Of a DNA stretch of 64,000 bases, positions 1 to 64,000 are shown piece by piece. The stretch lies in assembly GCA_016748015.1 (NCBI GenBank), contig JAAOMT010000512.1, positions 1,212,719 through 1,276,718 of the forward strand, given 5' to 3'. The notes under the pieces are model-generated. The model did no database searches and was not told the DNA's origin. It saw nothing but the letters and a program-made list of their open reading frames with translations. The stretch is from Geosiphon pyriformis uo1 (Eukaryota > Fungi > Glomeromycota). How positions within the stretch are numbered: the stretch's first letter is position 1; each line of letters begins with the position of its first letter. The position numbers were made by a program, and so were the translations under genes.

Positions 1-2930
1 TGCCGCCCTCGAACAAGTTTATCTAAGCAATAGACCAGGTCTAACCGTTCCAGTTAATGAAGATTATTTATTTGAAGTTGACATTGATGATAGAGAAATA
101 TATCCTGTGAGTCCCATATTTGATCAATCTTGTGATTCAATTATCTGTTTTGAAGTGTCCCTTGATAATCAACCGTTATTTTTAAGGTATACTGGCCTGG
201 TCCAGCATATGAAGTAAGACGCGGAACATGGTTTTACCAGGGAGACGGAACCCATTTTTTACCCTGTGATGAAAACATGGCGCAACAAATTGAGACAGGA
301 TACATGTATGTATAGGAAATACATCCAATACTACATAAGATTCCTTTTTCTCATTCAATTTTTTTGGCTTCTAATAAAAGGAAACATCAACCATGGATTC
401 TTCCAGAGGAAGAAATTCCTAAAGACGCAGAATCTCCATCAGAAGCCAAAAAAAAACCAGCATCAGAAAAGAGTTGGGCTTTGTTAGGCCGATATTTATC
501 ACAGTATGTCGTTTATTCTGGCCCAACCTCCGCATGGTTATTGAGGTAGGTAAAGTCAAGATCATTTTTGTTTTAATCTCTTTTGATTGGTGAGCAATAT
601 ACCGGTAATCTTAAATCAAACTCCTTCAACTCTTTATAGTGATGATGTACCTGGCAAACTTGCAAAAACTTTTTACGCTAAGGTAACAATGGGTGTAAAT
701 CTTGGAGGGACGCGTCTTCTTCGTGGCTATTACGAAGTTGAATTATTCGAAACAAAAAGGCCTACGGATGACTTTGACCGAAAGAAAAAGGAGGACCCTG
801 AAAAAGAAAGATATAATGAACTTACGAAAGAAAAAGACACCGATTTGGATTTAGAAACAGTTGAGATTGAAGATTATGATAATCATAACGAAGAAGAGGA
901 AAGGACCATTGATCATCTGGTTTTAGTGATTCATGGGTATGAAATACCGCAGCTTAAAAACGTATCATTCAGGAAACTTTAAATAGAGGTACTAATCCAA
1001 TGATTTACCAAAAGCATAGGACAAAAATTGTGCGAAACAATGGAATCTATTAATTTCGTTCATGGTAAGTAGTTGGATGTTACATTATAATACTTTTGTC
1101 TTTTTGACCAGGCTTTTCGCTTATGTTTTCAGATCTATTTTAAAGATGTGAATGTACTTAGAAGAACAATAAAAACAATGTATTCCACCAATCCTCCCCC
1201 TGAATTGCTCTCAAGGACCGATACTTCCTCTTCACAAAAACGAAATTCGACACCCCTGGAGAAATTACCACGGAGTAATGGGATTCAAGTTTTGCCTATT
1301 CAATGGCGTCAAGAGATTAAGGTATACATATACTTCAAAATATTGAATATTTCTGAGAAATGAAATCATTAATTGAACATTTAACTTCCATTGACAAATT
1401 CTAAGTTCGGTATGGCGAATGCTGATCAAGATACTCAAACTGACCTAGGCTTGCAGGAATCAGAAGAAGGACAGACGACTTTGCTAGAGATCACGCTGGA
1501 GGGTGTTCCTACTCTCAGAATGATGATATCAGACGTATTAATGGATGGTACTTATTTCAAGCTAACTTTTCTAACAAATTTCCAAAATTTTCTTTTCACT
1601 TACAATTTTCATTATTTACTCTTTACCCAGTTTTATTATATATGACTCCTAAATATCGTGAGCAAATGGTAAATACCGTAACCAAAGAATGTAATCGAGT
1701 TTATGGTCTGTTTCTCGAACGCAATCCACGATTTTTGGAAATTGGTGGAAAAGTCTCCATTTATGGCCATTCTTTGGGATCTGTTTTAGCATTTGATATT
1801 CTGTGTCATCAGCCACCACTACTGCCGTCTACACCTGGGATTTTCGATGAAAGAAATAACCCAGAGTTACAAAAAATTCAAGAACGATTGATAAATCTTG
1901 AGTTTCCTGTTGCCAACTTTTTTGCCGTTGGTTCACCTATAGGCCTCTTTCTTATGTTGAAAGGCTTAAAGATAGGTTCAAGAGGAGGTCAACTCAAAAA
2001 TAAATTTAAAGAAGTGATTGCAGGAATTGCATCTGATGAGGGTATTGAAATACCTGGGCTCTTATCTCAATCTTCAGTACCTCTTTGTTATCCTGCTGTT
2101 CGGAATTTATATAACATATTTCACAGGGCAGGTATGGTTTCAACCAAGTATTGTTGACTTGCTTTTTTAAGTTCCTTCAATAAATTCTGATATTTAAATT
2201 CTCGTAACATTTTCTAGATCCAATTGCATACCGACTAGGTATGTATTCATGTTGCAATACTCTTGGGCTATTCACTCATTTTCTCAAACTTTGCAGAGCC
2301 ACTTGTCGCCCGTCATTACGGTTCTTCTTTAAAACCAGCACTAATTCCCTACCATAAAGGTGGTCTGAAGGCTGTACACCTCGGTATTCAAGAATTTGGG
2401 AGTGGTATTGCTAATAAAGCAAACAATATGTTTTCAAGCGTAAAAAATTCACTTTTCTCTTTTGGGAGTAAATCAAAAACATTGCCATCACAAAATTCGA
2501 GATCAGTTGTAGAGGGGGAATACCCACCAGCTGGGGGTTCGTTTTATCAACACACAAATTCCTTTTCGGAAAGGGAAAAGGAAGATCCAGATGGTGCTGC
2601 GAAATTGAGAAGCTTAAATATCACGGGAAGAATAGATTACTGTCTACAGGTGACACTTCAATTCATTTATCCTTATGAAATTCAATCGATGAATTATAAC
2701 ATTATGGTATTCTATAGGAAGGAATTCTTGATCTGAGTTATTTAAATGCCATCACAGTTCATCTTAGCTACTGGTCCGATTGCGATGCAGCATTTTTTAT
2801 TTTGAGGGAGTGTTATCGAGAGATGGAGGATGAAGAGGAAGAATCTCTCCGCTCTCGGGCTTTTAATTTATATAATCTTCGTGATAGAACCCCATCTCCC
2901 GATTCACTTCAGCCTTCTACACCCAACTAA
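1..2930 (+). CDS. DDHD-domain phospholipase A1 (PA-PLA1/Ddl1-like), multi-exon, 5' end outside window
   Basis: Spliced ORF pieces give VRRGTWF, HLVLVIHG, lipase motif YGHSLG, and DDHD elements NFFAVGSPIG, NIFHRADPIAYRLEP, RIDYCLQ, VHLSYW. GT-AG introns; stop TAA 2928-2930. Confidence 0.9.
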
Positions 2931-2996
2931 GATTTTGGGAAATTTTTATACATGTGGTTTCAAATTTTGCCAGTTCTGAATTTGATTTTTTTTACT

Positions 2997-4337
2997 CTTC
3001 TCGGCTTCACGAGAAGTATTTTTTAAATATTAAGTTTTTCCTTTCGAAATTATTTTCTGGAGTTTGTTTTAAAATCAAAAAATCTCTATTTTGACTGTAT
3101 TGATGTGCGAGTGATCCTAGTAAGTTTAACCAATGATAAAGCTCTTGACTCCTGACCAAAAATTGGCGTCAAAAGAATTCCTTTAAGCATATCAGGATTC
3201 AAGTCCATGTGTAAGGACAGGTTTCTGTCGTAGGTACATGTTTTAGCAGCAACTTCAGAAAATTCAAGATTTTCCTAAAGTTGGTCGCTGATCCGGATTC
3301 TCATCATAATTATGTATTAATATTGTGCCTTCAAGTTCAAAACATTGTGAAATTGAGATATGAGTTGCTGGATTATTCCTTTGAAACTTCAAATTAGTAT
3401 TTGTAGAATCTGAACTTTTATTCATCGATAGCATCATGAAACTTTAACGATCTCAAAAGTTTAAGTTCATCAAACCAGCAGCTAGAACAAAGATTGAGAC
3501 CACGATCCCAATTGCAATTAGATGAATCTCGACTTACCTTATCACATGTAGCACAAGATCCAAGATCCATAATCTAGACATCATGAATGAAGGATTGTTC
3601 GCATACTGGATAGAATTGAACCTAAATGTTCAAAAGAGATTACGGTCGACTCGACAATGCATTTTAATCATTTGTTTCGATCGAGACAAGTCACAAGAAT
3701 AATAGATGCGTAACGTGCAACGATCTTGTCTCGATTTTCCTTGGGTATATGAAAGAGCATTAATCAAAAAACGCGGAGCTCAATATTTCCTGAAAGGATT
3801 TATTGAACCAGCATTTTTGATAAATGACAAGTCACCCTATGATGCCTTTTTTTCAGGGAAGAATCACGAGAAGCATTGCAAAAAAAGGCAAAGGTCCGTG
3901 ATACCAATTGTCAAACGTTGCCCTTCTCACGTGCATCACCTAATTAGCAATAGTTACTATGGATTGATATCACAAACTCGGACGGAATAGGATATTCGCA
4001 GCATCGTTAATGCCTAGAATAACATTCCCGAATTTCCAACATCACCCCCAAAAGGCCAATTATCAATTCGGGGGTCATCAAAGACACGCAGACTGCAAAT
4101 AACATACAACAATCATTAAGATATCGCGGCAGATGTCCGAAAGCGGAACTAAGATATCTGCCGGGATGTCCTTTTGCGAAGATCAAGCGCTCCCCAGGCG
4201 AAATAGGGAGCAACATGAGAGGACGCGGTTATCAAGGCAAGCCGGGGTGCCCTTCGTAGTAGAAGGTCATCCGAATGCCCCGATAATCAGATTAATTCTA
4301 AGCGAAACTTACTAATGCGTTTATTTTGTTGTAAGTT
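2997..4337 (+). ncRNA. Candidate long structured non-coding RNA (or structured 3' UTR), class unassigned
   Basis: Dense nested inverted repeats, e.g. 2997-3003/3010-3016, 3144-3155/3192-3203, 3363-3371/3475-3483, 3680-3690/3725-3735, 3843-3853/3880-3890, 4127-4137/4153-4163, 4164-4181/4252-4272. Imperfections are mostly G-U on the + strand; no credible ORF. Confidence 0.5.
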
Positions 4338-4669
4338 AATATGTAGTCAACAAACTAAGGAACAAAAACCCACAGATTTTTAAATTAAAATAAAATAGTA
4401 ATAAATGAAAAGCGGTGATGGGTAAAAAATAATAAACACCGCTTTTCAAATAATTTGTAGAGAAAAGTAATGCAAGCGGGAGTAAAAACATGAGTTCTTA
4501 TAAGATAAATAAACATGTAAATGCTAATAATGTTGAGAAGATTTTGTTTGATAAGAAAAAGGTGAAAATTTTGTATCTATCAAATTTCCACCTTTTTTCT
4601 ACACTTATTCTCGTGTAGCAAATTGACCGCTTTCTATGGTCAACCAAGTCTTCACAACAATATAATAGC

Positions 4670-6397
4670 TCATATACTCCCATTTACACTTTGACCAAGT
4701 TCATTGGAGCCTTCTGTATACCATTTCCAGGCCATTTCAGATACATCTTCTTTGGCATCGGCTTTTCTAGCACATGCTTTGCTTCCTTGGAAATGTTTAT
4801 GGTGGATTATTACTTCACCTATAAATCCCCCATAAACGTTGGTATAGCTATAGACAGGTGGTTGCCATTTTTTGGCTTGGGCAAGTTCGTGGAGGCGACT
4901 AACATACCTTTTATAGTCAGTATGTAAAGAGGGGACAGAAATCGCCGGTGTAACATTATAGGCTGCTGGATTGATATACGGATGATGGTAATGAGCATAA
5001 GGGGTGTAGAGATTATTGTTGTTCACAGCTGGGACAGGGGGCGCAGGTGGTGCGGGTGGTGTAAAAATCATTTGCATGAAATTAGGATTGGGCTGTAGAG
5101 GAAAGTTTACTTGATTAAACCTCTCGATTATCTCACTTTTAGGCGGAGGCCCAAGTTCGTTTGCGATAACAGTAGGGTGAAACAGAGGATCATGACCATT
5201 AATTTTCGTATCGCTTGTTTGGGAATTGATGTTGGGATGTTGGCTAACAAGTGAAAAGGGAATCTGGGATGATTCAGTCTTGATTTTGGACGAATCGATG
5301 ATAGAATGGGGGGGAGTATGAGGCATAATTGGATATTTCATATGAGTTCTTTCATTTTGTATTATTGGAATATCAGGGACTAACGCTATTTCTGAGTTCC
5401 TTGCAAATTCCCCCCCTATGTGGCTTCGCTCGATATCCAGTTGTTCTCTGTAGATTTGATCGAAAGCAATTTGAGCCGTGTGATCTTTAGCGTCGTTTTT
5501 GCTCACAAAAGCTAAAGTTGGACGAAAGGTACGATCGCCAATCTTTATAGAGAACATGGTTCTATTAGGATCCATATCTTGAATATAGATTGGACGATCC
5601 AAGTGATGGAACTGGCAAAACTCTAGTAAAAGTACAGATGGCCGTTTTAAGGGTTGCCCAGGCTCTCGATGTTTGTTAAGCCAACTTAATGATTTAGGGA
5701 TTCCATCATCAGTTACATATGTTTTAAGTTTACGTCGATTCTGACGGTTAAAACTGGACTGGGTTCGCTTGGCTGTTGATCTCGCTGCCTTGTCCAATTC
5801 TTTGCGAACCTCCTCTACCAAACCAGGCATTTGTTCTATCATATGGTTTACGGCAAGTCCAGCAACCTCCTCTTTAGCCTCCTGCTTCTTCGCACAAATG
5901 ACTTGAGTTTGGAAGGTTCTACCAAATACTTCAAGGGTAGAGTAAAAACCTCCGTTCGGAGTTGCCATAGTAAAGTCATACTTTGGGGGAGTAGAAGATT
6001 TTAATTTTTGTTGTAAAGTATTCAGGATTGATATTGGGTTGATCTCTCGATTTGAATCGAATTGTTGCGTATGCATCCCCAACGCAACGTTGCCATCGGC
6101 CGTCAACTGTGGTACTCCATTGTTCTGAGCTCCGTTAAGAAAGCTAGTAGACATCATACCTGGATTGGTTAATGATGCACTCCCGTGAGAAATGGGAGCC
6201 CTGACATCCTGAGGAACTACAGAAAAAAGTGGAACACCACCAAGTTGTCGCAACGAATGGTCGACCGAAGACGATGAGGCCATGTTTGATAAATTAAACC
6301 CGTTAGAGACACCAGTGGGGAAAGTGTGAGAATTTATAGGAATAAAGCGTCTTCCGCGGACAATATTTGAACCTCTCCCTCTTGCTGTTTTAACCAT
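4670..6397 (-). CDS. Intronless protein with three double-stranded RNA-binding motifs (dsRBM)
   Basis: Three dsRBM-like repeats (NPISILNTLQQK..AKKQEAKEEVAGLAV; RPSVLLLEFCQ..SKNDAKDHTAQIAF; YVSRLHELAQAKKWQPPVY..RKADAKEDVSEMAW) with low-complexity linkers. Likely start is ATG at 6397 (MVKTARGRG). Confidence 0.85.
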   Translation of the reverse strand: MVKTARGRGSNIVRGRRFIPINSHTFPTGVSNGFNLSNMASSSSVDHSLRQLGGVPLFSVVPQDVRAPISHGSASLTNPGMMSTSFLNGAQNNGVPQLTADGNVALGMHTQQFDSNREINPISILNTLQQKLKSSTPPKYDFTMATPNGGFYSTLEVFGRTFQTQVICAKKQEAKEEVAGLAVNHMIEQMPGLVEEVRKELDKAARSTAKRTQSSFNRQNRRKLKTYVTDDGIPKSLSWLNKHREPGQPLKRPSVLLLEFCQFHHLDRPIYIQDMDPNRTMFSIKIGDRTFRPTLAFVSKNDAKDHTAQIAFDQIYREQLDIERSHIGGEFARNSEIALVPDIPIIQNERTHMKYPIMPHTPPHSIIDSSKIKTESSQIPFSLVSQHPNINSQTSDTKINGHDPLFHPTVIANELGPPPKSEIIERFNQVNFPLQPNPNFMQMIFTPPAPPAPPVPAVNNNNLYTPYAHYHHPYINPAAYNVTPAISVPSLHTDYKRYVSRLHELAQAKKWQPPVYSYTNVYGGFIGEVIIHHKHFQGSKACARKADAKEDVSEMAWKWYTEGSNELGQSVNGSI

Positions 6398-6859
6398 CTT
6401 TTTATTATTGTTGAAATGTAAATTCAAATTCTGGTTAGGCAACGAGGCACAGAAAAAATTTATCATAGTACAATAAGCCAGCAACTAGCAATTCTAGTGT
6501 AATTAGATACTAGGCTAACTAGTCTTTTTTTGAGAAGAATTTGTGATGTCAATAACAGCTTTAATAACTCCATATTTGGTGGCTTTCTCAGATCAGTTTC
6601 TATGCATTTTGTTGCAGGAAGCATTCAAAAATGGGGATCAAACAGCATCAACGCTGAAAAATCTGAATTCAATAAAAATAAATCAATGTTCACCCGACTG
6701 AATATTTTACCCACAATAATTGTATATAATTTTCACACTTAAAGATATATCCGCACAAACATGGATCTGTGGAAAAAATAATTTGTTGAGCGTTAGTAAT
6801 TATTATTATTTCAAATATAACACGATGGATAAATTTTCACAATTATCAAATATTCAGTT

Positions 6860-9800
6860 TCATTCATCTTCATCTTCAAATTCGAATTCTCTATCTCTAT
6901 GGCCTGGGGTAATTTTAATATCATCCAAAGTTTGAGAATTTTCGAGGGCCGGCGTGGCCATTGCGAAACGTCCCGAATCAGAACGAGATCCTAGGCCGAA
7001 ACGAGGACTCAAATTAGATTCGGAACTCAAAGCAGATTGAGGACTAACAGGTTCATTAGGTTGATTTTGGTATATTGGAGAACCATCACTAGCAACTTGA
7101 AGTCGTCTATTTCGACCAAGACCCTGAGAATTTGTTGGTCGAGACGGTCGTCGGGTAGCTTCTCGTCGGGCAAGTGTAGGGGACGTTGAATAATCTTCCC
7201 CATCAGGATTTGGTCGAGGTCCCATTGGACGATTTATTGATATTGAAGTGTTTATAGTTAGAGGGAACCTTGTATTGGAAGTTGAAGATGAATTCGATCG
7301 AGTAGATTGAGAATTTTCAGAAGTGTTTTGGTCTACCATAGATTGAGGATTAGGTGACCCCAAAGAAATCTGGTGAACAAAAGGAGATTTTTGTTGTGCG
7401 AAAGATGTTTCCTGTGTTAGCATCGGGTTTAATTTTGAAAGTTCTTGGATATCTGGCGTTAAATTAATCGGTTGTGTGGAATTTTCAGAAGTTTGGGCAG
7501 GCACTTGATCAACTACCGAGTCATTTTGATTTGACGGGGAGTTAGTCTCTTCACTGAATTGCTCAATTTTAGAGGAGGTAACCAATTTTGTAGCGTCAAT
7601 CTTTTCTTCGGCATTATCTCTAGCTATTTCGACTTTTTGATTGGGGTTAAGGGACTTATCTTCCAGATCATTAACAATTTCGTCTTTGTCTAATAGGTTT
7701 TCCTTAATTTCTATTGGCGAAGCTATACCATTTTTCAAAGAAGAAGCCATCAAACTATCCCTATGTCGGCTAGAACGATTTGATTGATGAAGGGATTTGA
7801 TTGATTTTATAGGATCTCGATTGTTGGATCCACGCCTCAAAACTTCTGCTACAATACTTGATGTAGTATCTCGATGCTTAAAAATTGTTTCGTAATGAAG
7901 AAGAAGATCTTTCATCAATCTTTGCGGATGTCTGTCTGATAGTGTTAAAGCGGTTTCGTATTGAGGGCGTAAAAGAATAGGTCCATATATCTGAGTAAGT
8001 GCCGTTAAGAAATCATCTCCATCTGATTCAACCAAACTGAAGTAAAGAAAATATGGCCACATTTTCAACAGTATTATATCACACTCGACGATAAAGATGA
8101 ATTAATGAAGATACAAACCTATGAAGACATGATATGAAAGCATCAAGTGTATGCAGACTCCCTTCAGGCAATGAGGTTACAATAAGATTCCCAATTGATG
8201 CACGCCGAGTAATTTCTTCATGTTCTTCGAGATCTATCCAAAGTAATTGAAACAGATATGGAATAAATGCTTTTGCAAATTAAAAGTCTTAATGAAATTC
8301 AACTTACTCGTCGAATATAACAATTTAACGGGATCATACAGTTCAAAAGTGAGCAAGCACTCTGGAAGTTCCATAAAGTAAAGCTTCAATATACCGACCA
8401 CAATTGTAAGTTCGTATTTACGTAATTTCTGCATTCTTACTTTGCTACCTGAATTTATATAAAGAAATGTCAGAATACCACTCTTGTTTAGTCAATTGAA
8501 AGATAATTGGAAAACTTTAATGTATATAACGGATTTACCGTCATTTATATCCTCACGAAGTGCATGTATCAGGGAAAGAGGAGTATATACCAGCCATAAA
8601 CTCCTTTTTTCTTTGTTAATGATTATTTGATAATTGAATATATTTTAGTTTAACTCAAAGGCATACTTTAATAGGGATTTTTTTTACCAGTATCGTTCCA
8701 TTTTGCGGTTCCTTAAAGAAAACCAAAAAATTTTAATTTCTGATGTAAAATTACTATTCGATCATAAAAAGATTCAAACCTTTAACTATCGAACTCAAGC
8801 ATTTCGTTACAATTTGAGGCACAAATTTTAAATCGTGTTTTGCCTTCTCTTCAAGTGGTACCCCAAAAGTTTGATCTATTAAATTTGTAAAAAATATTTG
8901 TATATGTATTCAAATATAAAATGATTAAAAATAAAATAACAAACCATGGGCACTTCCACGATATACATTATTATATATAATAACCCGAGGACAAAAAGGA
9001 CCAGTGCGATACCGCTCAATCATAAACTGAAGGTCTGTCTCAGGTCTCAGAGCTTCTTGATAGATGACTAATCGTTCAGAAATGGATTGGATTGCAAAGA
9101 TCACACTGTTGAAACTACCCACAAAATTCGAAAAAGCTTAAAAAAAAAATAATGATATTTATTTTTCCATTATCTGAGAATAACTTTTAACCAAAAATTC
9201 CCTTTTTACCTGATTTAGTCGCTGTAAGCCGCTCAAGCTCGGCACGTTCAAGGAAGTTCATATGATCAATCTAGATTCAACAAATCGGAGCGAGCTTGTT
9301 AAATCAGGAGCCCTAAATATGGGCAGCGAGGTAATGAGAATATTATCATCATTTTCTTTTTAGATGGATCACGTACTAAACGCTCTTCGAGAGCGAGGCG
9401 AGTCCTATCAACTTTTCTGACTGCATGTCGATATGCTTCATCGGCTTCGTCAGCTTCCTTTCGAGCACGCTTTGCAAATGGCTCATCTTCATTGAAGGAT
9501 ACCAATTTTCCCCAATTCACTGATGTTTCCTCTATATATCTGAGATCGTAAGCTTTTTTTTGCCATTGATAATAAGATGATGAGCTCGAGCTAAAAGTAT
9601 TGCCGATTGCCCCAATTAGCCGTAAAAATCCTTCATCAGCTAATTCTTGTCCAAAATTTTGGGCTTCACGCGATGTACGTACTCCACGATAATTTTTTAA
9701 TAACCATTTCGTAATATCTTCCCCGGTATAAACCTCATTATAAAGACCAAGAATAGGTATTCTCACTTCTCGAGGTTGAAGATCTGCTCGCATACGGGCG

Positions 9801-10489
9801 AGAAATTTCATTAGTTCTTTCTCAGTAAATGTTTGCCCGCCAAGTACTATTACTATGATTCCTAAGGCATCACTTGATTTTTGCTTTTCATGTTCTTTTA
9901 ATCGTGCTTCTCGATCAGCTTCCAATTCAGCTTCATCAGCTATCTGACATTTAGTCACGTAATTTAGCCGAAACTTTTCTGCATCATTGAGTATCCGTTC
10001 GAATGATTTTAATTTATTGGTAATTTTTTCCTTGCTAGCTCGCAGGTGGATTTGGTGATCTTCTGTATGTCTCATCATTGGTTGCAATACCAATTCAGTA
10101 AGATTACTAGCCAATTGCAAGTGTGTGTGGCCTAAAACTTCGCATTCCTGCTTCATTGATTCAAATGAGCGTTTTAAAGATGCCCCATCATCAAGTGAAA
10201 AACCATCAGGTCTTGATTTCATTTTAGCAAGTTCACAAAGCTTTTTTCCGTATAATTCTTCAATCGCGATCCTTTCCTATTTACAAGGATTTTTAACGTT
10301 ACGCTGACCAAAAAGTAAAAAAATTAAATTTATTGGTAGTTAAAATGAAAGCCTAACCCTAAAAAAGGCCACAACTTCTTCGTTTTCAAATCTCCCTTGT
10401 TCTAACTTATCATAGAGAGCATAGGCACCAGGTCCATAGTTAGGACTAGTCCAAAACGAATTCTCAAATTTCAAAGTGCCCATTTTCAT
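6860..10489 (-). CDS. F-BAR/DEP/RhoGAP protein (Rgd2/Rga8-like), multi-exon
   Basis: N-terminal FCH motif (FENSFWT), DEP domain (YTGEDITKWL..AQNFGQELADEGFLRLIG), RhoGAP motifs (VVGILKLYFMELPECLLTFELYD, IYGPILLRP), S/P-rich tail. Start at 10489 or 10483. Confidence 0.88.
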
Positions 10490-11241
10490 TTTAAGCCCGT
10501 TTCTTTTTATTCTGTTAAATTATAGTTAACTAAAAACACCCGTAAAAATGCGGTCAGCTGTCTGAAAAATTGACAATCAATTTCAAAATCCATATTTTGA
10601 ATCTCAAGACTTATTCTGAGCCCCCTCGTGATCAACCCAGATATAATTGTTTCCCTTTTTGGCACCTGGTTAAATGTTGATTTTTATCTTTTTATCGCAG
10701 ACGTGAGTTTTTATTGTGGGGAAAAGTTGATCATTTTTCATACTCGCCTTTTCTGGCAAGCCAACATATTTCGCTGTGATGCCAGCAGTTTTAGAGAAGA
10801 CGACCTAGGATAATGATATCAATGGACTGTAAATGATGCAAGGAAGGATTATGATGATCACATAATAATGCCACCATTTTCTAAGCTGAGTATTACTTGG
10901 AAAAAATTAACATTCAATCACTCAGAAAGTGAAAGCTTTTTTTTTGAAGAGAATTTTTCAAAGACAATAGAGTGCTTTCAGGAAATATAACTTTAAATTT
11001 GATTTCCACTAAATCTTTGGATTTGTGTTCAAATTAATATTTCAAAATATTTCTCTCAACTCGAGAAGCTCAATTATTAAGGAATAATTATCTAGCTGAT
11101 TGACAGCAATTTGTAAACTTATCGATCCTAGGCAAAGTGAGCTCAGGAATCAGGGTATTTGACAAGATAAATAACGATTTTTAACCAAGAAGACTGCCTA
11201 ATATAATTGAAGGAGGATGTCCATCATACTAACTATTATTA

Positions 11242-11893
11242 TCATTTTTTATCTTTGCTAACTGCTCCAGCCTTAGTCTTCTTAGTGCCACGTAATTTCT
11301 TGGCACGATTTTTTCGTTCCTTACGCTGTTTGCGCGCAGTCTTTTCGGCTTCGGCGAGACCATGCTAATTTTATATTAATTTTGGTGAGATTAGTATCAA
11401 GATGGGGAAAAAGACTCGGATGAAGACTTTCAAACCCAATTAATATAAATAAAAAATCGATCCTCAGAGCACTACTTACTCTCACAAGCCTATATTTGGG
11501 CTCAAACTTTTTTGCTGCTTCCAAATTATCATATATTAATCCAAAGCCTGTCGACCGACCACCACCAAACGCTGTACGAAAGCCAAATACAAAAATGACC
11601 TCTTTCTCAACCTTGTACATTTTAGCGAGCTTATCTCGAAGTTCATCTTTCGAGACGTTTGCACGGTTCGGATGTAAAATATCGACGATAAATTGTTTTC
11701 TTTGAAGGAGACGGTTAGTTAGGAATTTTCTTGTTCGGATCGTGGCTGCTGCTAAGTCGGCCTATTATGAGTTCAAAAAAGAGTAAAACATTTGTTTGAT
11801 GAGGTCCAACTTGCTGCGAATAATCCTTATGAATCAAATCATCCATCCCCCACTTCAATGAAGTCAGGCAAATATATCTTTTCTGCTAACCAT
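11242..11893 (-). CDS. RPS24: 40S ribosomal protein S24 (eS24), 3 exons: 11893-11891, 11761-11480, 11364-11242
   Basis: Spliced translation [63 protein letters not shown]; canonical GT-AG introns. Confidence 0.96.
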
Positions 11894-12009
11894 TTTATAG
11901 ATGCCTTCTGTTCGATATTTCGTAATGAAAGTGAGCCAGAAAAGTTATACAAATTCAAATTTTTAACTATATAAGATAATCTTTTTGTCTGTCATGTGAC
12001 CAGGTCAAT

Positions 12010-13560
12010 AATCATATATATCTAAAATTGTGAAATTATGAATTATAAAATATTTAATCAATGTTTCATTTGATTTTAATTAATTAATTTGTAATTTGTT
12101 AATAAATATGAAAATTAATCTTGTATTTTAATAAAAAATAATTATATTTAATATTATATATTATTAAATTAAAAACATATAAATATTGTAAAAAAATATT
12201 CTATTATTATAAATATTACCAAAGCAAAAAGTAAAATTTTTTTAGTTATAAAAACAAATAGATTTTAAAAATAAAAGTTTTTTTTAATTAAAATTTTTTT
12301 TATTTTTATTTTTTTAATAAATAAAAACCAATTATTATTTAATATAATATAATTAATTAAATATTCTAAATTAGATATAATTTATATACTTATTATATTA
12401 ATTATTTAGCCAATTATAACTATATTATGTATTTTTATTATAACATTATTTTTAAAACCAAAACTTATAGTATATACTTTAATAATATTAATTATTTATA
12501 TTATATTAACAAATAAAATAGCCAATAAACTACAAATTAAAAAAAGCACAAAACTATTTTTATTTATTAAATTATTATTTTTTATATTAATATTATACTT
12601 AAATTTATTTAATTAAATTTTATTTTAATAACTAATTATTAAGCTTTAATTAACAATTTTAATATTATTAAAAAATAAAAATATCTTATTAAATTATTTT
12701 TTAAAAACAAAGTTTTTACATAAAAATATATATAAATTATTATTAATATATATTAAAAAACAATATTTATAATATTAAAAATAATAAAATACATATGTTA
12801 ATTATAAACTTTTAATATATATAAATTTTTTTTATGAATATTCATATTTACTTTATATATATAAATACATAGTTTAAAATTTATATTTTTTACAATACAA
12901 AAACAAAATATTAAAATATATTATATTATATAAATATTTTAGTATTAAATTCAGTTTTTTAATAAGTATAATATATAGTTTTATAAATATTATAAACAAA
13001 ATATTTAGTATTTTTAAATACAGTCTTATTATTAATCTTAAAAGCCAAAAAAGTGGCTATATTAGCAAATTTATTATTAACTTATTTATTCTTAAAAATA
13101 TTTAAATAGTTTTTAATTTTGAATCAAATAACAAAAAGTTTCTTATTATTTATAATATTTATTATGTGTTGTTTTTTTATTTAACAATAATTTAAAAACA
13201 CAAATGTTTAAAGGTGTTTAATTATTTGAACTTATTATTATATTATTAAAAAATAAAACATATTTTAAAATTAGCATAATTATTTGCAGTTTAGCCAATA
13301 TTAAAAAAGCCAAATTATGTATTTTAACATCTATATTCAAATTTAAATTAAAACACTATTGGTAATCTTAAAAATATTCGGATTTTTAAATAAATATCTA
13401 AATTTGCTTTTTTAAAACTTTTTTGAATTACAAAGAAACTATTTAAGTTATGCATATTACAAAGATAAAAACCATACTCTTAATTTATATAATTAATTAT
13501 TTAATATTATTGTTATGAATTGTAACAAAGAGCAAGAAAAAAGATTATTAAGAATGATAA
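12010..13560 (-). mobile_element. Extremely AT-eroded 3' fragment of a LINE
   Basis: Nearly G/C-free island. Minus-strand translation near 12720 (LCKNFVFKK*FNK) parallels the relic at ~23280 (LYKSFVFKN*TNK), which in turn matches the C-terminus of the LINE at ~24.5-24.7 kb. Boundaries approximate. Confidence 0.5.
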
Positions 13561-13747
13561 AAAAGAAATTCAATCAACGAAGCCAATTAAATAAGTAAAG
13601 TTACTGAAAATAGAGGAATAGTTCATGATTGTCTCACTCAGAATCAAAAACAAATATTGTTCTACTTTTCAATCATATCTTTATTAACAATGAATAATAT
13701 TGATTTACTTATTTGGGTCAATACAGAAGTGTCTACTTTTTGCTCCA

Positions 13748-15055
13748 ATGTCCAATTTCAACGAAGAGTCCAACCAATCTTGGGTCCTTTCCAAAGGCCA
13801 ACTTGAACTGGAAAACCGTTCACGTCCAAAGCCAAAGCCTTATGAAGTACTAATAGCTGTCAAAGCTACTGGAATTTGTGGCTCTGATGGTATTTAAAAA
13901 TTATAAGTTGATCAACTAAAGTAAAAGCTGTGGAAACTCATTCTTGTTAATTTGTTTTAGTACATTATTGGGTTGACGGTAAAATAGGATCATTCATTGT
14001 AAATAGCCCTTTAGTTCTTGGTCATGAATCAGCTGGGGTGGTAACAGATATTGGCGATAATGTCTCTGGACTTCAAATTGGTGATCAAGTAGCAATTGAA
14101 CCAGGAGTGCCTTGTTATAAATGTGATTTATGCAAACGTGGCGAATATAACCTTTGCCTTGACATGAAATTTGCAGCGACACCTCCAATCGACGGTATGT
14201 TTATTATTGGAAAAATTTCTGGCATCGCGAGATTTATAAAGCTTATTTTCCCACAAAGGAACCCTTTGCCAATACTATTGCGCACCGGCTGATTTTTGTG
14301 TTAAACTACCTCCCAATTTCCCATTGGGAGTTGAGGGAGGGGCTTTGATTGAACCCCTTTCAGTCGGAATTCATGCATGTGCACGCGCTGAATTAAAGTC
14401 CGGCCAATCGGTGATAATATTTGGCGCTGGGCCTATTGGGCTTTTATGTGGAGCGGTAGCAAAGGCTTCTGGTGCAATCAAAGTGACTATAATAGATATT
14501 TCTCAGGGTCGGCTAGATTTTGCTCAAAAGTATGTTGCAAGTGAGGTTATATTAGCAGAAATACCGCAACTTGGAGAAAATCCCCTCGAGTATTCAAAAA
14601 AATTTTATGAAAAACTACGAGGAATTGGCATAGAGAGAGCTGATGTTATCTTGGAATGTAGTGGGGCAGAAACATCAATTCAAACTGGCCTTTATGTTAG
14701 TTCTGCATTTTCATTGTCTTTTGGTTCTGTGTGCTCTTAAATTGAAATTCACCTTATGAAATTTTTTACCACTTGACAGATGACTAGATCAGGGGGCACC
14801 TTCGTTCAAGTTGGGATGGGCAAAGATGTCGTATCTGTCCCTATCACAGACGTCGGAGTTCGGGAGGTTAATATTCGAGGCACTTTTCGATATCGCAATA
14901 CATATAGTAAAGCAGTGAAAATGGTTGCTGCTGGCTTGATTGACTTAAAACCCCTCATCACTCATAGATACAAATTTAAAGAGGCAGTAAAAGCTTTTGA
15001 AACAGTTCGATATGGTAAAGAAGGTGTTATTAAAGCCCTGATCCTGGCCGAATAG
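13748..15055 (+). CDS. Zn-dependent sorbitol/xylitol dehydrogenase (MDR family), 4 exons
   Basis: GICGSD, GHESAG, structural-Zn CxxCxxCx7C (CYKCDLCKRGEYNLC), Rossmann GAGPIG, GTFRY. Confidence 0.93.
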
Positions 15056-15763
15056 AGAATTTTGATAAATTGGGACTTCAACTTGAATGTTTTTCAAAGT
15101 TTGAACAATAAAAAATTTAATGTTTTTGAGGCTCAACAAACGTAATAATGTCCAACAGAAAGCCAATTGATCTTAACAATGGACAAACTTGTTTGTCGGG
15201 CAAAGTATTTTCCTTGCCTAAAAGAAGTACAAGGTACGATGAGTGTAAATATAAATTCTGAATTACCATTGTAGTTCGACATTACCATCAATGCATTTTT
15301 ATATGCTGTAAAAACTTGATATTCAACAACCAACAGAGATGGTTCCATCCCTGAAATTTCTCCTAAATTGAGCTATTTTATCCTATTGTAACGCTGCACA
15401 TACCTTTATTATAATTCCGGTGTACCAAGAACAAAAGGGGAAGAATCTTTTTACCAATTTCGGGAAGAGTGATGTCAACTGGTGTTACAAAAAAAGGGGC
15501 ATGGTATGTTTTCTCGGGGATATCCCATCACAAACTTTTTGTTCAGTTAACATAAAATTTGAACGAGGATTCTCCTTTGTAGTTATAATTTTCCTTTAAA
15601 GACCAAGCTTCTGTCGCATGCCTCATCTCTTTTCTTATCCAACTTATTGAAAAATCACCTTTTGCCGTTTCAATTCCGTATTTTAGCCATTTTCTATCTT
15701 TGTCTGCCTTTCCTTAGCATCACCATCTGATCAGTGTTGTCAACTCATTCCGACCATTTATAA

Positions 15764-18392
15764 ATGGTAAAGAAGGTCTCGTTGGTTACTTAATACCAAA
15801 GGTCCTTTGTGATTTCTTAAAGCTTAAAAGTTGAATGATAACATTTCACTTCTATTTGTGGACCTTCAAACTCTCAAGAGCTCGTCAACACAGGCTGATC
15901 CCGAGGATTATTATGTCAAACAAGACAGAATAGGCAAGCAAAACTTATTAAATGCCATTAAACTTCAATGTTCTTTTGTAATGTATTAACTAGCCCTTAC
16001 TTTATTATCGTTCTGATTGTGTAATAGGCAAAGGATCTTTTGGTGAAGTCTATAAAGGGTATGTTGTAATGATTCAGGGTTAAATCAATTTTTCTCACCA
16101 CCATATTGCTAAGTATTATTTATTATGGGATTTTTAGGTACGATAAGAAAACCAAATTGCCCGTAGCTATCAAAGTAATCGATCTCGAAAATGCTGAAGA
16201 TGAGATAGATGATATACAACAAGAAATAGCTATCTTGTCTCAACTCGATTCTCCATTTGTCACTCGGTACAATCCATATATTTTGTAAATCTAATTGGCA
16301 TTTTCAATATTTGCCTTCTTTTTAATTTGCTTATATTGCTTCAGATATTATGGATCGTATCTTAAAGGGACCAATTTGTGGATTATTATGGAATATTGCT
16401 CTGGTGGATCATGTTCAGATTTAGTAAGGGGCATGTCTTAATAAGTTTCTTTATAAATTTTTGTATTCGATATTTTGTTAAGAACTTTGCTTTATTCCAT
16501 TTAGATGAAGCCTGCTCCTTTCAAAGAAGATTTTATAGCTATTATTATGAGAGAACTTTTGAAAGGGCTTGAATATTTACATAGCCAGAACAAACTACAT
16601 AGAGGTCTGTTATTCTTGCATATCTAATATAGTAACATGACCAAATATCTTACTAATGTTTGTAATTTAATTTATAAAAATTAGACATTAAAGGTTAGGA
16701 TTAAAACTAGAAAGTGCATCAGAAGATTTGCACAAATTTTCATACAATTCATTTCACACATTGAGAAAGATTACGTTCTTACTTCAACAAGCTCTCATAT
16801 AATTTACAGGTGCTAATGTTCTTTTAAGTTCGACGGGTGATGGTAAGTTGTGTACTTCTAACTTTGCATTTTATCTATTTGGATATTTTCAAGGCTAATA
16901 AAGTTTCAATTAATAACGTCGCAGTGAAGTTGGCAGATTTTGGTGTTTCGGGCCAAGTTAGTATTTATTAATTAAACGCCTTTTCCTTAAACGAGATGAA
17001 GGTGTTTTGAATTTAAGAATTAACTTATGAATATCTTTTCAGCTGACTGCTACTATGACAAAAAAAAACACTTTTGTGGGTACTCCAGTAAGTAAATTTT
17101 ATTTTTCGACTTTCTCAATCCCTTTCATTTTCCTAACTTTAATTGATAATTATTGTGGATCAAATTCAGTTCTGGATGGCTCCTGAAGTCATTAAGCAAT
17201 CAGGGTACGATTTTAAGGTAAATTTGATATTTTCCTTTTATGATTATCAAAATTGAGTTCAAACAAACTAATAATTAAAGAAAATTGAATAGGCTGATAT
17301 TTGGTCACTTGGTATAATGGCCATCGAGTTGGCAAAGGGTGAACCACCCTACGCGGATATTCATCCAATGAAGGTTCTTTTTCTAATCCCTAAAAATCCA
17401 CCCCCATCTCTGGATGGATCATATTCCAAAACATTTAAAGAATTTATTTCGCTTTGCTTACATAAGGATCCTACCCAGGTAAATTTTCTAGTCACAATTT
17501 AAATTTGATCATTATTAGTGGCAGAATCTTCAGATTGACCCCCTGTATTGCTTAGCGACCATCAGCAAAAGATCTCCTCAAGCATCGATTTATTCGTAAT
17601 GCCAAGAAAACCTCATTTCTGACAGAGTTAATCGAACGTCACGAAAAATGGATAGCGGATGGGCTTGATCAACATCAATCAGATGAATCAGTCCATTCTG
17701 AAAATGGGTATTGCTATTCGTAACATTCATCAACTGTATAAAATCCTTTTAATTATATTAATGAATCTTTGCTCATTTCTAGTTATGAGATGAGTGAAGA
17801 TACAAATTGGGACTTTGATCCAAAAACAATGACTATGAAACCCGCAAAAGCTGTTTCGTACGATGAAGATGATGAACGTTACTCTGAAGCAAGTTCAACG
17901 ATTGGTCCCTCTAAAGGGAAACAATCGATGGTATCGTTGCACATTCAAATTAAAATTGGATTCGCAGTCTATTCTCCATTGAATTTAACACATTCTGAAT
18001 AGGCAACCTCGAATGATTCCGACTTTGACACCGTTAAATATCTTGATTTACCAAAAGTAAAGGAAGATGAATATTCAGAATACTCTTCGGCATATGAAAC
18101 ACCTCGTACTGCTGTTTTTGAAAATGTTTTTGTTCCAGTTATTCATCAAGTGAGATTTTATTCATTGATTTATTTTTTCTTGAAAATTTATTCTTGAATA
18201 TAATCATCACTAATAAAATCCCCCTTATATCAGCTACGTAATCAGGCCCCAACCTTAAAAGCTCAATTGACGCTGGATTCCCTGAAAAATGCATTTAGGG
18301 ATGCAGAACGGGAAAATCCTGGGATATCGGAAGTCTTCATCCATGCAGTGTTTAAAAAGTATGATGATGAAATGAATCCGGACATTATTTGA
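15764..18392 (+). CDS. STE20-family GCK-III Ser/Thr kinase (MST3/STK24/STK25-like), many exons
   Basis: Spliced [55 protein letters not shown]-terminal GCK-III-type segment [19 protein letters not shown]; stop TGA 18390-18392. Confidence 0.92.
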
Positions 18393-18928
18393 GAACTATG
18401 ATTGAGGTGTGGTGCATAGTAAAGCGACTATTGAAAACATTTTTACTCCTCGATTCGCCTTGTTTGTATTCAAGGACATTTTGTTATTACTTGATCGCGC
18501 CAACGTATCAACTATCTTAATTTATATGTAAAAATATTTTGGATTTTCTTCATCTCATTTATTACAATCAAATTGTGTACTTTTTCAATTATAAGTTATT
18601 AATTTTCACGTAGTCTTTAATCAGAACGCGCAATATCGAAAGACAAATTACATAAATATTGTGGTTCAGCACGAAACGTTTTCAAATAAGCTAGGTAACT
18701 CTTAGGCAGCAAAAGCATCTCAGAACAGTCACCTTTGCTCCTTACATGCAAGGAAAAAAAAATTTGCTCTATCAATTTTTGAAATACTGATTCTCCCAGT
18801 TCAATCATTTCGTACTTGAATGTTCTAAAGGTATTTATTTCCTACACCATACGGGGAGATTGAGGCCCATTAATTAACAAAGCATATCTGAAAAATTGAT
18901 TTTTTCCCGAATCAACCCAAGTCTGGTT

Positions 18929-21130
18929 TTAAGAAAAAAGACGTTTTTCGTATCTGTGAGGTAAAATACGATAGTGTTAGAAGTGCGAAATAGGGTCAAG
19001 ATACTCCAAATAAAATATTGTACTTACGAATCAAGACCGTGAACCCCACCCTCAACCTGGGCGGCAGCTGTTCTAAGCTCAAATCTAACTTTACCGGTTC
19101 TAACGCCTTCTCTCAAATCTACTAAAGTTCGGGCCCCAATATCTTGTAATCCATGCTGAAGGCCAGTCATCAAGTATGGTATAAATTTTCGGATAGAGCC
19201 TTTATCGACAACAGCGCCAGCTACACCCTGGGCTACTTTAACTACATCTCTTTCTGAGAAATATCTCTTGCTAGCTGCATTCCCTATTTTATCGGGACCA
19301 TATTCCATCGCATCCAAAGAGCCCATACCTCGGTATTTTTTCAAGCGTTTACCCTCATGGTAAAAATATTCACCAGGGGATTCGGTGGTCCCAGCAAGTA
19401 ACCCACCCATCATAACTGCAGATGCCCCTAGTGCAAGAGCTTTGGTAATATGACCTACGTTCTGAATACCTCCATCAGCTATAACTGGGATGCCAAAGCG
19501 AGCAGCAAATTGAGCTACTCGGTAGACAGCTGTTCCTTGTGGACGCCCAACAGCCATAACTGTATTTTTGAATTTAAACATAATAAATATAAAGGGTGCC
19601 CCTAATATTTGAAAATCAAAAAGTCATAATTCACCTACCCTCTTGGGTAATACATATGCTGCCACTGCCCATGCCAACACGTAGAGCATCGGCACCGGCA
19701 GCAATCAATGTAGCAGCTTGTTCTCGAGTGACAACATTGCCGGCAACTATATCAACCTGATCTTTATAAGTTTTTTTGATATATTTTATCATATCTACTT
19801 GATATTTTGAATTGCCTTGACTAGAGTCAAGAATAACGATATCTAATCCAGCATCTATCAAGTTTTTCAATCGGATTTTATCATCTGGACGTGTCCCAAT
19901 GGCAGCGGCGCATACCAGTTGGTTTGAATTAGGAGATTTTGAAGCCAAAGGAAATTTGAGGTTTTTCAAGAGATCGGATCTTGCAAGCAGTGATACTAGC
20001 TCGCCACGAGAGTTGACGATTGGAAGTTTACCCTTTTTACTCGATCTCAATATTTGATTGGCTTCTTCAAGAGTTACACCCTCATCACCAACTACAAGAT
20101 CAGTTGTCATGACCTCCTTCAGTCTGGTTTGATCATCCTCGTGAAACTGAATATCACGTGCGGTAACAATTCCAAGAAGTTTGCTATAAAGTCGACCATT
20201 TTCTGGAATTTTAGAAAATTAAGTATTAATTTTCGGTTTTTCTATTGTCGATTGAATGAAAATATTTCGGTATATTATTCAGATTAATATTTTCCACAAG
20301 ATTGCTTTCGCATGTTAATTTTCAGAAGAACGAAAGTTATAATTTTTAATTGTATCATCATTCATTTTGACTCATAATTGAGACACTATGAGCAATATTA
20401 TTTACCAGCAAAAAACAGGGTCAAACGATGCAGATCAACTTTTCTTTGCTCTCTGAGGGTACGTTACCAGTGATCGGAATACCACTATATCCAAATCTTT
20501 CTTTTATGGCACGAACATCAGCCACGGTATTATCAGGTGTCAAACACACAGGATCGGTAATAAAACCGTTCTCAAACTTTTTAACTTTGCGTACCATCTC
20601 TGCTTGTTCCTCGATCGAAAAATTGTGATGAATCACACCAACACCACCCAATAACTACGGAAAAAAATAAGTATTTACTTCAAGAATCAAACCATGGGGA
20701 TTATAAAATCATTTGATAGAGAGCCAAAAATCTAAGCCAGACTTATATAACTAAATGTTTGTTCACCCATTTTTCGCCAGCTCAGATTCGCATAGTGAGT
20801 AGTTCCTTCCCCAAAGACTGAAAGCATACTTACGGCCATATTTATAGCCATATCTGTTTCTGTTACGGTATCCATAGGTGAACTCATAAAGGGAGTATTT
20901 AATATAATGTTTTTGGTTATTCTAGATTCTAAAGAAACTTCAGAAGCCGGGAAATCGATAAAGCCAGGAAGAATAAGGAAATCGTTATAGGTCAAGCCAC
21001 CACTAATTCGAGAGTCCATAACTTCTTCGGCGGATAACCCGTCTGGAGCCTCATAATCTTTTAGGTATTTTAAAGCTTGTTTTGGGTCAAGGTAAGAAGT
21101 TTGCACGTTATCGCCTTCTTGAGGTACCAT
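18929..21130 (-). CDS. IMPDH: Inosine-5'-monophosphate dehydrogenase, 5 exons
   Basis: [24 protein letters not shown] pair, catalytic [24 protein letters not shown]-terminal YEKRLFS. Confidence 0.97.
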
Positions 21131-21306
21131 TATTGCGCGTATTTCAATAACCTTTATCGTAAAATTTTTCTGCCTCCAAATATATTTTAAATTTGATCTG
21201 CGCTACCAATGACGTCATGTTTTTGGGAAAAAAAATTAGAAAAATTACAATTAATTCCTGACGAAAAATCCATCTTTATATTTTTCAAAGTTAATACCCT
21301 TCGAAG
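21131..21306. promoter_or_regulatory. Compact bidirectional promoter shared by IMPDH and RPL27
   Basis: 176 bp between divergent ATGs. CCAAT (21206-21210) overlaps a perfect palindrome ATGACGTCAT (21209-21218, CRE/ATF-type); RRPE-like AAAATTTTTC at 21161-21170. Confidence 0.5.
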
Positions 21307-21717
21307 ATGGTAAAATTCCTAAAACCTGGCAAAGTTGCCATCGTTCTTTCTGGCCGTTATGCAGGAAAGAAAGCCGTTATCATCAAAAACGTCGATGAGG
21401 GTACAAAAGAACGCCCTTATGGTCATGCCATCGTCGCTGGTATAGAACGATACCCGCTCAAGGTGACCCGAAAAATGGGTCAAAAACGTATCGCCAAGCG
21501 GTCCAAAATCAAGCCGTTCGTCAAGGTTGTGAATTACAACCACTTAATGCCAACTCGATATACTTTTGAACTAGAGGACCTTAAGGGTTCAGTATCGAGT
21601 GACCACTTGAAGGAACGCTCTCAAAAGAGAACCGCCAAGGTCGTGGTGAGGAAGGCCTTCCAAGAAAGATATAAAGCTGGGAAGAATAAATGGTTTTTTG
21701 CCAAACTAAGATTTTAA
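21307..21717 (+). CDS. RPL27: 60S ribosomal protein L27 (eL27), single exon
   Basis: [44 protein letters not shown]. Confidence 0.98.
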
Positions 21718-22899
21718 TTAAATAAAGGTACATTAAGAAAATCTGGCGTTGGGGGAAGCTGTCAAAAAAGTGATTGGGTAAATCAGTTGTACTGGATCTT
21801 GGATCATACTTTATGGGGTGGTGGACATTCGCAAAAGGATAGCCTTATTTATAACTTGCTTGCTCAAACTTTTCATACATTGATGCGTTTCTCAAAATTT
21901 TATAAGCAATAAATACAAGGCGAAGTAAACTTACAACTTTACCAGATGTGCGAGTAAACCTTTAGAGCAGTTCGAATTACAAATAAAAAAAGAATAATTT
22001 TATTTGTTCATTTATGTTCCTTTTCATGGGCTTGGAATAATTTCTTATACATTTTACAATCTTATCCAGATTTCCTTTACCATCTCAATCGATCATAATA
22101 GAAGCTTTTTGTGTATGAGTTTACCCAGTCATTATCATGAAGTGAAAAATGAACAAACGAAACGCACTTGCAATCAAGCCGGATAAAATAATAATCCCCA
22201 AAATGAACGACTCTAATTGAAAACCTTGAGCAAAAGAAAATTTTCTTTGGGTTGAATTTATCCTTAAATTTGAGAAAAGCCTTTGGGAGATTTTTATATA
22301 TTATGGAAAAAACTTTCAAATCAAAAATAATTGAAATTAGATTTTATAAAACTGCGTTGTCAAACTAAGCATTAAATTGACAATATTTTTTATAGTCATT
22401 TTCAAAAATGCAAAAAAATTAATTATATAAAATTCTGACAATTTAAAATTTGTATTTTGATAATTGCAAAATTTAATTACTATTGTATTTTTTTTTAATA
22501 TTACGACTTATTAAAAAGTCCACTTGAGTTTAAAAATATATCTTAAAAATGATTTTATTTTCAAATTTTGTTTGTTTTAATATTATAATAAGATTATTAT
22601 TTCAATTAAATAAATAAAAATTTAATTAAAAAAAAGAGAAAAAACTAAATTCTATTTTTGTTAATATAATTAAAAAAAACAATAACCAAAAATTTTTTTT
22701 AATAATAAAGACAGTTTAAAATCTTTTTTAATTATATTCCAAAATTTTTACACATTTTTATTTATGCAATTTAACATTTCAGATCTGTAATTACCATCTA
22801 AAAATAGCTATTAAGAAATATAATCAATTAATCTATGTCTAATTGTGTTTTTTTTTATTAGCATTTAATAAATGCAGTTTAATTATTATCTAGCATATA

Positions 22900-24350
22900 A
22901 AAACAAACTAAGTAAATCCAACTAGTTATTTAGGCCAATTAAAACAATACTATATACTTATATGAACTTTTATACTATTACTAATATCTAAAAAAAACAA
23001 ATCTTATACAAACTAAAACTAATAACAAATATTAAGCAAACAAACTATTTTCACTAATAAAAAATTAGACACATTACAAAAAGCAATAAAAAGCATCTTT
23101 ACATTACTAATTAAACTATTTTTCTTATATTTATCCTAAATTTTGTCTTAAATAATTATAATTTACTTTAATGTTTTTTAGCTAAATAGCAAGCAAAATC
23201 AACTATTACTAACACAGTTTTTTTTTTGTTGTCAAATATTGAAACTGTTTTATTAGTTCAGTTTTTGAAAACAAAACTCTTGTACAAAATCATAAATATT
23301 TGAAATCTCTAAAAAAAGAATATATAATACTAAAAATAATAATAAAAAGCAATTTTTTACCAAAAACTTTTACAGATTAACATAATTCAGCAAGATTTCA
23401 AAATGCATAATGGTATTTTTTGAACAAATAAAAACATATTTAGACAATTTAATATTATTATATATTAAATATAAAATATTTAGATAATTCTTATTATAAA
23501 GTTTCTTTTTAATAATAATTAACAGTTTCTTATGAACTATTTTTATCAAATATATGTAAAAAACAGCAAAAGCTTTGTTGATAAACTTTAAAGACATATA
23601 AAAATTCAGATATTAAATTATAGCAGTACTTTTTTAGTCTATATTCTAAACTAATAACTTATTTAAAACTTTTACTGCTTTTTATTGAACATAGTAAACA
23701 GTTTAATAAATATTGTAAATAAAATAACAAATATTTTTTAATACAACTAAACTATTAGTTATAACAAACTTTTTATAAATTTTAACCAAAAGAGCAAATT
23801 AAGTTTTAATAAATTTTTTATTAATAAAAAATTGTTTAAACATTTATAAAATACTTTTTTTAATAATAAAAATTGGTAAATTACTAATAAATAAAGCAAT
23901 ATTTCTAATTTAATAATCAATAAAAATAATTATAGTCTTATTATTATTAATTAAAATATTATTAATTTTAAAAAATTTACTTATAATATCTAAAATATAT
24001 TAAATAATAATTTAATTATTATCAATTTAAATAATATTATTAATAAAAATATTAATAGCTAAATAGAATATTAAATTAACTTAATTTTTAATTTTGTTTA
24101 TCTTAATTATAAATTTATAATCAATTTAGTAATTATATAAAAATTATAAAAATTTTTTTATAGCAAAGATAAAAAAACTTTTATTTAAAATCAAAAAAAT
24201 GGTTTCTTAATAATCAAAAACTGTTTTATGTTTTTATTACTTAAAAAAATATTGTTTAATTGTTTTAACTTTTAAAAAATCTTTTAAGTATTAAGATTAA
24301 TAAAAACAATAAAAAAATAATTTATTTTATTTTATTTAACAAATACAGTT
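22900..24350 (-). mobile_element. Old, heavily eroded LINE 3' fragment
   Basis: Minus-strand relic frame ILYKSFVFKN*TNKTVSIFD..IVDFACYLAKKH..FKTKF resembles the C-terminus of the adjacent LINE (VRTKFK); very AT-rich. Boundaries approximate. Confidence 0.55.
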
Positions 24351-26969
24351 CAGTCATTATCTAATATATAAAATTAAACTAAATAACTCTAACTAAATAC
24401 AATTCAATACTTATTACATATGACCAGTTACTCAAGCCAATTAAAACAACATTATATATTTATATATACTACTAATCTATTATTGATACTTAAAAAAAAA
24501 AGACATAACAAAAACTTACCAAAACTAACTACAAAAGATTTGACAACATCCAGCATACAAACCATTTTATCTGACAAATCCAAACACAAACCAATGTCTA
24601 TATTAGGCACTATTTTATTGTTATTCACTAGTCTAGTCTTCTTAGTCTTAGTCTTAAACTTAGTTCTAACCAACTTTATTTTTCAACAATAAAAATTTAC
24701 CAATTAGCAAAAAAAATTAATCAACACAGATACTGCTTCTCTTTTATTATCATATATTAATACAGTATTCTTGATCTAATTTTTTATAATAAACTTTTTA
24801 CTGAGTATTATGTATATTTCAATATTAGATAAACAGGAAAGAAGAAATTGTATCACAAAAAAAAATTTACTAATTATACTACTAGCCAAAAAAAACCAAA
24901 ACTTAATATGTTTTATAATCAATTTTTTCTGCCAATCTGTATTACTTAAGCACATAAATAAATGATATAAAAACTCCACATTCTTACAGAACAAACAGAA
25001 AATACTCAAATATAACCTGTTATACAATTTCTTGCAAACTGCAACTGGCAGTTTTTTATAAGCAGCTTTCATTATATATGTTCTAAAAACAGCTGTAACT
25101 TTACTAATAAAATTTGCAAACATATAAGAATTGGAATATCATACTTGAGCTGTCTAAATCCAATTGATTTTGTGAATAAGACATTTTGTAATAATATGAA
25201 CACCAGAACTTATCTCTTAATATATATTAGTAATTATTTTATAAATGTCCTTAGTAAAATAATAAGTATTACCAAAAACAGGCAAGCCATTGGCAACCAA
25301 ATGTCTCTTTACTATTCCAACAGAAAATAAATAAAAGGAGTAAGTAACAGTACCAGCCAATTTATTAGTATGCTTATTATCAAAAACACTTAAGTGTTCT
25401 TTAATTTTTAATCAAACAATTTTCAAATTTTTAGCCATTACTAAATTAGCAACATAATGTCTTTTTATTTAGCATTGATTGTAAAAATCCAGTTTAGCCA
25501 AGCCAAGTTCTGAAATACAAGCATCAATAACTGCCTAACTATTAAAATGCAAAACCACAGTACTAAAAGGTAGTACATATTTCAAAGCCAATACAATAGT
25601 TTGTAATTCAGCTATTATTAAGAAAATCATGTTAGAAACATTAATATTAATGTTTCTATTCACATTCAAAAAATATGCAGCTGTTTTATCTGCCATATTT
25701 GGCATGTTTAAATTTTTTAGTAAGTTGTTAGTATATACCTTAAATAAATCTGTCCAAACTTCAAGCAAAAAATCTTTTATTGATTTCAAATTATTCAAAC
25801 TCAAGATATTAAAAAACATTAGACTAGAAACAGCCAAATTACTTTCATTAACAGAATCTGTTCTACTTATAAAACTGAAAGTTGTAATAAACCAAGCTAA
25901 AACAGAACTCTTAAGATCTAATCTTTTCTAATAATAAAATGGTTTCTAAATTATTAGCATTTTTTATTTGTTCAAAAGCCTGTCTTCAAAGACAAATCCA
26001 AAACATTTTAGAAAGACTACCATTTTAAAATACACTATTTTATCCAATATATTAGACATTAGAAATTTGTTAAAACTGTGAAAAGCCTAAAACAAATTGT
26101 TTACAAGAAAAAGTTTATTATTTAAAAACACTCTTATTATATCAGCAAGAAAATTGTTAACAGAATTAATTTTCAATCTAATAGAATGCTGCAGAGAATT
26201 AGCTGACACCCAGTCCAAAACTTGTAAATCCAAAGAATAATAATCAAACAAATAGCCCAGAATGCTCTCCAAGTTCACAAAAGAGACAATCAAAGCCATC
26301 TTATATTCAGTCTATAATTGTTCAAAAAATTTCAAATTATACAACAACAAATAATGCAAAGTCTTATTGAAGAAGTTTTTAAGCAATTTGGTTTTCTGTC
26401 TTAAGCTTTTCCTAATCAAAACATTTTACTTATGGCAAATACCAATTAAAATATAACTGAACTATATATAGAAGTTAACTATAAATTGCAAAACAAATAA
26501 AACTAAATAACAGAACTGTTTATCTAATATAGCTTTTCTTAAAACCACATTTACAAAAAACTTAATATTTGAATGAGTCTTGATCAAATTAGAACTAAAA
26601 AAATCTTCAGTGAAAAGAAAAATCTCCAAGTATTAATGTGACTTACTTTTTTTAGCAATAGAAATAAAACTTTCACAAATACTCAATGAAGCATATTTCA
26701 CTTTCCTATTAATAAGAATGATTATTGTCTTATTATTATTATTAATTGAAATATCATTGATTCTAAAAAACTTGTTGACAATATTTAAAATATACTGAGT
26801 TAAAGCTTGGCTATTTTCTATCCAAATACAGTGAACTTTCTTTATAATCACACCTTTTGGTCAGCACATTTGTGGTGACTATAGAGAGATAGAACTATAA
26901 AAAATGATCAATATCTTATCACATGATTTATATATTACGTGCATAATATAATAACCAATTATATATATT

Positions 26970-28529
26970 TTATTTAAAAAAGCTATCTATTTGCAACTGT
27001 TTTTTCTCTTCTTGAACTTTGAGAACAGTATTACGAATTAATGTTCACAAAGTTTTAAAAAAGTCTGAATCAACTTTTTCACTATACTGCTCTTTACAAT
27101 AGCACAATGTATCTTTAAGTACAATTTTACCTTGATGTGTAGATAGTAAAGGCAAAGATTCATCTTCATTTTCACTTTCTAAATCTTTATTTGCATTAGA
27201 ATTTCCATTATACTTGTTGTTAATAAGATCCACAATTTTATCCTCTGAGGCATAAATAAATAATGGTTCAAACTTGTCAATATTAATGAAATCTATTGCC
27301 AATAGCTTATCAATATCAACATGCTTAATAAGAACTTGTACTTTTTGTAGGAGTTCTTGTTCAATATCTAATAGATGGGTTGGCATTTGACTATTATTCA
27401 GAATTCTTATATAATACTAACAGTTTTAGATTGTAGTTGTTGTTACCACTGATCACGCATCAATTAGAAAGTCAATCACATTCTTTAATATTACTGTTGA
27501 TATTAGAATCTTGCCATTATACTGATTAATAAGATGGAAAAGAAACAACTTTCAGTATTGTGCCTTAAAGAATGCAATAATTCCTGCATCTAATAGTTGC
27601 AAATAGAATGTTATATTGAATGGTAGATATCTAATCATAATATTAGATAATATGAAAGATTTTCTACCATGGGGACCAGTATTATTAAGCAATAGCAAAA
27701 TCTTTTTTTTCTTGTAACACATTTCTTCATTTAATAAATTAAGCCATTCACTAAAAATATCAGTTTGCATTCATGCTTTTGTATTGTAATGATAAGTGAT
27801 TGGAAGTGCATTCATATTAATATTGCGAAAACATCATGGCTTTGCAGCTTTGCCAATAATTAAAGACTGCAACTTGATACTGTCTGTTGTATTACAAACA
27901 AGAAATATGGTAATTTGACTCTTATCACACTTGGTGCCAGAGATAGATCTTGTTGCCAAAGTTGTATTTGGTGGTATTCTAAAGAATAATGCTGTCTCAT
28001 TGGTATTGTAAACATTATTTAGATCATATTCATTAATAATCTCATGCAGTTTCTCTCGTTCCTCTGGTAAAATTTCCAAGGGGGCATTGTTTTGCTTCAC
28101 CATACATCTTAATGTGGTGCAAATTATGATGTTTCTTGAACTTTTTTAACCAACTATCTGATGTTTTAAAGTTATTTTCTTCTGAAAACTTTTCAGCAAA
28201 CTTGAGGGCTTTTGTTTGTAAAATTTTTCCAGTAAGAATGCAGTTGATAGCTAGTGCTCTAAGCATCCATTCTCCCAGTGTATCATTTATCTTTGAAAAC
28301 ATCTCTTTCCTGTCCTTTGTCAATTGACTAGAGTTGCCAGATACATTTTTTTCAATCCATCAGTCTGATTTTGCAAGTATTTTTATTACAGTAGAGCAGT
28401 CAACCTTTAGATTAAATATTTCGATAAGTCTATTTGCTAAGTAGTCAAGATGTTCTAGTTTGTACTGGCAGAGAGCCTTTTTAATCTCTAAGGAGATTAC
28501 TGCTCGCTTTTAGTTCATGTTTTTGCCAT
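26970..28529 (-). pseudogene. Tigger/pogo transposase (CENP-B HTH + DDE), multiple stops/frameshifts
   Basis: FKTSDSWLKKFKKHHNL (FKASxGWL), VYNTNETALF (NxDET), ILLLLNNTGPH (LLLDNxxxH), LQLLDAGII (LQPLDxGII). Confidence 0.9.
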
Positions 28530-28793
28530 GTTAATAAGAATACACTTTTTATTGTATTTTGCTTTTATAATGTATTGATGTATCTATTATGTCTCAAACA
28601 TTATTTTGCCTTATATCTAATCGGATATGTAAGGTGTCTTATGTCATATGAGGTGCTTCAGATTATAAAAAGCGGCCAAATTATAAAAATGAAGGTATTA
28701 ATCCAACTGTAGGATTCTAAGTGCAAATAACAGATTCTTGGTAAAAAGAAACCTAATTTTGATAATATATCTGTGACACTTTTTGCTTCTTAC

Positions 28794-28907
28794 TCCCAAC
28801 TGATAATCAATAATAAAGATTGTCAATTTGATCCTCCACATACTTGCATAATTGCATAGAAGATAGCACAATGTCATGTTGTCAAGCCCTCCAAACACAG
28901 CAACACC
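28794..28907 (-). pseudogene. Captured exon of a PP-loop ATPase (TilS/tRNA-lysidine synthase-like)
   Basis: GVAVFGGLDNMTLCYLL..IIDYQL reverts by C>T/G>A correction to VAVSGGLDSMAL..DHQL; flanked by TAG acceptor and GTAAGA donor. Confidence 0.6.
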
Positions 28908-29029
28908 TATATCAATTGGAATATCAATATAAAATACATTGCACAATGTCAAAGATATTGGAGTGAAAGTCAACTGCAGTTTTTTAAAAAATGTCCTGAT
29001 TATTATAAGTTGTGAAATTTGATATGTAA

Positions 29030-29950
29030 TATATATAGGCATGCAATGGCTTCTGAATTAATGTGGCCATATATTGTTTCTAAGAAAAATTCATCTGTTA
29101 AAGATTACTTAGAATGGGCCCAAAATAAAACAGATCCCAAATTTAGATTAAAGTATGAACAAGTTTTTTTTTATTTACAAGCAATTATTAACTTTTGCAC
29201 TGGAGTTTGTTTTAATAAGTCTTCATTAAAACTCATGGCTAGACAAATGTTTACACCAATTTGGTCTGCTCGGTGTCATCCTATTTACCAATTAATTGAA
29301 ATTGCTGATGAAGAACAATGACTACAATTGAAGCCTAAAGTTTACAAGCTGATTCAAGAAAGAATTGTAATTTCTTGATCTAAACTTTCAAATCAACATC
29401 AAGATCATAATACAATACTTGAAAAAATTAACAAAATGCTCAAATTTTTGATTCCTTCTACACCTTCACAATGGCATTGGAAAATTGCAGTGTGTAACTG
29501 TATCAAATTTGAGAGATTGCGTACTAACCTCTTTAATGTCATTGGATATTCTAAAAGTGAAATATACAGGTCTTGTACACGTTCTAGTTTTATTGCTGAA
29601 ACAAATTGATTTCAAGTTTAGATAAAAAAGACACAGTTTGTAAATCCAAATGTCTCTAATCATGTTTTTTGTGATATTGGCCATGAATGGATATTAAGCA
29701 AAAAAATGAAAAAATTCAGTAAAATTGCACAGATAAAAAGAATAGACTTTCTTAAGGCAAGGCAAATTAAGAAAATATTATTAGGTACTTGGAAACCAAT
29801 TCTAGTAACAAATGAAGAAGCAGATCATTAAAAAATGTTAATCTGTTAATAAAATCACAACTATTACTTATTATTAACTCTCTAATACCTCTTTTAAGTG
29901 ATCATGTTTTTGAAGTTTATCAAGTTAATTGTGTAACAGCCTAATAAATA
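29030..29950 (+). pseudogene. Decayed ORF fragment, possibly an Academ/DUF6589-like transposase C-terminus
   Basis: Relic frame YLQAIINFCTGVCFN..FTPIWSARCHPIYQLIE..NQHQDHNTILEKINKMLK resembles the D..E..N..K block of Academ-type transposases; recognised from memory only. Confidence 0.35.
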
Positions 29951-32900
29951 TCCTTCAAGAAGTTAGAAATATATTGTATTGTGTACAGTTTTGTTTACCT
30001 TGGGTTGGGTGTATTATCATTTATAATTGGCATTTTTAAAACATGATATGTTGAGTCTAAGTTTAAATTTCTATTCTGTGTGATTATGTTTGGATTATGA
30101 AAAGCATTCAACACAGATTTATTTGCCCCAAAAAAGTTGATTTTTAATACATCTTTAAAACTATCAGTCAAACTTTTCCTTACTAATACTAAATATTGGT
30201 TGAATAATAAATATAATTGCTAGTATAAAGCCCTTTTTTAATCGCGGATGTTAAAGTTAGTGTGAAAATATATTTATTGGGTATATATCAGAATCCTTAT
30301 GCTCTGAGTTTTATTACTGGTCATATTTCTCTTCCTAAGGAAAGGTAAATTTGAACTCCGTTCCCAATTGATTTGCTTGAGCAATATCCTATTAACAAAC
30401 TTGTTTTTGGAAGATCCTATTGGGCCATTATTCTTGCTTGTAGGTCTGTTAATTTCTTCTTCCAATATGGAGAAAAAGTAATCTTGTTAGCCAAAGTTTG
30501 ATCCAGAGTAACTTTATCAATACTCGCAACAACAGCCTCCAAAGCACTACCAGTCTTTAAAGCACCACCAGTCTCTAAAGCACCAAGAGCAGCAGTACTG
30601 TACTATATGCCAACTATTATTAAAACTCTCATAATACCTGCAAACAACAAACCAGATATAATAGTTCTGTCATTGTCTTCTGATGGTGGTGGCAGCTTAT
30701 AAAGAAGAGTAATTTAATGTTGTAATATTTAAAAAATTTTGTTTAGTGTTTTACAATCATTTCCAAAAACTTCTCTAATTTTTTTTATTATCATAAAAAG
30801 AATAATTTCCATTGACAATCGGGAAATCTCCCTGACTGTACATGTCCAATTAAATATAAGATAACATCTAATGTTCATATCTAATATTATATAATTATAG
30901 TGTAACTATAGAGAGTGGAAATTACTTATATTCTGCTATCATATTTGTGGAGATAGAGACTATAAGGAGATATATATAGTAAAAGTGACTATAAAAAGAT
31001 AATATTATATATAAATGGTTTTGGTTTTTAAAAAAATGTGATTATAAGAAGATAGTGACTATAACCAAAGGAACTATAGAGAAAGTTTACTGTAATGTTA
31101 TTAACAAAAGCACTTGTTACAAAGAACAATGTTTTTCTTTCTGTATTCTTTATTTTTCTTGTTTTGACTACAAATTTTAAGTCTATTTAGTAACTACACA
31201 AATGTTTATGCCTTTTCACTTTACACAAAAAGAGATCATAAAAAATTCTTCACAAAAAAGGAAAGAAGACTTTACTTTAATTCAATCTATTATATACACA
31301 ATAATCTTTTAAAAAGCCAGAATCAATCATAACTCTGTTTACTTTATTTTGATAAATGTTGTCAAAAAAACTGATAAATCATTTACACATCTTAATATGT
31401 CTTAAGTTGTTTTCCAAATAGTACTAGTCAACTAAGTTATAAGCTTTTTTAAAACCAACCACAGCTTTTTTTTCTTCTTCAATGCATTTTTTATTATTGA
31501 ACCAACTGCAAACACAGAAAACCAAGGCAAAATATTCTTTAATACTGAAAAGTTGTCTCTACAAAAAACATCAGAACTGCCATACACAAAAAAGATTTGG
31601 TCTAAGAGAATTTTCAACAAAATTTTCTTGGCTGTTTTAATTAATGCTATAGACTTTGTATTAGTTAACATATCATTTCAATTATACAGCTTAGGAATCA
31701 TGAAAACTCATGCCCTTTTCCATAAAGTAAAAACTGTTCTATTACTTAAACAAGCATTCAGCAAAACCAAAAGACAAACTATGACTTTAAATTCACAATG
31801 CTTTTACAGCTTATTTGAAATACTAAACAAACTAGCACTCTTTTCATTTGGCAAATCTTTTACAATCCAAACCAACTACTAAAGAGACCAAAGATTTGGC
31901 ATTACTTTAGACACCAACCTCTTTTTTGTTCAGCTTTCTATTATTGCATCTACTTTGTCTTTTACCAACTTAGATTCCAAAACCAACTTATTACTTACTA
32001 CTAGATAATCTAATACTATCTTACAAAAAAATTTCTTCAGAATACTCTTAATTATTCGACCTTTATTAGTATAAAATTTTTTATTCTCTTATTTATGATA
32101 TTTTTAATTGTAGTTGTCTTTAAAGCTTCAGATTTCTTATATTTGGCTAACTAATATCTCTTCTTAATAATTGACAAATACCAAAAAACTTCCTTATTTT
32201 TCACTCTATTTTTGAATAAATAAGACAATAAAGCAGATTTACTAACATTTAAATCTGACCAAATTCATTTTAAATAATTAGCTTCAGAAATGTCTTCCAA
32301 AAAAAATGCTCTAACAATCTTTGAAACCAAAATTTTTAATCTGTAAAACCTAAAAAATTGTTTGTTCCTAGTAATATTAGAGTTCTTAAATCATTTTTTA
32401 GAGAAAACTCTGTCTGCTAATATGATTATTATATTCCTTAAAAGATCTTATATTGCATTCAAGTCACTCAACTTATTTGTATTTTAAAACTTATTCTATA
32501 TACATAATATCTTTTTTATTGAACTCTTTTTAAATCAAGTCTATTTTGAATTATCAGTATCTTTAAATCCAAACTTCTATTTGTCTTTGTTAGCTTGTTT
32601 CCAGATGCTATTCAAATATCTATTAAAAAATCTATTCAGACCAAAAAAAACAACAACAGCTGAATGATTAGTATTAAAAAAATTTAAAACATTATTAACT
32701 TCCTGTCTGACTATAGTTAATAAAAGATGTTTACTAATGAAAATGTAATTGATAGTCTTTTTTACATTTTTTGAGTTGCTTTATGTTTAAATTTTAGCTG
32801 TTGAAAAATCTAACAAAGAATTGCACAGACCCAAATCAAAAAATTTTTTGAAGCTAGTACTTTGTTTTATATTATTTTTATTAAAATCATCTCCTAAGAT

Positions 32901-34587
32901 TATATTTATACTTAAGTTAACTGCTTCAACAATGCAAGAGTTTATTTTAAAAGTCTGATTAAACTGCATGCCAGTTAAAATGTCAGTATAAAGATCTATA
33001 ATTATTATTAAAACTTTGTTGTTAAACAACAGATGAATAAAAAAAGACATTTTAGGATTTCAGAAATCTTATATATATGTCAAGTGAGCTCAATATTTAT
33101 TATTATAGCCATTTTCAAGCTTAGATAGCGGAAATTCAAACCAGACACAAAAACTTTTAGATCTGAAAACTTGTCTTTAATCCAAAACCTAGACTGCTTT
33201 CTCAATTTTGTCTCAGTAATTACAGAAACCAAATTGCTTAATTTAATATGCCACTTAACAATGTCATTTTGTTTCACCAAATTATTCATCTCTTTGATAT
33301 TACACATAGCTATCTTCCAAACAAACTTACTTATTAAGTGGAAAAGTTAACAAAAAAAACTAAGCCAGCATACAACTGATCCAATCTTGCTAGAATTAAA
33401 CTGACTGAAATCTCAAAAATAGCTATCTTTAATTTTAAGCCATCTACCTTAGTGGTCAAAACTTTTGAACTGCTTAAACTTAAATTTACAGTCTTATTAC
33501 TTACAATCAAGAGAGAAAAAATAAAAAAAACTTGCAAATTATCCAAAACCAAACTTATATCCAAATCTGAATTCAAAGGCACAATTACAGCAAAAGAAAA
33601 AGATTGAGAAATAGATGTCAGAGACATCAAGTTAATCATGCTCAGCTTTCTCACAATACTTAATACTTAATTGCTTTAAAAAGCATTCTAGAAAAGCCAA
33701 ATGATCATTAATTGAGGAACTATTTTAAACAACCAGCTTGCTTTTTTTATTATTTGAAACACCAGAAAAAAGAGAACCAAGATTAGAACCAAAACAAGTA
33801 TTATCAAAAAAAGCAGCAAATGAAACCACTTAAGCCCAAGATTTGTCACCAAAGACAGCAAAACAAAATATTAGAACACTTTTTTTAGCATACAACTTAG
33901 TTAGCTAAAAACAATTTTCATTTAAAACAAATTTTTTAAACACTTTTAGAAGAGAAGAGACAAAAACACCAGATGTGTCATACTCTAAAGCAAAATGTTC
34001 AAAGCATCCATACTTTTTACACCAAACCAAATTTATTCTAGTCCAAAAAAGTTTTACACCACCCAAAATTGGCTTTATATAAAAGACAAACTCCAATTTC
34101 TCATCTGATTCAAAACCAATTACAGTACAACAAATCCAGTTGTCAGTATTAAATAAACAATTAATAATATACATTTTCTTACCAGCCTTTTTTAAAAGAG
34201 TATTCAAATTATAAGCTGTTATTTTTACAGATAAGGTAAACAAAAATGCCTAAACTGATCTCTAGATTTTCAAATCCTATAATCTTCAACATTCTTGGCA
34301 ATGTGCATTAAATCTTTCCTAATAGGGAATAATCACCTGACTACTAATTGATCTGTCTAACTTGATTTAACAAATTCTACTACAATCTTTTGCCACAGCC
34401 CAATTAATTGCAAACAGATCGACTTAATTTGTCTAAACTCAAAAACTACAGCAACAATTATTTTTTTTGGCATATTCATGGGAATTTTTTTGATTATTAC
34501 AATCCAATTTGAGCAAATTTTTTGTCTTTTAAGATCACTATTTATAATAATTTCTTTTTCTTTGATTAATAAAATAGTCTTTTCTAT

Positions 34588-35324
34588 TGTTATAGGTTGG
34601 AGTAACAAGCTAATAGATAGCAAGGGAGAACAGGATTGTAAGGTGATGGAAATAATTAAAGAGATTTCAACTTCAAAAAGCAAATTGAATAAGTATAAAT
34701 TCAATGTGTGAGATCAGTCTCATAAAATATCTTAGTCACTATTCTTTTCAAAAGGTAACTGGAGAATCTGAAGGTAGAGAAATAGTCCATACTGTCAATA
34801 AATAATCATACTTGATATAATTCTATGCCTCACATTAGTGCTTTTAGAATTTAATATCAAGTATCAGATGTGCTCTTCAGTCACGTTTTATTCAATAATT
34901 TTCAAATGCTATACTTATACATTTCAGAAAAAGGATAAGAATTAACCAACAAGTAATTTTTTATCCCAAGATGTTCAGATACTTGAAGGTAGAGAAAGAA
35001 AAATTAGTGATAAGAGAATGATTGAGATAAAAGTTGTTATTTTATTTATTCTTGATTATTTTGAACATGTTTTTCTACAGTTAAGAAATTCATCACTTAT
35101 ATAGCTGTCAAAAAATGGTCAATGATCAGATCAATGACTAAGTTAATAATTAGGTCAATGGTTAAGTTAATAATCAGGTTATTGATCAGGTCAATGATTA
35201 GGTCAATGGTCAGGTTATTGATCAGATCAATGATTACTATTTAAAAATAGTGTGGCTAATTTATATGACATCAATGGCTAATACATGTGATAATTAATAA
35301 GAAGTATAAGTTTCAACTGTAACA
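34588..35324 (-). repeat. 3' LTR of E0
   Basis: Termini TGTTATAG...CTGTAACA; abuts a PPT (GGAAAGGA on minus strand); LINE ORF1 homology stops at 34587. Confidence 0.7.
35117..35236. repeat. 12-bp tandem repeat (GGTCAATGATCA-like, ~10 units) in the E0 LTR
   Basis: Visible 12-bp periodicity; unit variants are mostly transitions. Confidence 0.85.
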
Positions 35325-37609
35325 TTATCCTTTCCAAAGAGATTAAGCTCTGGTAAAATCAAGCTATTTATAAGGTAATCTATTTAAAGGATTTTATCTA
35401 ACTCAAAGCTAACTAGTTTGTTGAAGTTTTTTGTGGATAAAGTATATAATACTTAAGGCGAAATGAGTTTTGTATTCAAGAGACCAAATATTTGTATTAG
35501 AGTTTTGGCTCTTCTAACAATAGTTAAAACTCTTGAAACATCTAATCATATAATGCCCAAAATTTCTGCCTGTATCTCTGAAGTTGTTTTTTTCATGAGT
35601 TTCATATTCTCTATAATTTCATCAAGGCAACCATAGAGTTCTAATTGCCTTTTATATGACAAATTTTTTCTATAAGTAAAATTTCTTGAAGTGTTTTTCC
35701 AATTGTATTAAAAGGTGGGAATATAGCTGTTATTATACTTTCCAACAGATATTTATCTATTTTACTACCAATTTTTTCTCTTCTAGTAGTAGTTTTCTTT
35801 GGTTTAATAACAGTATGTATTCCATTATTATCAGTTATAGTGGTTTGTTTTTCAATGGTCAAAGTAGCATTTGGATAGTTTTTGATCCAATACTCATGGA
35901 GAATATAGAAAGCATTTTGAATGTTTTAATCCAGAAAATAATTGTTTATGTTGATTGAAGATACCTCTGTTTTGGGAATAGTGCATTTATTTATACTTGA
36001 TTTTTGTTGATTATTTGAGTTGGTATTACTATAACAAGCAGCCAATTAGGTCATTTATGATATTGCTTGAGTTATGTACCATGAACAAGATGATCATTGA
36101 AGATTGTTCTGAATTGATCTTGAAAAATATAAGAACTATTGTTCAAAACTTTGTTGACTATAAAAAGTCTTTTCTACTGGCTAGAAAATTTATTACCATA
36201 GACATTGTCTCTGTCTGAACAATATTTCAATACCAAGTTACCAACACTTAAAAAAAGTGTTTTATAGGTTTTTTTTTTCTTAAGCTTTTCTTGGAACTGT
36301 TTTATCTTTTCAAAAGCAATTATTCGTGCTTCTACTAAGGAGTTAAAAATGGTACCAAGTCTTTTTTGCAAAATGTTTTTGTAATTTCCTATTGTGATCT
36401 TTTCAAAGGATATTGTTTCAATATCAGTTTCTATTGGTAGTGTTGCCATGTGTTTGTAAAGCAGATAAAAAGATTTATAACTTGTTATGTCATGATTCAC
36501 AGTTTTATAAGCAAACAAAGCTAAAGACAGTACTTTGTTCCATAAGTTTGTTTCTTCACTGGTTTTGGCTAGGGTTTCACATAGTGTTCTATTAAAACGT
36601 TCTACTAGGCTATTTGTTTAGAAATGATAAGGAAAAAAAAGTTTATGATGTATTCCCATTTTTCTACAAAGTTCTTCAACCAGTATACTGAGAAAAGCTC
36701 TTTCTCTATTAGATAAAAGTTCTTTGAAGCAGCCATGATGGCAAATGATATCTTTATAAATGAAATTGGTTATTAAGACTGCTGTTTAGTCTAAAGTGGC
36801 TCTTGTTTTTACCCATTTTGTAAGATAGTTGGTAGCTGTAATAATGTATCTGTTGCCATTAGGAGTTATTGTTAAAGGTCCAACAACATCTATACCAATT
36901 CTGTCAAATGGTTGACCAACAAAGATTGGATAGATATCTTCTTTGCGATTGAGTTTGCCTCTTCTTTGGTAGATGTCACAGGTTTTGATGTATTCAGCAA
37001 TGTCTTTTCCCAAAGTAGGCCAATAATAACAAGCTAAAGATTTCTGAATTGTCTTTGTTTTTCCAAAGTGTCCAGCTAATAGGTCAGTATGCATGTTGTA
37101 TATTACAATTTCTCTTTCTTCAAATCTGATGACTCTTTGGAAGTGGTCAGAATCTTTTCTGTTTCTTTTGTATAATTGGTTTTGGCAGATCAAATAGAAA
37201 TTTGATTGTTTTCACAAATGTTCTCTTTGCTGTTGAGTGTATTCTGGTGGTTATTGTTTTTTACCCAAAAATTTTATTAAGACAGAGTAGTTGTCCAAGT
37301 TTATTATTGTGTTTGTTTGTGAAGGAGTTACTAATAATTAAGTTGGTTTGGTTTAAGAGGTTGTACTATTACTGGATAGTAAGTCTAGAGAGAATGTCAG
37401 CATTTTGATGATTTGCTTCTTTATGGTGTTGAATATTATAGTCGAATTCATCCAAGTGAAGTATCCAGTGAGTTATTCATTTGTGTTCCAGCTTTTTTTT
37501 ATTGTGCAGCCAAACCAAAGCTTAATGATCTGTTACTACTAAGAATTTTGCACCAAAAAAATATTGATCCCAGTAGCTAGTAGCCCAAACTACTGCTAGA
37601 CATTCTTGT

Positions 37610-38568
37610 TGTTACCAGAGGTTTTTGGTCTCTTTTCTTAAATGTTGTAACTGTCTGTTGGTTGCAAATTCACGTTTTCTAGAAGTAGTTGAATTTCCAA
37701 TAACTGAATTTATCTTCAAATTATCTCCTATAATTTGAACTGCTGGGCTTATAAGTGGAATGGCCAATTCCGTGCCAGTTACTTTGCATAGTTACATTGT
37801 AGTAAATACCAATTCTTTTTCAGGAATTGCTTGTCTGGAAGCTCACTAAAAATATGTAGTTACTTTTCTGTGAAAGTCAACTCTTCTATAGAAATCTCAT
37901 CTGTAGGCTATCTTAATGATTACAGTAAGAAAATAAAAGAAAATAAAAGAAATGTAAAAGAAATTGAATTTTGTCAAGGGAACCAGGCCTGGAGTCACTA
38001 ACAGTTTACTGAAATTGGTAACTAATCAATTTCAAAATGTTAGTTGGAGTTTTGGGAATTTTTCAAGTGCAATAATTAAAAGATTTGGTTTTTCGAATTA
38101 TTTGATATTTATTTCTTTTTGTGTGTATAGAAATGGTTCTAGTGATAAATCTAAAGTAAGATACATTTTCTTGAAGAGAAAAGCTCTTCTTTTATACAAC
38201 TTGTTGTAGTACTAGTTTATGAACTTGCACTTTTTCTCTTTGCTCGAATTTTGGCAAACTAAAGATACATTTTGATGAACTACAAGTTATTTTTACTGAA
38301 CTATTGATTAATTTGGGTGAACTATTCATAATTTCGGCGAATTTCTGTAAATTTTGGCGAATTTTAGAATGTTACAAAGTTCAGAGTATTGTGTAATTTG
38401 ATCATCCTACTTCTGTTATATTAATTAGATTATTTTAATTAAATTGTAATATGTGATAATTGATTAAATAATAAATGATAATTTGAAATGATATTAATAT
38501 ACTAATTAATTATAGAAATTATAAGGGTAATTTTATGCTAATTAATAGCTAAAATTCTACTGGTAACA
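37610..38568 (-). repeat. 3' LTR of E1
   Basis: Direct repeat of 57364-58354; 9-bp terminal inverted repeat. Confidence 0.95.
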
Positions 38569-39256
38569 TAATCTCCTCCTCAAGACTGAGTTTCATCAAA
38601 GTTCAAGCATTATCTGTAATATTAAAATAGTGATCCAAAATAATTGAAGTAATCTGGTCTGAAAATTGTTAAAATTTCAGTTCTGTGAGTTTGCCAATGT
38701 ATTGGACTTTCATTGGTTGCAGTATTGAATTTTGTAGAATATTTTCACAAGTATTAAACAAATTATAGAGTCTAAAAGCTGCTCTAAGTTTGTAGTGAGT
38801 GTTTGTTGATCCAGCTGCTGTTTTGAATTCATTGTAGATTTGTTTTTGTATAGCTTCAGGAGTGAGATTTGTTGCTTCAAGTTCCAGTTTTCGTTCATAA
38901 AGTGTCTTTCCAATGTAAAAGTATTTATAGATAGGAGTGTGTTCATTGTTCTGTTCATTGAAAAGTAGTAGAAGTTTATGTTACATTATAGTATTTGGTG
39001 GAATGTCAATAGGGGCAATTAAAAGATTTTCTTCCAGTGCTTGCTTCAAAAGTCTTGGTAACCTATTTTTAGAGTGACTTCTTGTTTTTCTTCTATAGGA
39101 GTGATAGTTCTGTAAATAATTTGCTATTGGGGCTGTGGTTTTTTTCTGAATGTAATTAATTTGACTTCCATTAATTATTATGGATAAGTCAGGAAGTATT
39201 TTCAAGACTAACATTAACTTTTGGGATATTTGTTGAATATTTCGGGGAATAATCAT
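38549..39256 (-). pseudogene. E1 accessory ORF3 (~235 aa, unknown function)
   Basis: One frame from ATG 39256 (MIIPRNIQQISQKL..) through the PPT into the LTR; interrupted only by transition-type stops; colinear with E2 46657-47376. Confidence 0.75.
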
Positions 39257-39446
39257 GATAAAATTGACTAATTATGAAAAGAAAGAATAAAGAAAATTAT
39301 TTTTGAATATGGGATTTTTATTTGTTTTTGGGTTTTGGGTGTTTTTGTAATTATTTACTATTTTTGTCTTTGTGTTTTTATTAGAGAATTAAAATTTAAG
39401 TGTTTAAGTTTGGTTGTTGTTCTATTATAATTATTGGTTCTAAATT

Positions 39447-42240
39447 TCAGGGAATATCTTCAGGATTAATTAAAGAGGAATGTGTACCAATTTGTGGAAT
39501 TAATGTTTTAGGATTGTTTCTGGAATAATAATGTTTCAATCTGTCTCCATGTACAACTTTTGCTAGTATTTTGTCATCAAGTCTTAACTTGTATAATCTA
39601 TTGCCTAGAATTTTGTATATATAAAATGGTCCATCCCATTTGTTTTCAAATTTCCCACTCCATTGTTTTTCAGCCTTAGTTCTGTGTAAGAGAACTTTAT
39701 TTCTAACTTTAAATTCATTGGTAATAGGTGGTAATTTGTTGTCATGTTTTTCTTTTTGTTGAACTTGGGAATGTTCAATATAAGTTGCTGCTATTCTTTT
39801 TTTTTCTTCCAGTGTACTAAGAAAAGTGTAGGGCCTTCTTTGGAGTGTTTCTTGAAAGTTTTCTTCATTGATTGGTTGCACTGGGTATGTTTCCACTATG
39901 AAATTAATTGGTAATGTTGCTGTCTTTCCATAAATAAGATCAAATAGTGTGTGTTTCATAGTATTTTGTTTTAGCATTCTGTATACTAGTAACACTGATA
40001 GAATAAAAATATCCCATTCCTGCTCAAAGTCTGTTGAGACTTTGGCTAGAGATTCACACAATGTTCTGTTGAAATGTTCTATAAGTCTATTTGTTTGAGA
40101 GTAATAAGATGATAATAGAGGTCTTTTGACATTGAACCATTCACAAATTTCTTGTATCAAGTTGTTCACAAAATGTGTTTTTTGATCAGATAAAAGTTTA
40201 ATTGGGCATCCATGTCTACAAATAATGTCTTCATAGATGAAATTTGCTACTGATTTTGCATCTGCTCTTTGGATGGCTCTAGCTTCAAGCCATTTGGTAA
40301 GATAATCTAGTGAAACTGCAATATAGCAATTTCCTTGAATTGTGATAGGTAATGGTCCGACTAAATTAATTCCAACTCTGTCAAAAGATTGTCCAACTTT
40401 GATTGGATTTAAAGGTTCTGTGGGGTGAGTTCTTTCTCTTCTTTGATAACTATCACAAGATTTTACATATTGTCGAATGTTTTTTTGCATGTGAGGCCAA
40501 AAATAATGTTCAAGAGTTCTTTGAATTGTTTCATCTCTTTCCAAGTGTGCTGAAGATAGATCTGTGTGCATATTGTATAAAATTGTTTCTTTTTCATTCT
40601 CTTGTACTAATCTGAGTAGTTGGTTTGGGTTTCTGTGATTTTTATAATAGATTTTGTTCTAGTGTATGAAATATTGTTTTGATTGGTGTTGTAAAAAATG
40701 TTTTTTACTTGGAAACCAGTTTTCTGACATGGTAAGAGTCCAAATAATTTTTAAAATTGCTGTAATTTCTGAAATCCATTTTTGTTTGGTTATTTTGTTG
40801 GTAGGTTGGTAAGTTATAGTGAAATTTGTTGTTGGTATTAATCTTGTCTCATTCTTGAGAGGCTATCAACATTGGTATGTAGTTTTTTTGGTTTGTGGTA
40901 TACAATATATCTGTAGTCTGCTAGGAAGTCATTCCATCAAGACTGTTTGGCACTTTGTTCAGTTTTTTTTTTATTGAGCCATTTGAGGCCAATATTGTTC
41001 GTTATTATGTTAAATTCTTTTCCATTCTTCAAATATTGTTGAAAATGTTTAAGAGTTCAGATGACTGCGGCAGCTTCTAATTCAGTTGAGCCATATTTTA
41101 GTTCTGTTGGTTTGAGTGTTCTACTAGCATAGGCAATAATTTATTCTTGCCTATTTTCATCTAATTGTAATAAAATAGCACTGAATGCTATGTGTAAAGC
41201 ATCAGTGGCTAGTTGAAATTGTTTATTGAAGTTTGGGTATACAAGAACTGGAGCTGTTGTCAATCTTGTTTTGAGAGTTTCAAAAGCTTTCTGTTGTTTT
41301 TCTGTCCATTTGTATGACACATTTTTGTTAATAAGATAATTGAGTGGTTTGGCAATTTCTGAGAATTCTTTGATGAATTTCTGATAATAGGAGGCTAATC
41401 TTACAAATCCTTATAGCTCTGTAGTATTTTTGGGAGTTTGGAAGTTTTTGACAGCACTGATTGTTCTAGGATTTGGTTTGACTCCATCTTTGCTAACAAT
41501 GTGTCCGAGAAAGATTAAGCTTGTTTTTCCAAAGTGACATTTTTCAATGTTTAACTTCAATCCTGCTTTCCATAATTATTGAAAAACTTCTCACAGGTAG
41601 ATAAGATGAGTCTCAAAGCTTGGTAAATATACATTAGTGTTATCAAGATAGACAACTACTGATTGCCACAAGAGTCCTTCATATACAACATCTATGAGTC
41701 ACTGGAATGTTGCTGGTGCATTGCAGAATCCAAAAGGCATAACATTGAATTCATAGTTTCCTCTCTGGATGGTAAATGCTGTTTTGGGTTGGTTTTTTGG
41801 GTCCATTTCGACTTGCCAGTATCCACTTTCCAAGTCTAAAGTTGAGAAAAACTTGGCTTTTCCTAGAGCATCTAGCATGTCATCAATTCTTAGAAGAGGG
41901 TAGGCATCTCCAATTGTCACACTGTTCAATTGGTGATAGTCAACACAAAATCTGATTTTTCCATTTTTTTTTTAACAAAGACTACTGGTGAGGCCCAAAG
42001 ACTTCTTGATGGTTGAATCAATCCGTTATTGAGCATTCTCTGAACTTCTTTTCTGATAAATTGGTGGCTGGCAAGTGGCACTTTGTAAGCTTGCTGATGT
42101 TTTGGTAGAGCATCTTCTGTATGGATTTGATGTTAAACCATATCCATTTTTCCCAGTTCATTGTTGTCTTTTGCAAATATATCTGCAAATTCAGCTATCA
42201 ATTGTTTTAATTGTCTTTGTTGTTGAGGTTCTAAGAGACC
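39447..42240 (-). pseudogene. E1 RT-RNase H-integrase
   Basis: DAYPLLRIDDMLD, FSTLDLESGYWQ, VMPFGFCNAPATFQ, integrase HHCC/DDE core, KWDGPF. Confidence 0.95.
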
Positions 42241-42681
42241 CATGTTGATTCAAGAGAGTTTTTCTTCCAAAAAGTGGTAGTTTTCAGTAGTGAAAATGAT
42301 ATTTGGATTTGGGAGTAGAGTGTGTCTTACAATTTCGATGAAATTAAAGACAATTTGAGAGTTTTTATCTTGAAAAATATTGCTGTGTATGATTCCAATC
42401 TCCAGTTTGTTTAATAAAACAATAGGGTAATTATTGGGGTTGTAGAATATAACTCGAAATTTTTTCATTTTTTTGGGAATATAAACGTTTGGAATTGAGA
42501 TTTCATGCTTTAAATAGATTTGTTTATTAGATTTAAAGATTTGTTGTGTAGTGGTGGGTTTTGAGCAAGTGTAAATTTCGTGATGTTCTCCAAAAAGTAA
42601 AATGGTAATTGGCTGGGGAAGTTGAAGAATCTGGTAAGATTCATTTTGTGTATTAAGAGCTATGTTTACTGGAACTGTAAA

Positions 42682-43115
42682 TCATCTAGTTGAACCAAAA
42701 CCTTGAGTTCCTCTTTCACTTTTTTCCAATTGTTCTCTGTTGTTAACTGATTGTAGATCCGAAATATTGATTAAGGATAAGTAAATTGCATGAGCAATTT
42801 TTTCAGCATGTTCAATCTTGAATGGTTTGTCTGTTTTATTCTGCAGCATGATGGTAATGTCTCCAGTGTATCCTGTATCTATAACTCCTTCTCTAATATT
42901 GATTCCTTTGCTTGCCAATAATGATCTGGATGCAATTTGAACCATTGCTCCAGGTGGAATTTCAAGAGTGATTTTGAGATTGATTTTTGTCAAGGACTTT
43001 GGTTGGAGAACCAAAGTATTTTTTCCTGGATATCTTAGGTCATATCCAGCATTAATTTCGTGTGCTTTTTCTGGTCTGATTCCTTGGCCATGGTTGTCAA
43101 AGTATTTAAGTTGTA
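42682..43115 (-). pseudogene. E1 trimeric-type dUTPase domain within pol
   Basis: All five motifs: AGYDL, ASRS, GVIDTGYTG, EKIAH(Q), ERGTQGFGST. Confidence 0.93.
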
Positions 43116-44027
43116 GAGGTGGTTGCTTTTCAAAAAAATAGATGGGAGTGGTTGGTAGTTCTTTTACCAGTTTAGATACTCCAAATTTGATTTCATTTTC
43201 ATCATTTTCATTTGGCAGAGGAATGCTAAGAGCATAACATTCTAAACACCATTGGTCATCACAAGACATAACACATTCTTTACACAATTGAATGTTCATT
43301 TGCACTAATCATTGAATTTGAGCTTTTTTGGTCGGATATGTGTGGCTTGCAATTTGGTGGTAGGTTTTTACTTCATCTTTATAATCAAATCCAGCTAATT
43401 CCATGGTATACTTAATGTATTCAGCTTCTTTTATTTGGTAGACATCTTCTTGGATGGCTCCATTGATCAATGCCATTGCTAGGTCAAAAATCATTTTAGC
43501 ATCATAAGGATAGTGGTAAAGTTTATTGAGAGCACTCTTGTATACTGCATCAAATAGTGTTTCTTTTCTGACTTTTTCCGAAATTGATAGAGCATATTGA
43601 CAGATCTGATCACATACTCTTTCTCTCATTGTTACATCAATCCAATTGCATTCTTCTGGTAGCCTTTCTCCACAAGTAAGACAAGGAGTTTTGTCTCATT
43701 TTCTACTTTTCTTTGGGGATCCAAATCGTTCTCTATGGCATGCCTTGCAGAAGTAACAAGTGTGAGTTTCGTATTCCTCTTCTGGGGAGATACAGGCTCC
43801 CATAGATGAAAGCTTTTTTTTGCAATCTTTGCATTTTAGTGGAATGTATGGTGGTTCTTTTTGTGGTTCTGGTATAGAATATCTAACTTTCTTCCATCCC
43901 CTTGATTCTTCAAAAATCTCTTGTTCTGTTTTCTCAGCCCAATTGGATGGTGATCCAAAAGCCATATAGGTTTTAGTGAGTGGCATTTCTTTTTTTTTTC
44001 AAATTCAAATACTAGAGCTTTTTCTGA

Positions 44028-45706
44028 TTATTTGTTAAAAATACTACAGGTTGCAGATACTATAGTATATTGTCCTTGGTATGAGATTTTAAGTTCTTGA
44101 GTTTCCCAGTTCAGGTTTGCATTGGCCTTAAGAAGCCAATCATTTCTGACTAGAGCTTGGTATTGGGGTGCATTCATAACAAGAACTTTAACTGGAATGG
44201 TGATTCTATCAATTGTAAAGGGGAAATCATCAATTTCTCCTACTGGAGTCTTCTTTATACTATCAGCTGTGACAATAACTGTTTGAGCTAGTCTGTCTAC
44301 ATTTCGTTTGAGTTGTTGCATTAGCTGATAAGTGATGATACTTCCAGCCAATCTATTATCTAAGATTAAGCAAATGGGTTTTTCTTCCACTATAGCTTCT
44401 GTATACATAGCAGTAATTGCTTTCTGTTCATTGACTGCTGCATTACTAAGCAGAAATGGTGATTTATTTGCTTCAAATTCAAATAGAAATATATCTGACA
44501 GATTAGCATTTTGGGCAATTTGAGCTGGTGAAATGATGTGGTTGGAAGAGTTTGATCTTGGTGCTGCAACTTTATCTTCAGAAAGTGTAGGTTGTTGAAA
44601 ATCCGATTCCTTTGGTATTGTAAGATAATTGGGTTGAGTATGATAGTGATTGGATCTTTGTTAACCAGAATTTCGGGAAACCAACTGGTTATTTGGATTA
44701 ATTCTGTTGTTGTTATTCTGAAATTGATTTTGGGGTGTGAATTGGTTATGTTGAACCAATCTTCTTGCTGGTACTTGATATTGTTGAATGGGTGGTGTCT
44801 GATATTGCTGAATTGGTAAAGGTTGCTAATATTGTTGTTAAATTGGTTGTGAAGCTGGTTAATAATAGCTGTTTTAAATTTGTGGTCTCAGTGAATAATA
44901 AGTTGGTGGTAGGAGTTGGTAATAAAATTGTTATGGTAAAGAGTAACATTGATTACTCCTGTTTGTTGGTCTCTTTGTAGTTTCCTGCAATCTTGTTTCC
45001 AGTGTCCTGGAATTCCACAATAGTGACAATTTTGAGGTTGGTTGTTGGATGGTAATCCAAAATTGTTTTGGTTGTATCATTGTGGGAGTTGATATCTTTG
45101 TGGTTGTTATTGCTGTTGTTGTTGGTTTGTGAAGTAGCTTTCAACCTTTTTTGTGAGTTGGTCTATCTTCTTTTCAGCTGCTGAGCTGATTTCTCCAATT
45201 GCAAGATTTACAAGCTTGGTGTGATTTGCTTCTTCTATTGCTATTTTATAGCTCTTTGCATGTCTAATAGCAGTTGCTAAGTCTACTAGAACATGTGGAC
45301 AGACTTTTTTAATCAGTTTGTCTTTTAATCCTGCTATAAACTAATCCAGAATTTGAGCATCAGAATAGTAGTCATTGGTTTCCAATTGTCGGATTCATCT
45401 GAGAAGTTTGTTAAATCTTCCAAGATAGGTCATAACAGTTTCAGATGTTTCTTGTTTGATATTGTGAAAGCAGTTTCTAAGAGTAATAGAGATATTGTTG
45501 TCAGTGAATTGTTGTAGAAAAGCATCTTTGAATGCTTGCCAGTTTTCAAATGGTTCTTCTAAATTTTCAAACCATTCTTCTGCTGTTCCTTGGAGAAAGT
45601 AGAGAATTGCTTTAAGCATTCTTGCTGCAATCCAACCATTTGCATCTCCTGCTTTTTGAACTTTGTTGAGTTATTCTTAAGAACTGATATTATTATCTTC
45701 ACCCGT
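44028..45706 (-). pseudogene. E1 gag C-terminal part (capsid, zinc knuckle) and aspartic protease
   Basis: YFLQGTAEEWF, CxxCx4Hx4C, LILDNRLAGS (eroded DSG). Confidence 0.9.
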
Positions 45707-46688
45707 TGTTACCAGAGGTTTTTGGTCTCTTTTCTTGAATGTTGTTAATGTTGATTTGCTGTGAATTCACGTTTTCTGGATGTAATTGAACCTCCAGTAA
45801 CTGAATTTATCTTCAAATTATCTCCTATAATTTGAACTGCTGGGCTTATAAGTGGAATGGTCAATTCTGTGCCAGTTACTTGTGTAGTTACATTGTAGTA
45901 AACATCAACTCTTTTCCAAGAAATGCTCATCTAGAAGCTTATTAAAATATGTAGTTACTTTACTGTGAAAGTCAACTTTTCTACAGGAATTCTCATCTGT
46001 AGACTACCCAAATGATTTATAATAAGAAAAGAAAGAGAATAAAAGAAATGTAAAAGAAAAGTAAAACTGATGATTTATGGAAGTCGTTTTGGATCCAGGC
46101 CTGAAAGTGCTTTAACAGTTTACTGAAATTGGTAGCTAGTCAATTTCAAACTGTTGATAGGAATTGGTTAATTTTAAGGGAAATAATTAAGAATTTGGCT
46201 TTTCGAATTTATTTAATATTTATTTTGTTTTGTATATAAAGAATGATTCTAATTGTTAAATCTGAAGTAAGATACATTTTCTCGAAGAGAGAAGCTCTTC
46301 TTTTATACAACTTGTCATAACACTATTCTATGAACTTGAACTTTGCTATTTTCTTCAATTTCGCTGAACTAGAGATATATTTTAGCAAATTACAAGTTAT
46401 TTTTGTGAACTATTAGATATTTTGGTGAACTATCAATTATTTCGGCAAATTTCTACAAATTTTGGCGAACTTTTTAAATGTTACATAGTTCGGAGTATTG
46501 CATGATTGATCATCACAATTAGGTTACATTTATGTTATATACAAATTGGGTTATTAATTAAATGATAATTTCAGACATTTTGCTAATATAATAAGTGATA
46601 ATTTGAAACAATAATATATGCTAATTAATGATAGGAATTATAAAGATAATTTTATTCTAAATAATATCTCTAATTTTGTCTGGTAACA
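45707..46688 (-). repeat. 3' LTR of E2
   Basis: Direct repeat of 55578-56559. Confidence 0.95.
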
Positions 46689-47376
46689 TAACCTCCTCCT
46701 CAAGACTGAGCTCTGTCGAAGTCCAAGTACCATCTGTAATTTCCAGATAGTAATTCAAAATTATTGAAGAAATTTGGTCTGAAAATTGTTGAAATTTCAG
46801 TTCTGTGAGCTTTCCAATGTATTAAATCTTCAAAGGTTGTAAAATTGGGTTTTGTAGAACATGTTCACAGGTATGGAATAGGTTATAAAGTCTAAGAGCA
46901 GCTCTTAGTTTATAGCGACTGTTTGTAGGTCCAGCTGTTGTTTTGAATTTATTGTAAAGTTGTTTCTGAATAGCTTCTTTTGTGAGGTTTGTTGCTGTAA
47001 GCTCCTATTTTCGTTTGTGAAGTGTTTTTCCAATGTAAAAATATCTATATATTGGAGTATAGTCATGGTTTTCTTTATTAAGACACAGTTGAAGTTTTTG
47101 TTGAATAGTAGCATTTGGTGGAATACTAATAGGAGTGAACATTAAATTTTCTTTTAAAGCAAGCTTCAAAAGTTCTGGTAGATGAATTCCAGAATAACTT
47201 CTTGTGTTCTTTTTGTAGAAGTAATAATTTCATGAATTTGGGGCTAAATTGGCAACTATTTTTGTTTGAGTATAATTAATATGTTTTTCTGTAATAGTAA
47301 TAGATAATTCGGGTATTGTCTTTAAAGCTGACATTAGTTTCTGGGATAATTGTTGAATGTTTTGAGGAATAATCAT
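46657..47376 (-). pseudogene. E2 accessory ORF3 (239 codons, unknown function)
   Basis: No frameshift; three internal stops, all explicable as C>T; MIIPQNIQQLSQKL..YFYIGKTL..YKLRAALRLYNLF..YIGKLTELKFQQFSDQI..LSLEEEVMLPDKIRDII*. Confidence 0.78.
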
Positions 47377-50294
47377 TATAAAAATTTTGAGTAAGAGAAA
47401 AAAATAGATTGAAATTATTTTTGGTATGTGGGTTTTTATGTTATTTTTGTCTTTCAGTGTGTTTTGTTTTGTTTTGTTTTTGTGAAATTATTTTTAATTT
47501 ATAAGGGAATAACTATAGTAAATTTAAATTAAGTATTCAAGTTGGGAGGTTGTTCAATAACAACTATTGGTTCTAAATTTTGGGGAATATTTTCGGGCTT
47601 AATTAAAGGAGAATGTGTACCAATTTGTGAAATTAATGGTTCAGGATTGTTTCTGAAATGATAGTGTTTTAGATAATCCCCATGTGTAGGATTTTGTCAT
47701 CAAGTCTTAACTTGTATGATCTGTTGCTTAGAACTTCATGGATAAAGAATGGTATGTCCCATTTATTTTCAAATTTTCTACTCCATTGTTTTTCAGCTTT
47801 AGTTTTGTGTAAAAAAACTTTGTTTCCAACTTTAAATTCATTAGTGACTGGTGGCAATTTGTTGTTATGCTGTTTTTTTTTTTTTTTTGTTGAGCTTGGG
47901 AGTGTTTGATATGGGTAGCTGCTATTCATCGTTTTCCTTCTAATGTGCTGAAAAGAGTGTAGGCTCTTCATTGGAGCATTTCCTGAAAGTTTTCTTTGTT
48001 AATTGGTTGTACTGGATATGATTCCACAGTGAAATTAATTGGTAACATTGCTGTCCTTTCATAGGTTAAATCAAATGGTGTGTGTTTTGTGGTATCTTGT
48101 TTTAGTGTTCTATATGCTAGTAACACTGATGGAATAAAGATATCCTATTCCTGTTCAAAATTGGTTGAGACTTTGGCTAATGATTCACACAGTGTTTTAT
48201 TGAAACATTCTACAAGTCTATTTGTTTGTGGATGGTAGAGTGAAGACAAAGGTCTTTTGACATTGAATCGTTCACAAATTTCTTGGATTAGATTGTTCAC
48301 AAAATGTGTTTCTTGGTCGGACAAAAGTTCAATTGGGCATCCATGTCTACAAATAATGTCTTCATAGATAAAATTTGCTACTGATTTTGCATCTGCTCAT
48401 TGAATAGCTCTGGCTTTGAGCCATTTGGTAAGATAATCTATTGCTACTGCTATGTATCAGTTTTCTTGCATGGTAATAGGTAGTGGTCTGACTAAATCGA
48501 TACCAACTTGGTCAAAAGGTTGTCCAACTTTGATTGGATTTAAAGGTTCAGTAAGGCATGTTCCTTCTTTTTTTTGACAACTATCACAAAATTCAACATA
48601 TTGATGTATGTCTCTTCTCATTCGGGCCCAAAAATAGTATTCTAGTGTTTTTTGGGTGGTGCTGTCTTTTCTGAAGTGTGCTAATAAAAAATCTGAGTGC
48701 ATGTTGTATAATATAGTCTCTTTTTTGTGTTCTTGTATTAATCTGAGTGGTTTGTCTGAGTTTTTGAAATTTCAATAATAAATGATGTTGTTGTGTAGAA
48801 AATATTGTTTGGCTTGTTGTTGTAATTGATGTTTTTCCTCTAGAGACCAATTTGTTAAGATTGTTAAAGTCTCTAAATATTGTTTGATATTGTTGTAGTT
48901 TTCAGAGTTTATTGTTTGGTGGCTGTTTCTGTTGTTTGGATTGAATGATGGTTTATTTTTCTAATCTTGTCTTATTCTTGAAAGACAGTCAACATTGGTG
49001 TGGAGTTTTCCTGGTTTGTGGTGTACTATATATTAATAATTTGCTAGAAATCTTATCCATTGGGTTTGTTTTGCATTGAGTTGGGTGTTTTTGTTTTGTA
49101 ACCATTTGAGTCTAATATTATCAGTGATAATATTGAATTCCTTTGGCCGGAGATAAAGGTTGAAATGATGTAAGACCCATATTACTGCTGCTGTTTCTAG
49201 TTCAGTTGTAGGGTAATTCTTTTTAGTGAGTTTCAATGTTCTGCTAGCATAAGCAATTACTTGCTCATTTTCATTGTCATCCAATTGTGATAGAATAGTG
49301 CCAAAGGCAGTATAAAAAGCATCTGTTGCTAATCAGAATCAGTTGCTGAAATCTGGGTAGATGAAAATTGGAGCTGTTGTTAGTTTTTTTTTGAGGATTT
49401 CAAATGCATTTTGGTGTTCAACAGTCCATTTGTATTTGACATTTTTGGTGGTAAGCTGGTTGAGAAGTTTTGCAATTTCTGAGAATTCTTTAATAAACTT
49501 TTGATAGTAGGAGGCTAATCTTATGAATCCTCTTAGTTCTATAGTGTTTTGAGGAGTTTTGAAGTTTTTGACAGTGCTGATTTTTCCAGGGTCTGGTTTG
49601 ATTCCATCTTTACTAATGATATGACCAAGGAAGGCCAAGCTTGTTTTTCCAAAGTAGCATTTTTCAATGTTTAGTTTCAATCCTGCTTTCTGTAATTGTT
49701 GAAAAACTTTTCGCAGGTGTTTTAAGTGTAATTCAAAAGATAGCAAATAAACATCAGTATCATTGAGATAGACAACTATAGACTTCCAAAGGAAGCCTTT
49801 AAAAACAACATCCATGAGTCTTTGGAATGTTGCTAGTGTATTGTATAATCTGAAAGGCATTACATTGAATTCGTAATTTCCTCCTTGGGTTGTGAAGGCT
49901 GTTTTGGAACGATCTTTGGGATCCATGACAACTTGCCAGTATCCGCTTTCTAAATCTAGTGTTGAAAAGTATTTGGATTTTCCAAGGGCATCTAACATGT
50001 CATTGATTTGGGGAAGAGAGTAGGCATCTCCAATGGTAACACTGTTGAGTTGTTGATAATCAACACAAAATCATATTTTTCTATTTTTCTTTTTAACTAG
50101 AACCACAGATGAAGCCCATAGACTCATTGATGGTTGAATAAGCCCATTGTTAAGCATCCATTGTACTTCTTCTTGAATAAATTGGTGACTTTTTGGAACA
50201 ACTTGGTAGGCTTGTTGTTACCTTGGTTTGGCATCTTCTGTATAGATTTGGTGTTGAACCAAATTGGTTCTTTCTAAGTCATTGTTGTTTTTGG

Positions 50295-51271
50295 TGTTAC
50301 TGGAGGTTTTTGGTCTCTTTTCTTGAATGTTGTTAATGTTGATTTGCTGTGAATTTATGTTCCCAGGAAGTAGTTAGACCTCCAGTAACTGAATTTATCT
50401 TCAAATTATCTCCTATAATTTGAACTGCTGGGCTTATAAGTGAAATAGCCAATTCCATGCCAGTTGCTTTATGTAGTTACATTGTAGTAAACATTAACTC
50501 TTTCCCAGGAATTGCTCATCTGGAAGCTCACAAAAAAATGTGTAGTTACTTTGCTGTGAAAGTCAACTCTTCTACAGAAAGCTTGTCTGTAGGCTACCCT
50601 AATAATTGTAATAAGACAAGGAAAGAAAAATAAAAGAAAATGTAAAGGAAATTGAATTTTGTCAAGAGAAACGTTTTCTATTCAGGCCTGGAGTTATTAA
50701 CAGTTCACTGAAATTGGTAGCTAATCAATTTCAAAACGTTAGTTGGGTTTTGAGAATTTTTCAAGTGCAATAATTAAAGAATTTGGTTTTTTGAATTATT
50801 TGATATTTATTTCTTTTTGTGTGTGTAAGAATAGTTCTAAGTAATAAATCTAAAGTAAGATAAAATACATTTTCTCAAAGAAAGAAGCTCTTCTTTTATA
50901 CAACTTGTTGTAACACTATTCTATGAACTTGAACTTTGCTATTTTTTTCAATTTCGCTGAACTAGAGATATATTTCAGCAAACTACAAGTTATTTCTGTG
51001 AATTATTAAATATTTTGGTGAACTATCAATTATTTTGGCAAATTTCTACAAATTTCAGCAAATTCTTAAATGTTACATAGTTTGGGGTATTGCATGATTG
51101 ATTATCACAATTAGGTTACATTTATGTTACATACAAATTGGGTTATTAATTAAATGATAATTTCGGATATTTTACTAAATGTAATAAGTGATAATTTGAA
51201 ATGCTAATTAATGATAAGAATTATAAGAGTAATTTCATGTTAAGCAATATCTCTAATTTTGTCTGGTAATA
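50295..51271 (-). repeat. Solo LTR of the E1/E2 family inside E2 pol
   Basis: TGTTACTGG...CTGGTAATA; TSD TTGG on both sides; excision restores DIFAKNNNDL; no PBS/PPT. Confidence 0.93.
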
Positions 51272-51782
51272 TTGGCAAAGATATCGGCAAATTCTGCAAT
51301 TAGCTTTTTGAGCTGGTTCTGTTGTTGTGGTTCAAGTTGTCCCATGTTGATTCAAGATAGTTTTTCTATGACAACATGATAGTTTTCAGAACTGGAATTT
51401 GGGTTGATTTTTGGTAGTAAATGTTCAATGATTTCCGAGAAATTGAGAACTGTCTGGGGTAATTCTTGTTGAAAGATGTTACTGTGAATAACTCCAATTT
51501 CTATGTTATTTAATAAAACTATGAGGTAACTGTTGAGATTGTAAAAAGTAACTCGGACTTTCTTTGTTCCTTCTGGAATGTAAATATTTGAGATCAAGAT
51601 ATTATGTTCCAAGCAGATTTGTTCATTGGACTCAAAAATTTGTTATGCAGTTATTGGCTTTGGGCAGGTGTAGATTTCCAGATGTTCTCCAAAGGGTGAA
51701 ATAGTAATTGGTTGTGAAAGTCATAGAATCTGATGAGATTCATTTTGTTTGTTAAGAGCTATGTTTACTGGAACTGTGAATT

Positions 51783-52215
51783 ATCCAGTTGAACCAAAAT
51801 CTTGGGTTTCTCTATCGCTTTTTCCTAATTGTTCTCTTTGATTGACTAGTTGCAAACCCGAAATGTTGATTAGGGGTAGGTAAATAGCTTAGGCAATTTT
51901 TTCAGCATGTTTGATCTTGAAAGGTTTATCGGTTTCATTTTGGAGTATTACTGTTATGTCACCAATATATCCAGCATCAATTATTCCTCCTCTGACATTG
52001 ATTCCTTTGCTTGCCAGAGAGGACCAGGAGGCAATTTGAACTATTGCTCCTGTTAGGATTTCGAGGGCAATTTTGAGGTTGATTTTTGTGAGAGATTTGG
52101 GTTTGAAAATAAGAGTATCCTTGTCTGGATATCTTAGGTCATATCCAGCATCAATTTCATGTGCTTTTTTGGGTTTTATTCCTTGTTCATTGTTGTTGAA
52201 GTATTTGAGTTGTAA
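51783..52215 (-). pseudogene. E2 dUTPase domain within pol
   Basis: DAGYDL, GGIIDAGYIG, EKIA*(Q), DRETQDFGSTG. Confidence 0.92.
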
Positions 52216-55200
52216 GGCAGGCTGATTTTCAATGAGATAGATGGATGTTGCTTCAATTTTTTCTGTTGCTTCAAGTTCTCCAATTTCAATTTCATTTTCA
52301 TCATTTTTACTGGGTAGGGGAATGCTAAGAGCATAGCATTCAGGACACCACTGTTCATCACAAGGCATAATGTATTCTTCATATAGCCTAATGTTCATTT
52401 GCTCCAATCATTGAATTTGAGCTTCTTGGATTGGGTAGGTGTGACTTGCAATTTGGTGGTAGATTTCTACTTTATCTTTATAATTGAATCCAGCTAATTC
52501 CATGGTGTATTCAATGTATTCTGCTTCCTTCATTTGATGAACATCTTTTTTGGTAGCTCTATTAACTAATGTTATTGCTAGATCAAAAATCATCTCAGCA
52601 TTATGGAGGTAGTGATAAAGTTTGTTAAAAGCACTGTTGTATGCCGCATTAAAGAGTGTTCCTTTTTTGACTTTTTTGAAATTGATAAAGCATATTGGCA
52701 GGTCTGATTGCAGACTCCTTCTCTCATTGCTACATCAATCCAATTGCATTCTTTCAGTAGCATATCTCCACAAGTCAAACAAGAGGTGTTGTTCCATTTT
52801 CCGCTTCTTTTTATTAGATGACCCCATCATTCTCTGTGGCAAGCTTTGTAGTAATAACAAGTATAATTTTCATATTCTTCTTCAGGTAAAATGCAGGCTC
52901 CCATTGATGAGAGTTTCTTGTGGCAATCTTTGCATTTGAGTGGAATGTAAGGGCATTGTTTTCGTGGTTCTGGTTTTGAATAGAAAACATTTCATTCAGT
53001 TGTCACTAGTTCTTTTGTTTCAAAAAAATCATTTGTTAAAAAGTACTGTTGTTCAGTTTTATCAGCCCAATTGGAAGTTGATCCAAGTGCCATAAATGTT
53101 TCAATAATGGGCTTTTCTTCTTCCAGTTCGAATTCAAAAGCCAGGGCTTTTTTGGAGCATTTGTTGAATGTACCACAAGTGGCAGGTATCTGGGCATGTT
53201 GTCCTTGGTAAGAGATTGTTAACTCTTATGTCTTCCAATTCAGATTAGCATTGGCTTTTTGAAGCCAATCATTTCTGATGAGAGCTTGGTATTGGGAAGC
53301 ATCCATGACCAGAACTTTGACTAAAATGATAATTCTGTCAATTGTGAATGGGAAGTTGTCAATTTCTCCTACTGAAGTCTTTTTTATGCCATCAGCAGTG
53401 ACAATAATTGTTTGAGCTGGTTGGTCAACGTTTCTCTTTAGCTGCTGTATCAATTAATATGTGATGATGCTTCCAGTGGATCCACTGTCTAGAATCAAGC
53501 AAATTGGCTTTTCTTCTACTTCAGCTTCTGTGTACATTGCAGTGATGGCTTTTTGTTCATTAGCCACTGCATTGCTAAGCAAAAATGGTAATTCATTTGC
53601 TTCAAATTCGAAAGAGAATATATCTGAAAAGTTGGCATTTTCAGCAATTCTGGCTGGTGGGATTGTGGTAGAAATATAGAAAGAGTTTTGTTGTTGTGCT
53701 GCAGCTCTACCTTCTAAGAGTACAGTATGGCAAAAATCCTGTTCTTCTGGTATCATAAGATAACTAGGTTGAGTATGATAGTGGTTGGGTCTTGGTTGGG
53801 GGAACTAATTGGTTGTTCGAATTGATTCTATTGTTGTTTACTTGGTATTGGTTTTGTGATGTGAATTGATTTTGTGGAATTAATCTTTGAGCAGGTACTT
53901 GATAATGTTGTATAGGTGGTTGTTGGTATTGCTGTTGGATTGGCTGTAGGGCAGGCTAATAATAGTTACTTTGGAATTGAAGTCTTAGTGAATAGTAAGC
54001 TGGTGGTGGTAGTTGATAATAAAATTGTTGTGGTAGAGGGTAACGTTGATTACTTCTATTTTGTTGGTCTCATTGTAGCTTTCTGCAATCTTTTTTCCAG
54101 TGGCCAGGGATTCTACAGTAATGGCAATTCTTAGGCTGGTTATTAGAAAGTGGTGTAAAGTTATTTTGATTTCGTTTTTGGGGTGATTGATATCTTTGGG
54201 ATTGCTGTTGTTGTTAGTTGGTAAAATAGTTTTCAACCTTCTTTGTAAGTTGGTCAATTTTCTTCTCAACTGCTGAGCTGGTTTCTTCAATTGCCAAATT
54301 TACAAGTTTTGTGTGATTGGTTTTTTCCATGGCCATTTTGTATCTTTTTGCATGCTGTATGGCAGAGTTTAAATCTTCTGAGACATGTGGGTAAACCTTT
54401 TTAATCAGTTTATCCTTTAGACCAACAATAAATTGATCCAAAATTTGAGTGTTTGAGTAATAATCATTGGTTTTTAGTTGACAAATCCTTCTGAGAAGTT
54501 TGTTAAACTTCCCAAGATAAGTTATAACAGATTCAGAGGATTCTTGTTTGATATTGTGAAACCAATTTCGAAGGGTAATGGAGGTATTATTGTCAGTAAA
54601 CTGTTCAAGAAAGGCTGCTTTGAAAGCATCCCAATCATTGAATAGAGCAGCCAAGTTTTCAAACCATTCTTCTGCTGTTCCTTTGAGAAAGTAGGGGATA
54701 GTTCTTAACATTCTAACAGCATTCCAACCATTTGCATCTCCTGCTTTAGTGACTTGATCAAGCCATTCTTAAGGACTGGTTTTGATGTTCTCTTCTGAAA
54801 AGTCAGAGATTTTTGCAATATAAGTGGAGACCATTTCTTCTTTGTTTTCCAAGTCTTCTGTTTCTTGTTCTGATTCAGTCTTTTCACTTTGATTTTCTGC
54901 TAAGTAGTCAATAAGGTTTGTGCTGGTTGATATTGGTTCTTGTTGTTGAATAGCGCTTTTGAGTGACTGAAAATCTTCTATTCTTGAAAATTGAATAAGA
55001 GGAGAATTTGGTGTTTGTGGTTGAGCAAGTGAAATTGGAAATGGTGTAATAGAAAGTGGTAATTTGACACTGGTTCTTTGTTTAGGTGTTTGCAAGTGTT
55101 TGGCAGTTGTCTTTGTCAGTATTGGAGTGTTTGGAGTGGTTTTTGAGTGTTGTTTCACTTTTTGTTTGCCTTTGTTGCTTGTTTCTGTTTCTGATTCAGA

Positions 55201-55577
55201 GTCAAAAGTGTATTTGGACTGCACTGGATATTTTTCTTTGCAATACTTGATAATGTTATAATTGAGTTCTTGAAAGTAGGTGGCAAGTGTTTCACTGTTA
55301 AGGTCTTCAGTTCCTAATCGTGAATAGTGCACTAAATTATTGTAGAGGTTGCTTCTAACTTTTGAAATGTTGTAATTTCCAAGAAGATAATTGTTGATAC
55401 GGTTTTCAATATATAGGTAAAGTGTTCTCTTGACAATTTCAGTTCCATTTGGAATGTTAAATCTTTGCTTACAATGGGTGTAAATTGACTGGTAATACTC
55501 TAGAGTTGCTGTATCTGGTGTGGTCACCACTTTGAATTTTTGTTGTTGCTATGTTATTTTTATGGGAGAGCACCAAA

Positions 55578-56559
55578 TGTTACCAGAGGTTTTTGGTCTC
55601 TTTTCTTGAATGTTGTTAATGTTGATTTGCTGTGAATTCATGTTTTCTGGATGTGGTTGAATCTCCAGTAACTAAATTTATCTTCAAATTATCTCCTATA
55701 ATTTGAACTGCTGGGCTTATAAGTGGAATGGCCAATTCCGTGCCAGTTACTTGTGTAGTTATGTTGTAGTAAACATCAACTCTTTTCCAGGAAATGCTCA
55801 TCTGGAAGCTTATTAAAATGTGTAGTTACTTTACTGTGAAAGTCAACTCTTCTACAGGAATTCTCATCTGTAAGCTACCCAAATAATTTATAATAAAAAA
55901 AGAAAGAGAATAAAAGAGATGTAAAAGAAAAATAAAACTGATGATTTATGAAAGTCGTTTCAGATCCAGACCTGGAAGTTCTTTAACAGTTTACTGAAAT
56001 TGGTAGCTAGTTAATTTCAAACTGTTGATAGGAATTGGTTAATTTCAAGGGAAATAATTAAGAATTTGGCTTTTCAAATTTATTTGATATTTATTTTGTT
56101 TTGTGTATAAAGGATAATTCTAATTGTTAAATCTGAAGTAAGATATATTTTCTCGAAGAGAGAAGCTTTTCTTTTATACAACTTGTCATAACACTATTCT
56201 ATAAACTTGAACTTTGCTATTTTCTTCAATTTCGCTGAACTAAAAATACATTTCGGCAAACTACAAGTTATTTCTGTAAACTATTAGATATTTTGGTGAA
56301 CTATCAATTATTTCGGCAAATTTCTACAAATTTTGGCAAACTTTTTGAATGTTACATAGTTCGGGGTATTGCATGATTGATCATCACAATTAGGTTACAT
56401 TTATGTTATGTACAAATTGGGTTATTAATTAAATGATAATTTCAGACATTTTGCTAATGTAATAAGTAATAATTTAAAACAATAATATATGTTAATTAAT
56501 GATAGAAATTATAAAGATAATTTCATGCTAAATAATATCTCTAATTTTATCTGGTAACA
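55578..56559 (-). repeat. 5' LTR of E2
   Basis: Followed on the minus strand by PBS TTTGGTGCTCTCCC. Confidence 0.95.
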
Positions 56560-57363
56560 CCATGAATTCTGGAATCTTTGCAATATAAGCAGTTGTTATT
56601 TCCTCTTTGTTTTCTGTGGCTTTTCCTTGTTCTGATTTAGTTTCTTCACTTTCCAAATTTTCTGAATGATCACTTTTGTTTTTTTGCAAGTATTCAATAA
56701 TATTGATGCTTGTTGATATAGGTTCCTGCTGTTGAGTAGGATTTCTAGATGACTGAAAATCTTCTGGTTTGGAGAAATGGTTAAGTGGTAAATTTGGTGT
56801 TTGTGGTTGAGCAAGTAAAATTAGAAATGGTGTGATAGAAAGTGGTAATTTGACACTGGTTCTTTGTTCAGGTGTTTGCAAGTGTTTGGCAGTTGTCTTT
56901 GGTAGTATTGGAGTGTTTGGAGCAGTTTTTGAGTATTGTTTCACTTTTTGTTTGCCTTTGTTGCCTGTTTCTGTTTCTGATTCAAAGTTAAAAAAGTATT
57001 TAGACTGTACTGGGTATTTTTCTTCACAATACTTGATAATGTTGTAATTGAGTTCTTGAAAGTAGGTGGCAAGTGTTTTACTGTTAAAATTTTCAGTTTC
57101 CAATCGTAAATAGTGTACTAGATTATTGTAGAGGTTGCTTCTCACTTCTGAAATGTTGTAATTTCCAAGAAGATAATTGTTGATACGGTTTTCAATGTAT
57201 TGGTAGAGTGTTTTTTCAACAATTTCAATTCCGTCTGAGATGTTGAATTTCTGCTTGCAATGGGTGTAAATTGACTGATAATACTCTAGAGTTGTTGTGT
57301 CTGGTGTGGTTACCACTTTAAAGTTTGTTGTTTGCTGTATTATTTCTATGAGAGAGCACCAAA

Positions 57364-58354
57364 TGTTACCAGAGGTTTTTGGTCTCTTTTCTTGAATGTT
57401 GTAACTGTCTGTTGGTTGCAAATTTACATTTTCTAGAAGTATTTGAATCTCCAATAACTGAATTTATCTTCAAATTATCTCCTCTAATTTGAATTGCTGG
57501 GCTTATAAGTGGAATGACCAATTCTGTGCCAGTTACTTTATATAGTTACATTGTAGTAAATGCCAACTCTTTTCCAGGAATTGCTCATCTGGAAGCTCAC
57601 TAAAAATGTGTAGTTACTTTGCTGTGAAAGTCAACTCTTCTACAGAAATTTCGTCTGTAGGCTACCCTAATGATTACAGTAAGAAAATAAAAAAAAATAA
57701 AAAAAATGTAAAAGAAATTGAATTTTGTTAAGGAAACCATTTTTTATCCAGGTTTGGAGTCACTAACAGTTTACTGAAATTGGTAGCTAATCAATTTCAA
57801 AATGTTAGTTGGGTTTTGGAGATTTTCCAAGTGCAATAATTAAAAAATTTGGTTTTTCAAATTATTTGATATTTATTTCTTTTTGTGTATATAGGAATAG
57901 TTCTAGTGATAAATCTAAAGTAAGATACATTTTCTTGAAGAAAAAAGCTCTTTTTTTATACAATTTGTTGTAGTACTAGTCTATGAACTTGCACTTTTTC
58001 TCTTTGCTCGAATTTCAGCAAACTAAAGATATATTTTGATGAACTACAAGTTATTTTTGCTAAACTATTGATTAATTTGGGTGAACTATTCATAATTTCG
58101 GTGAATTTCTTATAAATTTTGGCGAATTTCTGTAAATTTTGGCAAATTTTAGAATGTTACAAAGTTCAGAGTATTGTGTAATTTGATCATCTTACTTTCT
58201 GTTATACTAATTAGATTATTTTAATTAAATCGTGATATGTGATAATTGATTAAATAATAAATGATAATTTGAAATAATATTAATATACTAATTAATTATA
58301 AAAATTATAAGGGTAATTTCATGCTAATTAATAGTTAAAATTCTACTGGTAACA
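57364..58354 (-). repeat. 5' LTR of E1
   Basis: Followed on the minus strand by PBS TTTGGTGCTCTCTC; TSD TTGT at 58355-58358. Confidence 0.95.
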
Positions 58355-60398
58355 TTGTTCAGTAACTGAGTAGTTCTTTTCTGCTAGTGTAAAGAATTTA
58401 CTGACATATGCTATGGCATGTTTTCTGCCATTTTCATTTTTCTGTAAAAGAATAGTACCAAGTTCATAGCCAGATGTATCAGTATAGAAGATGAAAGGTT
58501 GATTCAGATTTGGTTGCTTGAGAATTGGTTTAGTAACAAGTTTTTCCTTCAGAATTTCAAAAGTTTTTTGTTGATAAGTGTCCCAGTGATAATTGACATT
58601 TTTTCTGAGTAGCTGATTGAGAGGAAAGGCAATTTTGGAGAAATTTTTGATAAATTTGCGATAGTAAGAGGCCAAACCAAGAAAAGAGCATAGTTCAAGA
58701 ACATTCATTAATTGTCTAATGTTTTGAACTTTTTCAACTTTAGCTAAGTCAGGGAAGATTCCATCTTTTGTAATAAAATAACCAAAAAACTGGGTGGATT
58801 GGTGTCCAAAGAAAGATTTGATTGGGTTGATCTTAAGACCAGCATTTCTGAGCAGGTCAAAAACCTTCTGTAAATATTCAAGATGTTCATCTTAGGTTTT
58901 TAAATATACTATTATGTTGTCCAAGTAAACCAGAACAAAGTTTTTTTTTACTAATTTAAACACTTTATTCATTAGATATTAAAAGGTAGAAGGAGCATTG
59001 GTAAGACCAAAAGACATAACTGTGAATTCATAGGTGCCATACTTGGTAATGAAAACAGTTTTTTTTCTGCTTTCTGAATCCATCTCTATTTGTCAGAATT
59101 CAGCAGTTAAGTCAATAGTTGAGAAGAAAGCAGCACCATTGAATTTATTTAGCATTGCATCAATTTTGAAGAGTGAGTACATGTCTCTTATAGTGACGGC
59201 ATTTAATTGACAGTAGTCAACACAGAAGCATAGAGTTCCACCTTTCTTGGATACCACTACAACTGGGAAAGTCCATTCACTCTTGGTTTTTTGTATAAAT
59301 CCAAGATCTTTTATCTGGTTTATTTCTTTCTTGATAAACTCATCATTGTATTAATTGGATTAATAAGGCTTCAAATGGATGGGGCAAGTTTCTTTTGTGG
59401 TAATAGTGTGTTGTATTACATGAGTTTATCCAGGGGTATCACTTTCTTTTAAGATCATTGGGCTATTTCTAGCCAACAGATTTTTAATGTTCACTTTTTT
59501 TTCTTTAAGGGAAGATTCTTTTTGTTCTATAACTAATAATTGGATTTCAGGTAATTCATTCTCAAAGAACTTTTGTACTTTTTTAAGTTTTTCTCGAAGT
59601 ATCAAACTAATTGGTTTCCAATCTTTGTAATAAATCAGGCAGGATTTGCATTCATCACTTGGTGAATACAAAAATTTATTACACCAATACCATGTACAAA
59701 AGCCATGCCACCAATAATTGTATTTGGCTTTTTTGCCAGGTTTTCTGTTAAAGATTTTTTTGAGGATATCATAGTAAAACCAGCAGATTAGCTTGTCATT
59801 TACCATGATTTCTTTTTTATCAGCTTTAATATTGTCCAGTGGCTTGTCATTACTGGTGAAGATAGTATAGACAAGTTCAGCAGTTTCTTCTTGTTTTTCT
59901 TGATCTTTATTATTATTGCTCTCATCATCATCTGATTCATCTAATTGTTTTTCTTCTTGGTTCTGTCGGGTTACTGGAGGAGTTGTTTAATGATGGCACT
60001 TAACCATAATGGGTTTCTTGCTACATCTAATGGTTAGTTCACAGAGTTCATAATCAAACAAGGCTTTAGCTTTTTTGAGCCATTCATTGTTAACTATTAT
60101 GGTGTATTTTTTTGCTTCAGATACTTCCATGTCAGTTTCATTGCTGATGTTATTAATTCGGACAGGAACAGCTTTGGCTATGCTCAGACTTTTTTTTTTG
60201 TTACCATGTACATTGGTCATTGGTCTTGTGAATGATTCATCAATTTTTCTGCCAATTGCTTCTAAAAAGTGTTTGGCAATAACACTAACAGATGATCTAC
60301 TGTCCAGGATCAAATCAATAAAGTAGCCAATCACTTGGGCTTTGCAAATCAAAGAAATAACATTGCTGTTATTAGCAAGTCTAGCTTGATGAAAGTGC

Positions 60399-63300
60399 TA
60401 TTACTCATAAAAAAGAAAACAGATATAGAAAATAGCAGACCAATAAGAGAATAGTAGTTAGCATGTAAACACATTGCTCAGCAATGTGGAACAATGTCAA
60501 AAATCATGGCACATTGCTCAGCAATATGGAGCAATATCAGAAAACATGGCATATTGCTTAGCAATGTGAAGCAATGTTAGAAAATTAGAGCACATTGTTT
60601 AGCAATGTAAACATTGCTCAAGAAATCATAGCATATTGCTCGGGAATATGAGCAATCTCATAAAACATCAATTATGTATATATAGCAGTAATATTAAAAG
60701 TAGAAAAAGCAGAATTCTTTAGTTAGAAACCTTCTATCCACAAATATCAAATAAATAAATCATTCATCATCCAAATCCACTCTTCACTATCAACACTTCA
60801 TGTTAATAGTAATTGATACTTAACCACACTGAAACAATAGCTTTTGATCATGACTATTGACAAATACTAACTTGCACATTGCTTTGGCTTATTTCTTTAT
60901 TTTTTTCTTTTATTTTCTTTTCTTGATTTTATTGTTGTATATTAACTGATTAAGGATTAAAGTGCTAAGTAATTGACATCACGGATAGCCTAGTAAAAGA
61001 CCCAGAAATAGGGATAAAATTATATATATATTAACAGATAGCTTACCAGAAGGGCATGAATGTCAGAATAAACCAGCCACCAAGCTGAAGACAGAAATTG
61101 GGAACACAACTCACTAACCAACTACATTGACACTGAATCTCTGTTCATTATACAAAGGACTCAACTCTAAAACCTTCAGATACAACTAATGTACCAGTAA
61201 CACCAGTATTGTCAAGATATTAAGTACCAAGTTACGAATTTGTTATTTGATTTGAGACCCCAAATAATCATCTGTAACATTTGGTGCTTCCTATAAAGTA
61301 TAATTCTACAGAGAACCAGTACCATCAACAATTATCCAAAAGTGGCAGAATCAGAAATCATAGGGACAAACTATTTAAAATTTGCCAAATCCTTATTTCA
61401 ACAGTACAGTCAACAATTAGGATTGAACAATAATCATTTCCCAACAGAATCAGTTTTTAATTTCTACATCAACAATAAAATCACAGATTGCTTAGGAGAA
61501 ACAGTTAACATTGAATCAGCAAGGGAAAACTTCTATACAGAATTATTTCAACATACTAGCTTACCAAGAAACTACAGTTTTGCACCAATTATTAGGGAAA
61601 TCAATTAAACTATTGAAAGATATACACAACAACAATTCCCTATTATCTATGCAGATAAAGACAAAGAAAGATTGCAAATTTCAGCAGTAACACCAAAACA
61701 AATACAACCACCCAATTGGAAAAAAACCCAAGTTGAATCACCCACCAATTCATCATATTATTATACATTTAGAAGTATTATCAACATCTCATCAACAAAC
61801 GCATCTACATCAAATGTGACATCAATCTTTGGACACTTTCCATTTCAAAGTAAACAATAAAAAGCAGAGTTATTAGGACCATACGGCGATTACTTTGAAG
61901 GATTTAAATCGCAATTGCCAATGCCATCAGGATTCTGATCACCACTACTGCAGCCAGATTTTGGAACCACAAGTTCCTGAGAATTAACAAAATTGAAAGA
62001 GAAACAAGAAGAAGAAAAAAAATCTGAAGATTAAGAATTTACTTATCAGAACCCAATCCCAGAAAACCCGGAAATTGAAACTCCAAATTTTTAAATGCAG
62101 CACAATCAGAATGATTGAAACCCCAACATTAATAATCAACAATACTTACCTTCAGGAATTGTGATCAATCCACCTCCAGCTTTACCAATCGACAAATAGC
62201 AACAACAGCCACTTCAACCACCTTAACTACTACAGCAGCCACTTCCACAGCCACAACAACAACTTCAACAACCAAACTTGGATCCAATGGCCTACACTCC
62301 AATAGCAAAACTTAAGAAATTCACTGGCAAAGAGGACAATGCCCAAGTATGGCTTAATGACATAGAAAAAGCCATAGCGGCTAATGGATGGAATGATGTC
62401 AGAGCCATGCAAGCCATCCCATATTTTCTCTAGGATACCACCAATTTATGGTATCAAAGCTTAGTCAACAAATCCCAAGATTTTAATGCATTTAAAATTG
62501 AGTTTTTAAGATATTTCAGCAACAATAACAGCATTAACAGGCTAGCAAACATCTTCCCTACCATTAAACAAGAGAAAAATGAAGCAGTTACTATTTACTT
62601 AGGACACTTTCACAGAAATCTGTGCCAGATCCAAGCCATCGATGTCAATTATTTCACAGTGGCCCAGATCTTAAATCAGTTTATTTACAGATTATGCAGC
62701 AGCATCCTGTTACACATACACCCAATACATCTTGTTGATCTGCAAGCAGCCATTACAAATGCCAGAGATTTTAAAGCTGCTGAATTAAAAGCCAACCATG
62801 CCCAAACAGTTAATCTAGTAATGAATAAATCATCTGAATTGGATTCCAAATTAAAACAATTTAGCAATTCCATCAATCAGAAATTAAAGGGATACTTAGC
62901 TGACAATTGCACAATTTATCAATCACCACAACAATGCAATAATTCTGGAAACACGAATTGCTTCTAGAATCAGTCACATTCATCATCATCGACCAATTAA
63001 CAATAGCAACAGGAAATACGTGTTTGCCACTATTGTGGTAAACAAGAACACCTACAAATTAATTGCCATCATTGCTTAAATAACCAATAATTGGGAAATC
63101 AATATTGAAACCCCAATCACTGGTTTCAAATTCCGAATAACCCACCAAACTCAGAACCATATTATCAGAATTACTTACCTATGACACAGCAGCCACCTTA
63201 TCAACCACCAGTATATCAAATGCCAATTTATCAACTGACAACACCAGCAAATTATTAGCCGCAGCCACAACCCATTTATTAGCCACAGCCTCAGGTAATA

Positions 63301-64000
63301 TATCAGCCCCAACAAATTCAAACACCATCACAGAACTTACCTTAAAATAGAACCCAAAGGCCAAGATTGACTCAACAAAGCTGGAAATTGTCGATGGTAG
63401 TCCACCAACTGATTCCCAGTTCTTCCACACAACCAGTAAGATCTCAACAACAGAATTTGGGCACCAAGTATGCCCAACACCCAAATTTTCAGAACTATTT
63501 AAGTCTACTGATTACTCCAGAAAACACTCAACCCAATAACCCGGAAACCAACCAACACCCAACACTTACTAGCAACATTCTACCAGCTACCATCACTAAG
63601 AACAAATCACTGGATGCCATCTTCCCATTTGAACTCAAAAAACCATCGAACATGCTGTTATTCAGTGGAGCCACTCTGGAAGAAAAACCCATTACTGCTA
63701 TGTACACTAATGCCAAAGTTAATGGCCACTTCATCAAACTGATCCTAGACAGTAGATCAGCTAGCAGCATTATTACAAAGCAATTCATGGACCAATTAGG
63801 TTACCAAGTTAATTGTACTGCCAGTACCAGAATCATAACTGCCAATGGAACAACCAAAACTCCTATTGGTGAGATTGATGACTTTCTTTTTAAAGTTAAT
63901 GGTATCATCATTCCCATCAAAGTTCTAGTAATGGAAGCAACCCAATATTAGACATTAGTAGGGAATAACTGGTTATCTAAAACCAATGCCATACTGAACT
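60399..64000 (+). mobile_element. Ty3/Gypsy element E4 (5' LTR ~60399-61279, PBS, gag, protease; continues beyond window), inserted antisense in E0
   Basis: LTR end CTGTAACA at 61279 followed by PBS TTTGGTGCTTCC; gag (MAYTPIAKLKKFTG..ANGWND, CHYCGKQEHLQINC); PR LILDSRSAS. Left edge inferred from eroded TATTAC where E0 homology stops. Confidence 0.85.
60470..60660. repeat. ~40-bp tandem repeats with palindromic core ACATTGCTCAGCAATGT in the E4 LTR
   Basis: Units start at 60470, 60510, 60550 and 60591, plus partial copies. Confidence 0.85.

What the first reader, a model, noticed from the sequence alone, without database searches (positions are those of the whole stretch)
38549..47376. Conserved non-env accessory ORF3 after integrase, running through the PPT into the 3' LTR (E1 and E2)
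Seen: E1 (39256-38549) and E2 (47376-46657) each have a separate ATG-initiated 235-239-codon ORF after pol. There are no frameshifts, the stops are all transition-type, and the two copies differ by many synonymous and conservative changes (YKYFYIGKTLYERK/YRYFYIGKTLHKRK; YKLRAAFRLYNLF/YKLRAALRLYNLF; YIGKLTELKF). There is no signal peptide or TM segment, so it is not Env. The PPT encodes LEEE and the stop lies in U3, a layout like lentiviral nef. Inference: an undescribed soluble accessory protein (trans-activator, anti-silencing or targeting factor). With the dUTPase and Cys-rich module, this defines a complex retrovirus-like fungal Ty3/Gypsy lineage.
Basis: partly seen in the sequence, partly recalled or inferred. 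Interest (0 to 1): 0.82.

Follow-up and report, generated by a model that had tools for sequence, protein, structure and literature searches.

The report
Unnamed accessory gene of fungal retrotransposons
Two decayed fungal jumping genes each carry a stop-broken copy of a real, selection-maintained extra gene after integrase, shared with distant relatives in the same position, that codes for a predicted soluble helical protein of no known family which likely binds the element's own DNA or RNA to regulate it.

Summary
Both frames exist, are colinear and run through the polypurine tract (PPT) into U3, but each has three internal stops. The gene is real. dN/dS is 0.25 (integrase 0.21). Of 172 proteins held, 63 are stop-free near-full-length Geosiphon pyriformis relatives in two subfamilies. 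Homologs about 30% identical occur in unnamed metagenome records, and one contig shows the same integrase-spacer-ORF-PPT-LTR layout. It is not Env: no hydrophobic segment. No family, sequence or fold match was found. The model gives a helical core with a basic helix-turn-helix-like hairpin and a conserved basic linker. A weak, recall-chosen likeness to DUF1016_N (HHalign 24%) is a lead only. The nef comparison is superficial: only 6-10 codons enter U3, and the LEEE tail is conserved as PPT DNA rather than as protein. Integrase is itself a separate cistron, so ORF3 is the last gene of a polycistronic element, likely made from an internal promoter (weak TATA signal, p=0.065). Best reading: a nucleic-acid-binding regulator of the element (0.45). 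Extra ORFs after pol are a known class; this protein family appears undescribed in the papers searched.

The parts
38549..39256 (-). ORF3 of element E1 (235 codons, 3 internal stops; last 6 codons and stop in U3)
46657..47376 (-). ORF3 of element E2 (239 codons, 3 internal stops; last 10 codons and stop in U3)
38569..38581 (-). E1 polypurine tract abutting the 3' LTR; read as EEEI in ORF3
46689..46701 (-). E2 polypurine tract abutting the 3' LTR
39257..39446 (-). E1 integrase-ORF3 spacer, 20% GC, 3% G, no upstream ATG, TAATAAA at -127, pyrimidine-rich last 40 nt; candidate internal promoter (inferred)
47377..47582 (-). E2 integrase-ORF3 spacer, TATAAA at -127, no AG within 75 nt of the ATG; candidate internal promoter (inferred)
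39447..40799 (-). E1 integrase, a separate cistron behind the RNase H stop (zinc finger, rve core, SH3-like end; no chromodomain hit)
47583..48915 (-). E2 integrase, separate cistron, decayed
37610..38568 (-). E1 3' LTR (TG...CA), followed by target-site duplication ACAA
57364..58354 (-). E1 5' LTR, followed by a primer-binding-site-like sequence; E1 is inserted in the RNase H of host element X
45707..46688 (-). E2 3' LTR
55578..56559 (-). E2 5' LTR with primer-binding-site-like sequence; E2 is inserted in E1 gag (duplication ATGG/ACGG)
50295..51271 (-). solo LTR of the same family inserted in E2 pol upstream of the RT core (duplication CCAA)
42682..43299 (-). E1 dUTPase between protease/Cys-rich segment and RT
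   Evidence: PF00692, E 7.7e-20
51787..52398 (-). E2 dUTPase
35297..35925 (-). post-integrase pseudo-ORF of host element X (one frameshift, 3 internal stops in the second piece), also running through a PPT into a likely LTR start at 35324; possible distant homolog of ORF3, unproven

Best explanation
ORF3 is a real, selection-maintained accessory gene that sits last in a polycistronic fungal Ty3/Gypsy retrotransposon and codes for a predicted soluble helical protein that likely binds the element's own DNA or RNA and regulates it. Shown: the gene, its position, purifying selection, a three-lineage family, lack of a membrane segment, and that both window copies are broken by stops. Inferred step 1: it is made from its own short mRNA started in the AT-rich spacer and ended in the 3' LTR, not by splicing or by read-through from pol. 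Inferred step 2: a conserved basic linker (residues 41-53) serves nuclear import or nucleic-acid contact, and the basic helix-G-x-T-N-helix hairpin (125-168) is the binding surface. Inferred step 3: it acts in trans on sister copies, raising LTR transcription or protecting or exporting genomic RNA in a host that methylates and hypermutates these elements. The overlap with PPT and U3 is a by-product of the gene having no 3' spacer; the acidic tail is dictated by the PPT.
For: dN/dS 0.25; transversions at 0-fold sites 25/427 vs 10/59 at 4-fold sites, p=0.005; the other two sense frames give 0.67 and 1.13. 63 stop-free near-full-length relatives among 172 proteins held, 2 of 63 with an internal indel. 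Homologs at 29-32% identity; L001 shows the same layout, and its integrase is 58% identical to E1's while ORF3 is 28%, the faster rate expected of an accessory gene. Helices 82-95, 100-119, 126-141, 146-168 with block pLDDT 74-92 over residues 81-160 (second model). Linker net charge +2 to +5 and hairpin +1 to +6 in 9 of 9 homologs; G142, T144, N145 invariant in 8 homologs from 3 lineages. Weak in-register likeness to DUF1016_N (60 columns, HHalign 24%, 0 of 60 block shuffles reach it; 9 of 9 forward sequences 2.2-11.2 bits vs at most 1.7 reversed). TATAAA at -127, -126, -111 in 3 of 4 spacers, A at -3 in 4 of 4, no conserved acceptor AG. CpG o/e 0.12 in E1 vs 0.84 in a host gene stretch; LTR-pair differences 53:3 and 53:2 transitions to transversions.
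Against: No assay, transcript or binding evidence. The DUF1016_N comparison was chosen by recall, is far below Pfam's 32.8-bit cut-off and would not survive a library-wide correction; that domain's DNA binding is itself unproven (PMC1189080 passages call it alpha-helical with no structural match). The TATA coincidence has shuffle p=0.065 (323 of 5000), E1 lacks the exact hexamer, and the L002 site precedes another ORF. Full-length model is low confidence (mean pLDDT 57.8) and the Atlas 'recognition' value 1997 is below that of 91% of known-family proteins. One antisense frame also shows low dN/dS (0.31), but it holds 26 stop codons and shares third positions. Basic charge is modest (whole-protein pI 5.2-9.5).
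Confidence: 0.45

Rival explanations
1. ORF3 serves the stand-alone integrase: it promotes ribosome re-initiation on the polycistronic RNA (as CaMV P6/TAV does) or recruits the separately made integrase to the particle or to target DNA.
For: Integrase lies behind a stop in E1, E2, host X and L001, and all four carry a post-integrase frame. CaMV's last gene P6 has its own TATA promoter in a 106-bp spacer after RT and drives re-initiation (PMC5902531, passages). The integrase has no chromodomain hit, leaving targeting open.
Against: No sequence likeness to P6/TAV appeared in Pfam scans; analogy of layout only. Co-occurrence rests on four elements of one broad group. The three target sites in the window lie inside other elements' coding regions and show no shared motif beyond 4-bp duplications.
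Confidence: 0.2
2. ORF3 is a counter-defence protein that binds a host silencing factor (DNA methylation or small-RNA machinery) rather than nucleic acid.
For: It diverges much faster than integrase (28% vs 58%) yet stays selected; the elements are strongly CpG-depleted and transition-mutated; LTR elements cover 41.2% of the G. pyriformis genome (PMC11952901, passages).
Against: No sign of positive selection was tested or seen; no known suppressor motif; the conserved positions include a basic hairpin more typical of nucleic-acid contact.
Confidence: 0.2
3. ORF3 is a structural or movement protein (Env-like or particle-coating) that lets the element move between nuclei or cells.
For: It occupies the env position. 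The Atlas lists a closterovirus coat cluster at 0.92-0.93.
Against: No TM segment, 1-3 cysteines; the Atlas coat rows share only 144-154 of 256 features, below the level typical of true family members; Foldseek on viral models gave 0 matches at E<=0.001.
Confidence: 0.07
4. ORF3 is a neutral passenger (captured host fragment or open stretch) with no role.
For: Both window copies are broken; no expression data.
Against: dN/dS 0.25, no indels, stop density like RT and integrase of the same copies (3/235 and 3/239 vs 7/345, 3/344, 6/346), and full-length retention at 30% identity in the same position.
Confidence: 0.03

Closest known systems
Sense additional ORFs between pol and the 3' LTR (aORF-3S; review PMC7264820, first third of the text read)
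   Same: Position, orientation, presence across copies of a family, selection.
   Different: Those reviewed are mostly env-like with TM segments and sometimes spliced; ORF3 is soluble, fungal, lies behind a stand-alone integrase and runs into U3.
Fungal Gypsy elements with dUTPase and 'add. ORF' of unknown function (PosPlaTy3-5 and others; PMC2864245, passages); Boty brtn of Botrytis (antisense; PMC7264820)
   Same: Fungal Gypsy, dUTPase between PR and RT, extra ORF of unknown function.
   Different: Those are Dikarya elements from a chromovirus survey; no sequence link to ORF3 was tested or found; Boty's ORF is antisense.
Non-Env ORF3s of bdelloid rotifer LTR elements (PMC5408684, abstract)
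   Same: dUTPase-bearing LTR lineages with non-envelope third ORFs.
   Different: Rotifer ORF3s are GDSL esterases or DEDDy exonucleases; ORF3 here matches no enzyme family.
CERV of C. elegans Cer1 (PMC10309623, abstract)
   Same: Novel accessory protein of an LTR retrotransposon, nuclear, acts on the element's own RNA: a model for how ORF3 may work.
   Different: CERV comes from a spliced mRNA; no homology tested; ORF3's function is untested.
CaMV P6/TAV (PMC5902531, passages)
   Same: Last gene of a polycistronic reverse-transcribing element, behind a short spacer with its own TATA promoter.
   Different: P6 is much larger and plant-viral; no sequence match; ORF3's promoter is only suggested.
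Lentiviral Nef (recalled, no call)
   Same: ORF overlaps the PPT and ends in U3.
   Different: About half of nef lies in U3 and Nef is myristoylated (recalled); ORF3 has 6-10 codons in U3 and no N-terminal Gly.

Membership tests
Ty3/Gypsy LTR retrotransposon (Metaviridae) | Domain order gag-PR-RT-RH-IN | tested here: met
Ty3/Gypsy LTR retrotransposon (Metaviridae) | Paired TG...CA LTRs, PBS, PPT, target-site duplication | tested here: met
Ty3/Gypsy LTR retrotransposon (Metaviridae) | Integrase as part of the Pol polyprotein | tested here: not met
   Stop after RNase H in E1, E2, X and L001; a variant of the usual layout
Ty3/Gypsy LTR retrotransposon (Metaviridae) | Clade placement by RT phylogeny | not tested
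   No RT tree was built
Sense aORF between pol and 3' LTR | Separate sense ORF after integrase, kept across copies and under selection | tested here: met
Env / env-like | Transmembrane anchor | tested here: not met
   max KD19 0.83-1.33 in 8 of 8
Env / env-like | Signal peptide | tested here: inconclusive
   No hydrophobic N-terminal window; no dedicated predictor available
Env / env-like | Spliced subgenomic mRNA | tested here: inconclusive
   No conserved acceptor AG in 4 spacers; no RNA run listed
Nef-like accessory gene | Large part of the coding sequence in U3; N-terminal myristoylation Gly (features recalled) | tested here: not met
   6-10 codons in U3; starts MIIP
DUF1016_N (PF17761) | Profile score at or above the 32.8-bit cut-off | tested here: not met
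   No Pfam hit at E<=10; home profile at most 11.2 bits
Helix-turn-helix DNA-binding domain | HTH fold | tested here: inconclusive
   ParB and KorB DNA-binding domains Z 4.2 and 4.0 (rmsd 2.9 and 2.5, 59 and 54 aligned), tied with unrelated rows
Helix-turn-helix DNA-binding domain | Sequence-specific DNA binding | not testable with these tools
   Needs a binding assay

The most novel reading that the evidence does not exclude
ORF3 is the first recognised member of an ancient, widespread superfamily of trans-acting regulators carried by stand-alone-integrase Gypsy elements of Glomeromycotina: a DUF1016_N-like helical hairpin protein made from an internal promoter that switches on or shields a polycistronic retrotransposon, with some lineages (L002) carrying two such accessory genes. 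That would make these elements 'complex' in the foamy-virus or caulimovirus sense and help explain the LTR burst in Geosiphon.
Probability: 0.25. Interest if true: 0.78.

Novelty: new variant of a known kind. Interest (0 to 1): 0.52.

Why it matters
Few LTR retrotransposon accessory proteins have a known job. This one is abundant, has dozens of stop-free copies in a sequenced genome and is conserved across three lineages, so it can be expressed and tested directly. If it is a trans-activator or silencing shield it would be a new fungal transposon counter-defence, and it bears on how an element with a separately encoded integrase expresses four cistrons. Practically, it identifies well over a hundred 'hypothetical proteins' of G. 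pyriformis as transposon genes.

Tried and rejected
Pfam, PHROGs and NCBIfam: no ORF3 match near a cut-off; best were phrog_20548 (E 0.0012, one protein), phrog_23683 (E 0.024-0.17, three proteins; sought in 3+301 genomes, one weak stop-bearing hit). FtsQ (PDB sequences E 0.0016-0.003; NCBIfam E 0.005-0.009) rejected: far below the 366-bit cut-off, and FtsQ is alpha/beta (recalled) whereas the model core is all-helical. Fold searches: PDB Foldseek 0 at E<=0.001 (37), viral 0, VIA best Z 5.5 and 5.8 among 48,161 chains: no clear fold; this does not show the fold is new, and residues 1-70 and 170-230 were barely tested. No relatives in viral contigs, prokaryote genomes or phages. DUF3102 could not be compared: 0 of 39 genomes had it. 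Single-sequence YhcG comparison: nothing. No RNA holder was listed, which is no evidence on expression; no reads were laid. The integrase-ORF3 complex job gave no verdict. No whole genome was held, so genome-wide dN/dS was not possible. Kinship of element X's post-integrase frame: hmmsearch and HHalign not significant (75, 79: 0.6%); global alignment z 2.0-4.1 against five homologs; left unproven. The tails of two homolog lists were not shown (71 of 191; 87 of 207), and longer or shorter forms were not searched. Literature searches listed no paper describing this ORF; Repbase and subscription papers were not searchable, and no supplements were read.
Full report
Observation. E1 ORF3 is 39256-38549 and E2 ORF3 is 47376-46657, minus strand, ATG-initiated, 64% identical as proteins, with no gap between them. 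Each has three internal stops, so neither copy can make the protein. That is the same decay as in RT and integrase of the same copies (7/345, 3/344, 6/346 stops per codon), and far fewer than chance (mean 17.4; 0 of 2000 shuffles with 3 or fewer).

Anatomy. Five LTRs of about 980 bp with TG...CA ends resolve a nest. A host Gypsy element X is split in RNase H by E1 (LTRs 58354-57364 and 38568-37610, duplication ACAA). E1's gag is split by E2 (LTRs 56559-55578 and 46688-45707, ATGG/ACGG). E2 carries a solo LTR (51271-50295, CCAA). Order in both: gag, protease, Cys-rich segment, dUTPase, RT, RNase H, stop, integrase, spacer, ORF3, PPT, LTR. Integrase is a separate cistron in E1, E2, X and L001. 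LTR pairs differ by 53 transitions to 3 transversions and 53 to 2; CpG o/e is 0.12 in E1 against 0.84 in a host gene stretch. The host is likely Geosiphon pyriformis, from the homolog names.

The gene is real. E1 versus E2 gives dN/dS 0.25 over 229 codons (integrase 0.21, RT 0.14, dUTPase 0.17, protease 0.09, gag 0.09). Counting transversions only, which removes most post-insertion decay, 0-fold sites differ at 25/427 and 4-fold sites at 10/59 (p=0.005). Other frames give 0.67, 1.13, 0.59, 0.31 and 1.15; the 0.31 antisense frame shares third positions and holds 26 stops. The homolog search returned 191 proteins; all 120 listed are G. pyriformis hypothetical proteins. Of 172 proteins held, 28 E1-type and 43 E2-type passed a near-full-length filter. 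I dropped 8 with altered tails or deletions, leaving 27 and 36, of which 2 have an internal indel. These are called genes, so they are stop-free by construction; the share of genomic copies that are intact is unknown.

Distant relatives. A search of 1.84 billion representatives gave 31 hits, two of them distant and full length: P0143 (32%) and P0144 (29%), from unnamed metagenome records; P0166 joined later (3 unnamed and 31 G. pyriformis rows of 34). A metagenome scan confirmed 2 of 378 candidate stretches. L001 has RT-RH, stop, integrase, a 316-nt spacer, an intact 230-codon ORF3, the PPT and the same LTR start; its integrase is 58% identical to E1's, its ORF3 28%. L002 has an integrase end, an extra 128-codon ORF and then an ORF3 homolog. 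The tree separates the Geosiphon group from the metagenome sequences at 100/100, and the E1 subfamily at 98/94. No other named fungus appeared in the listed rows. The Atlas gave unnamed Mucoromycota clusters at 0.94 (175 and 168 of 256 features) for the core, a lead only; for the whole protein its top rows were unnamed archaeal clusters. Host element X also has a post-integrase frame that crosses a PPT into a likely LTR start; motifs fall in the same order and global alignments reach z 2.0-4.1, but profile tests are not significant.

What the protein is. No membrane segment, 1-3 cysteines, no family match. AlphaFold gives a four-helix core at residues 82-168 with good confidence and poor ends (mean pLDDT 57.8 and 66.6). 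Fold searches found nothing clear; ParB and KorB DNA-binding domains appear at Z 4.0-4.2, tied with unrelated rows. Conserved features are a basic linker (+2 to +5 in 9 of 9), an invariant Y..G..L helix, and a basic helix-G-x-T-N-helix hairpin. From recall I compared the core with DUF1016_N, using 61 domains drawn from fetched loci: 60 columns aligned in register, probability 24%, P 8e-4, 0 of 60 block shuffles as high; 9 of 9 forward sequences outscored all reversed ones but reached at most 11.2 bits. Because I picked the family, this is a lead, not an assignment.

The nef analogy. Only 6 and 10 codons lie in U3. Between L001 and the window copies the tail has 85-88% nucleotide identity against 47% in the body, and 7 of 8 identical residues keep the same codon against 27 of 56 (E1) and 26 of 61 (E2). 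The tail is therefore conserved as PPT and LTR-end DNA; it is also unstructured in the model (pLDDT about 32). The layout is old but says little about function.

Expression. The spacers are 18-23% GC and nearly G-free, with pyrimidine-rich ends and A at -3 in 4 of 4. An acceptor AG near the ATG exists only in E1. TATAAA lies at -127 (E2), -126 (L001) and -111 (L002, before its extra ORF); E1 has TAATAAA at -127. Shuffles reach this in 323 of 5000 cases, so an internal promoter is suggested, not shown. No RNA run was listed.

Mechanism. Best reading (0.45): a nuclear nucleic-acid-binding regulator acting in trans on the element's LTR or RNA, made from an internal promoter. Rivals: helper of the stand-alone integrase by re-initiation or recruitment (0.2), protein-binding silencing suppressor (0.2), structural or movement protein (0.07), passenger (0.03). 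All functional steps are inferred.

Comparison with what is known. Sense extra ORFs between pol and the 3' LTR are a known class (PMC7264820, first third read). Fungal Gypsy elements with dUTPase between PR and RT and with extra ORFs of unknown function are reported (PMC2864245 and PMC6431247, passages; bioRxiv 2021.04.13.439636, passages). Non-Env ORF3s occur in rotifer elements (PMC5408684, abstract). CERV (PMC10309623, abstract) and CaMV P6 (PMC5902531, passages) are working analogues without tested homology. LTR elements cover 41.2% of G. pyriformis (PMC11952901, passages). Searches listed no description of this ORF. Earlier notes of this scan report the separate integrase in this genome and small helical post-integrase ORFs in other fungal genomes (8 of 13 shown); they are unchecked, not independent support, and they suggest the phenomenon recurs rather than being unique.

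Verdict. A real, apparently undescribed accessory protein family in a known kind of position: new variant of a known kind, interest 0.52.

Noticed in passing
window 40850-40790, 48970-48915, 37380-37290 (minus); L001 772-800: RNase H ends in a stop and integrase is a separate cistron in E1, E2, host element X and L001.
   Followed up: partly
window 35925-35297 (minus): Host element X has its own post-integrase pseudo-ORF of about 210 codons (one frameshift) that also crosses the PPT into a likely LTR; weak colinear likeness to ORF3.
   Followed up: partly
L002 425-811: A second extra ORF (128 codons, no Pfam hit) lies between integrase and the ORF3 homolog, so that lineage has two accessory genes.
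   Followed up: partly
window 43986-43300 and 53111-52411 (minus): Cys-rich segment between protease and dUTPase (several CxxC pairs) with no Pfam match better than E 0.12.
   Followed up: no
window 35118-35237: Tandem 12-bp repeats inside the likely 3' LTR of element X, a candidate enhancer array.
   Followed up: no
window 60267-64000 (plus): A further, oppositely oriented Gypsy element of another family (gag 62407-62874, protease from 63700) runs off the window end.
   Followed up: no
window 57363-57352 and 55577-55566 (minus): Same primer-binding-site-like 12-mer after both 5' LTRs, offset two bases from the LTR end; the tRNA was not identified.
   Followed up: no
window 1-21717: Ordinary intron-containing fungal genes by eye (phospholipase-like, double-stranded-RNA-binding protein, F-BAR/RhoGAP-like, ribosomal proteins, sorbitol dehydrogenase, IMP dehydrogenase); names recalled, not searched.
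   Followed up: no
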